In this document: positions 1 to 64,000 of the stretch, piece by piece
Numbering within the stretch: position 1 is the first letter of the stretch
How the letters are laid out: each line of letters starts with the position of its first letter
Origin: Escherichia coli
Lineage (GTDB): Bacteria > Pseudomonadota > Gammaproteobacteria > Enterobacterales > Enterobacteriaceae
Reading direction: 5' to 3' (one strand)
Assembly: GCF_044647545.1 (NCBI RefSeq)
Contig: NZ_CP172818.1
DNA: 64,000 bases
The notes under the pieces: model-generated
The model's input: only the letters and a program-made list of their open reading frames with translations
What the model was told of the DNA's origin: nothing
Databases searched by the model: none
Program-made: the position numbers and the translations under genes

Positions 1-461
1 TCCATGCACAATGCGCGAGCGATCGCCACACGCTGCTGCTGACCGCCGGAAAGCTGCGCCGGAAACTTATTGGCATGAGCGGAAAGCCCGACGCGCTCCA
101 GCAATTTCAATGCTTTTTCACGAGCGGGGGCTTTATCGCGTTTAAGCACTTTCACCTGCGCCAGGGTCAGGTTTTCAATAATCGACAAATGGGGGAACAA
201 CTCGAAATGCTGGAACACCATCCCGACGCGGGAACGCAGCTTTGCCAGATCGGTTTTCTTATCGTTAACCACGATACCATCGACGGTAATTTCACCTTGC
301 TGCACCGGTTCGAGGCCGTTGACGGTTTTAATCAGCGTTGATTTGCCGGAACCAGACGGGCCGCAAACCACCACCACTTCGCCTTTTTTCACTTCGGTTG
401 AGCAGTCGGTCAGCACCTGAAAGTGACCATACCATTTTGAAACATTTTTCAGGGTAATCAT
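1..461 (-). CDS. gltL: Glutamate/aspartate ABC transporter ATP-binding protein, 3' end truncated by window edge
   Basis: Reverse-strand translation from ATG at 459-461 gives Walker A (GPSGSGKST) and ABC signature (LSGGQQQR); start overlaps gltK stop (TAATG); position in gltIJKL operon. Confidence 0.85.
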   Translation of the reverse strand, partial: MITLKNVSKWYGHFQVLTDCSTEVKKGEVVVVCGPSGSGKSTLIKTVNGLEPVQQGEITVDGIVVNDKKTDLAKLRSRVGMVFQHFELFPHLSIIENLTLAQVKVLKRDKAPAREKALKLLERVGLSAHANKFPAQLSGGQQQRVAIARALCM

Positions 462-1135
462 TATGCTGTCCTTCTTTTCAAGTAGCTGACCAACAACGAT
501 GCGCTAAGGCTAATAACGAAATAAACAAATCCGGCAAACAGGATCATCTCGACCTGCGTACCATCACGCTCACCAATGGTTGAGGCGGTACGGAAGAAAT
601 CGGCCAGAGATAACACATACACCAGTGAGGTATCCTGGAACAGTACGATGCCCTGAGTGAGCAGAAGCGGCACCATCGCGCGGAAAGCCTGCGGCAGAAT
701 AATCAGTTTCATCGACTGCCAGTGAGTCATCCCCAACGCCAGCGCGGCGCTCGACTGACCACGGGAAATACTTTGAATACCGGCACGGATAATCTCTGAA
801 TAGTAGGCCGCTTCAAACATCGAAAACGCCACCATCGCCGAGATTAAACGGATATCATTTTTTGGCGATAATCCCAGCACGTTTTGCAGAAAACCCGGCA
901 CAATCAGGTAAAACCACAGCAAAACCATAACTAAAGGAATCGAGCGGAATACGTTAACGTAGGCTTTGGCAAACCACGCTACGGGCGCAAAGCTGGACAA
1001 GCGCATCACCGCCAGCATGGTGCCCCACAAAATACCAATCACGACTGCCGTGACGGTGATTTTCAGGGTGATCACCAGCCCATCCAGCAGATACGGCAGG
1101 GAAGGAACAATGGAACTCCAGTCAAACTCGTACAT
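461..1135 (-). CDS. gltK: Glutamate/aspartate ABC transporter permease
   Basis: 224 aa ORF, polar amino-acid permease family, operon context. Confidence 0.9.
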
Positions 1136-1875
1136 TATTTGCCCCCCATGTTGCCGGGCAGGCGAACTTTACGTTCAACCAGCGTCATCACCAGCATGAT
1201 AAAAGCGTTAATCAACACATACGCAAGCGTAATGGCGGTAAACGACTCCCAGGCGTGAGCGGAGTAATCGAGTAATTTACCCGCCTGCGCCGCCATATCT
1301 ACCAGACCGATAGTCGAGGCGATGGCGGAGTTTTTCACCAGGTTCATCATCTCGGAGGTCATCGGCGGGACGATAACGCGATAAGCGTTAGGCAACAGTA
1401 CGTAGCGGTAAGCCTGCGGTAGCGTCAGCCCCATCGCCAGCGCGGCATTCTTCTGCCCACGCGGCAGCGACTGAATAGCGGCGCGTACCTGTTCGCAAAC
1501 ACGGGCGGCGGTAAACAGCCCCAGGCAAAGCATGGATGAAAGGAAAAACTGAATATTGGGATCCAGCTCGGCCTTAAACCACATGCCGATTTTCTCCGGC
1601 AGCAGCTCCGGGATCACCAGATACCAGGTAAAGAATTGCACAATCAACGGCACGTTGCGGAACAGTTCGACATACAACGTACCCAGACCGGAGAGAAAAC
1701 GGTTTGGAACGGTACGTAAAATGCCGAAAAATGAACCGACGAGGAAAGCGATAATCCAGGCGCAGATCGACAAAGCGATCGTCACCTGAAAGCCACTCCA
1801 GATCCAACCAAGATAGGTGGTGTTGCCGAACGGGGCTTGTTGTAAAAAAATACCCCAGTTCCAGTCTATAGACAT
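1135..1875 (-). CDS. gltJ: Glutamate/aspartate ABC transporter permease
   Basis: 246 aa ORF, overlapping start/stop with gltK. Confidence 0.9.
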
Positions 1876-1885
1876 AAATCTACTC

Positions 1886-1921
1886 CAGAAAAAAGAGGGT
1901 AGCAGCGTTAACTGCTACCCT
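1886..1921 (-). terminator. Intrinsic terminator in gltI-gltJ spacer
   Basis: Hairpin gagggtagcag/ctgctaccctc followed by U-run on minus strand. Confidence 0.6.
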
Positions 1922-2044
1922 CGAAGATTGTTACCCAGCGTATTGCGGTTTTCAGGCCCGATGGGGAACGACCACCAGGCGTATAGTCTGTCCGTGCTAC
2001 GTAACAATCGAGAGGGCTGGAATTTCCGCCCCTGGTTCTTGTAA
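1886..2044 (-). ncRNA. sroC: SroC sRNA (processed from gltI-gltJ intergenic region)
   Basis: Position between gltI stop and gltJ start ending at the intergenic terminator; boundaries approximate, from established knowledge. Confidence 0.4.
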
Positions 2045-2953
2045 TTAGTTCAGTGCCTTGTCATTCGGTTCTTTGAACAGTGCTTTCATTTCGTCTGACA
2101 GTTCGAAATTCATGTTCAGGTTTTTCGGCGGAATTGGGTTTTTGAACCACTTATCAAACCATTTTTCCGCTTCACCGGAGGTCTGCACCTGAGCGATAGT
2201 GTCATCCATCAGCTTTTTGAACTGCGGATCGTCTTTACGCAACATGCAACCGTAGGCTTCCTGAGACTGCGGCTTGCCGACGATTTCCCAGTTGTCTGGT
2301 TTCTTCGCTTTCGCACGTTCACCGGCCAGCAGGGCATCATCCATCATAAAGGCAACGGCACGACCGCTTTCCAGGGTGCGGAAAGAGTCACCGTGATCTT
2401 TGGCGCTGATGATGCGCATGTTCATTTTTTGCTCTTCATTCAGTTTGTTGAGCAAAACTTCAGAGGTGGTGCCGGAAGTGACTACGACGGCTTTGTCTTT
2501 CAGATCGGCAAAATCTTTAATATCGCCGCCTTTTTTTGTCAGCAGGCGCGTACCGACCACGAAAATAGTGTCGGAGAAAGCCGCCTGTTTTTGGCGTTCG
2601 ACGTTGTTGGTGGTAGAACCGCATTCAAAATCGAAAGTGCCGTTTTGCAGCAGTGGAATACGGTTTTGTGAGGTGATCGGAATCAATTTCACCTGTAAGT
2701 CTGGTTTGTTGAGTTTCTTTTTCACTGCTTCAACAATGGCGTTGGAGTAATCCTGCGAGTAGCCCACCACTTTTTGCTGATTGTCGTAATAAGAGAAAGG
2801 TACTGAAGATTCACGGTGACCGACGACAATCACGCCGTTTTTGGCGATTTTGTCCAGCGTGCTGCCTGCTGCCGGGGCGGCGTCATCTGCCTGTGCCAGT
2901 CCTGCGGAAAGCGCCAGGGCCAGGATTGCTGTGGCAGGTTTACGTAATTGCAT
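2045..2953 (-). CDS. gltI: Glutamate/aspartate periplasmic binding protein
   Basis: ORF 2045..2959; signal peptide MQLRKPATAILALALSAGLAQA; 302 aa from second Met. Confidence 0.9.
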   Translation of the reverse strand: MQLRKPATAILALALSAGLAQADDAAPAAGSTLDKIAKNGVIVVGHRESSVPFSYYDNQQKVVGYSQDYSNAIVEAVKKKLNKPDLQVKLIPITSQNRIPLLQNGTFDFECGSTTNNVERQKQAAFSDTIFVVGTRLLTKKGGDIKDFADLKDKAVVVTSGTTSEVLLNKLNEEQKMNMRIISAKDHGDSFRTLESGRAVAFMMDDALLAGERAKAKKPDNWEIVGKPQSQEAYGCMLRKDDPQFKKLMDDTIAQVQTSGEAEKWFDKWFKNPIPPKNLNMNFELSDEMKALFKEPNDKALN

Positions 2954-3050
2954 ATCCAACTCCTTTATCTTCTGCGTTAAAAACGCATGGATACCCGTTG
3001 TGAGTGTTTGTGTTGTTATCTCTGCGACTTTTTGTGCGGTTGTGTTTTGG

Positions 3051-3082
<32 letters not shown>

Positions 3083-3649
3083 TTAGGTAACATTTAGTTT
3101 GGATAAATGTAAAGGTATTGCTGTTTTATTGTTTGTTTTTGCGAGATGCGCCGCACCATTCCGAAGCAAAATTCTTAAACTGCACCTTTTTGGTGCTACC
3201 GCTGATTTGTGGTGGTGCAACCCGGTTGCGTCGCGGTTGATTTCATTGCTTACACAGTAAATAAAGCAACTTACATGCCAAAAAATACTTAGGGGTGCAT
3301 TAATTACGATTGTAATTTCAGTTTGAAAAAGTCATATTTCGGACAGTGTTAACTTTTCGGTGTGGGAATTTTGCCGGGATGATAACTACACACGGGAAAA
3401 TGTTTTTTACTAGTCTTTTCAAGGAAAAATCACTTTATGTCTGCATCTTCGGTTAAGCCGTTAAATGTTCAATTACCCGCAATAACCCTGATCCTTTTTG
3501 CGCTCTGTGTTGGGATATTTTGTTACCTCGCACAATGGATGAGTTACAAAAAAGTCAATAAATCCGCACTCATCCATCTCGGCGCTAACTTTCTCTCTCT
3601 CACGTTGTCGGGTAAACCCTGGCGTTTATTTAGCAGTGTCTTTTTACAG

Positions 3650-5060
3650 TATTTTTTCTCTTTTATAGATATATATTTTTGCACTCTGGTTAGGGGGGAG
3701 GGGGGGAAGGGAAAATGGGGAAAAGGGGATCCCTATTGTTTGCCTTTTTCTCTCGGGTTTGTGTGGTGAGCACATCGTCTTGTGTTATGCGCGAAAAAAA
3801 AGAGAAAAGATAGATAGGTGGGGGGGCCGGGGGAAAAAAGGAAAAAAAGGGGGGGCGGTAAGAAAAAAACACTTCTTTAGGGGGGAGAACACAATAAAAA
3901 ACAGCGGCGAGGTTTTTTCCTTTTTGGTGGGGTGGCGCTAACGTTGTGTTGCGGCCCGGGAAAAAGAGAAAAAAAAAGCCTCTTCAATGGCGGGGCCGTG
4001 GGTGGGGGGGGGGGTTGGGTGGGGGGGGGCCCGGTTAGGTGGGACAAAACCGTTTCGTAAGGAAGGGCGAGTTTTTTGTGGCTCTTCTTTTCTCCGGCGG
4101 GGTATTTCGGGTGTGCAGCAGCAGAATGATGAAAAATTTTTTTAAAATAGGGGAAAACCGCGTGAAAAGTTTTTTTCCCAGGAGAATAAACAAAAGGAGC
4201 GAAAAAAAAAACAACAATTTAGGGGGGAGGGCAAAGCCCCCACCGAAACATTATCCGCTCCGGTAAGTCGTGAGGAGGCCAGTGGTGATTTACTCGCTGA
4301 GATTGCCGATAACCATGATATGGCGATCAATCGGGATGGTAATACGTTATATGCCGCAAATGAAAACACGAACAGTATTTTTTTTTTCGACCTCGGACAA
4401 AAGAAAATCTCCCATACTTTTATACCGCCCATAGCAAAAAAAAAAAAACACAAAAATTGTGGGGTCTGTAAAAATAAGGGGGTAAGATGGCGGTGGTTAA
4501 GCCCGAAAAAAAGGTTTTTTTATCCACTTTTATTTAAAATGAATGCGTGATCGTTAATAAAGGGGCGGAGGGGGGGGATAATTCAGTCAATAACCACCTG
4601 CACACATCCTGACAGTTTTATCCTCTCGTGGAATGAAAAAAAAGCTGGGTGAATAATGCAACCAATAAAATGTATTTATTCATCTATTGATTTATTAACT
4701 TATAAGGAAGGAGATGCCGCCCGAAAAAAAAAAAACGGGGGGGGGAGGAGGGGAAAAAGACGCCCGTGTGATATTACTCTCCGCGGTAAAAAAACATTGT
4801 TGATACCGCTTGGATTGAGAGAAAGCATATTCGAATCAATAACATCACGAATCATAAAGTAGAATTTCCCACATGTGATGGGTGTGGTGTCGTTGTTGTG
4901 ATGGGAGTATGATAACGAAAAAATAATAGTATTTTTATCGATAATATCGAGGGTATACGAGTAAAAGTTTAAGGATAGAAAAAAAAGAAGCAAAGATCAA
5001 AAGGGAGTGGTGAAACCGTTATCTCTATTAGGTTGAGAGGCAGGAGTGTAAATAGTTGTG
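3650..5060. repeat. Low-complexity purine homopolymer-rich block (G-runs to 11, A-runs to 12), no coherent ORF
   Basis: Runs of G and A interleaved with short AT-rich stretches; ORF-track peptides here are homopolymer translations (K/G/F runs). Confidence 0.8.
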
Positions 5061-5423
5061 TTTTGGTCTGGATGGCAAAGGGATTGTAACCTTTTTTAAT
5101 ATAAAGCCGGGGAAAAGATTGGCGGTTTTTCTCCCCATAACTTTTATTCTTCTCTGTTTTTCAGCGGATGGTAGAAAGATATTTGTTATGGCGAAGAACG
5201 GGTTAATCCAAATGGACAGGACGCGCTCGCTTGATCCGCAGGCAATTATTCGGCATCCCCAATATGGTGATGTGGCTTGTATCCCTGAACCGTAAGAAAA
5301 AGGGGCATGATAATCACGCCCGAAGTAATGAGAAAGTACGTTTTGTTGATACCGGATGCGGTGTTAACGGTTTATTTAGCCTGCAAAAATGATGCAATTT
5401 TGCAGGCCAGCGCATCATTTACA

Positions 5424-6965
5424 TCAACGTTTACGTCGCTGACGCAGACTCATCAACACAGCGGCAAAACCAAACAGCGCCGTAAGCACCCACAGCGGCC
5501 AGTTGCCGGTACGTGCGTACGGTGTGAGTCCGGTAGTCGGCGTCACGTTAGTGGTCAACACTTCGCGGGTGAACTGCGGGATCATTGCCTGAATCTCACC
5601 CTGCGGGCCAATCACCGCCGTAATACCGTTGTTGGTGCTACGCAGCAATGGGCGCGCCAGCTCCAACGCACGCATTCGCGCCATCTGGAAGTGCTGCCAT
5701 GGACCAATAGACTTACCAAACCACGCATCGTTGGAGATAGTCAGCAGATAGTCGGTATCCGGGCGGAAGTTATCGCGCACTTGCTCGCCGAGAATGATCT
5801 CGTAGCAAATAGCCGCAGTAAGCTCAATACCATTTACCGACAGCGGCGGCTGGATATATGGCCCACGGCTGAACGACGACATCGGCAGATCAAAGAACGG
5901 TGCTAACGGACGCAGAATCGACTCCAGCGGGACAAACTCGCCAAACGGCACCAGATGGTTTTTGTTATAGCGATCGGCTGATTCATAGCTGTACGGTGCG
6001 CCTTTACCCAGTGTGATGATGGTGTTGTAGGTATCGTAGCGGTTCTGCTTATTGAGACGCGCGTCGACAATCCCGGTGACCAGCGAGCTACCTTTATCGC
6101 GCAACTCACCGTCCAGAGCTTTGAGGAACGGTTGCTGATTAATTTCCAGATCGGTTATCGCCGACTCCGGCCAGATAATCAACGATGATTTGCCCATCAG
6201 CGGTGCCGTTGCGTTGTAGTAAATCTTCAGCGTATTAAGAAGCTGGCCTTCGTCCCATTTCAGCGATTGCGGAATATCGCCCTGAACCATCGAAACCTGA
6301 ATGGTTTTCTCCGGTTGCGGGGTAAACCACTGGATGTAACGCAGCGGGAAGGGTAGGGCAAACAGCACGACGGCCACCACCAGCGGACGCCAGTTGCGTT
6401 TGACTAACGCCAGTGCCAGCAGGCCGCTAACCATCATAAGCAGGAAGTTAATGGCTTCCACGCCCATTAGCGGTGCCAGCCCTTTTAACGGGCCATCAAT
6501 CTGGCTATAGCCGAACTGTAACCACGGGAAGCCAGTCAGCACCCAACCGCGCAGAAACTCGGTCACTTGCCAGAGAGCAGGAGCGGCAATCGCCACGCGC
6601 AGCCAGGTGGTTTTCGGCCACAGACGCGACAGCACGCCAGCAAACAGTCCGGTATACAGCGACAAATACGCCGCCAGCAGTACCACCAGGAAGATGTTAA
6701 CCGGGCCAGGCATTCCGCCAAAGGTCGCGATGCTGACATAGACCCAGTTAATACCGCTGCCAAAGAGACCAAATCCCCAGCAAAAGCCAATAGCGGCAGA
6801 CTGGAGTGGACGGCGGTTAAAGGTCAGCGCCTGAAGCCCCATCAGCGAAATAATCGCCGCAGGCCAGACATCGTAAGGAGAGAAGGCCAGCGTTCCGCAG
6901 GCACCGAATAATAACGCCAGCAGCAGGCGAATGCGCTGGCGTTCAATTAATGAGGCAAAAGCCAT
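5424..6965 (-). CDS. lnt: Apolipoprotein N-acyltransferase
   Basis: 513 aa ORF, N-terminal membrane segments plus nitrilase-like domain, context lnt-corC-ybeY-ybeZ. Confidence 0.9.
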
Positions 6966-6989
6966 GTAGTTATCTATCCAGTTTCGGTT

Positions 6990-7868
6990 TTATTCATCCA
7001 GCTTCGGCTGGGGTGAGTCATCCGGGATTTTGACATGAACCTGAATAATACGCCGACTGTCGGCCATCGCCACTTTGAACTGGTAACCGTCGATGTCGAT
7101 GGTTTCGCCACGCGCCGGAAGATGCCCAAATGCCTGCATCACCAGACCACCGATAGTGTCAACCTCTTCATCGCTAAAGTGGGTACCGAACGCTTCGTTG
7201 AAGTCTTCAATGGAAGCCAGTGCGCGCACGGTCCAGGTATGACGACTCAACTGACGGAAGTCGATATCATCTTCTTCGTCATACTCGTCTTCAATCTCAC
7301 CAACAATCAGTTCCAGGATGTCTTCAATGGTCACCAGACCGGAAACCCCACCGAATTCGTCAATGACGATCGCCATGTGGTAACGCTGAGAGCGAAACTC
7401 TTTCAGCATCCGGTCTACGCGCTTACTTTCAGGAACGACAACCGCCTGACGTAACACTTTGTCCATGCTGAAGGCTTCAGCATCGCTGCGCATAAACGGC
7501 AGCAAGTCTTTCGCCATCAGAATCCCTTCAATGTGATCTTTGTCTTCGCTAATCACCGGGAAACGTGAGTGGGCGGACTCGATGATGACATCAAGGCATT
7601 CGTCCAGTGTCTGGTTGCGTTTCAGGGTAATCATCTGGGAGCGGGGGATCATGATGTCGCGGACGCGTTGGTCTGCGATGTCCATCACCCCTTCGAGCAT
7701 ATCGCGCGTATCTTCGTCGATAAGGTCGTTCTGCCCGGAATCACGGATCAGCGCCAGCAGTTCGTCACGGTTTTTCGGTTCACCGTGGAAAAGTTGGCTG
7801 AGTAACAGGGAGAAAAATCCCTTCTTGTTGCTTATCGTGTCACTACTGTGTGAATTGTCGTCGCTCAT
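6990..7868 (-). CDS. corC: Mg/Co efflux-associated CBS-domain protein
   Basis: 292 aa ORF, CBS pair plus CorC_HlyC C-terminus. Confidence 0.9.
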
Positions 7869-7957
7869 GGCGTCGTATGGGTTCTCATGTTAGTTAATCA
7901 AAACGCCGTCGTTAATCACCAACGGCGGGGACGTCTGCCAGTCAAATGCCTGGCAAA

Positions 7958-8425
7958 TTATTCTTTCTCGGCAATGTACGGATCCTCATAGCCCAGAGCA
8001 AGCATAATCTCTGTTTCGAGGGCTTCCATTTCTTCTGCTTCGTCATCTTCGATGTGATCGTAACCTAACAAATGCAGACTGCCGTGCACCACCATATGCG
8101 CCCAGTGCGCCTCCAGTGGTTTGCCTTGCTCCTGAGCTTCCTTCTCAACCACCTGACGGCAGATAACCAGATCGCCCAGTAGCGACATTTCCATGCCAGG
8201 CGGCACTTCAAACGGGAAGGAGAGCACGTTGGTCGGCTTATCCTTACCGCGATAGGTCAGATTCAGACTGTGGCTTTCGGCGGTATCGACCACGCGAATA
8301 GTCACTTCCGACTCTTCCTGAAACTGCGGGATCACCGCATTCAGCCATGTCTGAAACTGGCTCTCTTCCGGTAACCCGGAATTATCTTCACATGCCAGTT
8401 GTAAATCGAGGATCACCTGACTCAT
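7958..8425 (-). CDS. ybeY: Endoribonuclease YbeY (16S rRNA 3' maturation)
   Basis: 155 aa ORF with HGxLHLxGYDH metal-binding motif. Confidence 0.9.
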
Positions 8426-9462
8426 TTTTGTTCCTGTTCTTCGCGCTTGCGTTCTGCTGCCAGCGCCGCTTTACGTTTTTGTTCGGCTTCTTCCCAGGCT
8501 TCATAAGCGTTAACGATACGCGCCACCACCGGGTGACGAACCACGTCTTCGCTGTGGAAGAAGTTAAAGCTGATCTCTTCAACATCGGCCAGCACTTCGA
8601 TGGCGTGACGCAAGCCTGACTTGGTATTACGCGGCAGGTCGATCTGTGTGACGTCGCCGGTGATAACCGCTTTTGAGTTAAAACCGATACGGGTCAGGAA
8701 CATCTTCATCTGTTCGATGGTGGTGTTCTGGCTCTCATCGAGAATGATAAACGCGTCGTTCAGCGTACGACCACGCATATAGGCCAGCGGCGCGACTTCA
8801 ATAACGTTGCGCTCAATCAGTTTCTCGACTTTCTCAAAGCCCAGCATTTCAAACAGCGCGTCGTACAGTGGGCGCAAATACGGGTCTACTTTCTGGCTTA
8901 AATCGCCAGGCAGGAAGCCCAGTTTCTCACCGGCTTCTACCGCCGGACGAGTCAGCAGAATACGGCGAATTTCCTGACGCTCCAGGGCATCAACTGCCGC
9001 AGCCACTGCCAGGTAGGTTTTACCCGTACCCGCCGGGCCAACGCCGAAGGTGATGTCATGGTCGAGAATATTGGCGATGTACTGCGCCTGGTTTGGCGTG
9101 CGCGGCTTGATTACGCCGCGTTTGGTTTTGATATTGACCGCTTTGCCGTACTCCGGCACGCTCTCCGCGCTTTGCTCCAGTACCCGCGCTTCTTTAATCG
9201 CAAGGTGGATCTGTTCCGGTTCGATATCCTGAATCTGACCACGCATCGGGGCAGTATCGACATACAGGCTACGCAGAATGTCTGCCGCAGCGGTGACGCA
9301 AATCGGACGGCCGGTCAGTTTAAAGTGGTTATCGCGGCGATTGATCTCGATGCCGAGACGGCGTTCGAGCTGCTTGATGTTGTCATCAAACGGGCCGCAC
9401 AGGCTCAACAGACGCGCATTGTCTGCTGGCTCCAGGGTGATTTCGCGAGTGTCTATGTTCAA
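8422..9462 (-). CDS. ybeZ: PhoH-like ATPase
   Basis: ORF 8422..9501; Walker [10 protein letters not shown]-12-length product (346 aa) implies TTG start at 9462, the ATG at 9501 is an alternative. Confidence 0.85.
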
Positions 9463-9614
9463 ACCGTTCCTCTTATCTGTATGCCGCCGGAAGCTGAACA
9501 TTCACCGGCCTATAAGGAAATTATTCACGCCACAGGAAAAAGGCGCAAGCATTGCGATAAAGATGGGGATAAAGAGAGAAAAAACAAGGCCCACCGGAAC
9601 GGCGGGCCTGAGAA

Positions 9615-11039
9615 TTACGGCTGATAATAACCCACGCCAAGGTCGTTTTCTTTGCGGGTACGGGCAATCACCGATTCCGGCGTTTCTGCCACGCGCAGAC
9701 CCATTTCATCTTCAGTACGCACCACTTTACCGCGCAGAGAGTTCGGGTAGACGTCGGTAATTTCTACATCGACGAATTTACCGATCATATCTGGCGTGCC
9801 TTCAAAGTTGACCACGCGGTTATTTTCAGTGCGACCGGAAAGCTCCATGATGCTCTTACGCGATGTACCTTCTACCAGAATACGCTGGGTGGTGCCGAGC
9901 ATCCGGCGGCTCCATGCCATTGCTTGCTGATTAATACGTTCTTGCAGAATATACAGACGCTGCTTCTTCTCTTCTTCCGGAACATCATCAACCATATCGG
10001 CGGCTGGTGTACCTGGACGTGCAGAGAAGATAAAGCTGTAGCTCATGTCGAAATTGACGTCGGCAATCAGCTTCATCGTTTTCTCGAAGTCTTCGGTGGT
10101 TTCGCCAGGGAAGCCAACGATGAAGTCAGAACTGATCTGAATATCCGGACGCGCCGCACGCAGTTTACGGATGATCGCTTTGTACTCCAGCGCTGTATGG
10201 GTACGTCCCATCAGGTTCAGAATGCGATCGGAACCGCTCTGTACCGGCAGATGCAGGAAGCTCACCAGCTCCGGCGTGTCGCGATACACTTCGATGATAT
10301 CGTCGGTGAATTCGATCGGATGGCTGGTGGTAAAGCGAATACGATCGATCCCGTCGATCGCCGCAACCAGACGCAGCAGATCGGCAAACGATCCGGTGGT
10401 GCCGTCGTAGTTTTCACCACGCCAGGCGTTCACGTTCTGACCGAGCAGGTTGACTTCACGCACGCCCTGAGCCGCAAGCTGGGCAATTTCAAACAGAATA
10501 TCGTCGGACGGACGGCTTACCTCTTCACCACGGGTGTAAGGCACCACGCAGTAGGTGCAATATTTATTGCAGCCTTCCATGATGGAGACAAACGCGGTCG
10601 GCCCTTCGGCGCGCGGTTCTGGCAGACGGTCAAACTTCTCGATTTCCGGGAAGCTGATATCTACAACCGGGCTGCGGTCGCCGCGCACGGAGTTGATCAT
10701 CTCCGGCAGACGGTGCAGCGTTTGCGGCCCAAAAATAATATCGACATAGTGGGCGCGCTGGCGAATGTGCTCGCCTTCTTGCGATGCCACGCAGCCGCCG
10801 ACGCCGATTATCAGGTCTGGATTCTTCTCTTTTAACAGTTTCCAGCGACCCAACTGATGGAAGACTTTTTCCTGAGCCTTCTCGCGGATTGAGCAGGTGT
10901 TCAGCAGCAGCACATCCGCTTCTTCCGCCACGTCGGTCAGTTGATAGCCGTGGGTGGCATCCAGCAGATCGGCCATCTTCGATGAATCGTACTCGTTCAT
11001 CTGACAGCCCCAGGTTTTAATATGGAGTTTTTTGGTCAT
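9615..11039 (-). CDS. miaB: tRNA-i6A37 methylthiotransferase
   Basis: 474 aa ORF with radical-SAM CxxxCxxC motif (CNKYCTYC). Confidence 0.9.
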
Positions 11040-11184
11040 CGACTTGCTCTTGCGAAATAGTAGCCAGGAATGCAGGGCGCATAGTGTAATGCTTTGCTGC
11101 CGTTGTGACCAGTATGAGCGTTATCAGCCCTTGGGGGTAAAAATCCTGTAAACTTAAAGCATATTGCTAACAGGATGATTGACC

Positions 11185-12360
11185 ATGACAAATCAACCAA
11201 CGGAAATTGCCATTGTCGGCGGAGGAATGGTCGGCGGCGCACTGGCGCTGGGGCTGGCACAGCACGGATTTGCGGTAACGGTGATCGAGCACGCAGAACC
11301 TGCACCGTTTGTCGCTGACAGCCAGCCTGACGTGCGGATCTCGGCGATTAGTGCGGCTTCGGTATCATTGCTTAAAGGTTTAGGCATCTGGGACGCGGTA
11401 CAGGCTATGCGTTGCCATCCTTACCGCAGACTGGAAACGTGGGAGTGGGAAACGGCGCATGTGGTGTTTGACGCCGCTGAACTTAAGCTACCGTTGCTTG
11501 GCTACATGGTGGAAAACACTGTCCTGCAACAGGCGCTGTGGCAGGCGCTGGAAGCGCATCCGAAAGTAACGTTACGTGTGCCAGGCTCGCTGATTGCATT
11601 ACATCGAGATAATGATCTTCAGGAGCTGGAGCTGAAAGGCGGTGAAGTGATCCAGGCGAAGCTGGTGATTGGCGCTGACGGTGCAAATTCGCAGGTGCGG
11701 CAAATGGCGGGAATTGGCGTTCATGCCTGGCAGTATGCGCAGTCGTGTATGTTGATTAGCGTACAGTGCGAGAATGATCCCGGCGACAGCACCTGGCAGC
11801 AGTTTACTCCGGACGGGCCGCGTGCGTTTTTGCCGCTGTTTGATAACTGGGCGTCGCTGGTGTGGTATGACTCTCCGGCGCGTATTCGCCAGTTGCAGAA
11901 TATGAATATGGCGCAGCTCCAGGCGGAAATCGCGAAGCATTTCCCGTCGCGTCTGGGTTACGTGACACCGCTTGCCGCTGGTGCGTTTCCGCTGACACGT
12001 CGCCATGCGTTGCAGTATGTGCAACCAGGGCTTACGCTGGTGGGCGATGCCGCGCACACCATTCATCCGTTGGCGGGGCAGGGGGTTAACCTCGGTTATC
12101 GCGATGTTGATGCGCTGATTGACGTTCTGGTGAATGCCCGCAGCTACGGTGAAGCGTGGGCCAGTTATCCTGTCCTCAAGCGTTACCAGATGCGGCGTAT
12201 GGCGGATAACTTCATTATGCAAAGCGGTATGGATTTGTTTTATGCCGGATTCAGCAATAATCTGCCACCACTGCGTTTTATGCGTAATCTCGGATTAATG
12301 GCGGCGGAGCGTGCTGGCGTGTTGAAACGTCAGGCGCTGAAATATGCGTTAGGGTTGTAG
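11185..12360 (+). CDS. ubiF: FAD-dependent ubiquinone biosynthesis hydroxylase
   Basis: ORF 11179..12360; GGGMVG dinucleotide-binding motif; start at second Met assumed. Confidence 0.85.
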   Translation: MTNQPTEIAIVGGGMVGGALALGLAQHGFAVTVIEHAEPAPFVADSQPDVRISAISAASVSLLKGLGIWDAVQAMRCHPYRRLETWEWETAHVVFDAAELKLPLLGYMVENTVLQQALWQALEAHPKVTLRVPGSLIALHRDNDLQELELKGGEVIQAKLVIGADGANSQVRQMAGIGVHAWQYAQSCMLISVQCENDPGDSTWQQFTPDGPRAFLPLFDNWASLVWYDSPARIRQLQNMNMAQLQAEIAKHFPSRLGYVTPLAAGAFPLTRRHALQYVQPGLTLVGDAAHTIHPLAGQGVNLGYRDVDALIDVLVNARSYGEAWASYPVLKRYQMRRMADNFIMQSGMDLFYAGFSNNLPPLRFMRNLGLMAAERAGVLKRQALKYALGL

Positions 12361-12390
12361 CCTTACAACATTGCCGGATGCATGCCAACC

Positions 12391-12426
12391 GTAGGTCGGA
12401 TAAGACGCGTCAGCGTCGCATCCGAC
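12391..12426. repeat. REP (repetitive extragenic palindrome) element
   Basis: gtaggtcggataagacgcgtcagcgtcgcatccgac matches REP consensus. Confidence 0.6.
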
Positions 12427-12480
12427 TTTGAAGGATAAGACGTGTCAACATCGCATTCGACATTGAATATACGCAGAAAA

Positions 12481-12510
12481 GCAAAAAGCTCGCCGAAGCG
12501 AGCTTTTTTA
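12481..12510. terminator. Bidirectional intrinsic terminator (ubiF / tRNA operon)
   Basis: Hairpin gctcgc-cgaa-gcgagc flanked by A-run and T-run. Confidence 0.6.
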
Positions 12511-12513
12511 ATG

Positions 12514-12588
12514 TGGCTGGGGTACGAGGATTCGAACCTCGGAATGCCGGAATCAGAATCCGGTGCCTTACCGCTTGGCGATACCCCA
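12514..12588 (-). tRNA. glnX: tRNA-Gln (anticodon CUG)
   Basis: 75-nt cloverleaf sequence read on reverse strand, anticodon loop UUCUGAU, 3' CCA encoded. Confidence 0.9.
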
Positions 12589-12625
12589 ACTGGGTGCACT
12601 TACAAGGTAAGCGTCTTGAATAAAT

Positions 12626-12700
12626 TGGCTGGGGTACGAGGATTCGAACCTCGGAATGCCGGAATCAGAATCCGGTGCCTTACCGCTTGGCGATACCCCA
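12626..12700 (-). tRNA. glnV: tRNA-Gln (anticodon CUG)
   Basis: Identical copy of the preceding tRNA-Gln(CUG). Confidence 0.9.
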
Positions 12701-12748
12701 ACAAATTGGTTTTTGAATTTGCCGAACTTATTCGACACATTCAGAATT

Positions 12749-12825
12749 TGGTGGCTACGACGGGATTCGAACCTGTGACCCCATCATTATGAGTGATGTG
12801 CTCTAACCAACTGAGCTACGTAGCC
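12749..12825 (-). tRNA. metU: tRNA-Met elongator (anticodon CAU)
   Basis: 77-nt tRNA, anticodon loop with CAU, 3' CCA. Confidence 0.9.
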
Positions 12826-12840
12826 AGATTGTTTCTTCGA

Positions 12841-12915
12841 TGGCTGGGGTACCTGGATTCGAACCAGGGAATGCCGGTATCAAAAACCGGTGCCTTACCG
12901 CTTGGCGATACCCCA
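12841..12915 (-). tRNA. glnW: tRNA-Gln (anticodon UUG)
   Basis: 75-nt tRNA, anticodon loop UUUUGAU. Confidence 0.9.
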
Positions 12916-12949
12916 ATAACCGGGCGGTGAACCGCTTACTCGAAGAAGA

Positions 12950-13024
12950 TGGCTGGGGTACCTGGATTCGAACCAGGGAATGCCGGTATCAAAAACCGGT
13001 GCCTTACCGCTTGGCGATACCCCA
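12950..13024 (-). tRNA. glnU: tRNA-Gln (anticodon UUG)
   Basis: Identical copy of tRNA-Gln(UUG). Confidence 0.9.
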
Positions 13025-13047
13025 TCCGTACAACGCTTTCTGGTGAA

Positions 13048-13132
13048 TGGTGCGGGAGGCGAGACTTGAACTCGCACACCTTGCGGCGCCAGAACCTAAA
13101 TCTGGTGCGTCTACCAATTTCGCCACTCCCGC
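13048..13132 (-). tRNA. leuW: tRNA-Leu (anticodon UAG)
   Basis: 85-nt class II tRNA with long variable arm. Confidence 0.9.
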
Positions 13133-13140
13133 AAAAAAGA

Positions 13141-13217
13141 TGGTGGCTACGACGGGATTCGAACCTGTGACCCCATCATTATGAGTGATGTGCTCTAACC
13201 AACTGAGCTACGTAGCC
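13141..13217 (-). tRNA. metT: tRNA-Met elongator (anticodon CAU)
   Basis: Identical to the metU copy at 12749..12825. Confidence 0.9.
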
Positions 13218-13256
13218 ATCTTTTTTTTCGCGATACCTTATCGGCGTTGCGGGGCG

Positions 13257-13286
13257 CATTATGCGTATAGAGCCTTGCAGCGTCAA
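13257..13286 (-). promoter_or_regulatory. Candidate sigma70 promoter of the metT tRNA operon with GC-rich discriminator
   Basis: On minus strand TTGACG, 17-nt spacer, CATAAT, then GCGCCCC discriminator immediately upstream of metT. Confidence 0.5.
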
Positions 13287-13586
13287 CCTCTTTTTCAAGG
13301 AAAATTGCTCGAAAGTGACTGTTTGGTTAGGTTGCGAACAGCGTGGCGCTATATTCGTCAATTATTGTTTACTTTGTGTTTTTTCCCCACCCTACAGCCA
13401 TTCTTTTGTCATACAGGATGAAATTCGGAATTCAACAATAGTGGTGGGAAATTAATCTATGAAATACTCCCTTCAACAACACAGGATTACCTCATTTCTA
13501 CCACACATTTATTAGGAATACTATCTTTTATACATTATTACTTAAACCTCCAACCAAACCGAAAAAAATATTTTTTAAAATTAAAA

Positions 13587-13645
<59 letters not shown>

Positions 13646-13744
13646 GAAGCGTGGCCTACAGTGATGAATTGTCAAACAGTGATGTGGCAAACCCGGAACA
13701 TTTCCTTACTGCATATCAGAATCAACAAGCACCTCAATAACTGA

Positions 13745-13776
13745 AACAGCCCCGGATTTTACCGGGGCTGTTTCGC
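13745..13776 (-). terminator. Hairpin downstream of asnB
   Basis: cagccccgg-atttta-ccggggctg stem-loop; short U-run only. Confidence 0.45.
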
Positions 13777-13781
13777 ATTTC

Positions 13782-15446
13782 TTACTTGTACGCCGACTGG
13801 TGAACACCAACCGCACGACCAGATGGATCGTCCATTTTTTTGAACGCTTCATCCCATTCGATCGCTTTAGCGGAAGAACACGCGACGGAAGGACCGCCCG
13901 GCACGCACTCAGCGGCGCTCGGAAGCGGGAACAGTTCTTCAAAGATCTCGCGGTACAGATACGCTTCTTTGGACGTCGGCGTGTTGTACGGGAAGCGGAA
14001 GCGGGCAGTTTCCAGCTGTTGATCAGAAACCTGCTGCGCCGCCACTTCTTTCAGGGTGTCGATCCAACTGTAACCGACGCCATCGGAGAACTGCTCTTTC
14101 TGCCGCCAGGCCACGCTTGCGGGCAGATACGCTTCAAAACATTCACGCAGGATGTGTTTTTCCATTTTGCCGTTACCGCACATTTTATCCTGTGGGTTAA
14201 TGCGCATCGCCACGTCGAGGAATTTTTTGTCGAGGAACGGAACGCGTGCTTCCACGCCCCAGGCGGACATCGCTTTGTTGGCACGCGCGCAGTCATACAT
14301 ATGCAGGGCCAGCAGTTTACGCACCGTCTCTTCATGCAGTTCTTTGGCATTCGGCGCTTTGTGGAAGTATAGATAACCGCCAAACACTTCATCAGATCCT
14401 TCACCGGACAGCACCATTTTAATGCCCATCGCCTTGATCTTACGCGACATTAAATACATCGGTGTTGAAGCGCGAATAGTGGTCACATCATAGGTTTCGA
14501 TGTGGTAAATCACGTCGCGGATGGCGTCCAGACCTTCCTGTACAGTGAAGTGAATTTCATGATGCACAGTGCCCAGATGGTTTGCCACTTCCTGGGCTGC
14601 CTTCAGATCCGGTGAACCCGGCAGACCTACAGCAAAGGAGTGCAGCTGCGGCCACCAGGCTTCAGAGCGTTCCTGATCTTCCACGCGACGGGCGGCGTAT
14701 TTCTTGGTGATAGCGGAAATGATTGAGGAATCCAGGCCACCAGATAGCAGCACACCGTAAGGCACATCAGACATCAGATGGCTTTTAACGGAATCTTCCA
14801 GTGCCTGACGCAGCTCGTTTTTGTCGGTCACGTTATCTTTCACCGCATCGTAGTCGAACCAGTCGCGATGATAATAAGAACGGATTTCGCCGTCCTGACT
14901 CCACAAATAGCTCCCCGCCGGAAACTCTTTAATCGTGCGGCAAACTGGCACGAGGGCTTTCATTTCTGAGGCCACATACAGCTGACCGTGTTCGTCATAG
15001 CCCATATACAGTGGGATGATCCCCAGATGGTCGCGACCAATCAGATATGCATCTTTTTCGCTGTCGTACAGGGCAAAGGCAAACATGCCCTGCAAGTCGT
15101 CGAGAAATTCCGGCCCTTTTTCCTGATACAGCGCGAGGATCACTTCACAGTCAGACCCGGTCTGGAATTGGTAACGATCGCCATATTCAGCGCGCAATGC
15201 CTGGTGGTTGTAGATTTCACCGTTTACTGCCAGCACATGAGTTTTTTGTTGGTTGTAGAGAGGTTGCGCCCCCGCGTTAACGTCAACAATTGACAGACGT
15301 TCGTGGGCGAGAATGGCGTTATCGCTGGCATAAATACCGGACCAGTCCGGGCCACGATGACGCATCAGGCGTGACAGCTCGAGTGCTTTCTTACGCAGCT
15401 CAACTGCGTCTGTTTTGATATCGAATACGCCAAAAATTGAACACAT
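13782..15446 (-). CDS. asnB: Asparagine synthetase B (glutamine-hydrolysing)
   Basis: ORF 13782..15509; N-terminal MCSIFG (Ntn Cys) gives 554 aa from internal Met. Confidence 0.9.
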   Translation of the reverse strand: MCSIFGVFDIKTDAVELRKKALELSRLMRHRGPDWSGIYASDNAILAHERLSIVDVNAGAQPLYNQQKTHVLAVNGEIYNHQALRAEYGDRYQFQTGSDCEVILALYQEKGPEFLDDLQGMFAFALYDSEKDAYLIGRDHLGIIPLYMGYDEHGQLYVASEMKALVPVCRTIKEFPAGSYLWSQDGEIRSYYHRDWFDYDAVKDNVTDKNELRQALEDSVKSHLMSDVPYGVLLSGGLDSSIISAITKKYAARRVEDQERSEAWWPQLHSFAVGLPGSPDLKAAQEVANHLGTVHHEIHFTVQEGLDAIRDVIYHIETYDVTTIRASTPMYLMSRKIKAMGIKMVLSGEGSDEVFGGYLYFHKAPNAKELHEETVRKLLALHMYDCARANKAMSAWGVEARVPFLDKKFLDVAMRINPQDKMCGNGKMEKHILRECFEAYLPASVAWRQKEQFSDGVGYSWIDTLKEVAAQQVSDQQLETARFRFPYNTPTSKEAYLYREIFEELFPLPSAAECVPGGPSVACSSAKAIEWDEAFKKMDDPSGRAVGVHQSAYK

Positions 15447-15700
15447 AACCTTCTCCGTTAACCTGGTATTTGTTGCTTGTTGTGTTTGCTTGTTTAAAAA
15501 ATGCCGCAAAGCAGCACGGTGCGCAAGCGATTTGGCGGTGGAAAAATAAAAAACGTAATGGCGATTGCTGATTTGTGAAAAAGGATAGGGTGTGGTGGCG
15601 TATTTATTGATGGATCGATAATTTTTGACGGGTTTTATTGAATAGGATGATTTTAATGATGGCTAAAATAAGAAACCACGCCCTGAGGCGTGGTTGCTAT

Positions 15701-16453
15701 TCAGATAACGTCGATTTCAGCGACCGACGGGTAAATCCAGCTTGGGCGGAACGGCATACTGTCGATATCGTCGAGCGATGAAACACCAGAAAGCACCAGA
15801 ATCGTCTCCAGACCCGCCTGGAAGCCCGCCAGAATATCGGTACGCAGGTTATCGCCGACAATCACCGTTTCTTCCGAATGCGCCTGCATTTTGTTTAATG
15901 CCGCGCGGATGATCCACGGACTCGGTTTACCAACATAGAACGGTTTACGCCCGGAGATTTTTTCGATCCCTGCACACAACGCGCCACAGGCCGGATAAAA
16001 ACCGCGCCCGTGGGTGTCCGGGTTGGTGGCGATAAAGCGTGCACCGTTAGCGACGAAATAGGCTGCTTTATGCATCATGTCCCAGTTGTAGGAACGCGTT
16101 TCACCAACAATCACGAAATCAGGGTTCACATCGGTAATAGTGAAACCGGCTTTGTACAGTTCATGAATCAGTGCGCCTTCGCCCACCACATACGCTTTCT
16201 TGCCTTCCTGGCGACGCAGGAAATCGGCGGTCGCCATTGCAGAGGTATAAAACACGCTGTCAGGTACATCGACACCGGCAGTGGCAAAGCGGTTCGCCAG
16301 ATCTTGCCCGGTCTGCGAAGGATAGTTGGTCAGCAACACCAGCGGCAGGCCTTTATCCATAATCCCGTGCAAAAATTCCGCTGCACCCGGTACGGCGACG
16401 TTATCGTGCATCAGCACGCCGTCGATATCGCAAATTACATTTTTAATGGTCAT
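15701..16453 (-). CDS. umpH: UMP phosphatase (HAD family)
   Basis: 250 aa ORF, HAD motif DIDGVL, last gene of nagBACD. Confidence 0.9.
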   Translation of the reverse strand: MTIKNVICDIDGVLMHDNVAVPGAAEFLHGIMDKGLPLVLLTNYPSQTGQDLANRFATAGVDVPDSVFYTSAMATADFLRRQEGKKAYVVGEGALIHELYKAGFTITDVNPDFVIVGETRSYNWDMMHKAAYFVANGARFIATNPDTHGRGFYPACGALCAGIEKISGRKPFYVGKPSPWIIRAALNKMQAHSEETVIVGDNLRTDILAGFQAGLETILVLSGVSSLDDIDSMPFRPSWIYPSVAEIDVI

Positions 16454-16500
16454 GGACTACCCAGAATATTGACAACAATAAGCGCCACTATAAAAGCACA

Positions 16501-17721
16501 TTAATTTTCCAGCAAATGCTGGAGCAAAATACCGTTGAGCATGGCGCGTTTTACCAGCGCAAAAGCGCCGATTGCCGAGCGGTGATCCAGCTCAGAACGT
16601 ACCACCGGCAGATTAGTGCGAAACGCCTTCAGCGCCTGGGTATTAATGCAGCTTTCAATAGCAGGGAGCAGCACTTTATCGGCTTCGGTGATTTCACCAG
16701 CAATAACAATTTTTTGCGGGTTAAATAAGTTGATAGCAATGGCGATGGTTTTACCCAGATGACGACCGACATATTCAATCACTTCCGACGCCAGGCTATC
16801 GCCCTTGTTCGCGGCTTTGCAGATAGTTTTGATGGTGCAGTCGTCCAGCGGCACGCGGCTCTGGTAGCCCTGCTTTAACAGATTCAACACCCGTTGTTCA
16901 ATGGCAGCGTTGGCGGCGATAGTTTCCAGGCAGCCAAAGTTGCCGCAGTGGCAGCGTTCACCCAGCGGTTCGACCTGAATATGGCCAATTTCACCGACGT
17001 TGCCGTTGCGCCCGATAAAAATTCGCCCGTTAGAGATAATCCCGGCCCCGGTTCCACGATGGACACGCACCAGAATGGAGTCTTCGCAATCCTGACTTGC
17101 ACCGAAGTAGTGCTCTGCCAGCGCCAGACTGCGGATATCGTGGCCGACAAAACAGGTCACTTTAAAACGTTCTTCCAGTGCTTCTACCAGCCCCCAGTTT
17201 TCTACCTGAATATGCGGCATGTAATGAATTTTGCCGCTGTCCGGGTCAACAAGTCCTGGCAGGATCACGGAAATGGCGATCAGCTCGCGCAGTTTGCGCT
17301 GGTAGCTATCAATAAACTGAGCAATGGCGTTAAGCAGGGCATGTTCCAGCGTCTGCTGGGTACGTTCCGGCAGCGGGTAATGTTCTTCTGCCAGCACTTT
17401 GCTACTAAGATCAAACAGAGTGATGGTGGCGTCGTGACGACCAAGCCGTACGCCGATTGCGTGGAAATTGCGGGTTTCGGTGACGATAGAGATAGCGCGG
17501 CGGCCCCCGGTGGAGGCCTGCTGATCAACTTCTTTGATCAGCCCGCGTTCGATAAGCTGACGCGTAATTTTGGTTACGCTGGCGGGGGCAAGCTGACTTT
17601 GCTCGGCAATCTGAATCCGCGAGATTGGTCCGTACTGGTCAATCAGGCGATAAACCGCCGCGCTGTTAAGCTGTTTTACGAGATCAACATTACCTATCTG
17701 AGCTTGTCCGCCTGGTGTCAT
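16501..17721 (-). CDS. nagC: N-acetylglucosamine repressor (ROK family)
   Basis: 406 aa ORF, N-terminal HTH plus ROK sugar kinase-like domain. Confidence 0.9.
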   Translation of the reverse strand: MTPGGQAQIGNVDLVKQLNSAAVYRLIDQYGPISRIQIAEQSQLAPASVTKITRQLIERGLIKEVDQQASTGGRRAISIVTETRNFHAIGVRLGRHDATITLFDLSSKVLAEEHYPLPERTQQTLEHALLNAIAQFIDSYQRKLRELIAISVILPGLVDPDSGKIHYMPHIQVENWGLVEALEERFKVTCFVGHDIRSLALAEHYFGASQDCEDSILVRVHRGTGAGIISNGRIFIGRNGNVGEIGHIQVEPLGERCHCGNFGCLETIAANAAIEQRVLNLLKQGYQSRVPLDDCTIKTICKAANKGDSLASEVIEYVGRHLGKTIAIAINLFNPQKIVIAGEITEADKVLLPAIESCINTQALKAFRTNLPVVRSELDHRSAIGAFALVKRAMLNGILLQHLLEN

Positions 17722-17729
17722 ACTTTCTC

Positions 17730-19738
<2,009 letters not shown>

Positions 19739-20070
19739 TATTCACCTCAATAAGTAAAATGTAAGCCGTTGGCGGATTAGGCATCTTTAAGCGTAACCTG
19801 GATTTGCGCAGACAGGCGTCAATCCGACCTGATTTTTTGAATGATAAAATAAGTTTTCTGGTTTAGCCAGTAAAAGGGAGTGATGATAACGATATTTGGT
19901 GACAAAACTCACAAAAGACACGCGTTTAATTTGCGATACGAATTAAATTTTCACACACTCTGTAGCAGATGATCTAACAATCTGATTACAGAACATCGGC
20001 AGTACAATTTGCAGCAAAATAAAAATACGGCTTTAAATGAGCCAAATAGGGTTCTCGTAGGGGGAATAAG
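19739..20070. promoter_or_regulatory. Divergent nagE / nagBACD control region (NagC operators and CRP site expected)
   Basis: Intergenic spacer between divergent nagB and nagE; AT-rich with TGTGA/TCACA-like half-sites; individual sites not resolved. Confidence 0.55.
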
Positions 20071-22017
20071 ATGAATATTTTAGGTTTTTTCCAGCGACTC
20101 GGTAGGGCGTTACAGCTCCCTATCGCGGTGCTGCCGGTGGCGGCGCTGTTGCTGCGATTCGGTCAGCCAGATTTACTTAACGTTGCGTTTATTGCCCAGG
20201 CGGGCGGTGCGATTTTTGATAACCTCGCATTAATCTTCGCCATCGGTGTGGCATCCAGCTGGTCGAAAGACAGCGCAGGTGCGGCGGCACTGGCGGGTGC
20301 GGTAGGTTACTTTGTGTTAACCAAAGCGATGGTTACCATCAACCCAGAAATTAACATGGGTGTACTGGCGGGTATCATTACCGGTCTGGTTGGTGGCGCA
20401 GCTTATAACCGTTGGTCCGATATTAAACTGCCGGACTTCCTGAGTTTCTTCGGCGGCAAACGCTTTGTGCCGATTGCCACCGGCTTCTTCTGCCTGGTGC
20501 TGGCGGCCATTTTTGGTTACGTCTGGCCGCCGGTACAGCACGCTATCCATGCAGGCGGCGAGTGGATCGTTTCTGCGGGCGCGCTGGGTTCCGGTATCTT
20601 TGGTTTCATCAACCGTCTGCTGATCCCAACCGGTCTGCATCAGGTGCTGAACACCATCGCCTGGTTCCAGATTGGTGAATTCACCAACGCGGCGGGTACG
20701 GTTTTCCACGGTGATATCAACCGCTTCTATGCCGGTGACGGCACCGCGGGGATGTTCATGTCCGGCTTCTTCCCGATCATGATGTTCGGTCTGCCGGGTG
20801 CGGCGCTGGCGATGTACTTCGCAGCACCGAAAGAGCGCCGTCCGATGGTTGGCGGGATGTTGCTTTCTGTTGCTGTTACTGCGTTCCTGACCGGTGTGAC
20901 TGAGCCGCTGGAATTCCTGTTCATGTTCCTTGCACCGCTGCTGTACCTCCTGCACGCACTGCTGACCGGTATCAGCCTGTTTGTGGCAACGTTGCTGGGT
21001 ATCCATGCCGGCTTCTCTTTCTCTGCGGGGGCTATCGACTACGCGTTGATGTATAACCTGCCGGCCGCCAGCCAGAACGTCTGGATGCTGCTGGTGATGG
21101 GGGTTGTCTTCTTCGCTATCTACTTCGTGGTGTTCAGTTTGGTTATCCGCATGTTCAACCTGAAAACGCCGGGTCGTGAAGATAAAGAAGACGAGATCGT
21201 TACTGAAGAGGCTAACAGCAATACTGAAGAAGGTCTCAATCAACTGGCAACCAACTATATTGCTGCGGTTGGCGGCACTGACAACCTGAAAGCAATTGAC
21301 GCCTGTATCACCCGTCTGCGCCTTACAGTGGCTGACTCTGCCCGCGTTAACGATACGATGTGTAAACGTCTGGGTGCTTCTGGGGTAGTGAAACTGAACA
21401 AACAGACTATTCAGGTGATTGTTGGCGCGAAAGCAGAATCCATCGGCGATGCGATGAAGAAAGTCGTTGCCCGTGGTCCGGTAGCCGCTGCGTCAGCTGA
21501 AACTGCGCCTGCAACTGCCGCGCCTGTAGCAAAACCGCAGGCTGTACCAAACGCGGTGTCTGTCGCGGAGCTGGTATCGCCGATTACCGGTGATGTTGTG
21601 GCACTGGATCAGGTTCCTGACGAAGCATTCGCCAGCAAAGCGGTGGGTGACGGTGTGGCGGTGAAACCGACAGATAAAATCGTCGTATCACCAGCCGCAG
21701 GGACTATCGTGAAAATCTTCAACACCAACCACGCATTCTGCCTGGAAACTGAAAAAGGCGCGGAGATTGTCGTCCATATGGGTATCGACACCGTAGCGCT
21801 GGAAGGTAAAGGCTTTAAACGTCTGGTGGAAGAGGGCGCGCAAGTAAGCGCAGGGCAACCGATTCTGGAAATGGATCTGGATTATCTGAACGAAAACGCC
21901 CGCTCGATGATTAGCCCGGTGGTTTGCAGCAATATCGACGATTTCAGCGGCTTGATCATTAAAGCTCAGGGCCATGTCGTGGCGGGTCAAACGCCGCTGT
22001 ATGAAATCAAAAAGTAA
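20071..22017 (+). CDS. nagE: PTS N-acetylglucosamine-specific EIICBA
   Basis: 648 aa ORF with EIIC membrane domain, EIIB Cys region and EIIA C-terminus. Confidence 0.9.
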   Translation: MNILGFFQRLGRALQLPIAVLPVAALLLRFGQPDLLNVAFIAQAGGAIFDNLALIFAIGVASSWSKDSAGAAALAGAVGYFVLTKAMVTINPEINMGVLAGIITGLVGGAAYNRWSDIKLPDFLSFFGGKRFVPIATGFFCLVLAAIFGYVWPPVQHAIHAGGEWIVSAGALGSGIFGFINRLLIPTGLHQVLNTIAWFQIGEFTNAAGTVFHGDINRFYAGDGTAGMFMSGFFPIMMFGLPGAALAMYFAAPKERRPMVGGMLLSVAVTAFLTGVTEPLEFLFMFLAPLLYLLHALLTGISLFVATLLGIHAGFSFSAGAIDYALMYNLPAASQNVWMLLVMGVVFFAIYFVVFSLVIRMFNLKTPGREDKEDEIVTEEANSNTEEGLNQLATNYIAAVGGTDNLKAIDACITRLRLTVADSARVNDTMCKRLGASGVVKLNKQTIQVIVGAKAESIGDAMKKVVARGPVAAASAETAPATAAPVAKPQAVPNAVSVAELVSPITGDVVALDQVPDEAFASKAVGDGVAVKPTDKIVVSPAAGTIVKIFNTNHAFCLETEKGAEIVVHMGIDTVALEGKGFKRLVEEGAQVSAGQPILEMDLDYLNENARSMISPVVCSNIDDFSGLIIKAQGHVVAGQTPLYEIKK

Positions 22018-22026
22018 TCTGCTTTA

Positions 22027-22056
22027 TGCCTGATGCGACGCTTGAGCGTCGCATCC
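22027..22056. repeat. REP-like palindromic unit
   Basis: tgcctgatgcgacgc ttga gcgtcgcatcc palindrome. Confidence 0.4.
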
Positions 22057-22219
22057 AACAATGACAAGCGGTGGAGATCTTCTCTGTCGCTTTTTTTTTC
22101 ATCAATCATCCCCATAATCTCAGTGAGATTTTCGATTTTCACTAACTAACAGTTGTCAGCCTGTCCCGCTTATAAGATCATACGCCGTTATACGTTGTTT
22201 ACGCTTTGAGGAATCCACG

Positions 22220-23884
22220 ATGAGTGAGGCAGAAGCCCGCCCGACTAACTTTATTCGTCAGATCATCGATGAAGATCTGGCCAGTGGTAAGCACACCACA
22301 GTACACACCCGTTTCCCGCCGGAGCCGAATGGCTATCTGCATATTGGCCATGCGAAATCTATCTGCCTGAACTTCGGGATCGCCCAGGACTATAAAGGCC
22401 AGTGCAACCTGCGTTTCGACGACACTAACCCGGTAAAAGAAGATATCGAGTATGTTGAGTCGATCAAAAACGACGTTGAGTGGTTAGGTTTTCACTGGTC
22501 TGGTAACGTCCGTTACTCCTCCGATTATTTTGATCAGCTCCACGCCTATGCGATCGAACTGATCAATAAAGGCCTGGCGTACGTTGATGAACTGACACCG
22601 GAACAGATCCGCGAATACCGCGGCACCCTGACGCAGCCGGGTAAAAACAGCCCGTACCGCGACCGCAGCGTTGAAGAGAACCTGGCGCTGTTCGAGAAAA
22701 TGCGTACCGGCGGTTTTGAAGAAGGTAAAGCCTGCCTGCGTGCGAAGATCGACATGGCTTCGCCGTTTATCGTGATGCGCGATCCGGTGCTGTACCGCAT
22801 TAAGTTTGCTGAACACCACCAGACTGGCAACAAGTGGTGCATCTACCCGATGTACGACTTTACCCACTGCATCAGCGATGCGCTGGAAGGTATTACGCAC
22901 TCTCTGTGTACGCTTGAGTTCCAGGACAACCGTCGCCTGTACGACTGGGTGCTGGACAACATCACCATTCCTGTTCACCCGCGCCAGTACGAATTCTCGC
23001 GCCTGAATCTGGAATACACTGTGATGTCCAAGCGTAAGCTGAACCTGCTGGTGACCGACAAGCACGTTGAAGGCTGGGATGACCCGCGTATGCCGACCAT
23101 TTCCGGTCTGCGTCGTCGTGGTTACACTGCGGCTTCTATTCGTGAGTTCTGCAAACGCATCGGCGTGACCAAGCAGGACAACACCATTGAGATGGCGTCG
23201 CTGGAATCCTGCATCCGTGAAGATCTCAACGAAAACGCCCCGCGCGCAATGGCGGTTATCGATCCGGTGAAACTGGTTATCGAAAACTATCAGGGCGAAG
23301 GCGAAATGGTTACCATGCCGAACCATCCGAACAAACCGGAAATGGGGAGCCGTCAGGTGCCGTTTAGCGGTGAGATTTGGATCGATCGCGCCGATTTCCG
23401 CGAAGAAGCTAACAAGCAGTACAAACGTCTGGTGCTGGGTAAAGAAGTGCGTCTGCGTAATGCTTACGTCATTAAGGCAGAACGCGTGGAGAAAGATGCC
23501 GAAGGCAATATCACCACCATCTTCTGTACTTATGACGCCGACACCTTAAGCAAAGATCCGGCAGATGGTCGTAAAGTCAAAGGCGTTATTCACTGGGTGA
23601 GCGCGGCACATGCGCTGCCGGTTGAAATCCGTTTGTATGACCGTCTGTTCAGCGTGCCGAACCCTGGTGCTGCGGATGATTTCCTGTCGGTGATTAACCC
23701 GGAATCGCTGGTGATCAAACAGGGCTTTGCTGAACCGTCGCTGAAAGATGCGGTAGCGGGTAAAGCATTCCAGTTTGAGCGTGAAGGTTACTTCTGTCTC
23801 GACAGCCGCCATTCTACGGCGGAAAAACCGGTATTTAACCGCACCGTTGGGTTGCGTGATACCTGGGCGAAAGTAGGCGAGTAA
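22220..23884 (+). CDS. glnS: Glutaminyl-tRNA synthetase
   Basis: 554 aa ORF with HIGH (HIGH at N-term) and VMSKR (KMSKS-type) motifs. Confidence 0.9.
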
Positions 23885-23903
23885 GTTTACGTTGTCGGAT
23901 AGA

Positions 23904-23930
23904 GCGTTCACGCCGCATCCGGCAAAAAAT
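23904..23930. repeat. REP element
   Basis: ttcacgccgcatccggc matches REP core. Confidence 0.5.
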
Positions 23931-23945
23931 AGCAAACAAACCCAA

Positions 23946-23971
23946 ACGCCGCGCTCCGCGGCGTTTTTTTT
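23946..23971 (+). terminator. glnS intrinsic terminator
   Basis: gccgcg-ctcc-gcggc hairpin followed by T8. Confidence 0.75.
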
Positions 23972-24324
23972 CTGCTTTTCTTCGCGAATTAATTCCGCTT
24001 CGTAATTTATTCATAAAGCAAATTTAAAATTACAAATCATAATTAAATAAAATGTAACCGCTTTCATCTTGCTGGAAATTCACGCATTTTTTCTTCAACA
24101 CACCTTTCAACTACAACTTAAGCCTTGTAACAAAAATCATCAAAATATGTGCGGTTGCTCATGTTCTTACATTCTGGTTACAGAAAGAGATTGATAATTC
24201 GCGTCGCGAAAAATAGTCTGTTCCTGTAGTCAGCGAGACTTTTCTCAACGCTACTTTTTTAATTTTTATTTTTTTCGCTGTTCACCTTTGGTGCAGCAAT
24301 TTATACGTCAAAGAGGATTAACCC

Positions 24325-25731
24325 ATGCGTGCGTTTAGTGGCAAACGTAGTACGCTGGCGCTGGCTATCGCCGGTGTTACAGCAATGTCGGGCTTTGTGG
24401 CAATGCCAGAGGCTCGCGCCGAAGGATTCTTCGAAGATTCAACCTTAACCGGCGGTATCTATTACTGGCAGCGTGAACGTGACCGTAAAGATGTTACCGA
24501 CGGCGACAAATATAAAACCAACCTTTCTCACTCCACCTGGAACGCTAATCTCGATTTTCAGTCTGGCTATGCCGCTGATATGTTCGGTCTGGATATTGCC
24601 GCGTTTACAGCGATTGAAATGGCAGAAAACGGCGACAGCTCTCACCCGAACGAAATCGCGTTTTCAAAAAGTAATAAAGCCTATGACGAAGACTGGTCCG
24701 GCGATAAAAGCGGTATAAGCCTGTATAAAGCAGCGGCCAAATTTAAATACGGTCCGGTATGGGCGAGGGCAGGTTATATTCAGCCAACCGGTCAGACGCT
24801 GTTAGCGCCACACTGGAGCTTTATGCCGGGTACTTATCAGGGGGCGGAGGCCGGGGCGAATTTTGATTACGGCGATGCTGGTGCGTTGAGTTTCTCCTAC
24901 ATGTGGACCAACGAATACAAAGCACCGTGGCATCTGGAAATGGATGAGTTTTATCAGAACGATAAAACCACCAAAGTTGATTATCTGCACTCCATCGGTG
25001 CGAAGTACGACTTCAAAAATAACTTTGTACTGGAAGCAGCGTTTGGTCAGGCGGAAGGGTATATCGATCAATACTTTGCCAAAGCCAGCTACAAATTTGA
25101 TATCGCCGGTAGCCCGTTAACCACCAGCTACCAGTTCTACGGTACGCGCGATAAAGTTGACGATCGCAGCGTCAACGATCTTTATGACGGCACCGCCTGG
25201 CTGCAGGCGTTGACCTTTGGTTACCGGGCGGCTGACGTAGTGGATTTGCGCCTCGAAGGTACCTGGGTTAAGGCTGACGGTCAGCAGGGATACTTCCTGC
25301 AACGTATGACTCCAACCTACGCTTCCTCCAACGGCCGCCTGGATATCTGGTGGGATAACCGTTCCGACTTCAACGCTAACGGCGAAAAAGCGGTCTTCTT
25401 CGGTGCGATGTATGACCTGAAAAACTGGAATCTTCCAGGCTTCGCCATCGGCGCTTCCTACGTTTACGCATGGGATGCTAAACCCGCTACCTGGCAGAGC
25501 AATCCGGATGCGTACTACGACAAAAACCGGACTATTGAAGAGTCTGCCTACAGCCTGGATGCGGTCTACACCATTCAGGACGGTCGCGCCAAAGGCACGA
25601 TGTTCAAACTGCACTTCACCGAATACGACAACCACTCCGACATCCCAAGCTGGGGCGGTGGTTACGGCAACATCTTCCAGGATGAGCGTGACGTGAAATT
25701 TATGGTAATCGCACCATTCACCATCTTCTGA
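24325..25731 (+). CDS. chiP: Chitoporin (outer-membrane chitooligosaccharide porin)
   Basis: 468 aa ORF with signal peptide and aromatic beta-barrel C-terminus (ends in F). Confidence 0.9.
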
Positions 25732-25780
25732 TGCCCGACGCGGCAGGTTTTGTGCCTGCCGCACGTTTGAGGAATTTGCT

Positions 25781-26107
25781 ATGAAAAAACTGATTCTCAT
25801 CGCCATAATGGCATCGGGGCTGGTAGCTTGTGCGCAATCAACCGCGCCACAGGAAGACAGTCGTCTGAAAGAGGCATACAGCGCCTGTATCAACACCGCA
25901 CAAGGTTCGCCAGAAAAAATTGAAGCCTGCCAGAGCGTGTTAAACGTGCTGAAGAAAGAGAAACAACATCAGCAGTTTGCCGACCAGGAAAGTGTCCGCG
26001 TACTGGATTATCAGCAGTGTCTGCGCGCAACGCAAACCGGAAATGATCAGGCGGTGAAAGCCGATTGTGATAAGGTCTGGCAGGAAATTCGCAGTAATAA
26101 CAAATAA
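25781..26107 (+). CDS. chiQ: Lipoprotein ChiQ
   Basis: 108 aa ORF with lipobox LVAC. Confidence 0.85.
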   Translation: MKKLILIAIMASGLVACAQSTAPQEDSRLKEAYSACINTAQGSPEKIEACQSVLNVLKKEKQHQQFADQESVRVLDYQQCLRATQTGNDQAVKADCDKVWQEIRSNNK

Positions 26108-26147
26108 GTGAGAGCTGTAACTCTCGCTTTTCTTATTTCCCTTGCAT

Positions 26148-26179
26148 AAAAAAGCCAACCCGCAGGTTGGCTTTTCTCG
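26148..26179. terminator. Bidirectional terminator between chiQ and fur
   Basis: gccaacc-cgca-ggttggc hairpin flanked by A6 and T4. Confidence 0.6.
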
Positions 26180-26190
26180 TTCAGGCTGGC

Positions 26191-26637
26191 TTATTTGCCT
26201 TCGTGCGCGTGCTCATCTTCGCGGCAATCGCCTTCGGCACAGTGACCGTAAAGATAGAGACTGTGGTTAGTCAGGCGAATGCCATGTTTTGCGGCAATTT
26301 CACGCTGACGCGCTTCGATGGAATCATCACTAAATTCGATTACCTTGCCGCAGTCGAGGCAGATCAGGTGATCGTGGTGATGTTGCTGTGTCAGTTCAAA
26401 TACGGATTTACCGCCTTCAAAATTGTGGCGGGTGACGATACCAGCGTCGTCAAACTGGTTCAGTACGCGATATACCGTAGCCAGACCAATTTCTTCACCC
26501 ATATCGATCAGACGTTTGTATAAATCTTCCGCACTGACGTGATGGTTGTCCGGCTCCTGAAGAACTTCCAGGATTTTTAAACGAGGAAGCGTTACTTTCA
26601 GGCCAGCTTTCTTTAGGGCGGTATTGTTATCAGTCAT
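26191..26637 (-). CDS. fur: Ferric uptake regulator
   Basis: 148 aa ORF with metal-binding HHHDH and CxxC motifs. Confidence 0.95.
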   Translation of the reverse strand: MTDNNTALKKAGLKVTLPRLKILEVLQEPDNHHVSAEDLYKRLIDMGEEIGLATVYRVLNQFDDAGIVTRHNFEGGKSVFELTQQHHHDHLICLDCGKVIEFSDDSIEARQREIAAKHGIRLTNHSLYLYGHCAEGDCREDEHAHEGK

Positions 26638-26716
26638 GCGGAATCTGTCCTGTTACTAAGCGGTTCACTTCATTAGAAGAAGTGACAGAATTTGCTCTTG
26701 AGATAATGCGTATCAT
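26630..26716 (-). CDS. uof: uof, 28-codon upstream ORF translationally coupled to fur
   Basis: MIRIISRANSVTSSNEVNRLVTGQIPHD; its stop overlaps the fur ATG. Confidence 0.7.
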   Translation of the reverse strand: MIRIISRANSVTSSNEVNRLVTGQIPHD

Positions 26717-26720
26717 TATA
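26702..26720. promoter_or_regulatory. Fur box-like site
   Basis: gataatgcgtatcattata resembles the 19-bp Fur consensus. Confidence 0.4.
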
Positions 26721-26925
26721 GAATTGCCACGCCTAAATGAAAACCACAAGTCCCTGGCAAATATTGTTAATAAAAACGTGGCACAGCTTACATTTACAAC
26801 GGCAAGGCCACTTGAACACCGGGACATTGTACAGGTACAACAGCAAAAGTTACAAATTTGTAGCAATTATTTTGATTGGCATTATCTATTAATACGGCGT
26901 AGACATGAGTCTACGCCGCATCACA

Positions 26926-27456
26926 TCAGGCATTGAGAATTTCGTCGAGATGCAGCTCTTCAGAAATTTGTTTAACCCATTTTTCTACACGTTCAGCGGT
27001 CAGTTCCGGCTGACGATCTTCGTCGATAGCCAGACCGACAAAGTGGTCATCATCAGCCAGACCTTTTGACGCTTCGAAGTGGTAGCCCGCAGTTGGCCAG
27101 TGACCAACGATAGTTGCGCCGCGCGGTTCAATGATGTCGCGGATGGTGCCCAATGCATCGCAGAAGTATTCTGCGTAATCTTCCTGGTCGCCACAACCAA
27201 ACAGCGCAACCAGTTTACCATTAAAATCAATCTCTTCGAGAGTCGGGAAGAAGTCATCCCAGTCACACTGCGCTTCGCCGTAATACCAGGTTGGGATGCC
27301 CAGCAGCAGAATGTCATAAGCTTCCAGATCTTCTTTGCTGCTTTTTGCAATGTCATGGACATCGGCAACGTCTTTACCAAGCTGTTTTTGAATCATTTTT
27401 GCGATATTTTCGGTATTACCGGTGTCGCTGCCGAAAAAGATGCCAGTGATAGCCAT
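26926..27456 (-). CDS. fldA: Flavodoxin 1
   Basis: ORF 26926..27573; 176 aa from [16 protein letters not shown] (flavodoxin signature). Confidence 0.9.
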
Positions 27457-27595
27457 GAGTGAAATAACCTCTTGAAACTTATTGAAATGGGGGTGGAAAA
27501 TTGCCCACGGATAAAGGCAATCATAGCAGAACAGGCAGTCTTGCGGAATCAGCAAACGAGCAGGACTGCACACTGTGCTACATGAAAGTGGAAAT

Positions 27596-27889
27596 TTAAA
27601 CGATGCCCTGACTACGCAGCGCCGCCAGTTGCTGCATTAACATCTCTTCGATCAGTTCGCTACGGCTCATATTGCGCGACTCCGCCAGCTCGTTCAGTGC
27701 CTCGACAGCTTCCGCGTTCAGCTTCAGTTCGACACGCTTAAGGCCACGTACTTTGTCGCGTTTTAGTTGGTTACGTTTATTAATACGCAGCTGTTCATCG
27801 CGCGAAAGCGGATTAGTTTTCGGTCGTCCCGGTCGACGCTCGTGCGCGAACAGATCTAATGTCGTACGGTCCGTTTGTTCTTTGGCCAT
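27596..27889 (-). CDS. ybfE: Small DNA-binding-like protein YbfE
   Basis: ORF 27596..27958; 97 aa product from internal Met MAKEQTD. Confidence 0.7.
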
Positions 27890-28028
27890 GATCTTGGTGA
27901 CTTCGGGGGAAACAATCAGCCAGGCCTCTGCCCGGATGGATAGCGCGCCATAATACATCAGCGTGAGGAGTCACGCCAACGTCCACGCGCGGAAAGCGAC
28001 GCGGACGCTGGGTTTTTAATCAGTTGCG

Positions 28029-28793
28029 TTAATCATTGAGATAGCGACGGATAGCGCGTAATACCGCATCCGGTTTTTCAGCATGGACCCAGTGACCCGC
28101 GCCTGCAATCACATGCGCCCGAGCCTGTGGAAATTGTGCCAGTAAATCATCACGGTACTGCTCGCTAACATACGGAGAATTGCCGCCAGGGATAAACAGG
28201 GTAGGATGATCCCATGCCGGGATTTTCTCCCAACCCACAATATGCGGATACTGATCCCACAATACTGGCACGTTAAAGCGCCACTCCCCGTCAACAAAAG
28301 ATTTCAACAGAAACTGAATCACCCCTTCTTCATTAAGATGCTGGCGCATTATTGCCGCTGCTTGCTGGCGTGTTTGTGCGTCTGATTCACTGACTGCGTT
28401 GATGGCCGCGAAAATCTCATCATGACGGCGTACGTGATAGTCGACCGGCGCAATATCAATCGCCACCAGCTTGTCAATGCGATCGGGGGCTAGTGCAGTA
28501 AGAGCCATTACCGCTTTACCGCCCATTGAGTGACCGATAAATGTTGCTTTGTCGATCTGCTGTGCATCCAGGGTATCAACAAGATCCTGCGCCATCGCCG
28601 GGTAATTCATTACCGGATCTCTCGGTGAAAGACCGTGGTTACGCATATCAACCTGGATGATATTGTGATCGTTTACCAGATCGCGAGCCAGTACGCCAAG
28701 GTTGTCGAGGCTGCCAAACAGACCATGGACAAGAACGATGGGAGAATTATTGTGCTGGTTTTGTGCAGTTTGCGCGCGGATATTCAATTTCAT
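28029..28793 (-). CDS. ybfF: Alpha/beta-hydrolase esterase
   Basis: 254 aa ORF with GHSMGG nucleophile elbow. Confidence 0.85.
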   Translation of the reverse strand: MKLNIRAQTAQNQHNNSPIVLVHGLFGSLDNLGVLARDLVNDHNIIQVDMRNHGLSPRDPVMNYPAMAQDLVDTLDAQQIDKATFIGHSMGGKAVMALTALAPDRIDKLVAIDIAPVDYHVRRHDEIFAAINAVSESDAQTRQQAAAIMRQHLNEEGVIQFLLKSFVDGEWRFNVPVLWDQYPHIVGWEKIPAWDHPTLFIPGGNSPYVSEQYRDDLLAQFPQARAHVIAGAGHWVHAEKPDAVLRAIRRYLND

Positions 28794-28977
28794 GGCAAAG
28801 TTCTTTTTTTCGCGTTGTCGGGTTAGGGTATTATGTTGACCATTGTGCCACAGGGCTGCAACAAATAAGGTTTATTCCGAGTTTTTCTGCAAGCCAGGCT
28901 TGACGCTATCCGCTGCCGGGATTTATTCATATACTCCTGGCGACTTGTATTCAGCTAAGACACTGCACTGGATTAAG

Positions 28978-29523
28978 ATGAAAACGATTGAAGTTGATGA
29001 TGAACTCTACAGCTATATTGCCAGCCACACTAAGCATATCGGCGAGAGCGCATCCGACATTTTACGGCGTATGTTGAAATTTTCCGCCGCATCACAGCCT
29101 GCTGCTCCGGTGACGAAAGAGGTTCGCGTTGCGTCACCTGCTATCGTCGAAGCGAAGCCGGTCAAAACGATTAAAGACAAGGTTCGCGCAATGCGTGAAC
29201 TTCTGCTTTCGGATGAATACGCAGAGCAAAAGCGAGCGGTCAATCGCTTTATGCTGCTGTTGTCTACACTATATTCTCTTGACGCCCAGGCGTTTGCCGA
29301 AGCAACGGAATCGTTGCACGGTCGTACACGCGTTTACTTTGCGGCAGATGAACAAACGCTGCTGAAAAATGGTAATCAGACCAAGCCGAAACATGTGCCT
29401 GGTACGCCGTATTGGGTGATCACCAACACCAACACCGGCCGTAAATGCAGCATGATCGAACACATCATGCAGTCGATGCAATTCCCGGCGGAATTGATTG
29501 AGAAGGTTTGCGGAACTATCTAA
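28978..29523 (+). CDS. seqA: Replication-initiation negative regulator SeqA
   Basis: ORF 28843..29523; 181 aa from [11 protein letters not shown]. Confidence 0.9.
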
Positions 29524-29548
29524 AACGTTGCAGACAAAGGACAAAGCA

Positions 29549-31189
29549 ATGGCAATCCACAATCGTGCAGGCCAACCTGCACAACAGAGTGATTTGATTA
29601 ACGTCGCCCAACTGACGGCGCAATATTATGTACTGAAACCAGAAGCAGGGAATGCGGAGCACGCGGTGAAATTCGGTACTTCCGGTCACCGTGGCAGTGC
29701 AGCGCGCCACAGCTTTAACGAGCCGCACATTCTGGCGATCGCTCAGGCAATTGCTGAAGAACGTGCGAAAAACGGCATCACTGGCCCTTGCTATGTGGGT
29801 AAAGATACTCACGCCCTGTCCGAGCCTGCGTTCATTTCCGTTCTGGAAGTGCTGGCAGCGAACGGCGTTGATGTTATTGTGCAGGAAAACAATGGCTTCA
29901 CTCCAACGCCTGCCGTTTCCAATGCCATCCTGGTTCACAATAAAAAAGGTGGCCCGCTGGCAGACGGTATCGTGATTACACCGTCCCATAACCCGCCGGA
30001 AGATGGTGGTATCAAGTACAACCCGCCAAATGGCGGCCCGGCTGATACCAACGTCACTAAAGTGGTGGAAGACAGGGCCAACGCACTGATGGCCGATGGC
30101 CTGAAAGGTGTGAAGCGTATCTCCCTCGACGAAGCGATGGCATCCGGTCATGTGAAAGAGCAGGATCTGGTGCAGCCGTTTGTGGAAGGTCTGGCCGATA
30201 TCGTTGATATGGCGGCGATTCAGAAAGCGGGCCTGACGCTGGGCGTTGATCCGCTGGGCGGTTCCGGTATCGAATACTGGAAGCGTATTGGCGAGTATTA
30301 CAACCTTAACCTGACCATCGTTAACGATCAGGTCGATCAAACCTTCCGCTTTATGCACCTCGATAAAGACGGCGCGATCCGTATGGACTGCTCCTCCGAG
30401 TGTGCGATGGCGGGTCTGCTGGCACTGCGTGATAAGTTCGATCTGGCGTTTGCTAACGACCCGGATTATGACCGTCACGGTATCGTCACTCCGGCAGGTT
30501 TGATGAATCCGAACCACTACCTGGCGGTGGCGATCAATTACCTGTTCCAGCATCGTCCGCAGTGGGGCAAAGATGTTGCCGTTGGTAAAACGCTGGTTTC
30601 TTCTGCGATGATCGACCGTGTGGTCAATGATTTGGGCCGCAGGCTGGTGGAAGTGCCGGTAGGCTTCAAATGGTTTGTTGATGGCCTGTTCGACGGCAGC
30701 TTCGGCTTTGGCGGCGAAGAGAGCGCAGGGGCTTCCTTCCTGCGTTTCGACGGCACGCCGTGGTCCACCGACAAAGACGGCATCATTATGTGTCTGCTGG
30801 CGGCGGAAATCACCGCTGTCACCGGTAAGAACCCGCAGGAACACTACAACGAACTGGCAAAACGCTTTGGTGCGCCGAGCTACAACCGTTTGCAGGCAGC
30901 TGCGACTTCCGCACAAAAAGCGGCGCTGTCTAAGCTGTCTCCGGAAATGGTGAGCGCCAGCACCCTGGCAGGTGACCCGATCACCGCGCGCCTGACTGCT
31001 GCTCCGGGCAACGGTGCTTCTATTGGCGGTCTGAAAGTGATGACTGACAACGGCTGGTTCGCCGCGCGTCCGTCAGGCACAGAAGACGCATACAAAATCT
31101 ACTGCGAAAGCTTCCTCGGGGAAGAACATCGCAAGCAGATTGAGAAAGAAGCGGTTGAGATTGTTAGCGAAGTTCTGAAAAACGCGTAA
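29549..31189 (+). CDS. pgm: Phosphoglucomutase
   Basis: ORF 29498..31189; 546 aa from MAIHNRAGQ; active-site TPSHNP. Confidence 0.9.
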
Positions 31190-31205
31190 ACACATTTAAT
31201 AAGAA

Positions 31206-31235
31206 AAAGGGCGGTCAGAAGATCGCCCTTTTTTA
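31206..31235 (+). terminator. pgm intrinsic terminator
   Basis: gggcg-loop-cgccc hairpin followed by T6. Confidence 0.7.
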
Positions 31236-31244
31236 CTTATGACT

Positions 31245-31344
31245 GCCTGATGCGCTACGCTTATCAGGCTTGGGAAGATGGTGCAATATATTGAATTTAC
31301 GCGATTTTGTAGGCCGGATAAGGCGTTCACGCCGCATCCGGCAT
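31245..31344. repeat. Cluster of two REP elements (BIME-like)
   Basis: tgcctgatgcgctacgcttatcaggc and gtaggccggataaggcgttcacgccgcatccggc. Confidence 0.6.
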
Positions 31345-31393
31345 GAACAACGAGCACTTTGCCAACAAACTGAATAGCTCAAGGGAATTCAAA

Positions 31394-31888
31394 ATGAAGA
31401 CCAAAAGGAGTCTGGTCGTCAGAGTGGCATTAATTACCGCCACACTACTGCTGACAGCATGCGCCCAACCTGAACAATCATCATTAGCTGGTGACTGGTT
31501 ACTGACCCCTAAAGATAAAACCAGAGGATTAACGGGGAGCATTGCGGTAAATATTGCGCCTTCCCGGTGTAAGACAAATTGCCGTGGCGATAACTTACCT
31601 GATAATACCCGCCGCTGGCAGTTGTCAGGCGGGAACGAAAAAGAACTTACTTATCTTCATGATATGTCAGCACAAGAAAAGACCGGTTTAAATCCTGAAT
31701 GGCAATGCTACACCTCATTTTTTATGGGGATTTGCCAGGGTAAGCCCGGCACTCGACCGATAGTTAATGAGGATTATGTCAGCGAAAGCGGATTTTTTGG
31801 CTCGATGATGCATGTCGGGATTATTGAGTTGCGACGCTGTCAGTCAGAAAATTGCCAGCAAGAATTGAAAGCGATAAACACACATTAA
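31394..31888 (+). CDS. ybfP: Lipoprotein YbfP
   Basis: ORF 31343..31888; 164 aa from MKTKRS, lipobox LTAC. Confidence 0.8.
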   Translation: MKTKRSLVVRVALITATLLLTACAQPEQSSLAGDWLLTPKDKTRGLTGSIAVNIAPSRCKTNCRGDNLPDNTRRWQLSGGNEKELTYLHDMSAQEKTGLNPEWQCYTSFFMGICQGKPGTRPIVNEDYVSESGFFGSMMHVGIIELRRCQSENCQQELKAINTH

Positions 31889-31928
31889 AATAGCGAGTCC
31901 GGGAATGAAACCCGGACCTGAACATGTC

Positions 31929-32579
31929 TTATTGCGTGATTGTTTCTTTCATTTGATACTGCATTTCCCAGAGTTCAGTAAGCGAAATAACTTTTCTTGT
32001 TCTTGCTTCTTCACATTGTACCCATAAGAAAGGGTAGAAAGTGAAGGCTTCCGTTGCCGATAATTTTATTACGTCTTCTTGCCATTGCGGCCAGCGTACA
32101 TTTTCATAGAAGGTATCTAAATCACCGGATAATGCCCACTGAAGAAACTCAGAATATCCAACCTCCAGACTTTCCCAATTCAGCGTATCTGGCGCAAAAT
32201 AATAAACGCAGCCAGTATCTTCCCCAAGATCGCCACCATTAAGAGCAAAAATTCCCCCTGCGACATCATCGGCGATGGGTAAAGCCCGCACGCTTGCGAA
32301 TTCAGGGCGTTGTGTCCAACTTGCTGGATCTCGTGGTAACCGGGGGTGACCAGAGCCTGCTATGCGTAACCAACCGTTATCAATCAGCAGACCTCCGGAG
32401 CCATAGACAAGCGCACCCATCGGTGATTTTGTTGTAACCTGTAATTGATAAAGTGCGGTTTCGGCTAAATCTTTATTAACCGGTAAGAGTTCGGCATGGT
32501 TTGTGGCTTCTTTTAACCAATTCTGGATTATTGGCCAGGCTGAATCTTCAGTATTTACTAACTGACTCACTTCACGCAT
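31929..32579 (-). CDS. ybfG: DUF2625-type uncharacterised protein
   Basis: ORF 31929..32687; start at MREVSQL preceded by AAGGAG 9 nt upstream; intact here. Confidence 0.6.
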   Translation of the reverse strand: MREVSQLVNTEDSAWPIIQNWLKEATNHAELLPVNKDLAETALYQLQVTTKSPMGALVYGSGGLLIDNGWLRIAGSGHPRLPRDPASWTQRPEFASVRALPIADDVAGGIFALNGGDLGEDTGCVYYFAPDTLNWESLEVGYSEFLQWALSGDLDTFYENVRWPQWQEDVIKLSATEAFTFYPFLWVQCEEARTRKVISLTELWEMQYQMKETITQ

Positions 32580-32702
32580 CGCTACTTGCTCCTTGTGTGC
32601 TACGGTGTCATTTATGATGAGGCATTGTATGGGACATTTTTTAAATATTAAGTTCCTTATATTTGAATAAAAAATGACTTTATCCATACATTGCCACTTT
32701 TT

Positions 32703-32846
32703 TCAAAGCATAAACCGATACCCAATACCGGCTTCAGTAATGAAATGGCGGGGCGGACGAGATCCTGTTCCAGTTTTTGTCGCAAATGCCTCATATAATT
32801 ACGCAAATAGTTGCTGTGTTCGACCGCGTTTGGACCCTACACCTGC
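32703..32846 (-). pseudogene. ybfI: Remnant of an OmpR-family response regulator 3' end (kdpE-like fragment)
   Basis: About 140 bp nearly identical to the 3' end of kdpE at 37040..37180 in this window. Confidence 0.7.
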
Positions 32847-32880
32847 CGGATGCGGCATAAATAACGAACTCTTTGTCAAC

Positions 32881-32917
32881 AAACAGAAAGGGCGATCATT
32901 CAATCGCCCTTTTTTAT
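32881..32917. terminator. Bidirectional hairpin terminator downstream of potE
   Basis: agggcgat-loop-atcgccct stem with flanking A/T runs. Confidence 0.6.
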
Positions 32918-32927
32918 TTCGCTTTTT

Positions 32928-34247
32928 TTAACCGTGTTTATTTTTCAGTTCAAAGCGTGGAGATACCAGACCATACAGTGTCCAACCAAGGAAGGTCACG
33001 ATGGAACCGTACAGCATGGCTTCTTCCCCGGATGAGTACAGCGCATAGAAACTGTACATCGCACCAACAAAGGCAACAAAGTTTGCTACTTTCGCTTTTG
33101 ATGGTGGCACATTGGCGACCTGCTGAATAATGACTAACGCCGCCATCGACAGAATATACGGGATGATATTGGTCACAACGGCCAGGTTAACCAGCACGTT
33201 GAACTGACTGTTCAGCGACGGGCTAATGGTCATCAGTGATAATCCGCTCTGGATGATGACAATGGTCAGCATTCCCTGTACTGGTGCATCGACTTTGCTC
33301 ACACGGGAGAAAATTTTCGGGAAGTACCCTTCATCGGCAGAAGATTTAAACACCTGGGCAATGGTGAACTGCCAGCCAAGCAGCGAACCGCAGCAGGACA
33401 TCACCATCAGCGCCATAATGACTTTACCCACTCCCGGCGTGAACATCTGTGCGAAGGCCAGGCCAAATGGTGCCGTTGAATTTGCCAGCTCCATATTTGG
33501 CACAATCCCGGCAATCACGTTGGTGGAGACGATATAAATCACCGCCGCACCTAACGTACCGCCAAGAACTGCAATCGGCACGTTACGTTCCGGGTTTTCA
33601 ACTACTTCGGCGTTGGCACAGGCAGACTCCAGACCGAGGAAAGCCCACAATGTCATGGCGATGGAGGAACCTACAGCGCTAAAGAACGGTACATGATGAG
33701 GGTTCCATGAGTTAGCGTACAGCGTCGGGCTAAACCAGAACCAGCCGATAATGCACAGACCGACGACCGGAATAATGACCCCCCACACAGTAATGCTACT
33801 GATTTGCCCGGTAATGCGCGCACCACCAAAGTTAGCCACGGTACAAATCCACAGCACTCCGATGGTCGCAAGACCAATCTGCACTGGCGACAAACTCGCG
33901 CCGAGCAGTTCGGTGCCGTAACCAACCGCCGAAATAGCAATCGCGACGTTAGCAATCAGCAGCGAGACACCGTAGGTGTAGTTCGCCATAAAGTTCCCTG
34001 ATTTACCGAAAGCATACTCCGCATAACCGCCCATACCGCCTGATTTACGGCTGAACATGCCGCATTTTGCGAATGCCCATGCCAGCGCCATTGAGCCTAC
34101 GGCTGTCACCAGCCAGGAGATAATTGAGATTGTCCCAACTTCGGCAAGCTTTGTCGGCAGCATGATGATACCGGAGCCCATCATGTTGACCATCGTCAGT
34201 ATGGTTAACTGAACGACGCCCATCTTGTTCGATTTAGCCTGACTCAT
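32928..34247 (-). CDS. potE: Putrescine-ornithine antiporter
   Basis: ORF 32928..34307; 439 aa from MSQAKSNK; APC-family permease. Confidence 0.9.
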   Translation of the reverse strand: MSQAKSNKMGVVQLTILTMVNMMGSGIIMLPTKLAEVGTISIISWLVTAVGSMALAWAFAKCGMFSRKSGGMGGYAEYAFGKSGNFMANYTYGVSLLIANVAIAISAVGYGTELLGASLSPVQIGLATIGVLWICTVANFGGARITGQISSITVWGVIIPVVGLCIIGWFWFSPTLYANSWNPHHVPFFSAVGSSIAMTLWAFLGLESACANAEVVENPERNVPIAVLGGTLGAAVIYIVSTNVIAGIVPNMELANSTAPFGLAFAQMFTPGVGKVIMALMVMSCCGSLLGWQFTIAQVFKSSADEGYFPKIFSRVSKVDAPVQGMLTIVIIQSGLSLMTISPSLNSQFNVLVNLAVVTNIIPYILSMAALVIIQQVANVPPSKAKVANFVAFVGAMYSFYALYSSGEEAMLYGSIVTFLGWTLYGLVSPRFELKNKHG

Positions 34248-36442
34248 AATTTTTCCCCTTTCAGCAGGGTGCTTTGCGCACCACGAGGCTTGATGACATA
34301 GCACCAAACTTGCTTACGACCATCATGTTCTTCGATATAGACACCCTGAAGCTCCGGTGCAAAACCTGGCAGCAGGTTGATCCCTTCTTCCAGAGCGCTG
34401 AAGTAACGCAGAACAGCACCACCCCAGATTTCACCCGGAACAACACACAGCACTCCCGGAGGATAAGGAAGCGCACCTTCTGCAGCGATACGGCCTTCTG
34501 CATCCGGCAGACGAACCAGCTCCACTTCACCGCGTAAATAGGCGTAGTTGGCTTCTTGTGGATTCATGCTGACACGTGGGAAGTGTTCCTTACGAAACAT
34601 CTCTTTTTGCAGTTGTTTCACGTTGTGACGGGCATACAAATCATGCATTTCCTGACACAACTGACGCAGGGTATAACCGGTGTAGCGCTCTTCATGCTGT
34701 TTGTAGATGGAAGGCAGTACTTCTGATAATGGCGCGTCGGACTCAAGCAGTTTTTCGAAGCGTACCAGCAGAGCAGCAAGTTGCTGAAGTTTGGCCATAT
34801 CTTCTGCCGGAGTCAGCAGAAAGAGGATGGAGTTAAGATCGCATTTTTCCGGCACTACGCCATTTTCGCGCAGGAAGTTAGCAAGAATCGTCGCGGGTAC
34901 ACCGAACGCTTCATATTCGCCGTTACGTGCATCAATACCTGGGGTTGTCAGCAACAGTTTGCACGGATCGACAAAGTATTGATTCTCTGCATAGCCTTCA
35001 AAAGAATGCCAGTGCTCACCTGGTACAAACTGGAAGAAGCGCAGATCAACCGCAATTTGCGCTGTTTCATACGACTGCCAGGGTTTACCATCCACCAGTT
35101 CAGGTACGAATGGACGAATATGCTGACAGTTATCGAGGATCAGTTTGCGGGCATTAATGCCATTTACCACACAATCCATCCACATATTACGACCGCTGAC
35201 ACCTTCATGCATTTTGGCGTTGATATCCAGTGCGGCAAACAGCGGATAGAACGGGCTGGTGGAGGCATGCATCATAAAGGCGTTGTTCATGCGTTTGTGC
35301 GGTACATAACGCTGTTGCCCTTTGATATGGCTGTCTTTTTTATGGATTTGTGAAGTCTGGGAAAAACCAGCCTGCTGTTTATGCACAGATTGCGTAACCA
35401 GAATACCCGGATCGTTCTCATTTAGATCCAGTAACAGCGGTGAACAGTCCGCCATCATCGGGATAAACTGCTCATAGCCGACCCATGCGGAGTCAAAGAG
35501 GATGTAGTCACACAGATGACCCATTTTATCCACCACCTGACGGGCGTTATAAATCGTACCGTCGTAAGTGCCTAGCTGAATAACGGCGAGGCGGAAAGGA
35601 CGCGCCTCTTTTGCCCGCTGCGGTGCGACTTCTGTAATCAGTTCGCGCAGGTAATTTTCTTCGAAGCAGTGGGCATCAATACCACCGATAAAGCCATACG
35701 GGTTGCGTGCGGTTTCCAGATAAACTGGTGTTGCGCCAGCCTGTAGCAACGCTCCGTGGTGATTAGATTTATGGTTATTACGGTCAAACAGCACCAGATC
35801 CCCCGGTGTTAACAGGGCGTTTAAAACCACTTTGTTAGAAGATGAAGTGCCATTTAGAACGAAGTATGTTTTATCGGCATTAAACACTTTTGCCGCATGT
35901 TGCTGTGCAATGCATGGCGCGCCTTCGTGAATCAGCAGATCGCCCATTGCCACATCCGCGTTGCACAAGTCAGCACGGAACAGCGCCTCACCAAAGTATT
36001 CCACAAACTGATTCCCCGCCGGATGGCGACGGAAAAATTCGCCGCCCTGATGACCGGGGCAATCAAACGCGCTGTTACCCTGATTGACATAATCGACCAG
36101 TGCGCGGAAGAAGGGCGGGCGCAGTTGAGTTTCATAATGGCTGGCTGCGGTTTCTAACTGACGACCATAAAATTCTCGTCGCGATTCGCAATTCTCAAAG
36201 ACACCCGAAATACGGGGCAAATACTCTGCGGGTACACGTTCTTGATTTTCAGTAGCAATAAATACCGGGATGCCATAACCCGTGGCATCGATTTCATCGA
36301 GTTTTCCGCGTGTAACATCGTTGAGCGATAAAACTATTGCCGCCACATCGATATTACTGTTTTCATTAATATAGATACATTCTCGCTGCGTGGTAAAACA
36401 GTCCGGGCAAGAATCACTAACCGCAATTTTTAATTTTGACAT
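34244..36442 (-). CDS. speF: Inducible ornithine decarboxylase
   Basis: ORF 34244..36520; 732 aa from MSKLKIAVS; fold-III PLP decarboxylase. Confidence 0.9.
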   Translation of the reverse strand: MSKLKIAVSDSCPDCFTTQRECIYINENSNIDVAAIVLSLNDVTRGKLDEIDATGYGIPVFIATENQERVPAEYLPRISGVFENCESRREFYGRQLETAASHYETQLRPPFFRALVDYVNQGNSAFDCPGHQGGEFFRRHPAGNQFVEYFGEALFRADLCNADVAMGDLLIHEGAPCIAQQHAAKVFNADKTYFVLNGTSSSNKVVLNALLTPGDLVLFDRNNHKSNHHGALLQAGATPVYLETARNPYGFIGGIDAHCFEENYLRELITEVAPQRAKEARPFRLAVIQLGTYDGTIYNARQVVDKMGHLCDYILFDSAWVGYEQFIPMMADCSPLLLDLNENDPGILVTQSVHKQQAGFSQTSQIHKKDSHIKGQQRYVPHKRMNNAFMMHASTSPFYPLFAALDINAKMHEGVSGRNMWMDCVVNGINARKLILDNCQHIRPFVPELVDGKPWQSYETAQIAVDLRFFQFVPGEHWHSFEGYAENQYFVDPCKLLLTTPGIDARNGEYEAFGVPATILANFLRENGVVPEKCDLNSILFLLTPAEDMAKLQQLAALLVRFEKLLESDAPLSEVLPSIYKQHEERYTGYTLRQLCQEMHDLYARHNVKQLQKEMFRKEHFPRVSMNPQEANYAYLRGEVELVRLPDAEGRIAAEGALPYPPGVLCVVPGEIWGGAVLRYFSALEEGINLLPGFAPELQGVYIEEHDGRKQVWCYVIKPRGAQSTLLKGEKL

Positions 36443-36699
36443 TTTCCAACTCTTTATTTTTGGTAATAGCAGGTCCTCAATTTCTCGAATGAGAAATCGA
36501 TCGTGCCGGAAAAAAAGCAAAGTTACCCCGCTGATAAATTAATCAGAAGTTTGCTTTTTTCAGAATGCAGAAACCCTTATCAGTCCGGTGGCTGATAATA
36601 CAAGGGTTAACAGAGAATGAGCACTGCGGAATACAGGCATATGCCTGTAATACAGAGAGTCAGGAAGACCTGTACGCTGAAGTGCCCTTAGTCGGTAGA

Positions 36700-36804
36700 C
36701 TAACGGGCATTGAAGAAGTGAAAGTCGAAGCTATTGCGATGAGCAAACTTCATAATATGAGTTGTCCGCCTTATATGGGGCATAGTGCGGCTGTTATTTT
36801 CCAT
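36700..36804 (-). CDS. speFL: SpeFL leader peptide (ornithine-sensing ribosome-arrest peptide)
   Basis: 34-codon ORF MENNSRTMPHIRRTTHIMKFAHRNSFDFHFFNAR on minus strand with AGGAAAGG SD upstream. Confidence 0.7.
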   Translation of the reverse strand: MENNSRTMPHIRRTTHIMKFAHRNSFDFHFFNAR

Positions 36805-37037
36805 TTAATTTACCTTTCCTGATGTGAATGAAGGTGAAGGTATTCTATCCAGGAAATACGGTTGAACTGTGAAGGTGATCAATAAAAAATGATCAATCTT
36901 AATTTATTTAATGATGAGCTTTTTACTCAGTAATATAAAATATTGAATTGTTATTTTTGTGTGTTGTTTAAGATAAAAAGCCGTATTTATTATTACGGCT
37001 TTAATTAATAAAAGGCAGGATGTATTAAAATTAATAT

Positions 37038-37715
37038 TCAAAGCATAAACCGATACCCAATACCGGTTTCAGTAATGAAATGGCGGGGGCGAGCGGGATC
37101 CTGTTCCAGTTTTTGTCGCAGATGTCCCATATAAATACGCAAATAATGGCTGTGTTCGACCGCGTTTGGCCCCCACACCTGGTTAAGGAGCTGGCGCTGG
37201 GTGAGCACTTTTCCGGCATTGTTGAGCAGCACCGCCAGCAGGCGAAACTCAATCGGGGTGAGATGCACCTCTTCCTCACCGCGATGGATCACGCGGGCGG
37301 CTAAATCGACGGTCACATCGGAAAATTTCACCAGCGGATCGGGCGCGGTGGTGGCGGAGTGGCGGCGTAAAGCGACGCGCAGACGGGCCTGCAATTCGCC
37401 AATACCAAATGGCTTACTCAGGTAATCATCCGCTCCGGCATCCAGCGCGGCGATTTTGTCGCTCTCTTCGCTACGTGCGGAAAGCACAATTACGGGCACC
37501 GCGCTCCACTGGCGCAGGTCGCGGATAAACTCAATCCCATCGCCATCGGGCAGGCCGAGATCGAGAATAATCAAATCTGGTTTACGGGTTGCCGCTTCCA
37601 GCAAGCCCCGTTGTAGCGTTTCGGCTTCAAAGACGCGCATACCGTCGCCCTCCAGCGCTGTGCGCAGAAAGCGACGAATAGCTTGTTCATCTTCAACAAT
37701 CAGAACGTTTGTCAC
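37038..37715 (-). CDS. kdpE: KDP operon response regulator (OmpR family)
   Basis: 225 aa ORF, receiver Asp plus winged-helix C-terminus. Confidence 0.95.
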   Translation of the reverse strand: MTNVLIVEDEQAIRRFLRTALEGDGMRVFEAETLQRGLLEAATRKPDLIILDLGLPDGDGIEFIRDLRQWSAVPVIVLSARSEESDKIAALDAGADDYLSKPFGIGELQARLRVALRRHSATTAPDPLVKFSDVTVDLAARVIHRGEEEVHLTPIEFRLLAVLLNNAGKVLTQRQLLNQVWGPNAVEHSHYLRIYMGHLRQKLEQDPARPRHFITETGIGYRFML

Positions 37716-40396
37716 ATATCCTCATGAAATTCTTCAAGTTCAGGAGCGGTTTGCTGGGGAAGTGTAACACGAAAACAGGCACCGCCTTCCGGTCGGTTGA
37801 ACGCGGTAATGGTGCCGCCGTGTACATCCACAATCGCCCGACAAATTGCCAGCCCAAGCCCGACGCCCGGCACTGCCGACTCTTTATTCCCGCGGGCAAA
37901 CTTATCGAATATCGTCTGCTCCTGGCCTGGCGGAAGACCGGGGCCGTTATCCCAGACATCCAGTTGTAGATTTTCGCCCTCAACGTGGGCATCGATACCA
38001 ATTTCGGCCTGCGCACCCGCGTATTTCACCGCGTTTTCCAGCAGATTAATCAGCACCCGTTCAAAGAGTGGCCCATCAACGTGGATTAAGGTCAGCGGTT
38101 CTGGCAAAGACAGGTTGATGGGCGATGATAATCCCGGTTCCAGCATTTGCAGCGCGCTGCCGACCACTTCTTCCAGCGTTAACCACTCTTTCTTCAAATT
38201 AAAGCCGCCGGACTGAATTCGCGCCATATCCAGTAGATTATTCACCAGTCGGGTCGTGTTCAGCACATGCTGGCGAATCTCGCTGGCCTGGCGGGCGTGG
38301 GGCGATCCTTCGCTTGCCAGATCGAGCGTTAAGATTTCGGCCTGACCGAACAGCACCGTAAGCGGCGTGCGTAAATCATGCGAAAGTGCCGCCAGCAGGG
38401 CGTTGCGGATCTGTTCACGTTCGCTTGCCATCCGCGCCTGTTCTTCGCTGGCGGTCAGTGTCAGCCGCTCAAGCGCATTGGCGACTAACAGCGTAAACGT
38501 CTCCAGCAGGCGTTGCTGTTCCGGGATCATCAACTGGCGCAGATTCCCCGGTTCCACCACCACCAGCCCGTAGGTTTTCTCGCCGCTTTTTAGCGGCAAA
38601 ATCTGGTACGGTACACCGGGTAACGTGTCGGTGCCCGCGCCCGCAGGCAGGCCTTTATCAAAACTCCACTGCGCGATGGCATCGTCCCACGGCGTCATTC
38701 CTTGCGGATGTGTTAACGGCTGCAATTTACCGTTGTCATCAGGCAGCAACACCTGGCTACGGGCATGAAACGTGGAGGCAATAAACTGTTCGCTGGTGGC
38801 GGCGATATCCTGCGAACTACGGCCCACAGCCAGAGCTTTGGACATTTCATATAAGTGCCGTGTGCGTTGTTCGCGGTAACGGGCTACCCGCGCCTGATAA
38901 CGCACGCCAGCAGTAAGGTTCCCGATCACCAGCCCGACGGTTAACATCACCGCGAAGGTCAGCAGATATTGCACATCAGAGACGGCGAGCGTGCCGCGTG
39001 GGGCGATAAAAAAGAGATCGAAACTCACCACATTAATGACGGTGGCAACCACCGAAGGCCAGCGTCCGTAAAATAGTGCCACCACCACGACGCCAAGCAG
39101 ATACAGCATCACCAGGTTGGCGGCATCAAACGCCATCAGCCACTGCATGGCAATTAAGGTGATAACGGCGCATAACGCGGCGGCAACCACGCATCCCTGA
39201 ATCTGTACCCGCCACTTGTCTTTAAAAGAGCGGCTATCCGGCGCGTTGTTAATCGTGCGGGCGGGTGGTTCATCAAGCGCGACCAGCACCTGATCGAGAT
39301 CGGGGGCGATTCGCGCCAGTCGGTCAGCAAACGTTTCCCGACGCCACCAGCGGCGCGAGGCCGGGCGACCGAGAATAATCTTGCCGAGATTATGTTCACG
39401 GGCATAACGCACTACCGCTTTCTCTTCCGCTGGATCAGAAAGTGTTGCCGTCTCCGCGCCCAGCTCCTGCGCCAGACGTAAGGCGCTGAGAATTGCCCGA
39501 CGTTTTTTCTCCGGTAAGCGATGCAGGGCAGGGGTTTCAACATACACCGCGTGCCAGACACTACCCAGGCGCGAGGCCAACCGCGCCGCCGCGCGGACCA
39601 GTTTCTCACTGCCGGTGTTATGCCCGATGCATAAAAGGATCGCGTCGCGTGTGTGCCAGACTTTCTCTTCGCCAGGATGCCCCCGCCAGGCGCGCATTTG
39701 CTCATCAACGCGATCGGCAGTACGGCGCAGTGCCAGTTCGCGCAGGGCGATCAGATTGCCTTTGCGGAAAAAATGTTCAATGGCGCGCTCCGCCTGCCCG
39801 GCAATATAGACTTTGCCTTCTTTCAGCCGCTGGCGCAGATCGTCCGGGGGCAAGTCCACCAGTACTACGTCGTCGGCGGCATCAAAAAAAGGATCGGGCA
39901 CGGTCTCCCGTACCTGAATTCCGGTGACGCCGCTGACCACATCATTCAGACTTTCCAGATGCTGAACGTTGACGGTAGTGAAAACATCAATGCCAGCTTC
40001 CAGCAGCTCTTCGATGTCCTGCCAGCGTTTAGGATGACGTGAACCTGGCGCATTACTGTGCGCCAGTTCGTCCATTAAGATCAGTGCCGGACGGCGGGCG
40101 AGGGCGGCATCGAGATCAAACTCGCTGATGTGCCGCCCACGGTACGCCTGGCGTTTTAACGGCAGAACAGCCAGACCTTTCAGCATGGCGGCGGTATCTT
40201 TCCGACCGTGGGTTTCTACCACGCCAACCACAATATCCAGCCCTTGCGCCCGCAGTCGCTGGGCTTCCGCCAGCATCGCCCAGGTCTTCCCGACGCCTGC
40301 GCAGGCACCGAAGAATACTTTCAGCTTCCCCCGATGCGGCGCGGCAGCTTGTTCCAGCAGACGATCGGGGTCGGGACGTAAGGGTTCGTTATTCAT
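37712..40396 (-). CDS. kdpD: KDP sensor histidine kinase
   Basis: ORF 37712..40429; 894 aa from [10 protein letters not shown]; KdpD N-domain, USP, four TM helices, HisKA/HATPase. Confidence 0.95.
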
Positions 40397-40961
40397 CAAG
40401 CTTATCCAGTGCCAGATTGAGTTCGACAATGTTGACGACCGGCTGGCCGATATAGTTCACCAGCGGTTGTTGGCTGTATTTTGCGATCAGTTGCGTGAGC
40501 TGTTCAACGCTGAGATTACGCGCTTTCGCCACGCGTGGGATCTGCCAGGCCGCCGCTTGCGGGGTGATGTTATTGTCCAGCCCGCTTGCCGACGCCGTCA
40601 CCAGTTCAACCGGAACGCTCGTGCTGGCGTCCGGGTTAGCGGCCCGTAATGCGGCAACGCGTGCGGCTATCTGTTTATCCAGCTCCGGGTTACTGACTGC
40701 CAGATTGCTCCCGCCAGAAGCCTGTGGATTATAGGGCATTTCTGCTGTTGCCGACGGGCGACCATGAAAATAGCCGTTGCCGGTAAAATTTTGCCCGATT
40801 AATGCCGAACCGCGCACCGTATCACCTTCACGAATCAATGAACCGTTGGCCTGCCAGGGAAACCACCATTGCCCCAGTGCGGTGGTCAGCAGCGGGTAAA
40901 CGCCGCCAGTAATCAATAACAGAAAGAGAAATGTCGATAATGCCGGACGTAATCCACTCAT
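40389..40961 (-). CDS. kdpC: K+-transporting ATPase subunit C
   Basis: ORF 40389..40985; 190 aa from MSGLRPAL. Confidence 0.9.
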
Positions 40962-40969
40962 GGTAAACC

Positions 40970-43018
40970 TCACACCAGACCGCAAACGGTTAGCAGTAAA
41001 TCAATGACTTTGATACCAATAAACGGCACCAGCAGCCCACCCAGACCGTAAATCCATAAGTTACGGCGCAACATGGCAGAAGCGGTAAGCGGTTTATAAC
41101 TCACGCCTTTTAACGCCAGGGGAATCAAAAAGACGATAATCAAGGCGTTGAAAATCACCGCACTGAGAATGGCGGAGTCGGGCGAATGCAGGCGCATGAT
41201 GTTCAGCGCATTTAACTGCGGATACGTTGCCGCGAACGCCGCCGGAATAATGGCGAAGTATTTCGCCACATCGTTGGCAATGCTGAAGGTGGTCAGCGAG
41301 CCACGGGTCATCAGCATCTGTTTGCCAATATGTACCACCTCGATCAACTTGGTCGGGTTAGAGTCGAGATCCACCATATTGCCCGCTTCTTTCGCCGCCT
41401 GAGTACCAGAGTTCATCGCCACCGCGACATCTGCCTGCGCCAGCGCCGGAGCATCATTGGTGCCGTCGCCGGTCATCGCCACCAAACGGCCTTCCGCCTG
41501 ATACTGACGAATCAATGCCAGCTTGGCCTCCGGTGTCGCTTCGGCGAGAAAATCATCGACACCCGCTTCCGCAGCTATCGCGGCGGCAGTCAGACGGTTA
41601 TCACCCGTAATCATCACCGTTTTAATGCCCATTTTGCGCAGTTGGGCGAAGCGCTCTTTAATACCGCCTTTGACGATATCTTTCAGCGCAATAACGCCCA
41701 GCACATGAGAACCTTCCACCACCACCAGCGGCGTAGCTCCCTGACGCGCAACCTGATCGACTTTTTGATCAACATCGGCAGGGAAGTGACCACCGTTAGC
41801 CTCAACATGGCGGCGAATGGCATCGACAGAACCTTTACGGATCATGCGGTTGTCGATGTTGATCCCGCTCATCCGGCTTTGCGCAGTAAACGGTACAAAG
41901 GTGGCGTGAAGCGACTGCACATCGCGCTCACGCAGGTTAAAACGCTGCTTGGCGAGGATCACAATACTGCGGCCTTCCGGCGTTTCATCAGCCAGCGAAG
42001 CCAGTTGTGCGGCGTCAGCCAGCGTTTTTTCATCCACGCCCTGCGCAGGGATAAACTCCGACGCCTGACGGTTACCAAGTGTGATGGTGCCGGTTTTATC
42101 CAGTAGCAGAACGTCAACGTCACCTGCCGCTTCAACTGCACGTCCGCTGGTGGCAATCACATTCGCGCCCAGCATCCGACTCATCCCGGCGACGCCAATC
42201 GCTGACAACAGGCCGCCAATAGTGGTTGGGATCAGACAGACCAGCAGCGCCACCAGTACCGTTACACTCACTGCATTACCGCCCCACGCGGAAAACGGCC
42301 ATAGCGTGGCGGTTGCCAGTAAAAAGACGATAGTCAGGGCAATCAGGAGAATGGTCAGGGCAATCTCGTTCGGCGTTTTGCGTCGCTGTGCGCCTTCCAC
42401 CATCGCGATCATCCTATCCAGAAATGTCTCGCCGGGGTTAACGCTGCACTCAATCACCAGCCAGTCAGAAAGAATACGCGTGCCGCCAGTGACGGAGGCA
42501 AAATCGCCGCCGGATTCACGGATCACCGGTGCCGATTCCCCGGTGATGGCGCTTTCATCGACCGATGCGCCGCCTTCAATGACTTCACCATCGCAGGGGA
42601 TAATATCGCCAGCTTCTACCAGCACGATATCGCCTTTACGCAGTTGATCGGCAGGAACTTTGTCCGCCGCAGCGCCATATTTCGGCTCACGAAGCTTGCG
42701 GGCAAAGGCAGTTTTTTTCACCCCTTTCAGACTGTTGGCCTGCGCTTTACTGCGGCCTTCTGCCAGCGCCTCGGCGAAATTAGCGAACAGTACGGTGACC
42801 CACAGCCAGCCGCTAATTGCCGCGCTAAACAGCGCATTGCCAGGCATCGCACCGCTTGCCATTGCGATGCAAATAAAGGTGGTTAACAGACTGCCGATCC
42901 AGACGATAAACATCACCGGATTGCGCCATTGCGCCTGCGGGTTTAATTTTTTCACCGCTTCTTTCAGCGCCTGAACGACAAGTGTTGGTTCGAATAGCGC
43001 CAGTTGTTTACGACTCAT
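40970..43018 (-). CDS. kdpB: K+-transporting P-type ATPase catalytic subunit B
   Basis: 682 aa ORF with DKTGT phosphorylation motif and TGDN. Confidence 0.95.
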
Positions 43019-43040
43019 ATTCAGTGCTCACTCAATATCA

Positions 43041-44714
43041 TCAGGAGAGATATTCCGCCACCGGACCAAGCGCCAGGGCAGGGATAAAGGTCAGTGCGCC
43101 AACCAGCAACACGGTGCCGATTAACAGGCCAACAAACAGCGGGCCGTGCGTTGGCAATGTGCCGGAGCTGGCGGGTTGGCTCTTTTTACTCACCAGCGAA
43201 CCGGCAATTGCCATCACCGGGATAATCACCCCGAAGCGCCCGACAAACATGCACAACGCCAGTAAACAGTTCCAGAATGGAGAGTTGGCGCTTAATCCGG
43301 CAAAGGCGCTGCCGTTGTTGTTAGCGGCGGACGACACGGCGTACAGCACTTCGCTAAAACCATGCGGGCCAGGGTTGAGCATGGCGCTACGTCCGGCGTC
43401 GGTCATCATCGCCAACGCCGCGCCCATCAGCACCAGTGTTGGAGTAACCAGAATCGCCAGTGCGGTCAGTTTCATCTCGCGTACGTCGATTTTTTTACCC
43501 AGATATTCCGGTGTACGACCAATCATCAGCCCGGCAATAAACACCGCCAGCAGGACAAACAGCATCATGCCGTAAAGGCCGGAACCGACGCCGCCGAATA
43601 CCACTTCACCAATTTGCATCAACCACATCGGCACCATGCCACCAAGAGCGGTAAACGAATCATGCATCGCAATCACCGCGCCACAGGAAGCCGCCGTAGT
43701 CACGACCGCAAACAGGCTACTGACCAGCACGCCGAAACGACTCTCTTTACCTTCTATATTGATGCTGCTGTCCGCGCCCAGTGCCAGCAGATGCGGATTA
43801 CCCTGAACTTCTGCCCACATCACCACGCCTGTGCAGATGATAAAAATCACTGACATCGCCCACAGCAACATGCGCCCCTGACGGCGATCGCCCGCCACTT
43901 CGCCAAAGGCAAAGCACAGTGCCGTTGGGATCAAGAAGATCGCCAGCATCTGCACGAAGTTGGTCAGTGCGGTTGGGTTTTCAAACGGATGCGACGAGTT
44001 GGCATTAAAGAAGCCACCGCCGTTAGTGCCGAGCATCTTTATCGCTTCCTGAGAAGCCACCGGACCCATTGGTAACAGCTGTTTCGCTCCTTCAACGGTA
44101 TTCACCGCCTGATAGGGCTGAAAGTTTTGCAGCGCACCTTGTTGAATAAAAAACAGTGCGATCAACAACGCCACAGGGACTAGCACCCATAACGTGATGC
44201 GTAGCAGATCGACCCAGGCATTCCCGAGTGTGCTCATGCTCTGGCGGGTAAACGCACGGATGAGGGCAAAAATCACCGCAATCCCGCTGGCGGCAGAAAG
44301 AAAGTTTTGCACCGTTAAGCCCGCCATCTGGCTGAAATAGCTCAACGTGGTTTCACCGCTATAAGATTGCCAGTTGGTGTTCGTGACAAAGCTGACGGCG
44401 GTATTGAGCGCCAGATCCCACGACAGCCCCGGCAACTGCTGTGGATTAAGCGGCAGATAGTGCTGACCGAGCAACATAAAAAACAGCACCGCCAGCCCCA
44501 GTATATTCAGGCCAAGAATGGCTGAGAGATACTGCTTCCAGTTCATCTCGCGGTCAGAGACGCCAAGCGCGCTAAAGAGTACGCGTTCAACGCCCGTCGT
44601 ACCAGGAAGAGGTATATCATTAATCAGCCGCGCCAGCCCGCTACCTAAGGGACGCGCCAGCACCATTAATACCAGTAAAAACGTGGCAATCAGTAAGAAC
44701 CCTTGCGCAGCCAT
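43041..44714 (-). CDS. kdpA: K+-transporting ATPase channel subunit A
   Basis: ORF 43041..44858; 557 aa from [12 protein letters not shown]. Confidence 0.9.
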
Positions 44715-44803
44715 CAGAACGCCTCCGCATTGATCAGGGCATAAACCAGATAACCCAGTAATAAAAACACCAGCAACACGCCGGCTATCACGCCTGCACT
44801 CAC
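44714..44803 (-). CDS. kdpF: KdpF small membrane subunit (29 aa, GTG start)
   Basis: [29 protein letters not shown] single TM helix; stop overlaps kdpA start. Confidence 0.7.
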
Positions 44804-44884
44804 AGTGCACCTCCAGTGGCCTAAAAGTGATACCGGAAGGGTAGAGTTCTGGCTGCAAAGATTTCGCAAAAATCTGCGGGCGGG

Positions 44885-44906
44885 GTGTAAAAAAAGTATA
44901 AAAATG
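44885..44906 (-). promoter_or_regulatory. Candidate KdpE operator upstream of kdpFABC
   Basis: T-rich element (minus strand catttttatactttttttacac) about 80-100 bp upstream of kdpF. Confidence 0.5.
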
Positions 44907-45115
44907 GCAAAAGCCATGATTTAACTAATGTTTAGTATTAATTTAACTTTTATGTAACTTAATTACACAGTGAATGTAAATAAACCATCAATAAGCAAAA
45001 ATAAGTGGTCGGATGAGTAGTAAAATTACACAAACAGCGGTACTATTTTCATCAGATAAACGAATTCATTTTTCCGGTGCTATTCACCGGGTAGATACAA
45101 AAGGGGGAGAAAAGT

Positions 45116-45322
45116 ATGGAACTCTACAAAGAATATCCTGCATGGCTTATCTTTTTACGCCGTACTTGTGCGGTTGCAGCGGGCGTTCTGGCGCTGCCTT
45201 TCATGCTTTTCTGGAAAGACCGCGCCCGCTTTTACAGCTACCTGCACCGCGTCTGGTCGAAAACCAGCGAGAAACCGGTGTGGATGGATCAGGCCGAAAA
45301 GGCAACTGGTGATTTTTACTGA
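45116..45322 (+). CDS. ybfA: Small membrane protein YbfA
   Basis: 68 aa ORF with RBS GGGGGAG, one hydrophobic segment. Confidence 0.8.
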
Positions 45323-45479
45323 TTGCTGAGTTCTGAATACATTGAAAACCGCCAGCGGAAACGCTGGCGGTTTTATATAAATTTTCCTATTTTCTTTCTA
45401 CATTCTCACTTAAGCTTTCTTTAAATCTGTAGTTTCGCCTGTCAGCAGACAAATAACCCGATAAAACAAGGATGAGCAG

Positions 45480-64000: not shown

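Follow-up and report, generated by a model that had tools for sequence, protein, structure and literature searches.

SroC is a textbook mRNA-derived RNA sponge. It has been described as a stable decay fragment of the gltIJKL mRNA that carries a 5'-monophosphate and begins inside the coding sequence of gltI, at a place without a transcription start site (PMC4474525). This 5' end is made by RNase E with the help of Hfq and by 5'-end sensing, and SroC is lost when RNase E is inactivated (PMC4474525). The 3' end comes from a conserved, leaky Rho-independent terminator in the spacer between gltI and gltJ (PMC4474525). Termination at this site yields a monocistronic gltI transcript, from which a stable 3' fragment is left that is SroC, the sponge of GcvB (PMC4474525, PMC9438474). 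Two short sites in SroC, each of 7-8 nt and separated by 14 nt, base-pair with GcvB, which leads to the decay of GcvB by RNase E (PMC4474525). The sponge activity has been demonstrated experimentally in Salmonella and for the E. coli homologue (PMC4474525, PMC9299463), and SroC-GcvB chimeras made up as much as ~70% of the GcvB reads in stationary phase in RIL-seq data (summarised in PMC9299463). The gltI-SroC transcript is both a target of GcvB and its antagonist (PMC4474525). SroC thereby ties the transport of glutamate and aspartate to the large set of amino-acid uptake and metabolism genes under the control of GcvB.

Two kinds of described systems are close to SroC. The small RNAs SdhX, CpxQ, NarS, MalH and OppZ are likewise derived from mRNAs by termination, within an operon or at its end, and RNase E cleavage; they are bound by Hfq and act back on the pathway to which their parental operon belongs (PMC9438474). 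In contrast to these, SroC is formed by an internal terminator between cistrons, and its main target is a small RNA and not an mRNA. The REP/BIME element at malE-malF resembles the SroC element in its location, as it also follows the gene of a binding protein that is the first gene of an ABC operon, and it raises the relative output of this gene. Yet REP elements are palindromes that occur in many copies, lack a U-run and act by blocking exonucleases, whereas the SroC element is single-copy, has a U-run and terminates transcription.

Here, we analysed a stretch of 64,000 nt (the window) from an E. coli chromosome. Its first part (positions 1-3500) is present in 5419 of the 5426 complete E. coli genomes, and the best of these matches is 99.7% identical. 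The glt operon is encoded on the minus strand. Its first gene is gltI (2045-2953), which encodes the periplasmic glutamate/aspartate-binding protein and is the parental gene of SroC; the assignment is based on NCBIfam (NF008063, 667 bits against a cut-off of 375) and on the RefSeq annotation of genomes that are 99.7% identical. The permease gene gltJ (1135-1875) was assigned from its open reading frame and from RefSeq, where it has the same position. It is followed by gltK (461-1135, NCBIfam match with 479 bits against a cut-off of 318) and by gltL, which ends at 461. On the other side of gltI, at a distance of ~2.4 kb, lies lnt (5424-6965). The spacer between gltI and gltJ comprises 169 nt (1876-2044). 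It is bordered by the gltI stop codon (2047..2045) and the gltJ start codon (ATG, 1875..1873), which is preceded by the Shine-Dalgarno sequence GGAG (1883..1886). An open reading frame of 75 amino acids on the plus strand (1817-2044) is antisense to the structured RNA described below, and we consider it to be a chance open reading frame.

We found that the spacer corresponds to SroC. The Rfam model of sroC (RF00369) matches the minus strand at 2049..1887 over all of its 163 positions (1-163), with 172.6 bits compared to a gathering score of 45 and an E-value of 2.5e-36, and it was the only match at or above a gathering score when the spacer was scanned with all Rfam families. The locus is identical to the K-12 ncRNA sroC (b4763) at 162 of 163 positions and is flanked by the same genes. 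It lies on the strand of the operon, with its 5' end on the gltI stop codon. Both sites for the contact with GcvB are intact, and the earlier note had thus been right to read this spacer as SroC. When compared to K-12, the only difference is a G instead of an A at window position 1975 (SroC position 75). This position is located between the two GcvB contact sites, where the substitution changes an A-U pair into a G.U pair in the stem of the second stem-loop (SL2). The G allele is not particular to this strain, as numerous other E. coli genomes have matches of 100%. A query of 185 nt detected the sequence in all but five of the 5426 complete E. coli genomes (5421), at a median of one place per genome. 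Altogether, the locus agrees with the described SroC in its location, strand, length of 163 nt, structural elements, GcvB sites, terminator and 5' end. We are therefore close to certain that positions 2049..1887 on the minus strand are the E. coli sroC locus with a leaky Rho-independent terminator and a 5' end made by RNase E. Judging from this near-identity, the strain would be expected to express SroC in the same way as K-12.

The whole RNA is predicted to fold with -68.8 kcal/mol (z -5.2) into a first stem-loop (SL1), a long helix that encloses SL2, and the terminator. SL1 is located at 2031..2014 (SroC 19-36) and is found in both the Rfam consensus structure and the minimum-free-energy fold. 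SL2 is located at 1980..1956 (SroC 70-94) and consists of a stem of 9 bp and a loop of 7 nt (UCGUUCC) in the minimum-free-energy fold.

Towards its end, the spacer reads GAGGGUAGCAGUUAACGCUGCUACCCUC-UUUUUUCU on the minus strand, that is, a G+C-rich stem-loop and a U-run directly 3' of it on the transcribed strand. The stem-loop (1922..1895) has the sequence GAGGGUAGCAG(U)-UAAC-(G)CUGCUACCCUC; it consists of 11 Watson-Crick pairs and one closing U.G pair around the loop UAAC, and 7 of the 12 pairs are G-C. The U-run UUUUUUCU (1894..1887) starts with six U (1894..1889), continues with CU and would mark the end of transcription. When folded as a segment of 47 nt, the hairpin has an energy of -22.7 kcal/mol, compared to -8.6 +/- 2.4 kcal/mol for shuffled sequences (z = -5.9), and none of the 200 shuffles was as good. 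Furthermore, it ranks first in a terminator scan of window positions 1-3500. A loose terminator pattern occurs at 12 sites in these positions, where 4.9 +/- 2.3 are expected, and of these 12 only the gltI-gltJ hairpin has 12 pairs and six consecutive T. From the stem, the z-score of the fold, the top rank in the scan and the six U, we conclude that the hairpin is real. The observation of an 11-bp hairpin with a U-run in this spacer is thereby reproduced. Its placement directly after gltI is not, as the hairpin is found close to gltJ, with 122 nt between it and the gltI stop codon, and the U-run finishes only 13 nt ahead of the gltJ ATG.

The 3' end of SroC has been mapped in K-12 by Term-seq, where two minus-strand 3' ends 'internal to sroC' were reported at 686683 and 686689, 14 and 20 nt upstream of gltJ (PMC7815308). 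The first corresponds to window position 1889, the last U of the six, and the second to position 1895, the last base of the stem. In the LB 0.4 table, the end at 686683 is classified as not Rho-dependent ('No', Rho score 1.10), and its intrinsic-terminator score of 3.71 exceeds the value of 3.0 from which intrinsic termination is predicted (PMC7815308). As the K-12 sequence is identical to the window across the terminator part of the alignment, the hairpin and its U-run would form the 3' end of SroC by Rho-independent termination here as well. Northern blots in E. coli revealed SroC together with two larger transcripts, gltI-sroC with ~1200 nt and a product of read-through with ~2500 nt (PMC11347164). 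The discrete transcript with an end at about 1886, which the earlier note had anticipated, has thus in effect been seen in K-12, although its 3' end needs a small correction: the annotated end is 1887, and the Term-seq ends correspond to 1889 and 1895.

The 5' end of SroC (ACUAA, 2049..2045) overlaps the last sense codon of gltI and its UAA stop codon, and is an RNase E processing site according to the literature. Both the Rfam match and the K-12 annotation begin at 2049; the range of 1886-2044 that had been given before omits these first 5 nt of the RNA. In E. coli, the strongest RNase E site found by TIER-seq lies exactly at the SroC 5' end (PMC11347164), and the surroundings of the cleavage site in the window are identical to those in K-12, where this cut has been mapped. 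The proposal that the terminator attenuates read-through and releases SroC agrees with the published work, with one addition: the leaky terminator sets only the 3' end, and RNase E has to cut at the gltI stop codon to make the 5' end. The hairpin is the leaky terminator of SroC; both the observation and its interpretation were correct, and all of this was already known.

Could SroC instead be a gene in its own right, transcribed from a promoter within the end of gltI? There is a precedent for such an origin in some 3'-UTR small RNAs (type I), which possess internal promoters. We give this reading next to no credence. A promoter scan, which is a weak test here, found no sigma-70-like site on the minus strand within window positions 1-3500, and the 5'-monophosphate, the lack of a transcription start site and the loss of SroC upon RNase E inactivation (PMC4474525) speak against it, as does the major TIER-seq site exactly at the 5' end (PMC11347164). 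The hairpin might also be merely an intercistronic stabiliser, similar to the REP element after malE, which blocks 3'-to-5' exonucleases while the 3' end arises by processing. The genes of binding proteins in ABC operons are often expressed differentially by means of such stabilisers (PMC4474525), and the Term-seq end equivalent to 1895 is the last base of the stem, as would be expected from exonuclease trimming. Nonetheless, we regard this explanation as very improbable. Six U follow directly 3' of the stem, with the T-run kept across all 73 sequences of the alignment described below, and the main 3' end in K-12 is at the last U, with an intrinsic score of 3.71 and without Rho dependence. Furthermore, the authors who described SroC set this locus apart from stabiliser elements and named it a leaky Rho-independent terminator (PMC4474525). 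As it occurs at a median of one place per genome (5421 E. coli genomes), the sequence does not belong to the REP/BIME elements, which are multicopy.

A third reading concerns the fold 5' of the terminator, which could in addition be a cis-acting, regulated attenuator where a factor or ligand tunes termination, and with it the ratio of GltI to GltJKL and the yield of SroC. This possibility was raised by the original authors (PMC4474525). It would fit to the many positions outside the GcvB sites that are invariant across genera and to the base of the long helix (CUCGA/UCGAG), which overlaps the foot of the terminator stem by 2-3 nt. However, no comparably stable anti-terminator fold is evident; the overlap is restricted to these 2-3 nt, and the minimum-free-energy fold keeps both helices. 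Also, no Rfam family other than sroC exceeded its gathering score in the spacer, and the conserved positions could equally serve the binding of Hfq, the positioning of RNase E or other targets of SroC, such as MgrR and fliE (PMC9438474). We thus consider a regulated attenuator unlikely, and SroC with its leaky terminator and RNase E-made 5' end is the reading that we retain.

We next describe the pairing of SroC with GcvB, which was computed against the K-12 GcvB since the gcvB gene of this strain lies outside the window. The first contact site GGACAGAC (1993..1986, SroC 57-64) lies in an internal bulge and is a perfect complement of 8 nt to GcvB 156-163 (R3/SL4). The second contact site UCGUUCC (1971..1965, SroC 79-85) makes up the entire loop of SL2 and is a perfect complement of 7 nt to GcvB 13-19 (SL1). 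The two sites are 14 nt apart, the same spacing as published. The numbering of the Salmonella SroC equals that of E. coli plus 3, and with this shift the two sites hold the published mutated positions C63 and C87 and the protected positions G61, G65 and G84. In total, there are four perfect SroC-GcvB complements of at least 7 nt, compared to 1.4 +/- 1.2 in shuffled sequences; as four were also reached in 12 of 200 shuffles, this count alone is weak evidence. The weight of the pairing lies in the fact that two of the four complements are exactly the sites that have been verified by mutation in the literature, and they have the same spacing. The other two are located within stable terminator or SL stems of both RNAs and are probably inaccessible.

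The window also contains the other half of the loop between gltI and GcvB. In the 5' UTR of gltI, a C/A-rich element GAUAACAACACAAACACUCACAAC (2997..3020 on the minus strand, -44 to -67 from the gltI ATG) is the target of the R1 region of GcvB (PMC4474525), and its predicted duplex with GcvB 61-100 has -36.3 kcal/mol. As the R1 target is kept together with the SroC sites, the known loop, with GcvB acting on gltI and gltI giving rise to the antagonist of GcvB, is intact in the window. Given its near-identical sequence, the SroC of this strain would likely trigger the decay of GcvB.

To what extent is this locus conserved? Scanning 100,044 species genomes with a pattern for the SroC core resulted in 80 loci, and their alignment comprises 73 distinct sequences. 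The loci are from Escherichia, Salmonella, Citrobacter, Enterobacter, Klebsiella, Raoultella, Kluyvera, Kosakonia, Lelliottia, Trabulsiella, Mangrovibacter and others. The fold of SroC with SL1, the long helix and SL2 is conserved among them, with compensatory double changes in 12 of the 28 predicted pairs. These are mainly located in SL2 and the inner part of the long helix, and five pairs of SL2 have such changes in 17-37 of the 73 sequences. For the terminator stem we detected no covariation, since the six core pairs (GGGUAG/CUACCC) are invariant in 73/73 enterobacterial loci; covariation thus speaks neither for nor against this helix. The T-run 3' of the stem and the start of gltJ are kept throughout, and the Shine-Dalgarno sequence of gltJ directly 3' of the SroC 3' end is also kept in the alignment. 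The GcvB site GGACAGAC is invariant in the 73 loci, but it is partly inside the search pattern that collected them, and the invariance of the SL2 loop is not independent evidence either, as this site is within the pattern. Outside the GcvB sites, the positions that are invariant across genera include, for instance, CUCGAUUG, AAUCUUCGAGGGUAG and ACUAUA, of which the last belonged to the search pattern, so that its invariance is built in.

When comparing the terminator stems, we observed that the 11-bp stem is specific to Escherichia. Most genera have the shorter hairpin GAGGGUAGC-GCU-GCUACCCU with -13.7 kcal/mol, and this is also the energy for the Salmonella SroC (Miyakoshi, Chao & Vogel 2015), compared to -22.7 kcal/mol for the longer stem of Escherichia. 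The tip of the Escherichia stem contains the insert CAGUUAACG, whereas Kluyvera has a different insert (CAGG...CC). These inserts (columns 159-172 of alignment A2) begin with CAG, which pairs with a pre-existing CUG, and result in stems of about -21 to -24 kcal/mol. They thus roughly double the predicted stability of the hairpin compared to Salmonella and Citrobacter, with the rest of SroC being nearly unchanged. One might speculate that the lengthening of the stem has retuned termination in these two genera, and with it the ratio of GltI to GltJKL and the yield of SroC, and that the invariant nucleotides outside the GcvB sites act as a regulated attenuator; we regard such a scenario as rather doubtful.

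Four SroC-like loci of other Enterobacteriaceae (L011, L049, L058 and L082) keep SL1, SL2 and both GcvB sites, but the terminator is absent from its usual distance. Downstream of SL2, L011 and L082 have a sequence that resembles an ERIC-type repeat (GTGAATCCCC...GGGGTGA), suggesting that the insertion of a repeat separated SL2 from the terminator in these two loci.

From these findings and the published work, the following course of events can be proposed for the locus. Transcription of gltIJKL would start at the gltI promoter and meet the leaky terminator just ahead of the ribosome-binding site of gltJ. Part of the polymerases would stop there and yield a monocistronic gltI transcript; the remainder would continue into gltJKL, which would be expressed only by this read-through. 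Such partial termination would result in more binding protein than membrane components. RNase E, aided by Hfq and dependent on the 5'-monophosphate, would then degrade the gltI message from its 5' side, and the decay would halt at the cleavage site on the gltI stop codon (2049), leaving the tightly folded, stable SroC of 163 nt. The internal bulge GGACAGAC and the SL2 loop UCGUUCC would pair with two distant parts of GcvB and thereby lead to its decay by RNase E. In turn, the regulon of amino-acid transport and metabolism, including gltI, would be de-repressed. In this proposal, the identity with K-12, the match to the covariance model, the stability of the hairpin, the complementarity to GcvB, and the conservation and covariation come from our analysis; the mapping of the 3' end, the processing by RNase E, the dependence on Hfq and the function as a sponge are taken from the literature. 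We find nothing in the sequence that would argue against reading it as SroC.

Another occurrence of SroC in E. coli matters only as a correct annotation. The PGAP annotation of FDAARGOS_497 (NZ_CP033850.1, L001), the closest of the genomes that we examined, has no sroC feature between gltI and gltJ. Among the 30 matches of the spacer that were listed, only gltI is annotated beneath the match, while the curated record of K-12 includes sroC. SroC thus appears to be routinely missing from automated annotation. Since the PGAP record lacks sroC and the curated K-12 record contains it, recognizing SroC from the sequence alone is a useful annotation.

Lastly, we noticed several features of the assembly. 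At positions 3051-3078, the plus strand contains a run of 28 A (28 U on the strand of gltI), 98-125 nt upstream of the gltI ATG. Two deletions of 1 nt are found beside this insertion (about -70 to -125 from the ATG) in comparison to K-12 and FDAARGOS_497. We searched for the 28-A insertion in 5,426 complete E. coli genomes and found it in none; the run is probably a sequencing or assembly artefact. If the insertion and deletions were true, they would be located in the promoter or leader region of gltI and could alter the expression of gltI and hence of SroC.

Further upstream, at positions ~3600-5200, other E. coli have an intact gene of 1878 nt for a 'rhomboid family intramembrane serine protease'. 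In the window, the identity in this region is only 53-87% per 100 nt, with ~44 gaps and many A or G homopolymers, and there is no intact open reading frame, whereas the flanks are 99-100% identical to other E. coli. This looks like low-quality sequence in the assembly rather than biological divergence. A third such feature is found at positions 13588-13645, where 49 A, one T and 8 A occur in an A/T-rich stretch just past a cluster of tRNA genes. The two A-runs and the degraded rhomboid region suggest local problems in the quality of the assembly. The cluster itself (12517-13217, minus strand) comprises seven tRNA genes with Rfam tRNA matches of 57-71 bits, and we presume from the gene order in K-12 that these are glnX-glnV-metU-glnW-glnU-leuW-metT. 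The region between gltI and lnt also differs in its arrangement from K-12 (L002 3852-5046), which has an IS5 (insH3) ~104 nt upstream of gltI and no annotated rhomboid-family gene between gltI and lnt, whereas the window at 3080-5420 has the non-K-12 arrangement, with the rhomboid-family gene present and without IS5.

Follow-up and report, generated by a model that had tools for sequence, protein, structure and literature searches.

The small ORF that opens at position 3437 of our window (the whole 64,000-nt stretch of E. coli DNA analyzed here) is, by its sequence and genomic setting, the still-readable start of a known rhomboid protease gene and not a new gene or phenomenon. The gene, which encodes WP_022645354.1 at the same locus in other E. 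coli strains, is extensively damaged in the window, and its error spectrum is not that of an evolving sequence. We consider it very likely that this known gene was corrupted in the record by a non-biological process; the scrambling is almost certainly a sequencing, assembly or data error, and we infer that the real strain carries an intact allele, the damage being technical in origin.

A megablast search with positions 2900–5500 against 5426 complete E. coli genomes matched the interval between gltI and lnt, where the annotated product of the resident gene is a rhomboid family intramembrane serine protease; in strain FDAARGOS_497, this gene is a 1878-nt CDS encoding WP_022645354.1 (625 aa). 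In a global alignment, its start codon aligns exactly with window position 3437 and its stop codon with 5293–5295. The initial annotation had read the ATG at 3437 as a genuine gene start and had proposed comparing the region upstream of gltI with that of other E. coli genomes; the ATG is indeed the annotated start of the 625-aa protein, and the comparison reveals an intact rhomboid gene at the same locus. In the window, the minus strand carries gltJ and gltI as far as 2953 and, from 5424 on, lnt (Table 1). With the intact allele as query, the full locus is found in 3231 of the 5426 complete genomes (about 60%), and the remaining genomes (~40%), K-12 included, carry a clean deletion, to which K-12 adds IS5D. 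The locus occurs in two structural classes only: either the gene is complete, or it is cleanly deleted, in which case IS5 may or may not be present. At 90% identity, WP_022645354.1 clusters with Shigella proteins in a group of 8814 members. The intact allele matches the Pfam family Rhomboid (PF01694) at residues 59–201 (E = 1.4e-28) and has C-terminal β-propeller matches, and the closest solved structures are the YVTN β-propeller 1l0q (E = 1e-24) and GlpG-type rhomboids. Its motifs comprise WR at residues 62–63, HSSFSHLLMN at 71–80, GASG at 131–134 and HIGGLIAG at 187–194, with Ser133 and His187 (of GASG and HIGG) as the catalytic residues. A crude hydropathy scan, which under-counts the glycine-rich TM5 and TM6, detects five segments of strong hydrophobicity, one of them a helix that follows the core at residues 213–231. 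Taken together, these features mark 3437–5295 as an ordinary E. coli accessory gene, predicted to encode a 625-aa rhomboid protease with a seventh transmembrane (TM) helix and a periplasmic YVTN-type β-propeller.

Table 1. Positions of the rhomboid locus, its damaged segments, its neighbors and the companion patches in the window.
Feature	Position	Strand	Basis
gltI, intact left neighbor, divergent from the rhomboid gene	2045..2953	-	ORF list and comparison
gltI-upstream anomaly: four single-base deletions, then A28 (3051–3078) in place of ~9 nt	3021..3078	.	Alignment and difference list
Degraded block: sparse neighbor-copy errors at 3368–3540, then 55–80% identity with many homopolymers, abrupt perfect match at ~5160	3368..5160	.	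Per-60-nt identity, substitution spectrum, neighbor-copy and codon-position tests
SD-like AAGGAAAAA, 7 nt before the ATG; intact AAGGAAGAA	3421..3429	+	Direct reading; alignment to the intact locus
Reported 110-codon ORF, 5' remnant of the rhomboid gene: TM1 and damaged TM2, then a spurious out-of-register tail	3437..3769	+	ORF list, BLASTP, Pfam, TM scan
Degraded rhomboid and β-propeller (Rhom7-type) gene, start and stop as in the 1878-nt CDS, no open frame	3437..5295	+	Global alignment
Near-correct island, 95–98% identity, reference residues ~272–320 (…MAINRDGNTLYAA…)	4250..4400	+	Alignment, identity; ORF 4320–4550
Undamaged 3' end: last 45 codons and stop identical to the intact allele	5158..5295	+	ORF list, alignment, identity
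Trailing scattered errors, rhomboid–lnt intergenic: one A deletion, three C deletions, one C>G, two C>T	5297..5420	.	Differences from IMT16316
lnt, intact right neighbor, convergent with the rhomboid gene	5424..6965	-	ORF list and comparison
Second block: ~430 nt of reference (most of the hypothetical-protein gene WP_000943487.1) collapsed to ~183 nt	13468..13651	.	Comparison with reference and K-12

Shigella sonnei Rhom7 (SSON_0610) is the second enterobacterial rhomboid protease (Liu et al., EMBO J 2020, PMC7232013). It is an active rhomboid that cleaves the orphan subunits HybA and FdnH when over-expressed, and its reported features are the catalytic residues Ser133 and His187, both of which were mutated in that study, a seventh TM helix and a C-terminal domain (PMC7232013). 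The intact allele shares all of these, with Ser133 in GASG, His187 in HIGG, a TM helix after the core and a large C-terminal domain, whereas the window copy, in which the catalytic residues and the reading frame are destroyed, does not show this set of Rhom7-type features and is not a functional member of this group. Orthology to Rhom7 is very likely because Ser133/His187, the seventh TM helix and the C-terminal domain are shared and the proteins fall into the same 90% cluster; compared through features and cluster, the gene at the intact locus is probably the orthologue of SSON_0610. Like Rhom7, the intact protein would be expected to cut within TM segments of orphan subunits from respiratory complexes, HybA and FdnH being examples. 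GlpG (PDB entries such as 2ic8 and 2nr9), the canonical rhomboid of E. coli, resembles the intact allele in its PF01694 domain, and residues ~13–204 of the intact protein show detectable similarity to the solved GlpG structures. However, GlpG, a product of the glpEGR operon, combines six TM helices with a cytoplasmic domain at its N-terminus, whereas the intact allele encodes a 6+1 TM arrangement followed by a C-terminal YVTN β-propeller and is an accessory gene absent from K-12.

The product of the 110-codon ORF begins with MSASSVKPLNVQLPAITLILFALCVGIFCYLAQW and reads RGEGGKGKWGKG at residues 86–97, bearing out the reported run of this frame into G/A homopolymers. BLASTP aligns the product with WP_022645354.1 at 72 of 98 identities (E = 3e-45); the ORF is thus no chance frame. 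The first 80 residues, for which the initial annotation had named the lack of a homologue anywhere as the outcome that would speak against it, match this protein clearly. Decay had been placed after about 85 codons, where homopolymers do stand, but it sets in earlier: scattered errors start at 3368, upstream of the ATG, and after codons 1–37, which are identical to the intact protein, amino-acid changes appear from codon 38 on (E38K, E39K, D41N, Q42K, V52F, A53L and E60K), codons 38–70 being still nearly identical and the match being lost after about codon 70. The SD-like sequence described ahead of the ATG is also present, although with a spacer of 7 nt instead of 8, and, aligned with its counterpart in intact alleles, it reads as already bearing one neighbor-copy error. 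The hydrophobic N-terminus, which had been called signal- or TM-like, is a TM segment, namely rhomboid TM1, and not a signal peptide.

TM1 is unaltered in the ORF. A hydropathy scan of the 110-aa product finds only TM1 and a damaged TM2, and not the six or seven TM helices of a rhomboid. The WR pair at residues 62–63 is kept; in TM2, the HxxxxHxxxN motif has changed from HSSFSHLLMN to QYFFSFIDI, with both His residues and the Asn gone. The positions of the catalytic GASG and HIGG motifs are occupied by G/A-rich noise in the window DNA. The GxSG motif with the catalytic serine is absent, as the corresponding positions 3814–3851, past the ORF stop, read ATAGGTGGGGGGGCCGGGGGAAAAAAGG…, and the catalytic His of HxxGxxxG in TM6 is gone from 3975–4019, which translates to KASSMAGPWVGGGVG. 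Both catalytic residues, Ser133 and His187, are by this alignment destroyed in the window copy. A Pfam search of ORF 3437–3766 returned no family at E ≤ 0.01, hence no PF01694 match, and the exact 110-aa product is absent from the public collection of gene positions. Accumulated miscalls and frameshifts would have pushed the 110-codon frame into homopolymer-rich noise.

Over the CDS as a whole, the window copy departs from the intact allele by 337 mismatches, 28 insertion events and 45 deletion events (73 indels; 410 events in 1.86 kb). Of the 73 indel events, 63 have lengths that three does not divide, and stop codons number 34, 19 and 34 in the respective forward frames of the degraded gene. 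Identity per 60 nt is 1.0 up to ~3500, declines through 0.92, 0.81 and 0.78 over 3560–3740 to 0.62–0.74 up to 4220, rises to 0.95–0.98 at 4280–4400, falls again to 0.55–0.78 and returns abruptly to 1.0 at ~5160–5180. A gene body that had been suspected of being either corrupted or replaced is thus corrupted but not replaced, being degraded in place and in register down to its stop codon. The homopolymer excess is likewise real: 43 runs of at least 5 bases fall within 3690–5130 against 7 in the equivalent reference stretch, and their density there is 29.8 per kb, 7-fold that in the rest of the window (4.3 per kb). Among the window's 18 runs of at least 8 bases, 12 are located within 3794–4986 and three lie outside all anomalies. 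The scattered errors between the rhomboid stop and lnt are probably the tail of the same corruption; errors in this segment fall also inside terminator-like hairpins at 5303–5321 and 5343–5370.

A promoter scan found five sigma-70-like sites against 4.2 ± 1.9 in shuffled sequences, i.e., no excess. Terminator-like hits number 11 against 3.1 in shuffles, an excess that stems partly from artificial T-runs. On the minus strand, ORFs of 43–103 aa in 3544–4453 (for example 4142–4453 and 3877–4047) encode Pro-, Phe- or Lys-rich low-complexity peptides; these ORFs are homopolymer by-products and should not be taken as genes.

The DNA around the damage is clean. The flanks are 100.0% identical to ST648-type genomes, with ~1 event per 10 kb outside the anomalies when compared, for example, with IMT16316: there is no difference in 1–3020 and 5430–13468, a single one in 13651–40000, one in 38816–45374 and two small indels in 53394–62186. 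These differences, the only ones from IMT16316 in ~50 kb outside the anomalies, are a 1-nt A deletion at 15665, a G/A SNP at 42497, a 4-nt AAGG deletion at 55355 and a 1-nt G insertion at 57670; the first and the third adjoin indel borders relative to K-12. Two larger departures from IMT16316 were also seen. Between ybfA and ybgA, positions 45374–53394 hold an 8-kb RhsC element that is absent from IMT16316 and comprises an intact 1394-aa rhsC, downstream ISAs1/H-repeat genes and an Rhs fragment; rhsC is ~96% identical to K-12 rhsC, and no complete genome exceeds ~96% for the whole element. Further corruption or reference carry-over was rejected for this segment on the basis of the intact 1394-aa ORF and its ~96% identity to K-12, and the element looks like natural variation. 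Beyond abrB, at 62186–64000, the window departs from IMT16316, which has an island with GntR, TRAP-transporter and UxaA genes there, and follows the K-12 arrangement (the side of the ybgO fimbrial operon) at ~97% identity. In structure, the source strain is therefore a mosaic when set against the ST648 genomes, which it matches at 100% elsewhere.

Two companion patches, one upstream of gltI and one at 13468–13651, share the signature of the main block, namely base dropout, homopolymer collapse and abrupt recovery. The A28 run of the first patch ends 4 nt before the target site of the K-12 IS5D (TTAG, window 3083–3086) and sits ~100 nt upstream of the gltI start codon. The second patch lies between the metT tRNA cluster and asnB, where it fills exactly a segment deleted in K-12, and it proceeds from G dropout through low-complexity drift and A49+A8 to an abrupt perfect match. 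A comparison of the whole window with K-12 MG1655 shows that only 3229–5429 and 13468–13652 have no K-12 counterpart, and both are degraded; all three degraded patches sit at presence/absence breakpoints relative to K-12 MG1655.

The nature of the errors distinguishes this damage from natural divergence. Mismatches are spread evenly over the codon positions (114/109/114; chi-square p = 0.93), and transversions exceed transitions (215 versus 122). In 236 of the 337 mismatches (70%), the new base equals an adjacent reference base, compared with 168 ± 8 in simulation (maximum 195 in 2000 runs). Directional neighbor copying, as expected of a read lag, was tested as well, and no clear direction emerged (5' neighbor only, 79; 3' neighbor only, 94; both, 63). 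Within the block, C drops from 21.6% to 14.2% and A rises from 24.8% to 32.5%, A being the least-replaced base, a strand-specific bias. As a positive control, we used the natural divergent allele of strain EC2001 (NZ_CP133811.1, 509–2385), which is 93.5% identical and annotated as a frameshifted pseudogene with an internal stop. In sharp contrast to the window copy, this allele has a strong third-position excess (22/13/61; p = 1.5e-9), more transitions than transversions (62 versus 34), a neighbor-copy fraction of 0.40 and a normal homopolymer density of 4.8 runs per kb. The window copy thus lacks the third-position excess, the preponderance of transitions and the flank-like divergence that characterize a natural pseudogene or divergent allele. 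The degraded version itself is carried by none of the 5426 complete E. coli genomes, in which the best match to 3680–4250 is the intact gene at 67.5% identity, and a distinctive 40-mer (3753–3792) is absent from 100,044 species-representative genomes. Collectively, the flat codon positions, the neighbor copying, the strand bias, the clean flanks and the opposite signatures of the control argue that the damage is not evolutionary.

Genuine biological decay, in which the strain would carry a real rhomboid pseudogene produced by intense localized mutagenesis and homopolymer expansion, is in our judgment very improbable. The gene is accessory and dispensable, being deleted in K-12 and ~40% of genomes, its promoter region and the first 100 nt of its CDS are nearly intact in the window, and natural frameshifted alleles such as that of EC2001 do exist, so inactivation as such is not unusual. 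However, the EC2001 allele has only three 1-nt indels, which indicates natural decay in some lineages but of a kind very unlike that of the window copy, and decay would have to account for ~410 events in 1.86 kb against ~1 per 10 kb over more than 50 kb of flanks. The strand-asymmetric spectrum, unlike the natural E. coli divergence of the control allele, the concentration of 12 runs of at least 8 bases in ~1.2 kb of the block compared with three elsewhere outside the anomalies, and the recurrence of the same signature in two unrelated non-coding or hypothetical-gene patches likewise stand against decay.

Even less probable, to our mind, is a reading in which the degraded DNA is real and reflects a strand-biased, neighbor-copying hypermutation of accessory segments in an otherwise clonal ST648-like E. 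coli. If true, such a process would have hit the rhomboid gene, a hypothetical gene by a tRNA cluster and an IS5 hot-spot, and would have made homopolymer-rich pseudo-sequence in a very short evolutionary time. Diversity-generating retroelements, whose mutagenesis targets adenines, were considered and rejected, since A is the base replaced least often here, the reverse of their spectrum, and the reading frame is lost.

Replacement of the middle of the gene through recombination with a distant homologue has next to no likelihood. The sharp boundary at 5160 and the perfectly matching flanks are also typical of recombination tracts, but a recombinant gene would stay open and third-position biased, whereas the block has 19–34 stops per frame, 63 frame-breaking indels and even codon positions; moreover, identity on the left side declines gradually without a step, the block remains in register with the local allele and its errors copy the neighboring bases of that very allele, and among the 5426 complete genomes the block has no better match than the ST648 allele. 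A functional small membrane protein, i.e., a 110-aa product with one or two TM helices and a Gly/Lys-rich tail made from the rhomboid N-terminus, can be regarded as effectively refuted and, for practical purposes, excluded: TM1 is unchanged and the SD-like sequence, the ATG and the intact upstream region are in place, all inherited from the parent gene, but the tail is out-of-register noise from that gene, the TM2 motif is lost, the scrambled positions of Ser133 and His187 come only after the stop, and the product has no Pfam family, no identical entry on record and no counterpart of its form in other complete genomes. The initial annotation, too, had judged the ORF not to be a functional small protein, and the missing Pfam family and catalytic Ser and His agree with that judgment.

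As for how a technical corruption may have arisen, the record of the rhomboid gene could have been damaged by low-quality base calls, by an unpolished or mis-filled assembly stretch, or by later data-level degradation. Low-quality or unpolished assembly patches are similar to the damage seen here in several respects: a block of 55–80% identity lies between perfect flanks, miscalls extend neighboring bases, dropouts are base-specific, and identity declines gradually and recovers abruptly with no signature of selection. They differ in that no single nameable error mode has as standard features runs as long as A28 and A49 or a coincidence with segments absent from K-12. Because all three patches lie at K-12 presence/absence breakpoints, we suspect that reference-dependent reconstruction or gap-filling may be behind them. 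Such a step would supply sequence of poor single-read quality where the reference had none, and gap-filled segments would be corrected only near their edges, a few hundred bases in. Against a link with absence from K-12, segments 3229–3540, 4250–4400 and 5160–5429 are K-12-absent yet clean; a natural partial-deletion variant as the cause of these clean islands was rejected, as only two structural classes exist at the locus. The error profile, in which substitutions far outnumber indels and homopolymers are expanded, with runs of A28 and A49, fits no one sequencing platform cleanly, and in-silico corruption, or the conversion of ambiguous bases to A, could equally give rise to it.

The damage itself has no biological importance, since the underlying gene is a known and widespread accessory rhomboid protease gene and the small ORF is no gene. 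Its significance lies in quality control. The window contains at least three corrupted patches, 3021–3078, ~3368–5420 and 13468–13651, which give rise to spurious ORFs on either strand, to false calls of pseudogenes and to homopolymers that could be mistaken for "contingency tracts"; given that 3021–5420 and 13468–13651 are unreliable, other findings inside them should be discounted. Because only segments with a presence/absence polymorphism relative to K-12 are corrupted, artefacts of this kind would bias pangenome and accessory-gene analyses in particular.

Follow-up and report, generated by a model that had tools for sequence, protein, structure and literature searches.

The window, a stretch of 64,000 nucleotides from an Escherichia coli genome, opens at positions 1-9500 with the region gltL-gltK-gltJ-gltI ... 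lnt-corC-ybeY-phoH, and between gltI and lnt lies an accessory gene on the plus strand (Table 1). RefSeq names the product of this gene 'rhomboid family intramembrane serine protease' (WP_022645354.1, 625 aa). With the intact locus as query, the gene turns up at 93-100% nucleotide identity in 3231 of 5426 complete E. coli genomes (~60%), the intact gltI-lnt allele being carried, for example, by strains IMT16316 and FDAARGOS_497. One intact copy of the gene lies at 367773-369650 of NZ_CP023815.1. K-12 is without it, and there IS5D (insH3) adjoins the site. The family is nothing new to the databases, and has already been annotated by NCBI in thousands of E. coli genomes. For DNA alignments, we used two intact reference loci (L001 and L002), in the first of which positions 2008-3885 are the counterpart of window positions 3437-5295.

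Table 1. Features of the gltI-lnt interval and of the second disturbed segment in the window.
Feature	Position	Strand	Basis
gltI	2045-2959	minus	
28-nt poly-A, absent from intact genomes	3051-3078	.	alignment
Whole garbled rhomboid-propeller gene	3437-5295	plus	global alignment to L001/L002, tblastn, intact-locus annotation
Intact 5' end, residues 1-37 (N-terminus, start of TM1)	3437-3547	plus	100% identity to L001 over 3438-3547
Garbled block A: rhomboid core with GASG and His motifs, TM7, helical linker	3548-4249	plus	53-95% identity per 40 nt
Nearly clean island: linker end and blade 1, residues ~272-325	4250-4410	plus	97% identity per 40 nt at 4253-4372
Garbled block B: blades 2-6	4411-5160	plus	53-88% identity per 40 nt
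Intact 3' end: blade 7 and C-terminus (FSADGRKIFVMAKNGLIQMDRTRSLDPQAIIRHPQYGDVACIPEP*)	5161-5295	plus	translation and alignment
lnt	5424-6965	minus	
Second garbled block, most of a 145-aa hypothetical gene (WP_000943487.1)	13469-13651	plus	alignment to intact segment

The copy of this gene in the window occupies 1859 nt, against 1878 nt (625 aa) in its intact form, and stops and frameshifts interrupt its reading frame many times. In a global alignment, window positions 2900-5500 are nevertheless collinear with the intact locus (2601 vs 2594 nt). Identity per 40 columns is 1.0 up to ~3547, falls to 0.53-0.75 at 3640-4250, rises to 0.97 at 4253-4372, falls again to 0.53-0.88 at 4410-5150, and returns to 1.0 from 5187. 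At the protein level, tblastn recovers remnants of residues 1-625 in order across 3437-5292, distributed over three frames. The ATG at 3437 does not share the reading frame of the clean island (4250-4410), and the region that codes for the GASG motif has been replaced by runs of G and A. The 110-aa ORF at 3437-3766 has no Pfam match, and an antisense ORF at 4142-4453 has no family match. As written, the window copy cannot encode a rhomboid domain or a propeller protein. Set against the WP_022645354.1 allele, it shares locus, orientation and length class, and its clean parts are identical or 97% identical, but ~1.6 kb of it are unreadable, with the catalytic Ser/His region and blades 2-6 garbled. 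Since its clean parts agree with the IMT16316 allele, the gene is probably undamaged in the real strain.

Our interest in this locus began with a short peptide. The frame that starts at 4320 translates to MAINRDGNTLYAANENTNSIFFFDLGQKKISHTFIPPIAKKKK..., just as the original prediction had quoted it, and window positions 4320-4430 correspond to residues 300-336 of WP_022645354.1. A gap-free BLASTP alignment pairs window 4230-4550 with residues 272-375 of the intact protein, 75 of 104 positions being identical (E 1e-48), and the DNA of 4253-4372 shows 97% identity to the intact gene. In the AlphaFold model of the intact protein, residues 299-302, 308-313, 318-323 and 328-334 are the strands of one four-stranded blade. 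Within it D305 is invariant among 20 homologues, and G306, Y310 and N317 are nearly so. The peptide is a genuine blade 1 of a seven-bladed YVTN propeller.

Its YVTN membership follows from homology to the intact protein, which passes the TIGR02276 repeat model. Taken alone, the fragment (4230-4439 or 4320-4430) has no match to TIGR02276 at E<=10, and its best profile scores, to Pfam Lactonase (E 0.025-0.084) and to TIGR03866 (PQQ_ABC_repeats; E 0.03-0.07), are not significant; a single blade is too short to score, and so reaches no profile threshold. A profile search of the fragment, which had been put forward as a check, is therefore a misleading one, since it yields no significant hit and would wrongly refute a blade whose homology is plain at E 1e-48. 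The prediction of a YVTN/YncE-type blade was sound in that the intact homologue passes TIGR02276, the best match of the model is 1L0Q, and residues 299-334 form one four-stranded blade. 'YncE-type' holds for the kind of blade but does not extend to orthology with YncE (NF052280 33 bits vs a cutoff of 400). The blade was also thought to be isolated, and it is not: remnants of all 625 residues lie collinear in three frames at 3437-5292, and the last blade and C-terminus (~5160-5292) are intact as well. Homopolymers do flank and enter the blade frame (A10 at 4202-4211, T10 at 4378-4387, A13 at 4436-4448), and 13 of the 18 runs of at least 8 bases in the window sit in 3051-4986.

The intact protein comprises seven predicted membrane helices, a helical linker and a 7-bladed propeller. 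Its residues 59-201 match Pfam Rhomboid (PF01694) at 100.3 bits (cutoff 22.6), and TIGR02276 matches two stretches at 58.7 bits (E 4.1e-16; cutoff 27.85). The catalytic Ser of GxSG in TM4 and His in TM6 are present, together with the WR and HxxxN motifs. Across an alignment of 20 homologues from E. coli, Klebsiella aerogenes, Pseudoduganella and metagenomic sequences, W62 R63, H76, N80, G131-A-S133-G134, H187 and G189 G190 are invariant down to 25% identity, as are further positions of the propeller. Four Cys are conserved in the propeller, C621 in all 20 homologues and C346, C349 and C529 in at least 90% of them. The AlphaFold model has a mean pLDDT of 80.5, with the propeller mostly at 85-95. 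It places membrane helices up to about residue 233, made up of the rhomboid core helices and one extra membrane helix (residues 209-233), followed by two long helices at 237-276 and then ~28 strands at 289-600 (7 x 4). Blade starts counted by eye from the sequence repeats, near residues 299, 354, 396, 449, 492, 533 and 576, agree with this layout. The top PDB match of the model is 1l0q_A (E 1.9e-16 over 310 columns, 21% identity), and the predicted fold is a seven-bladed propeller of four-stranded blades, as in solved YVTN propellers.

In rhomboid cores of the GlpG type, six TM helices leave both ends in the cytoplasm. A seventh helix beyond this six-TM core would therefore leave the C-terminal propeller facing the periplasm, and the conserved Cys of the propeller fit an oxidising compartment. 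In such an arrangement the rhomboid core, a putative Ser133/His187 protease, would cleave membrane-protein substrates, while the periplasmic propeller would be a binding module for ligands or substrates. If Bacillus subtilis YqgP is taken as a guide, the propeller most likely acts as a module that selects or regulates the substrates of the predicted Ser133/His187 protease.

Several known proteins resemble parts of this architecture. 1L0Q, the founding YVTN propeller structure, comes from a Methanosarcina mazei surface-layer protein; the likeness consists in the TIGR02276 match and, in the predicted model, in the seven four-stranded blades. In E. coli a membrane protease is joined to the propeller, which is predicted to be periplasmic, whereas in 1L0Q it is a module of an archaeal S-layer with a PKD domain after it. 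YncE of E. coli is likewise a periplasmic 7-bladed propeller with similar blade motifs (Pfam YNCE E 5.7e-5), but is a soluble stand-alone protein, and YncE orthology was rejected on a local single-blade match to NF052280 (33.1 bits vs a cutoff of 400). E. coli GlpG belongs to the same catalytic family, and the WR, HxxxN, GxSG and H..GG motifs are kept, but the fusion goes beyond GlpG by one C-terminal TM helix and a periplasmic domain, and it does without the cytoplasmic N-domain of GlpG. The scores against the GlpG equivalogs TIGR04239 and NF008155 (42.3 vs a cutoff of 250 and 36.6 vs 335) rule out GlpG identity, and rhombosortase is ruled out as well (TIGR03902 47.5 bits vs a cutoff of 84).

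A parallel in layout is Bacillus subtilis YqgP (GluP), which like the E. coli protein combines a rhomboid core with an extracytoplasmic C-terminal repeat domain. In YqgP this is a TPR domain, for which binding of protein or peptide ligands has been suggested (PMC7231995). The two proteins differ in that YqgP has three TPR motifs and an N-terminal cytosolic domain, while the E. coli protein has a 7-bladed propeller and only ~14 residues before TM1. Our search of the literature found no paper on a fusion of a rhomboid with a propeller or YVTN domain, and nothing relevant beyond YqgP. The intact fusion also occurs in Shigella sonnei and Klebsiella aerogenes (50% identity) and, at 25-33% identity, in Pseudoduganella and metagenomes, and several homologues are labelled 'rhomboid protease GluP' by JGI. 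Further matches are limited to the rhomboid domain, ~40% identical over ~30% of the query, and carry TPR repeats in place of the propeller.

The disturbed sequence around the blade has a character of its own. Aligned to the intact gene, the window copy differs by 384 substitutions and ~80 gap columns. The substitutions fall at 129/128/127 over the three codon positions, with a ts:tv ratio of 138:246, and in 270 cases the new base is a neighbour of the original base, where 183 are expected (p 2e-19). C is lost 138 times and A gained 142 times, and runs of at least 7 bases number 22 in the window copy vs one in the intact gene. Natural alleles behave differently. In a control comparison of the ST131 and IMT16316 alleles there are 77 differences, at 20/11/46 over the codon positions and with ts:tv 55:22, the ORF is intact, and no neighbour bias is seen (30 vs 36 expected). 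We considered a naturally divergent allele as the cause of the low identity and rejected it, given that natural alleles are 93-100% identical and keep the ORF. A single base-specific bias was also rejected, as the gene loses C and gains A, G or T on the plus strand, while in the second disturbed segment of the window (13469-13651) G is lost and the sequence degenerates to A. Neighbour copying changes direction at the clean island, with previous:next counts of 35:12 at 3900-4250 and 14:40 at 4410-4800 (Fisher p 1e-6), as is expected from a base-calling error that depends on read direction. All of this happens within a genome whose flanks in the window are 99.8-99.99% identical to IMT16316, with zero differences at 5421-13467 and two in the 31.7 kb after 13651.

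A spectrum of this kind, limited to 1.6 kb of a near-identical genome, appears from sequence comparison to be that of a noisy but register-preserving copy rather than of evolution. We infer from it, with high confidence, that the low-complexity block is a sequencing or assembly artefact. About 1.6 kb of the gene would then be a length-preserving noisy copy of the true sequence, in which the replaced bases would mostly have given way to a copy of a neighbouring base, so that homopolymers arose, and clean reading would be limited to a few short parts (the 5' end, 4250-4410 and the 3' end). The exact garbled 110-aa ORF stands on an NCBI record with a single contig of 4,499,902 bp, so that the sequence is a genuine public deposit, and this length is short beside the 4.9-5.2 Mb of the closest relatives. 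The garbled sequence is absent from all 5426 RefSeq complete E. coli genomes, among which the nearest match reaches 85%, and was not found by an exact-string scan of GTDB representative genomes.

These observations bear on the possibility that the strain truly carries the sequence as given, as an old pseudogene of the rhomboid-propeller gene worn down by ordinary mutational decay. Many stops and frameshifts do break the ORF, as they would in a pseudogene, and the sequence does stand so in the public record. We nonetheless regard this as very unlikely. The divergence of ~23% is found only within 1.6 kb, between flanks that are 99.8-100% identical to other strains, and no allele closer than ~85% exists among 5426 genomes. 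Transversions outnumber transitions and neighbour copying is strong, unlike in the natural allele control, and a second block of the same style decays to poly-A.

This second block, at 13469-13651, lies between tRNA-Met (metT) and asnB, and a scan of the window for homopolymer density showed it to be the only other garbled block. Here a 426-nt segment, intact in 986 of 5426 complete E. coli genomes, has been reduced to 183 nt: G residues are lost first, ~60 nt of poly-A follow, and the sequence is exact again from 13652. A third disturbance lies in the intergenic region upstream of gltI, where four 1-nt deletions at 3020-3038 stand beside the 28-nt poly-A. The three share a relationship to K-12. 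The limits of the second block match a K-12-absent segment within ~2 nt at each end, all discrepancies of the first block (3368-5420) fall inside the K-12-absent segment 3229-5429 and stop 10 nt short of the point where homology to K-12 begins again, and the poly-A at 3051-3078 is a few bases from the IS5D (insH3) site of K-12. The two garbled blocks are also the only segments of the window longer than ~30 nt that are inserted relative to K-12, and deletions relative to K-12 are clean, for example at 23896.

Because the garbled blocks and the poly-A coincide with structural differences from K-12, we consider it somewhat probable that the assembly was built with the assistance of a reference, on a K-12-like backbone, and that low-quality data were used to fill the strain-specific insertions. 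Such a K-12-guided build alone does not account for the clean island at 4250-4410, which matches only the 3236 genomes that carry the gene and has no paralogue in K-12 or elsewhere in E. coli. Nor does it account for the clean margins of ~140-320 nt in the first block, compared with none in the second.

The same two blocks could be read as the work of a real, targeted hypermutation, natural or engineered, in which some process overwrites recently acquired low-GC genes and leaves the core genome untouched. Both blocks do fall within accessory genes of low GC that share a strand, and the second is sharply limited. The mutation spectrum, however, fits no known mutator, as substitutions affect all four bases, C most often, and take their new base from a neighbour. 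Deaminase-based systems give transitions and DGRs change adenines, and hypermutation of either type is ruled out by the spectrum. Stretches of 28 and ~60 nt of poly-A also appear, the direction of copying flips along the first block, and errors that end within 10 nt of a boundary of K-12 homology point to comparison with another genome rather than to a property of the DNA. We hold such a process to be even less credible than an old pseudogene.

The original prediction had spoken of a fragment of a real gene in corrupted or inserted sequence, and the two halves of that phrase fare differently. The sequence is corrupted, in the sense that the surroundings of the blade are the garbled remainder of the same gene. 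The idea that the homopolymer-rich flanks are foreign or inserted DNA, which has interrupted the gene and left one blade, draws on the shift in composition at 3600-5100, where GC skew reaches up to +0.5 and C falls to 15%. It is exceedingly improbable, given that the gltI-lnt length is kept (2601 nt in the window, 2594 nt intact), that identity to the intact gene, in register, drops below 53% in no 40-nt bin, and that the protein remnants are collinear. That the propeller-like motif is a chance frame in low-complexity DNA, as had been allowed for, can practically be dismissed, for although the fragment alone falls below all profile thresholds, it matches the intact protein at E 1e-48 in a syntenic position and with 97% nucleotide identity over 4253-4372.

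With a sequencing or assembly artefact as the preferred reading, this assembly would contain localised severe errors at strain-specific insertions, and further odd low-complexity stretches of this genome, among them the second block at 13469-13651 and the poly-A at 3051-3078, should be taken as artefacts and not as biology. As a discovery, the finding is a minor one: the blade comes from an annotated gene, and its odd surroundings are most likely bad sequence. What the locus does bring into view is the intact gene, a second rhomboid protease with a predicted periplasmic YVTN propeller that is present in ~60% of complete E. coli and missing from K-12. The rhomboid-propeller protein is a reasonable but unremarkable target for studies of bacterial rhomboid substrates.

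Elsewhere in the window, several differences from IMT16316 were seen. An 8-kb Rhs element at 45374-53394 occupies the rhsC position between ybfA and ybgA and is absent from the near-identical IMT16316. Its 1394-aa Rhs protein (45480-49661) has an identical counterpart next to priA/rpmE in other genomes, and the element could be a natural Rhs exchange or a repeat-mediated misassembly. Beyond abrB, at 62186-64000, the window carries the ybgO/ybgP fimbrial genes as in K-12 (97-98% identity), where IMT16316 has a TRAP-transporter/UxaA cluster instead, so that, compared with its closest match, the window's genome is a mosaic. Against IMT16316, small indels occur at 15664, 55354, 57670 and 5296. Three of these change the length of a homopolymer (A5 to A4, G5 to G6 and A6 to A5), and the fourth removes 4 nt; either natural variation or further minor mistakes of the assembly may lie behind them, and two of the four lie at or beside K-12 indel junctions.

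Follow-up and report, generated by a model that had tools for sequence, protein, structure and literature searches.

Seven tRNA genes in three identical pairs and one tRNA-Leu gene: the metT operon on an Escherichia coli chromosome and the variation around it

Seven tRNA genes lie on the minus strand between positions 12514 and 13217 of the window, by which is meant the whole 64-kb stretch of Escherichia coli DNA that was analysed. These are exactly the tRNA genes that ARAGORN recovered in the window, and their outer coordinates match those that a preliminary description had assigned to a seven-tRNA operon on this strand; additionally, the RF00005 model of Rfam, whose gathering score is 29, matched all seven independently at 57.6-71.1 bits. 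In the direction of transcription, the array opens with metT, an elongator tRNA-Met(CAU) gene of 77 nt with an encoded CCA (13141-13217; ARAGORN, Rfam 71.1 bits), which is followed by leuW, a tRNA-Leu(UAG) gene of 85 nt (13048-13132; ARAGORN, Rfam 57.6 bits), and by glnU, a tRNA-Gln(UUG) gene of 75 nt (12950-13024; ARAGORN, Rfam 62.1 bits). The next gene, glnW (12841-12915), is a second tRNA-Gln(UUG) gene identical to glnU, at a start-to-start spacing of 109 nt, and metU (12749-12825) is an elongator tRNA-Met(CAU) gene identical to metT, at a spacing of 392 nt. The array closes with two tRNA-Gln(CUG) genes, glnV of 75 nt (12626-12700; ARAGORN, Rfam 62.0 bits) and the identical glnX (12514-12588), spaced by 112 nt. 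The resulting order, Met(CAU)-Leu(UAG)-Gln(UUG)-Gln(UUG)-Met(CAU)-Gln(CUG)-Gln(CUG), is the one on which ARAGORN, Rfam and the K-12 annotation agree, and the 3' CCA can be read from the sequence in all seven genes.

[quoted passage not shown] It had also called the duplicates pairwise identical and had proposed their alignment as a check. When the copies were aligned, all three pairs proved to be 100% identical, the Met pair over 77 of 77 nt and likewise the Gln(UUG) and the Gln(CUG) pairs. According to a repeat finder, this identity is essentially limited to the tRNA genes themselves, the spacers being unrelated. Between the two kinds of tRNA-Gln gene, seven positions differ. One is the anticodon base, and the other six make up three compensatory swaps of base pairs, of which one turns A-T into T-A at the closing pair of the anticodon stem and the other two affect pairs in the T stem. 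Such a pattern is what would be expected for two functional isoacceptors.

Regarding the pair with the CAU anticodon, the detectors label any CAT anticodon as Met, and the label alone does not discriminate an elongator from the initiator tRNA-fMet or from tRNA-Ile2, which carries CAU before lysidine modification. That either of these is encoded here is, however, exceedingly improbable, considering that both genes are identical in sequence to metT and metU, annotated as tRNA-Met(CAU) in NC_000913.3, and that G1 can form a Watson-Crick pair with C73, the base preceding the terminal ACCA. The E. coli initiators carry a C1-A72 mismatch, and ileX and ileY have a different sequence. On the identity to K-12 metT and metU and the G1-C73 pairing, the initiator and tRNA-Ile2 assignments were rejected, and the two genes are, judged from their sequence, elongator tRNA-Met genes.

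Upstream of metT, a consensus scan placed a putative promoter on the minus strand, with the -35 hexamer TTGACG at 13281-13286 and the -10 hexamer CATAAT at 13258-13263, separated by a 17-nt spacer and both identical in K-12 and IMT16316. The hexamers are sigma-70-like, with 10 of 12 consensus matches, and this was the only promoter-like site found on either strand of 12200-13700. The scan is not significant when taken by itself, as it found one site where chance would yield 2.1 in 1.5 kb, and therefore the case for this promoter is carried by its position, 41 nt before metT, and by its perfect conservation. As the preliminary description had maintained, the promoter contains a GC-rich discriminator, since the sequence GCGCCCCGC (13249-13257, minus strand) can be read directly after CATAAT. 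From this arrangement, the transcription start would fall at about 13249-13251, and the position of the promoter predicts a 5' leader of roughly 32 nt (13218-13248, minus strand), which would be removed by RNase P. A 5' non-coding region has in fact been reported on the K-12 metT operon precursors (PMC2241853).

A G/C-rich discriminator, placed between the -10 hexamer and the transcription start, is, in the summary of Travers 1980 that PMC8422995 provides, a classical mark of stable-RNA promoters and of their stringent and supercoiling control. From the G+C-rich discriminator, we infer that the metT promoter may likewise be repressed by ppGpp/DksA, that is, be under stringent control. A literature search returned general papers on discriminators, and no paper testing ppGpp control of the metT promoter was found in the library searched.

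At the other end of the array, a terminator scan and an inverted-repeat search both located a Rho-independent terminator on the minus strand (12474-12508), composed of an 11-bp stem (AAAAAGCUCGC/GCGAGCUUUUU), a UUCG loop and a U-rich tail. The hairpin starts five nucleotides past glnX and its sequence is identical in K-12. RNA folding gave -17.9 kcal/mol with z = -4.1, and none of 200 shuffles folded as well. The hairpin itself (12483-12508) lies between a run of A and a run of T, and thus it may also end the convergent ubiF transcript. Two tandem 35-nt palindromic units (GGATAAGACGCGTCAGCGTCGCATCCGAC...), which we take to be REP-like, occupy 12395-12467, between the stop codon of ubiF and the terminator of the operon.

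In the K-12 MG1655 chromosome (NC_000913.3), glnX, glnV, metU, glnW, glnU, leuW and metT are annotated between ubiF, which is convergent, and asnB, which lies upstream on the same strand. A three-way alignment of 12380-13470 with K-12 and with strain IMT16316 (NZ_CP023815.1) showed that the window is base-for-base identical to IMT16316 over 12380-13468, and that it shares with K-12 the seven mature tRNAs, the promoter hexamers, the discriminator, the terminator and the ubiF and asnB flanks. The differences from K-12 are confined to the metT-leuW spacer, which is shorter by one T, the metU-glnV spacer, which has two substitutions and an additional A, several substituted positions downstream of the terminator, and a garbled accessory insert in the asnB-metT intergenic region, where K-12 has no insert. 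The sequence features that define the metT operon were all found, namely the gene order, tRNAs identical to those of K-12, the position between ubiF and asnB, a single upstream promoter motif and a terminator after glnX. With near certainty, the locus is the canonical, K-12-like E. coli metT (supB-E) seven-tRNA operon, which would be read as a single transcript from promoter to terminator. The locus is also highly conserved, since a 1.3-kb query matched 5,425 of 5,426 complete E. coli genomes and an 831-nt query restricted to the operon matched 5,424 of 5,426, with an identity of at least 99% in 5,296 of them.

The surroundings of the operon bear on a different origin, in which the array would be part of a mobile element or its attachment site, such as a tRNA-linked island or a phage or plasmid tRNA cluster. 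This idea draws on the fact that tRNA genes are frequent sites of island integration, on a few plasmid places that match the tRNA sequence, and on a strain-variable 431-nt insert that 986 of 5,426 genomes carry between asnB and the promoter of the operon. However, the neighbours of the operon (miaB, ubiF, asnB, nagD and nagC) are all housekeeping genes, in the same synteny as in K-12, and the Pfam families of the flanking ORFs are a FAD-dependent monooxygenase (ubiF), an asparagine synthase (asnB), a radical-SAM/TRAM methylthiotransferase (miaB) and a HAD phosphatase (nagD). Among these five neighbours there is no integrase next to the tRNA genes. Moreover, a search with the 23-nt 3' end of glnX, allowing up to three mismatches, matched only the four Gln genes in the 64 kb, so that neither a partial tRNA 3'-end copy elsewhere in the window nor an att-like repeat was found. 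The variable insert lies upstream of the promoter rather than at a tRNA 3' end; its only ORF, of 145 aa, matches no Pfam family, and it carries no integrase. The locus itself is found on essentially every E. coli chromosome. A mobile-element origin was rejected for this window on the housekeeping flanks, the K-12 synteny and the lack of an integrase and of an att repeat, and it is left with almost no probability; the earlier remark that no integrase or island is attached is thus borne out.

The variable insert deserves separate consideration, because the asnB-metT intergenic region is polymorphic at a site about 250 bp upstream of the metT promoter. In K-12, ...CACTGTAGGCC is followed immediately by AGTATTTCATAG..., with nothing between, and IMT16316 carries at this site 431 nt in which the opposite strand holds an ORF of 145 aa; the product is annotated as a hypothetical protein (WP_000943487.1). 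The intact ORF, at 3551-3988 (+) of L001, which is equivalent to 13469-13652 of the window, has a hydrophobic signal-like N-terminus (MLRFMTALMGALLLMQSAFA), and a Pfam scan of this 145-aa ORF matched no family. Its presence or absence is a polymorphism located exactly between ...GTAGGCC and AGTATTTC..., and the 431-nt insert occurs once per chromosome in the genomes that carry it. In the window, the same site is occupied by 184 nt (13469-13652), a T-rich skeleton on the minus strand that includes, on the plus strand, a run of 49 A residues at 13588-13636.

The relation between this tract and the IMT16316 insert is one of deletion only, for which reason a MAFFT alignment of the two was uninformative; the comparison was therefore made by longest common subsequence and by T-anchored segment tests. 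The longest common subsequence reached 182 of 184, against 152-158 for shuffles (sd 2-4, maximum 165). On the minus strand, both sequences contain 107 T residues, and when they were split at every T, 104 of the 108 inter-T segments of the tract were subsequences of the matching reference segments. The equal T count and the subsequence relation of the segments mean that no T was lost, whereas the tract lacks 94% of the C, 64% of the A and 67% of the G residues of the insert. In a distant-mode BLAST search, the 119-nt non-homopolymer part of the tract had no match in 5,426 E. coli genomes, and thus the tract is no natural allele seen elsewhere. A status as third allele was rejected, the tract being the IMT16316 insert with bases missing. 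We know of no biological process that keeps every T and drops most of the other bases. Almost certainly, the 184-nt tract is an artefact of sequence quality that stems from the source record or from the way it was prepared. That it is genuine DNA, in which a base-selective process collapsed the accessory gene into a T-rich tract with its A49 run, is very unlikely; if it were so, the promoter of an essential tRNA operon would have a homopolymer-rich element about 200-400 bp upstream, and the length of this element could modulate the upstream promoter context.

The artefact at 13469-13652 has a counterpart in the window. At 3048-5143, between lnt and gltI, lies a garbled version of a gene annotated in IMT16316 as a rhomboid family intramembrane serine protease (WP_022645354.1). 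Over this stretch the identity to IMT16316 falls to 81.7%, with 266 mismatches, 78 gaps and homopolymer smearing, against more than 99.8% in the flanks; the homopolymers comprise A28 at the very start (3051-3078) and G11 and A10-A13 around 4004-4735. The stretch appears to be the same kind of artefact as 13469-13652. For both, IMT16316 has an annotated gene; the 431-nt insert is absent from K-12 and the rhomboid-family protease gene presumably so as well, and the core that flanks them is 99.8-99.99% accurate relative to IMT16316. Given two such stretches, any unusual low-complexity feature of this window calls for comparison with a close relative ahead of any interpretation.

With corrupted segments at 3048-5143 and 13469-13652, the second only about 250 nt from the operon, it might be asked whether the identical tRNA pairs are themselves a spurious duplication introduced by assembly. 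This is extremely improbable, because the same seven genes with the same spacers are annotated in K-12 MG1655 and in IMT16316, and four tRNA-Gln genes are listed for most of the genomes sampled below. The corruption does not touch the operon, since the sequence is identical to IMT16316 up to 13468 and corruption begins only at 13469. A spurious duplication was accordingly rejected.

The expression of the operon is best known from K-12, in which Mohanty and Kushner demonstrated by northern analysis that all seven tRNAs reside on one transcript (PMC2241853). In that strain, the terminator is first removed, mainly by RNase E, the five upstream tRNAs are separated by RNase P, the distal glnV and glnX are separated by RNase E, and the 3' ends are completed by RNases T, PH and D (PMC2241853). 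Since the sequence is identical to that of K-12, the same cotranscription and the same RNase E and RNase P processing are assumed for the strain studied here. Accordingly worded as a model, one sigma-70 promoter with a G+C-rich discriminator would drive a single transcript, about 0.75 kb long, with its end at the intrinsic terminator just past glnX. The terminator would be cut off mainly by RNase E, which would also split off the distal glnV and glnX units; RNase P would then part the upstream tRNAs by cutting at the mature 5' end of each, and every tRNA would be trimmed by 3' exonucleases to its encoded CCA. Other operons of E. coli, such as argX-hisR-leuT-proM and glyW-cysT-leuZ, are likewise transcribed as multi-tRNA precursors that endonucleases cut into pre-tRNAs; however, these require initial RNase E cuts between the tRNAs, whereas the upstream tRNAs of the metT transcript use RNase P (PMC2241853). 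A further difference is that three identical gene pairs are found in the metT operon and in none of the operons of the argX-hisR-leuT-proM and glyW-cysT-leuZ type.

The identical tandem copies would be expected to raise the gene dosage and, at the same time, to serve as substrates for unequal homologous recombination, by which whole repeat units could be removed and maybe added. Additionally, the redundancy that they provide may leave one copy free to mutate to a nonsense suppressor. The preliminary description had regarded the copies as direct repeats prone to recombination, and this view gained support from MG1655p, EC332 and AGR4587, genomes from which exactly one Gln unit is missing. ARAGORN found six tRNAs in MG1655p, with one Gln(UUG) unit absent, and six each in EC332 and AGR4587, with one Gln(CUG) unit absent. 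In DH5alpha, it found seven tRNAs, of which the distal CUG copy has the anticodon CTA (CUA, of the amber-suppressor type); this copy is presumably the supE44/glnV44 marker of the strain. The DH5alpha annotation lists "tRNA-Gln (x3)" despite full coverage because the CTA copy was left unannotated by PGAP.

The frequency of copy-number variants was followed in a sample of 60 rows spread over the 5,424 genomes that match the 831-nt query. Four tRNA-Gln genes were listed in 54 of these rows. One CUG unit was absent in two, three tRNA-Gln genes were listed despite full query coverage in three (one of which is DH5alpha, with its unannotated copy), and the query match was 15% in the remaining one. 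Single-unit copy variants are therefore rare. Within the same sample, no genome was seen without the 392-nt unit that extends from metT to metU. The K-12 tRNA set is known to have all of its four tRNA-Gln genes in the metT operon, together with its two elongator tRNA-Met genes and its sole tRNA-Leu(UAG) gene. From that set it follows that deletion of the 392-nt unit, which would take leuW and both Gln(UUG) genes, should be lethal.

Short queries taken from the spacers were also run by megablast against the 5,426 genomes. The 37-nt glnV-glnX spacer matched 3,565 genomes and the 34-nt glnU-glnW spacer 4,669, counts that cannot be taken for unit loss, since one SNP is enough to break the 28-nt seed that megablast requires; the 831-nt query, by comparison, is found at a coverage of at least 80% in one place in 5,356 genomes. 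Across the genome collection, the glnV-glnX spacer occurs at up to four places per genome and the glnU-glnW spacer at up to three, in one case on a plasmid. Multiple spacer places within a genome suggest that, in some strains, Gln units have on rare occasions expanded in tandem. That the rare loss and possible gain of Gln units tune the dosage of tRNA-Gln adaptively, instead of reflecting neutral slippage, is an unlikely reading.

Knowledge of the operon dates back to its first description by Nakajima, Ozeki and Shimura (Cell 1981, 23:239), as listed in reference 32 of PMC4041420, and the 1981 description is also cited in PMC9514646. With its processing published as well, the locus is real but ordinary, and an arrangement that is nearly invariant across E. 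coli carries little weight as a discovery. It is useful as a positive control for the recognition of tRNA genes, promoter and terminator from raw sequence, and it offers a clean case in which tandem tRNA genes of identical sequence lose one unit at a time in real genomes and allow suppressor alleles, as in the CTA copy of DH5alpha.

Some further observations concern the rest of the window. By collinearity with IMT16316, glnS, the gene for glutaminyl-tRNA synthetase, lies on the minus strand at about 22200-23900, some 9 kb from the four tRNA-Gln genes, an arrangement known from the K-12 map. Across its collinear core, the window shares 99.8-99.99% identity with IMT16316, and collinearity stops at 62186, near abrB, the last 1.8 kb (62187-64000) being different. 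Relative to IMT16316, the window also contains an insertion of about 8 kb at 45375-53393, whose G+C content is 0.60-0.66 over 45501-49000 and 50001-51000, after which the sequence becomes A+T-rich. This insertion matches, in several pieces and at about 95-96%, rhsC (RHS element core protein), ybfB/ybfC/ybfD and ISAs1-family transposase genes of other E. coli.

Follow-up and report, generated by a model that had tools for sequence, protein, structure and literature searches.

The region that controls fur in this DNA is very probably the known fur control region of Escherichia coli, in which three signals overlap within one 19-bp stretch: the -10 hexamer (TATAAT) of the main sigma-70 promoter, the operator bound by Fur, and the start codon (ATG) of the leader ORF uof. 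A more accurate statement of the mechanism places a Fur operator on the -10/+1 region of the main fur promoter, the ATG of the operator doubling as the uof start on longer transcripts. We infer that Fur autorepression and uof-fur coupling act on different transcript classes. The ORF, operator, promoters and start sites are all already recorded in databases and in the literature for E. coli K-12; the practical point, which is often blurred in reviews, is that the mRNA of the Fur-repressed promoter cannot translate uof from its annotated start, because the transcription start site (TSS) at 26707 lies downstream of the uof AUG.

Materials and methods

The window is the whole stretch of DNA that was analysed, 64,000 nucleotides of an E. 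coli chromosome. Window positions were obtained by subtracting 683232 from NC_000913.2 coordinates. The coordinates in PMC2189734 were taken as NC_000913 version 2, because the fhuF and yjjZ starts given there differ from NC_000913.3 by 1977, the full shift from version 2 to version 3. The conversion was further calibrated with the version 2 genes of Kim et al. 2012 (PMC3415461; fur 709423-709869, uof 709862-709948) and by placing the 51-nt TSS strings of the same study in the window by exact match. Mapped 5' ends were those of Table S1 of Kim et al. 2012 (PMC3415461), which represents one study under one set of conditions. The background for the Fur box was estimated from 100 dinucleotide shuffles of the window, and the comparative set comprised 80 fur loci, one per species, ranging from Escherichia to Dickeya, Erwinia and Edwardsiella. 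This analysis established the geometry, that the box is unique, where the footprint and TSSs fall, and the conservation; for in vivo repression, translational coupling and the effect of RyhB we rely on published work.

Results

The fur locus

The gene order in the window is chiP-chiQ on the plus strand followed by fur-uof-fldA-ybfE-ybfF on the minus strand. The fur coding sequence (26191..26637, minus strand), identified from the ORF list and from the RefSeq annotation of identical DNA, encodes the 148-residue E. coli Fur. Approximately 1.5 kb around uof-fur finds matches in 5424 of 5426 complete E. coli genomes, several of them 100% identical. The window is identical base for base to MG1655 over 26342..26954, and K-12 experimental coordinates therefore transfer exactly. 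Downstream of fur, a bidirectional intrinsic terminator common to the convergent chiQ was read directly at 26145..26172 (minus strand; AGCCAACC-TGCG-GGTTGGCT followed by TTTTTTAT, with the loop also given as cgca); a simple consensus terminator scan missed it. Elsewhere in the window, Rfam matches were the sroC sRNA (1887..2049, minus strand) and a cluster of seven tRNA genes (12517..13217, minus strand), both of which are expected in this region of the E. coli chromosome.

The Fur operator

The Fur box TATAAT-GATACG-CATTATC lies at 26702..26720 on the minus strand (TATAATGATACGCATTATC) and matches the consensus GATAATGATAATCATTATC at 16 of 19 positions, i.e. with three mismatches. Its hexamers are tATAAT, GATAcg and, on the opposite strand, GATAAT, the consensus being composed of three GATAAT-like hexamers. 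It is the only site in the 64-kb window, on either strand, with three or fewer mismatches to the consensus; none was expected, and none of the shuffled sequences gave such a site. The uof ATG (26716..26714) forms positions 5-7 of the box, an ATG being built into the consensus itself (GATA-ATG). The first-pass annotation, which had placed a Fur box-like sequence over the uof start and had proposed a comparison with published footprints, is borne out in both respects. The string that it gave, gataatgcgtatcattata, is the plus strand of 26702..26720, with four mismatches to GATAATGATAATCATTATC (15/19).

The DNase I footprint of Fur at fur reported by de Lorenzo 1988 and tabulated by Chen et al. 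2007 (PMC2189734 Table 3; NC_000913.2 709931-709960, two sequence walkers, 12.3 bits, 83% coverage) converts to 26699..26728 and encloses the whole 19-bp box. The site thus combines a consensus match, overlap with a core promoter and its TSS, and DNase I protection as given in the literature table. Iron- and Fur-dependent repression in vivo was reported by de Lorenzo 1988, as cited in PMC7867234 and PMC12683245; fur autoregulation goes unmentioned in Beauchene 2015.

Promoters and 5' ends

The main fur promoter (26707..26743, minus strand) consists of the -35 hexamer TTTTCA (26743..26738), a 17-bp spacer and the -10 hexamer TATAAT (26720..26715), a 10/12 match in a consensus scan, with transcription starting at the A at 26707, the eighth nucleotide after the -10 hexamer. 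This TSS (version 2 position 709939) has 46 reads and gives a 70-nt leader. The Fur box begins with this promoter's -10 hexamer, whose last two bases and the following G make up the uof ATG; changing the A or T of this ATG therefore also destroys the -10 of the main promoter and alters the Fur box. A second promoter, 'Puof' (26819..26855, minus strand), has the -35 hexamer TTGTAA (26855..26850), an 18-bp spacer and the -10 hexamer TACAAT (26831..26826), seven nucleotides before the TSS, a G at 26819 (version 2 position 710051, eight reads). Both promoters thus show sigma-70 hexamers at a spacing within 16-18 bp and a mapped TSS. The upstream promoter is named as such and described as OxyR-dependent in the literature (PMC6191717, PMC2189734). 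A further TSS lies at 26850 (version 2 position 710082, minus strand, five reads), and read-through from fldA or ybfE has been reported as a source of longer fur transcripts (PMC4161252).

The dominant TSS sits 9 nt inside uof, downstream of the A of its AUG, in line with published descriptions in which the Fur box overlaps the -10 of Pfur-a and the fur TSSs lie within uof (PMC7867234), or in which Puof precedes the uof ORF and Pfur is internal to it (PMC6191717). Among the mapped TSSs, the uof AUG is carried by transcripts from 26819 and 26850 (eight and five reads) and is missing from those starting at 26707 (46 reads). Relative to the main promoter, the footprint spans -21..+9, and it is for this reason that the arrangement is autoregulatory, and not because of contact with the uof start. 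The first-pass annotation had regarded the box over the uof start as the expected autoregulatory arrangement; autoregulation stands, resting on the footprint over the -10 and TSS, and the uof start as its basis does not. With a short mRNA that lacks the uof AUG and an ATG shared with the -10 and the box, the transcript classes need separate treatment in experiments and models.

A fourth mapped 5' end, at 26644 (version 2 position 709876, minus strand, 28 reads), falls between the fur Shine-Dalgarno (SD) sequence and the fur ATG and would leave a 7-nt leader devoid of an SD. No convincing -10 was found upstream of it; either RNA processing at this point or initiation of a fur mRNA that is translated poorly or not at all may account for it.

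Several other features of the upstream region were observed. An OxyR-site-like block (ATAGATAATGCCAATCAAAATAATTGCTACAAATTTGTAACTT) and the Puof -10 (CTGTACAAT), within 26889..26826 on the minus strand, are near-invariant in 16 Enterobacteriaceae genera. A conserved block, CCACGTTTTT, lies at 26781..26772 (minus strand), corresponding to -74..-65 of the main fur TSS; this is roughly the position given in the literature for CAP/CRP modulation, and the TGTGA half-site itself is not conserved. In a hairpin directly 3' of fldA (GCGGCGTAGAC-tcat-GTCTACGCCG, approximately 26918..26894, minus strand), changes between genera are compensatory and a U-run is absent; the hairpin resembles a leaky terminator, which would fit cotranscription of fldA and fur.

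uof and its junction with fur

The uof ORF (fur leader peptide, b4637) occupies 26630..26716 on the minus strand and comprises 28 codons with the translation MIRIISRANSVTSSNEVNRLVTGQIPHD*. It has the K-12 sequence and terminates in the first fur codons, and it is annotated in MG1655 and in the 100% identical E. coli genome FDAARGOS_497, where RefSeq lists the same ORF as 'uof: fur leader peptide'. Its codons include five UNN codons (TCA, three TCT and TTA) and the rare codons ATA, AGA and GGA, and no good SD was read before its ATG.

At the junction, ATGACTGA (26630..26637, minus strand), the fur ATG occupies 26637..26635 and the uof TGA 26632..26630. The two frames overlap by 8 nt, a geometry compatible with translational coupling. 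Both the 28-codon uof upstream of fur and an overlap at its stop had been noted previously; the ORF agrees with the translation and with the K-12 and FDAARGOS_497 annotations, all on the minus strand, and the overlap holds for the frames but not for shared bases, the uof TGA lying 2 nt beyond the fur ATG. The TGA that does share bases with the fur ATG (A-TGA, 26636..26634) belongs to the third frame and not to that of uof. Translational coupling of uof and fur, together with control by RyhB, is the accepted description of the locus (PMC7534054, PMC12683245, PMC11550727).

Conservation across Enterobacterales

The -35 (GTTTTCATTT) and -10 (TCTATAAT) of the main promoter are near-invariant across Enterobacterales. 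The box core GA(G/T)ACGCATTA is kept within Enterobacteriaceae, and the box has 3-4 mismatches in Escherichia, Citrobacter, Salmonella and Enterobacter and 6-7 in Klebsiella, Kluyvera and others. An ATG follows TATA in 72 of the 80 loci, a count that is uninformative because this ATG forms positions 5-7 of the Fur-box consensus. The fur start reads ATGAC(T/C)GA in 29 of 30 aligned genera, 28 with ATGACTGA, and in Edwardsiella ATGACCGA retains only the first TGA. Since ATGACTGA contains TGA in both alternative frames, as do the fur starts of most Enterobacterales, an ORF that enters from upstream necessarily terminates there.

In 48 of the 72 loci, the frame that begins at the -10 ATG runs open as far as the fur start, compared with 1/72 and 31/72 for the other two frames; because the loci are phylogenetically non-independent, these counts are only indicative. 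The 48 open loci comprise 36 with the uof frame (28-30 codons), seven with the other frame ending at A-TGA, four fused to fur in frame and one running into fur. Length variants of 79, 82 and 85 nt preserve the frame, and lineages with other spacings carry an open ORF in the other frame, which ends at A-TGA. In the remaining 24 loci uof is closed, including those of Salmonella arizonae, Klebsiella oxytoca, Raoultella, Atlantibacter, Pantoea and individual Citrobacter and Pluralibacter species. Furthermore, the pattern expected from purifying selection on the peptide, with third positions the most variable, was not seen in codons 2-16 of the 22 distinct 28-codon sequences, the entropy being 0.66, 0.49 and 0.55 at positions 1, 2 and 3, respectively. 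Codons 17-28 are nearly invariant at every position, also in species that lack uof, and this constraint therefore acts on the RNA or the ribosome-binding site and not on the peptide. On the whole, some pressure for an open ORF is plausible, but uof is evolutionarily unstable and the sequence of its peptide unconstrained. Conservation of the upstream promoter does not depend on uof: the Puof -10 and the OxyR-site-like block are near-invariant in both uof-open and uof-closed loci (16 genera).

Individual loci depart from the common arrangement. In four loci from Buttiauxella, Dryocola and Enterobacter sp. R1 (L055, L056, L058 and L061), the -10 ATG lies approximately 66-69 nt upstream of fur and in frame with it, with no stop between, and judging by the reading frame their long transcripts could encode Fur with an N-terminal extension of 22-23 residues. 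In Enterobacter asburiae, codon 2 of fur is ACA and not ACT; the TGA of the uof frame is lost, and the upstream ORF has 49 codons and ends 68 nt into fur. A locus labelled Citrobacter freundii M-21 has an Atlantibacter-type fur leader, and its label is possibly wrong.

Leader RNA and the fur ribosome-binding site

The fur SD sequence AGGA was read directly at 26648..26651 (minus strand), 10 nt before the ATG, and its GGA is invariant in 30 genera. RNAalifold predicted a potential 3-bp mini-hairpin at this site (GGA-CAGAU-UCC) from 19 leaders; its bases are invariant and it therefore lacks covariation, and it was the only structure returned because MAFFT mis-registered a variable stem-loop upstream. 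Folding of each sequence individually revealed this stem-loop, TCACTTC-ttctaat-GAAGTGA (26665..26685, minus strand), within uof codons 11-17. It recurs at the same position across loci L002-L064 with varying stems (ACTTCC/GGAAGT, GCTCC/GGAGC, GCTCA/TGAGC, GCCC/GGGC and CTCCC/GGGGG), and the pairing is retained in species both with and without an open uof. The predicted stem-loop may influence mRNA stability or the context of the ribosome-binding site. No Rfam family was found in 26500..27000, even at E = 1, and the short E. coli leader as a whole showed no unusual structure or stability (z = 0.04).

The predicted pairing probability of the fur SD is approximately 0.7 in species with an open uof, with a closed uof and with no ATG, and comparative folding thus gives no support for a requirement for uof-specific unmasking. 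Greater occlusion of the SD in uof-open species was ruled out by the predicted values (0.69 versus 0.71).

RyhB

Windowed duplex scans for RyhB pairing near uof gave best energies of -10.2 to -11.6 kcal/mol, compared with a mean best of -16.2 for shuffled leaders; the published model of RyhB-uof pairing was likewise not predictable (PMC3018821). Two weak candidate matches, both pairing with RyhB U42-C45, were noted: GGCGUGGCAAU at 26733..26723 (minus strand), present on long mRNAs only, and GAGCAA at 26697..26692 (minus strand), present on all fur mRNAs including the short one. In Sinha 2018, RyhB was reported to reduce the amount of the short fur mRNA but not that of the long uof-fur mRNA; a RyhB site in the initiation region of uof, which the short mRNA lacks, is hard to square with this.

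Discussion

In the proposed mechanism, abundant Fe-Fur would bind 26699..26728 (-21..+9) and block RNA polymerase, which is classical autorepression. On the main-promoter transcript, with its start at 26707 and a 70-nt leader that lacks the uof AUG, synthesis of Fur would rely on the AGGA ribosome-binding site of fur itself. The whole of uof would be present only on longer, less abundant transcripts, which arise from the upstream OxyR-type promoter (26819), the TSS at 26850 and read-through from fldA. Ribosomes that translate uof on such transcripts would terminate at the UGA at 26632..26630, which lies 5 nt beyond the first base of the fur AUG, and could then reinitiate or open the fur ribosome-binding site, i.e. 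translational coupling, which RyhB is reported in the literature to lower. On the long transcripts, Fur occupying +100..+118 could in addition be a roadblock to elongation.

A more restrictive reading, which we hold only tentatively, is that uof coupling and RyhB action via uof are limited to minor, stress-induced transcripts, uof being an unstable by-product, and that RyhB acts on the short mRNA through a site downstream of 26707. Such a site is hinted at by the northern blots of Sinha 2018, and under this reading conservation in the leader would be confined to the SD region, the stem-loop at 26685..26665 and the two promoters.

The coupling, toeprint and RyhB experiments of Vecerek 2007, as cited in later papers, weigh against a second alternative, which is unlikely: that uof is largely an incidental ORF whose coupling contributes little to Fur homeostasis in nature. 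Both of its ends come free, the ATG with the Fur box and -10 (GATA-ATG, TATA-ATG), being part of the consensus, and the stop with fur codons 2-3 (ACT GAY), where TGA stands in both alternative frames in most Enterobacterales, and only by chance would the approximately 76 nt between them be open in Escherichia and related bacteria. In addition, the main TSS excludes the ATG, no good SD precedes it, the ORF is closed in a third of the 72 loci, codons 2-16 vary at positions 1 and 2 as much as at position 3, and the predicted occlusion of the fur SD is equal in open and closed species. However, the excess of open frames from this ATG (48/72, again only indicative for non-independent loci) over those of the other two, the preservation of frame in the 79, 82 and 85-nt variants and the presence of other-frame ORFs ending at A-TGA at other spacings also count against this alternative.

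Less likely again is that the box regulates uof-fur as one unit, Fur over the uof start controlling the same coupled mRNA through a roadblock or as 'the' fur mRNA: reviews do state that metallo-Fur inhibits 'uof-fur transcription' (PMC11550727), and on the transcript from 26819 the box falls at +100..+118, where bound Fur could by its geometry impede elongation, but the footprint covers -21..+9 of a conserved promoter with the most TSS reads, the -10 hexamer is the first box hexamer, the same arrangement is found in species without uof (Yersinia enterocolitica, PMC7867234; Salmonella arizonae), a weaker box (six mismatches) lies over the same -10 in K. oxytoca, and evidence for a roadblock was not found.

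The preferred reading, a Fur operator on the core of the main promoter with uof on longer transcripts, can be compared with other systems. The closest is uof-fur of E. coli K-12 itself (b4637/b0683; promoters furp (a/b), uofp and fldAp), which has the same 28-codon ORF, Fur box, promoters and TSSs; there is no difference in the uof-fur control region, and the window differs by three substitutions in the 3' part of fur (26209, 26212 and 26341) and by several in fldA. Pfur of Y. enterocolitica (PMC7867234) is likewise preceded by fldA and weakly autorepressed in response to iron, and a Fur box (TATAATGAGACGCAATTGA) situated approximately 84 nt upstream of fur overlaps its -10; however, it has no uof ORF and its box is only 58% identical to the consensus. 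The promoters of fhuF, fepA-fes, cir, tonB and iucA (PMC2189734 Table 3) similarly carry an operator over the core promoter with an array of GATAAT-like hexamers. Among these Fur promoters the fur site is one of the shortest and weakest, with a 30-bp footprint and 12.3 bits, compared with up to 103 bp and 23 bits (PMC2189734), which fits moderate autoregulation. Finally, thrL and ivbL with GcvB (PMC7534054) resemble uof in that expression of the downstream gene drops when an sRNA acts on the short ORF ahead of it; these leaders work by transcription attenuation, whereas uof is described as acting by translational coupling through the 8-nt overlap.

Follow-up and report, generated by a model that had tools for sequence, protein, structure and literature searches.

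The stretch between ybfG and potE in the window (the whole 64-kb piece of E. coli DNA analysed) is the known E. coli K-12 pseudogene ybfI (b4636), which is already catalogued, and we conclude with high confidence that it is a dead relic of the kdpE tail acting as a passive recombination substrate. Together, ybfI and the kdpE tail form 145-bp direct repeats which enclose exactly potE-speF-speFL, and homologous recombination between them removes speFL-speF-potE, leaving an intact kdpE beside ybfG. As a catalogued pseudogene with no sign of function, ybfI on its own matters little; what is added here to the known gene is that it belongs to a polymorphic insertion bounded by REP elements and that it serves as substrate in the precise loss of speFL-speF-potE. 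The prior annotation, the REP junction and the direct repeat around speFL-speF-potE all go beyond the original prediction, which had described a stranded duplicate of the kdpE 3′ end.

A blastn search with positions 32650-32900 against the whole 64-kb window returned the kdpE 3′ end as the sole strong non-self match: 32702-32845 aligned to 37037-37181 over 145 columns with 91.0% identity, 12 mismatches and 1 gap of 1 nt (E = 1.2e-53). The predicted near-identity of ~140 bp to the end of kdpE is thus real and far above background; the coordinates first given, 32703-32846, mark the correct stretch but are shifted by 1 nt at each end. The fragment lies between ybfG (31929-32579, minus strand) on one side and potE (32928-34247, minus strand) on the other, next to speF-potE as predicted, and the distance to the kdpE copy, in direct repeat orientation, was measured at 4,191 bp, in line with the ~4 kb originally proposed. 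Its minus-strand translation, ...QV*GPNAVEHSNYLRNYMRHLRQKLEQDLV(frameshift)RHFITEAGIGYRFML*, confirms the quoted tail HFITE.GIGYRFML. Homology runs from 1-2 nt past the kdpE stop codon to kdpE codon ~178 and so takes in the ~47 last codons plus the stop. The full kdpE at 37038-37715 matches both Response_reg (PF00072) and Trans_reg_C (PF00486) in Pfam, whereas the repaired ybfI translation matches only positions 41-77 of the 77 of Trans_reg_C (E = 4.5e-7), that is, the C-terminal half of the DNA-binding domain, which in the winged helix comprises the recognition helix and the wing; even after conceptual repair ybfI has no complete Trans_reg_C. Pfam and inspection of the frame agree with the prediction that the fragment has neither a receiver domain (PF00072), homology beginning only at kdpE codon ~178, nor a start codon upstream, and the TAG and the 1-bp deletion also break its frame. 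Compared with KdpE, a potassium response regulator of the OmpR/PhoB family to whose last 47 codons it is homologous, ybfI thus lacks the receiver, the first half of the DNA-binding domain and the start, carries a premature stop and a frameshift, and is incapable of function. The features are collected in Table 1.

Table 1. Positions in the window of ybfI, its kdpE counterpart and the surrounding elements.
Feature	Position	Strand	Remark
T1 terminator-like hairpin	31206..31238		after pgm
Full REP + spacer S, upstream of ybfP	31300..31374		left copy of the bracketing REP-S repeat
ybfP, orphan lipoprotein gene	31394..31888	+	within the inserted block
ybfG (DUF2625), 216 aa	31929..32579	-	directly downstream of ybfI, same strand
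ybfI pseudogene	32702..32845	-	last ~47 kdpE codons + stop, copied
1-bp deletion of ybfI, window allele	near 32757/32758		
In-frame TAG of ybfI	32837-32839	cta on + strand	disabling change
Truncated REP (ccggatgcggca), then 31-nt spacer S′	32846..32888		directly abuts kdpE-derived sequence
T2 terminator-like hairpin	32885..32917		just downstream of potE; resembles T1
potE-speF-speFL operon	32928..36804	-	enclosed by the ybfI/kdpE direct repeat
kdpE 3′ end, second direct-repeat copy	37037..37181	-	functional gene = 37038-37715

In K-12 MG1655, ybfI is annotated at NC_000913.3 716721-716870, between ybfG and potE, and elsewhere PGAP labels it 'winged helix-turn-helix domain-containing protein, incomplete, missing N-terminus' or partial KdpE. 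The assignment holds both by position, in the K-12 annotation and the PGAP annotations of five other strains, and by orthology, the K-12 and window alleles sharing both boundaries and the TGG>TAG change. The K-12 copy is like that of the window in its site, boundaries, TAG, flanking REP half-site and terminator; it is unlike it in that the window allele, 91.7% identical, has an extra 1-bp deletion and an intact ybfG beside it (ybfG is intact in the window and in most block-carrying strains, and is a pseudogene in the K-12 annotation). The window allele is that of an ST648-like group of about 120 complete genomes. The literature searched contained no paper on E. coli ybfI: matches to 'ybfI' were to the unrelated B. 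subtilis gene, and in one paper (PMC4759930) ybfH::kan serves merely as a linked marker.

Recombinants were sought with a chimeric query made of the ybfG 5′ end, ybfI and the next 300 nt of kdpE, which only a recombinant can cover in one piece; three genomes (CUWW10, GF4-3 and KL53) were found among 5,426. CUWW10 and GF4-3 both have the order pgm-ybfP-ybfG-intact kdpE-kdpD, with the operon missing. At every diagnostic site CUWW10 has the kdpE state, after which it continues into the ybfI downstream flank, with the crossover within the repeat's last ~20 nt, and in GF4-3 the crossover lies within the last ~45 nt. Against the block-carrying strain H9Ecoli, CUWW10 shows flank identities of 100% toward kdpD and 99.3% toward pgm, and the operon loss is therefore recent and not an ancestral order. 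KL53 lost the same region through IS1, and an IS1B with an adjacent deletion lies near its ybfI. Repeat-mediated operon deletions thus number only two among the 5,426 genomes, and the reciprocal duplication junction, that of a tandem operon, was found in none of them. A crossover anywhere in the last 29 codons of K-12 ybfI would yield wild-type KdpE, because these codons encode the same amino acids as the KdpE end. Service as a passive repeat substrate is the sole visible present-day activity of ybfI.

With positions 34400-35600 as query, speF was absent from about 380 of the 5,426 genomes (301 with no match, 81 matching only the paralogue speC), and sequence search showed that speF is truly absent from genomes without the operon. 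The 145-bp repeat explains the precise natural loss of speFL-speF-potE in some E. coli, which bears on ornithine decarboxylase and putrescine export as a trait and on engineering near kdp, for example with Keio markers.

Judged from its substitutions, ybfI appears to be decaying neutrally, with no product and no detectable regulatory role. All four ybfI alleles carry the TAG and three other changes, all absent from the E. coli kdpE allele pool, and a 1-bp deletion is common to three of the four. The 16 ybfI-only sites are spread over codon positions 1/2/3 as 6/7/3, against 2/0/12 for the 14 variable sites among functional E. coli kdpE tails, a third-position share of 3/16 versus 12/14 (Fisher p = 0.0007); this codon-position comparison with kdpE gave no sign of purifying selection on the ybfI coding sequence, and the lack of third-position bias among its own substitutions is what points to neutral decay. 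We consider it very improbable that ybfI is functional, whether by encoding a short peptide from the C-terminal winged helix, by giving rise to an antisense RNA or sRNA, or by contributing to the ybfG promoter or 5′ UTR. Its same-strand location ~120 bp upstream of ybfG, a weak -35/-10 match over its stop codon and the shared amino acids of the last 29 codons in K-12 speak for such a role; they are countered by the stop in all alleles, the frameshift in most non-K-12 alleles, the missing start codon, the neutral substitution pattern and the absence of ybfI from 61% of genomes. Promoter scans gave matches no better than chance, including the one overlapping the ybfI stop codon, and Rfam covariance models had no match inside 32702-32845 at E <= 1, the flanks giving only sub-threshold REP and terminator look-alikes. 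An antisense 85-aa ATG open-reading frame (32674-32931, plus strand), which spans ybfI and REP′-S′-T2, had no match in Pfam and is in all likelihood spurious. In several strains ybfI or its flanks are disrupted or truncated by IS elements, which also tells against a function. IS1A is found between ybfI and potE in FUJ80154, where ybfI is truncated, ISVsa5 between ybfG and ybfI in 99COLEC, and IS200 between ybfI and potE in Z0117EC0005; the insertions around ybfI (region 32580-32930) are independent and clustered.

The source of ybfI was an E. coli-lineage kdpE, because its identity is 88-90% with E. coli kdpE tails and falls to 80.7% with C. koseri and 76.6% with Salmonella (77-81% across the two), because it carries E. 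coli-specific synonymous states, and because only 4 changes are common to all its alleles and foreign to the kdpE allele pool. Salmonella and C. koseri have the order kdpFABCDE-speFL-speF-potE-pgm (Salmonella with one extra gene before pgm), and at this locus neither has a second kdpE tail or the ybfP-ybfG-ybfI block. In O157:H7, O55:H7, CFT073 and ST131, pgm and potE stand ~56 bp apart with a single terminator hairpin, an empty site. Outgroup synteny and the empty-site E. coli together mean that speF-potE beside kdpE is ancestral and ybfP-ybfG-ybfI inserted: the block is a ~1.7-kb insertion in an ancestrally short pgm/potE spacer. Phylogenetic distribution had been proposed as a check of the original prediction; among 5,426 complete E. 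coli genomes, 2,103 (39%) have the block. The term 'stranded' fails here: ybfI does not stand alone and is the inner end of a polymorphic insertion.

The same outgroup synteny largely refutes an att-type duplication of the 3′ end, a reading that would make speFL-speF-potE the insertion and ybfI the former end of kdpE, now displaced; we regard it as extremely improbable. The element e14 integrates in icd, leaving icdC, with the phage or island carrying a replacement 3′ end. The geometry of ybfI and kdpE is the same, in that a segment lies between direct repeats of a gene's 3′ end, one of which stays with the functional gene; homology ends at the stop, and precise loss of the segment with the gene left intact does occur (CUWW10, GF4-3). 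However, the segment bracketed here is an ancestral operon, with only potE, speF and speFL between the repeats and no integrase or other mobility gene; the extra DNA, ybfP-ybfG, lies on the other side, and the junction is in a REP, with no att core. The order kdpE-speFL-speF-potE-pgm also occurs in Salmonella and C. koseri without a second kdpE tail, and empty-site E. coli have the operon and no ybfI, so that of the marks of att duplication only the direct repeat of a gene 3′ end was found, and neither an integrase nor absence of the segment from relatives.

On the plus strand the order is pgm - T1 hairpin - REPs - REP - spacer S - ybfP - ybfG - ybfI and then, across the junction, half REP - S′ - T2 hairpin - potE. 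REP′-S′ (32846-32888) and REP-S (31331-31374) form a diverged direct repeat of 82% identity; an Rfam match to naRNA4/REP at the left copy was sub-threshold only. T1 and T2 have nearly the same stem and T-run; the single hairpin of block-free (empty-site) genomes combines a loop resembling T1 with a right flank resembling T2, so the empty site may be ancestral or may have come from a T1 × T2 deletion. YbfP, essentially an E. coli orphan, lacks a Pfam domain and matches just 27 of 5.8 billion database proteins at E <= 1e-5. YbfG is at least 93% identical within E. coli and reaches ~50-57% at best elsewhere (Kosakonia, Erwinia, Pantoea).

The two ends of ybfI differ in kind: at the inner end, the sequence derived from kdpE runs straight into the middle of a REP, and at the outer end homology stops 1-2 nt after the stop codon, for which every simple model needs a coincidence. 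REP elements are reportedly join points of tandem duplications in enterobacteria. The ybfI junction is like the join points of REP/BIME rearrangements in its mid-REP fusion and in the flanking of the block by REP-containing repeats; it differs in that no tandem duplication survives, and the mechanism is read from the scar only. ybfI is a clean example of a gene-tail relic marking an old rearrangement junction at a REP element. The step by which it arose is much less certain than its identity, and the models are rated separately. Most likely, one rearrangement would have brought ybfG beside a kdpE 3′ end, for example when two alternative locus architectures recombined unequally with a breakpoint in a REP, and ybfI would have been joined to the chromosome by an illegitimate junction inside the REP element. 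An isolated local duplication is less likely; of the originally proposed origin, the relic of an old rearrangement of the kdpE 3′ end stands, and simple local duplication becomes one of several possible routes.

Besides the block-carrying and the empty site, a third common state, pgm-T1-REP-S-ybfP-BIME-kdpE, occurs in 246 complete E. coli genomes and is without ybfG, ybfI and the whole speFL-speF-potE operon. Its ybfP is 87% identical to that of the window, whereas K-12 ybfP is 95% identical and pgm ~98% in all strains, so this state is old. In two such sequences (L020 at 10475-10606, and L023, DSM 103246) a non-homologous spacer begins right at the stop codons of ybfP and kdpE. Two further genomes, R32_14_1F and N96, are block-free with pgm-T1-REP-S-T2-potE. 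We tried this arrangement as an ancestral intermediate and set it aside, since the distinctive left-spacer haplotype of these genomes is common to close block-carrying relatives and fits a secondary deletion better; most likely they lost the block by REP-S × REP′-S′ recombination. Their spacer S (L024 at 3295-3312, and L025) differs at three clustered positions by substitutions unique to it, gttaataatctgaa vs gccaacaaactgaa, exactly where the deletion junction is presumed to lie. The pgm-kdpE interval has at least five structural states in E. coli and is a useful small model of repeat-driven locus turnover.

We tentatively entertain, as a real possibility that still falls short of being probable, that ybfI is the scar of unequal recombination between a standard chromosome and a lineage in which ybfP-ybfG replaced speFL-speF-potE directly against kdpE. 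The pgm side would have been homologous and the other side illegitimate, joining kdpE codon ~178 to a REP in the pgm/potE spacer; ybfI would be the tail of the donor kdpE, and REP-S and REP′-S′ the orthologous spacers of the two parents. A homology stop at the stop codon is expected if ybfG lay natively downstream of the donor kdpE, REP′ is truncated exactly at the junction, the REP-S copies (82%) are more diverged than the kdpE copies, and the 246 genomes show that an old haplotype with the block's ybfP (87%) against a full kdpE and no speF-potE does exist. Yet this old haplotype is without ybfG, a BIME and not the ybfG flank follows its kdpE stop, and its kdpE tail resembles ybfI no more closely than other kdpE alleles do. 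Every genome with ybfG beside a full kdpE carries a recent deletion and was rejected as an ancestral donor: compared with a block-carrying strain, the flanks match at 99.3-100% (CUWW10) and 99.98-100% (KL53). As for the predicted intermediate without the block (R32_14_1F, N96), it has the look of a secondary deletion and not of an ancestor. Close homologues of YbfG and YbfP are lacking outside E. coli, and none of the distant DUF2625 genes checked lies beside kdpE.

A tandem duplication joined at a REP seems to us unlikely. The duplicated segment would extend from the REP between pgm and potE as far as kdpE codon ~178, and foreign ybfP-ybfG would then have taken the place of the redundant first potE-speF-speFL copy, so that the copy-1 tail became ybfI. 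The model has the merit that one step accounts for the full left REP, for the junction's half REP and for the direct repeat of REP-S, with an E. coli-type kdpE source 4.2 kb away and with REP elements being documented join points in enterobacteria. Its cost is a second event with an endpoint exactly at the stop codon of a functionless fragment, and no genome retains the duplicated operon or its junction.

A wider reading, which we consider possible though rather unlikely, makes ybfI the surviving junction of a recombination between two long-lived pgm-kdp architectures, one with speF-potE and the other with ybfP(-ybfG) abutting kdpE. In combination with the repeats of REP-S and of the terminators, it would then turn the interval into a modular switch region, from which the acid-inducible ornithine decarboxylase/antiporter operon and the ybfP-ybfG block are repeatedly lost and could be regained from donor DNA by homologous recombination, with kdpE never damaged.

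Several candidate relatives from outside E. coli were rejected. A KdpE cluster (P0208; 93% identity, odd lengths) taken as other species consisted of frameshifted E. coli calls, and the DUF2625 genes considered as lying beside kdpE in other genera were Kosakonia and Citrobacter sp. copies in unrelated neighbourhoods. Scanned against genome contigs, YbfG matched two Paenibacillus loci and one contaminant contig of E. coli type, and nothing else. A 1.9-kb contig labelled 'MAG: Collinsella sp.' (L006, JAIJJM010000630.1) is 99.8% identical to K-12 across ybfP-ybfG-ybfI, and on the strength of this identity is E. coli contamination of the Collinsella metagenome-assembled genome. Three short Logan contigs (L012-L014; SRR9087304, SRR27475578 and SRR27475714) with YbfG at 75-86% and a kdpE-like tail had been taken as a sister lineage; this reading was dropped, as relative to K-12 they show 118 transitions with no transversion, or 93/95 C>T, a spectrum which marks them as chemically converted or mutagenised K-12 DNA. 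Translations of these contigs stand in the protein database as spurious 75-86% YbfG 'homologues'.

Follow-up and report, generated by a model that had tools for sequence, protein, structure and literature searches.

The leader ORF speFL upstream of speF-potE in an Escherichia coli genome: identity, conservation and leader RNA

Organisation of the locus

The window analysed here is a stretch of 64,000 nucleotides of Escherichia coli DNA (contig NZ_CP172818.1). Positions 36700..36804 of its minus strand hold an ORF of 34 codons that starts with ATG and, according to both the ORF list and the sequence, encodes the peptide MENNSRTMPHIRRTTHIMKFAHRNSFDFHFFNAR. It is located downstream of kdpE and precedes speF on the same strand by 257 nt; potE comes after speF. 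The features of the ORF and the neighbouring genes are as follows:

37715..37038, minus strand: kdpE, upstream of speFL (RefSeq annotation)
36813..36820, minus strand: Shine-Dalgarno (SD) sequence AGGAAAGG, its last G 8 nt 5' of the speFL ATG (read from the sequence)
36700..36804, minus strand: speFL coding sequence, 34 codons and a UAG stop (sequence, PDB identity, and RefSeq annotation at equivalent coordinates)
36804-36802, minus strand: ATG of speFL (read from the sequence)
36757..36777, minus strand: HIRRTTH, codons 10-16, the ornithine-recognition motif of the sensor domain (sequence; role from 10.1101/604074)
36766..36771, minus strand: AGG CGG, the consecutive rare Arg codons R12 and R13 (sequence)
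36703..36765, minus strand: effector domain, codons 14-34, with F20, F26, F28, F30 and F31 (sequence; role from bioRxiv 10.1101/604074)
36700..36702, minus strand: UAG stop of speFL, straight after R34 (sequence; toeprints and cryo-EM in 10.1101/604074)
34244..36442, minus strand: speF, the regulated gene, encoding the inducible ornithine decarboxylase (TIGR04301 ODC_inducible, 1429 bits for a cut-off of 1310; RefSeq)
32928..34247, minus strand: potE, the second gene of the operon, encoding the putrescine-ornithine antiporter (NF007938, 852.8 bits for a cut-off of 409; RefSeq)

An AAAGG/AGGA-type element is found at the equivalent place before speFL in related loci.

The surroundings of the operon carry some features of their own. 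An intrinsic-terminator-like hairpin, AAAGCCGTA...TACGGCTTT with a T-run, occupies 36977..37002 (minus strand), 36 nt past the kdpE stop, and is presumably the terminator of the kdp operon. A copy of the 3' end of kdpE (145 nt, 90% identity), labelled by RefSeq as a winged-helix pseudogene, is located just downstream of potE (32702..32845). This copy opens a stretch of about 1.65 kb (31238..32887) between potE and pgm, which includes a DUF2625 gene and is missing in O157:H7, where pgm directly follows potE. The stretch looks like the scar of an old rearrangement or insertion.

Identity with known SpeFL

All 34 residues of the peptide coincide with those of the SpeFL chain in the stalled-ribosome cryo-EM structures PDB 6TBV/6TC3 (E = 7.6e-20). 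The 701-nt stretch around the ORF shows up to 100% identity in complete E. coli genomes, and RefSeq labels the feature at the equivalent position in E. coli genomes, between kdpE and speF-potE, "leader peptide SpeFL". Together with the following 113 nt, the ORF is base-for-base that of K-12 MG1655: compared with the K-12 gene the ORF shows no differences, and the window departs only at scattered sites, before the ORF and farther down the leader. The defining features of SpeFL, and the SpeFL used for toeprinting and cryo-EM, are those of Herrero del Valle et al. (bioRxiv 10.1101/604074). Every published hallmark is found in the window: the UAG stop, the 257-nt spacer, HIRRxxH at positions 10-16, AGG CGG at codons 12-13, the Phe core and the stop-codon hairpin.

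The first-pass annotation had described a 34-codon ORF with its own SD at 36700-36804 and had named it the SpeFL leader upstream of speF. The former statement is borne out by the ORF list, the ATG and UAG codons and the presence of AGGAAAGG; the latter is supported by the full-length match to the PDB chain, the annotated position and the distance of 257 nt to speF-potE. It is almost certain that the ORF is speFL, the leader ORF of the E. coli speF-potE operon, and that it works by the published ornithine/Rho mechanism. SpeFL in the window is therefore not new, being already characterised and already annotated.

The sole Pfam match of the peptide is PF10940 (SpeFL, formerly DUF2618), the family in which SpeFL was placed by 10.1101/604074, with E = 4e-5 over residues 8-33. 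At 23.8 bits, the peptide, which is the founding E. coli sequence, narrowly misses the curated gathering cut-off of 25 bits; elsewhere, the same model gives 47 bits for a Shewanella-type homologue and 27.9 bits for the O157-type E. coli allele. This near-miss reflects the construction of the model and not a doubtful identity. A search of NCBIfam with the peptide returned no SpeFL model.

Annotation of speFL is uneven. The feature under the match is called 'hypothetical protein' in some RefSeq E. coli genomes (hits H17, H42 and H43), and records of O157:H7 carry an additional hypothetical ORF of 44 aa (L082, 6225..6359) that overlaps the start of speFL.

Conservation across species

A set of 80 speF-like loci, anchored on SpeF, was drawn from a collection with one genome per species, and the flanks were searched by tblastn for SpeFL and PotE. 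Among these 80 loci, a SpeFL-like ORF is present upstream in every speF-potE locus with sufficient upstream sequence, with one exception (L069). The genera concerned are Escherichia, Citrobacter, Salmonella, Enterobacter, Kluyvera, Hafnia, Serratia, Yersinia, Proteus, Morganella, Edwardsiella, Shewanella and Sutterella-like bacteria. The exception is a Pseudomonas locus whose downstream transporter is only 53% identical to PotE, and in which tblastn found no SpeFL-like ORF. Similarly, no SpeFL-like ORF was detected by tblastn in loci that lack potE and show 68-72% identity to SpeF (L055, L068, L070-L075 and L078-L081, mostly Pseudomonas); these look like speC-type paralogues. In one Sutterella locus (L065) the SpeFL-like ORF is present and potE is absent from the 1.5 kb fetched.

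The coding signature was examined in the 44 loci with a 34-codon MENN-type ORF, each compared with the window. Mismatch rates at codon positions 1, 2 and 3 are 0.13, 0.13 and 0.43, respectively, and synonymous codon differences outnumber non-synonymous ones (478 vs 291). Amino-acid identity reaches 83% in frame as against 50% in the other two frames. Residues M1, E2, N3, N4, H10, I11, R12, R13, H16, M18, R23, F26 and F28 are invariant in these 44 loci. Conservation of HIRRxxH and of the C-terminal motifs, which had been proposed earlier as a check on the assignment, is thus positive, with H10, I11, R12, R13 and H16 in the former and F26 and F28 in the latter. Codons 12-13 are the same, or other rare Arg codons, in most Enterobacteriaceae loci.

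The length of the ORF by itself is at chance level, as the surrounding stretch of 900 nt is overlapped by 19 ORFs of 20 aa or longer. What places SpeFL beyond chance is the 34/34 identity to the PDB chain, the RefSeq annotation and the cross-species conservation with its coding signature. Identity and conservation also speak against an origin of the ORF by chance in an AT-rich spacer, and this reading was rejected.

SpeFL was described only in gamma-proteobacteria by 10.1101/604074. Divergent SpeFL-like ORFs also precede speF in Betaproteobacteria (Sutterella and Burkholderiaceae: L052, L057-L059, L064, L065 and L077, at about 1000-1335 of each locus), and potE comes next after speF in most of them. 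An example from Sutterella is MHVNAYVQNSVIRRIRHIMCFVCRSCFSFHRFSSASTNAS. These ORFs have Val or Thr at the equivalent of His10 and extend 5-17 residues beyond the FxxF core, so that any stall in the Sutterella-type ORFs would occur during elongation and not at the stop codon. Their mismatch rates by codon position, 0.15/0.17/0.47, form a coding signature, and they reach 23 bits on the Pfam SpeFL model.

Stop-codon hairpin, candidate rut site and leader RNA

The end of speFL and the spacer that follows it carry the following RNA features:

36683..36709, minus strand: stop hairpin TGCCC-G-TTAGTC-TACC-GACTAA-GGGCA, over codons 33-34 and the stop (minimum-energy folds)
36691..36750 (about), minus strand: candidate rut, poor in G and rich in C, in the 3' half of speFL (C 0.28-0.35 and G 0.12 in 40-nt windows; composition scan, limits inferred)
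36443..36699, minus strand: speFL-speF leader spacer, 257 nt, a conserved structured RNA (length as in 10.1101/604074)
36686-36681 with 36625-36620, minus strand: covarying helix in competition with the stop hairpin's outer stem (alignment fold)
36717-36713 with 36454-36450, minus strand: 5-bp pairing between speFL (codons 30-31) and the SD region of speF (consensus fold; invariant)

In the published model, the stop-codon hairpin is a pause hairpin for RNA polymerase, and a rut site overlapping speFL was described in the same work (10.1101/604074). Across 26 Enterobacteriaceae sequences, the pairing of the stop hairpin is maintained in 84% of cells, compared with 24-41% in slid controls, and four of its pairs show compensatory changes. 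It is confined to Enterobacteriaceae, being absent in Hafnia, Serratia, Yersinia and Proteus, and is therefore not essential to the system everywhere. In Hafnia, Buttiauxella, Serratia, Yersinia, Proteus and Morganella (L029-L051), the stop of speFL is mostly UAA, and the tail after it is C-rich and apparently without structure, for example CTCCCCTCC. This suggests that, outside Enterobacteriaceae, Rho is loaded without a pause hairpin.

The 257-nt spacer folds better than its shuffled versions (z = -3.6), and the consensus fold of the leader obtained with RNAalifold from 18 species contains 73 pairs, 19 of which show compensatory changes. The 5-bp pairing between speFL and the SD region of speF is invariant across species, and is for this reason neither supported nor refuted by covariation. 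The Salmonella equivalents of these leader structures have been tested experimentally (PMC6386406).

A further hairpin in the leader is located at 36510..36561 (minus strand), where a AAAAAGCA...TGCTTTTT stem, conserved in 18 Enterobacteriaceae species, encloses a CTGAT/ATCAG hairpin and is followed by a T-run. A terminator scan flags 36532..36516, followed by TTTTTTT. K-12 departs from the window in this hairpin by small internal indels. No intrinsic terminator was reported in the Salmonella leader (PMC6386406), and the supplements of a 3'-end mapping study (PMC7815308) contain one antisense site only and no 3' end in the speF leader.

An Rfam scan of 36443..36835 gave no family match at E <= 1. 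The only hit in the stretch scanned, BcKCsr2 within speF (20.3 bits for a cut-off of 40), was set aside as a chance match. The speF leader element of alpha-proteobacteria in Rfam, which we take to be RF00518, is likewise cis-regulatory and precedes an ornithine decarboxylase gene; however, it is a non-coding RNA motif from a different bacterial class, and the leader in the window does not match it at this threshold.

Putative promoter region

A conserved hexamer is found upstream of the SD sequence:

36842..36847, minus strand: inferred -10 box TAGAAT (conserved TA[A/G]AAT)

The distance of the TA[A/G]AAT box from the speFL ATG is fixed across Enterobacteriaceae, both E. coli haplotypes included. 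In Salmonella, where the transcription start has been mapped, the AUG of orf34 is at +32 (PMC6386406). When this spacing is carried over, transcription in the window would start near 36835, with the ATG of speFL at +32. The 157-nt Rho-terminated transcript of Salmonella would then end near 36679 in the window, just beyond the stop hairpin. A simple sigma-70 scan upstream of speFL did not detect a full promoter, which is consistent with an activator-dependent promoter.

Farther upstream, the conserved motif TTGATCACCTTCACA (36868..36882, minus strand) resembles the CRP/FNR-type sequence TGTGA-N6-TCACA and is a putative site by this resemblance. Its equivalent in Hafnia and Serratia is a perfect GTGA-N6-TCAC. 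The centre of the motif is about 40.5 nt upstream of the inferred start at 36835, an arrangement shared with class II activator-dependent promoters. At its upstream edge it overlaps with a conserved GATC-N10-GATC pair.

Mechanism of speF-potE control

SpeFL is a textbook-grade case of metabolite sensing by a nascent peptide, and controls the putrescine synthesis induced by acid and ornithine. Identity, anatomy, conservation and RNA structure come from the present analysis. For ornithine binding, stalling and Rho dependence we rely on published work with the identical sequence, for which ornithine-dependent, puromycin-resistant stalling and bicyclomycin-sensitive control of speF have been reported (10.1101/604074; PMC6386406).

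Under the published scheme, speFL would be translated from its own SD near the 5' end of the speF mRNA. When ornithine is low, the ribosome would terminate at UAG and depart, the AGG CGG codons would hold back the ribosomes that follow, and the C-rich rut over the 3' half of speFL would become exposed, allowing Rho to end transcription just beyond the stop-codon hairpin. When ornithine is high, a single L-ornithine would lodge between 23S rRNA and the loop that HIRRxxH forms in the nascent peptide. The Phe-rich C-terminal part would compact in the exit tunnel and shift U2585 to a place where it obstructs RF1. Release would be blocked and the ribosome would stall with codon 34 in the P site and UAG in the A site. 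The stalled and queued ribosomes would mask rut, Rho could not load, and RNA polymerase would continue into speF-potE.

The equivalent of E. coli SpeFL in Salmonella Typhimurium is orf34 (Ben-Zvi et al. 2019, PMC6386406). In Salmonella, leader translation additionally opens up a long-range RNA pairing that conceals speF's ribosome-binding site, and the speF mRNA undergoes arginine-dependent decay via the two Arg codons (PMC6386406). The two systems differ in detail: the spacer is longer in Salmonella (378 nt in an arizonae locus, vs 257 nt in the window), and the stop codon of S. Typhimurium orf34 is UGA (PMC6386406), compared with UAG in the window.

AGG CGG has been assigned a role both in slowing translation and exposing rut (10.1101/604074) and in the arginine response (PMC6386406). 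The latter raises the possibility that the leader ORF chiefly senses arginine supply or translation speed, such that pausing at the two rare Arg codons picks the fold of the leader and hence the RNase G-dependent decay of speF mRNA, as put forward by Ben-Zvi et al. for Salmonella orf34. The occurrence of AGG CGG at codons 12-13, common in relatives, agrees with this, as do the arginine-dependent destabilisation and alternative structures reported in PMC6386406; moreover, the covarying helix, as a competitor of the stop hairpin's outer stem, makes alternative folds plausible. However, ornithine-dependent activation was observed both in PMC6386406 and in the cryo-EM study, a frameshifted template with a changed peptide loses the stall (10.1101/604074), and conservation at the amino-acid level extends far beyond the two Arg codons, which a device based purely on codon pausing does not need. 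As a main mechanism, arginine sensing is therefore improbable, and it is best read as an extra layer and not as a replacement for ornithine sensing.

Still less probable is a classical attenuation leader of the trpL/hisL type, in which the hairpin and T-run at 36561..36510 would serve as an intrinsic terminator/antiterminator. Although the terminator scan does flag this hairpin and its larger stem is conserved, it is positioned about 140 nt past the speFL stop, too far to be influenced directly by a ribosome on speFL, and its stem consists mostly of A-U pairs. The ORF contains only two regulatory codons, both for Arg, and no run of them, and the terminator-like hairpin is the sole one found. 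Termination just after the stop hairpin is Rho-dependent and bicyclomycin-sensitive (10.1101/604074; PMC6386406). A T-run attenuator was rejected as the main mechanism on grounds of distance and of this published Rho dependence.

Control by an ornithine-sensing peptide through Rho, as published for SpeFL, follows the same logic as TnaC of tnaCAB, where a short leader peptide, together with a free amino acid in the exit tunnel, blocks the release factor at the stop codon and the stalled ribosome masks rut from Rho (10.1101/604074). TnaC differs in that its sequence is unrelated, its ligand is tryptophan, the tunnel site is another one, and RF2 acts at UGA. SpeFL thus resembles TnaC in its working and is a separate family.

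The overlapping plus-strand ORF

A longer ORF overlaps speFL on the opposite strand:

36565..36822, plus strand: 85-aa shadow ORF with an ATG start (ORF list)

The first-pass annotation had treated it as a shadow; the ORF does exist and the results are consistent with that view, since, of 44 related loci, only 2 retain an open antisense frame of at least 85 codons, and a Pfam search with the 85-aa product gave no match. The converse reading, that the plus-strand ORF is the true gene and the minus-strand 34-codon ORF its chance antisense shadow, is favoured by the greater length of the former and its ATG, and has a negligible probability in view of these two results, of a substitution pattern that fits the minus-strand frame and of the RefSeq records inspected, in which speFL is annotated and the plus-strand ORF is not. 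SpeFL in the window adds nothing new to what is published; it does illustrate that a real gene of 34 codons can be recovered even when it is buried under a longer antisense ORF in simple ORF lists.

Two control-region types within E. coli

The analysis leaves some small leads for follow-up, none of which changes the verdict on speFL: the Sutterella SpeFL-like ORFs, the structured leader without an Rfam family, and a control region that exists in two types in E. coli.

These two types are sharply distinct. They diverge over a block of about 0.9 kb, roughly 37060..36150, which covers the kdpE stop, the promoter, speFL, the leader RNA and the first ~300 nt of speF. With a 398-nt query comprising speFL and the leader, the two are only ~73% identical, compared with 93-99% in the flanks. 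The type of the window and K-12 (257-nt spacer) was found in about 1,700 complete genomes at 95% identity or more to this query; the O157:H7 type (310-nt spacer, SpeFL beginning MENNNRLMPH...) was found in about 3,300 complete genomes at ~73% to the window query. No match to the query was obtained in a further 382 genomes.

The nearest relative of the O157 type is E. albertii (85%); the window type has no close counterpart in the species sampled, its best match being Citrobacter-like loci at ~78%. Both types keep the sensor and effector residues of SpeFL, AGG CGG, UAG, the stop hairpin and the TAGAAT box; the leader RNA is largely different. It could be imagined that the two types are maintained regulatory variants with different thresholds or kinetics of speF-potE induction. 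This is rather unlikely, and a functional difference between them is pure conjecture. Within this polymorphism, the window carries the minority, K-12-type form.
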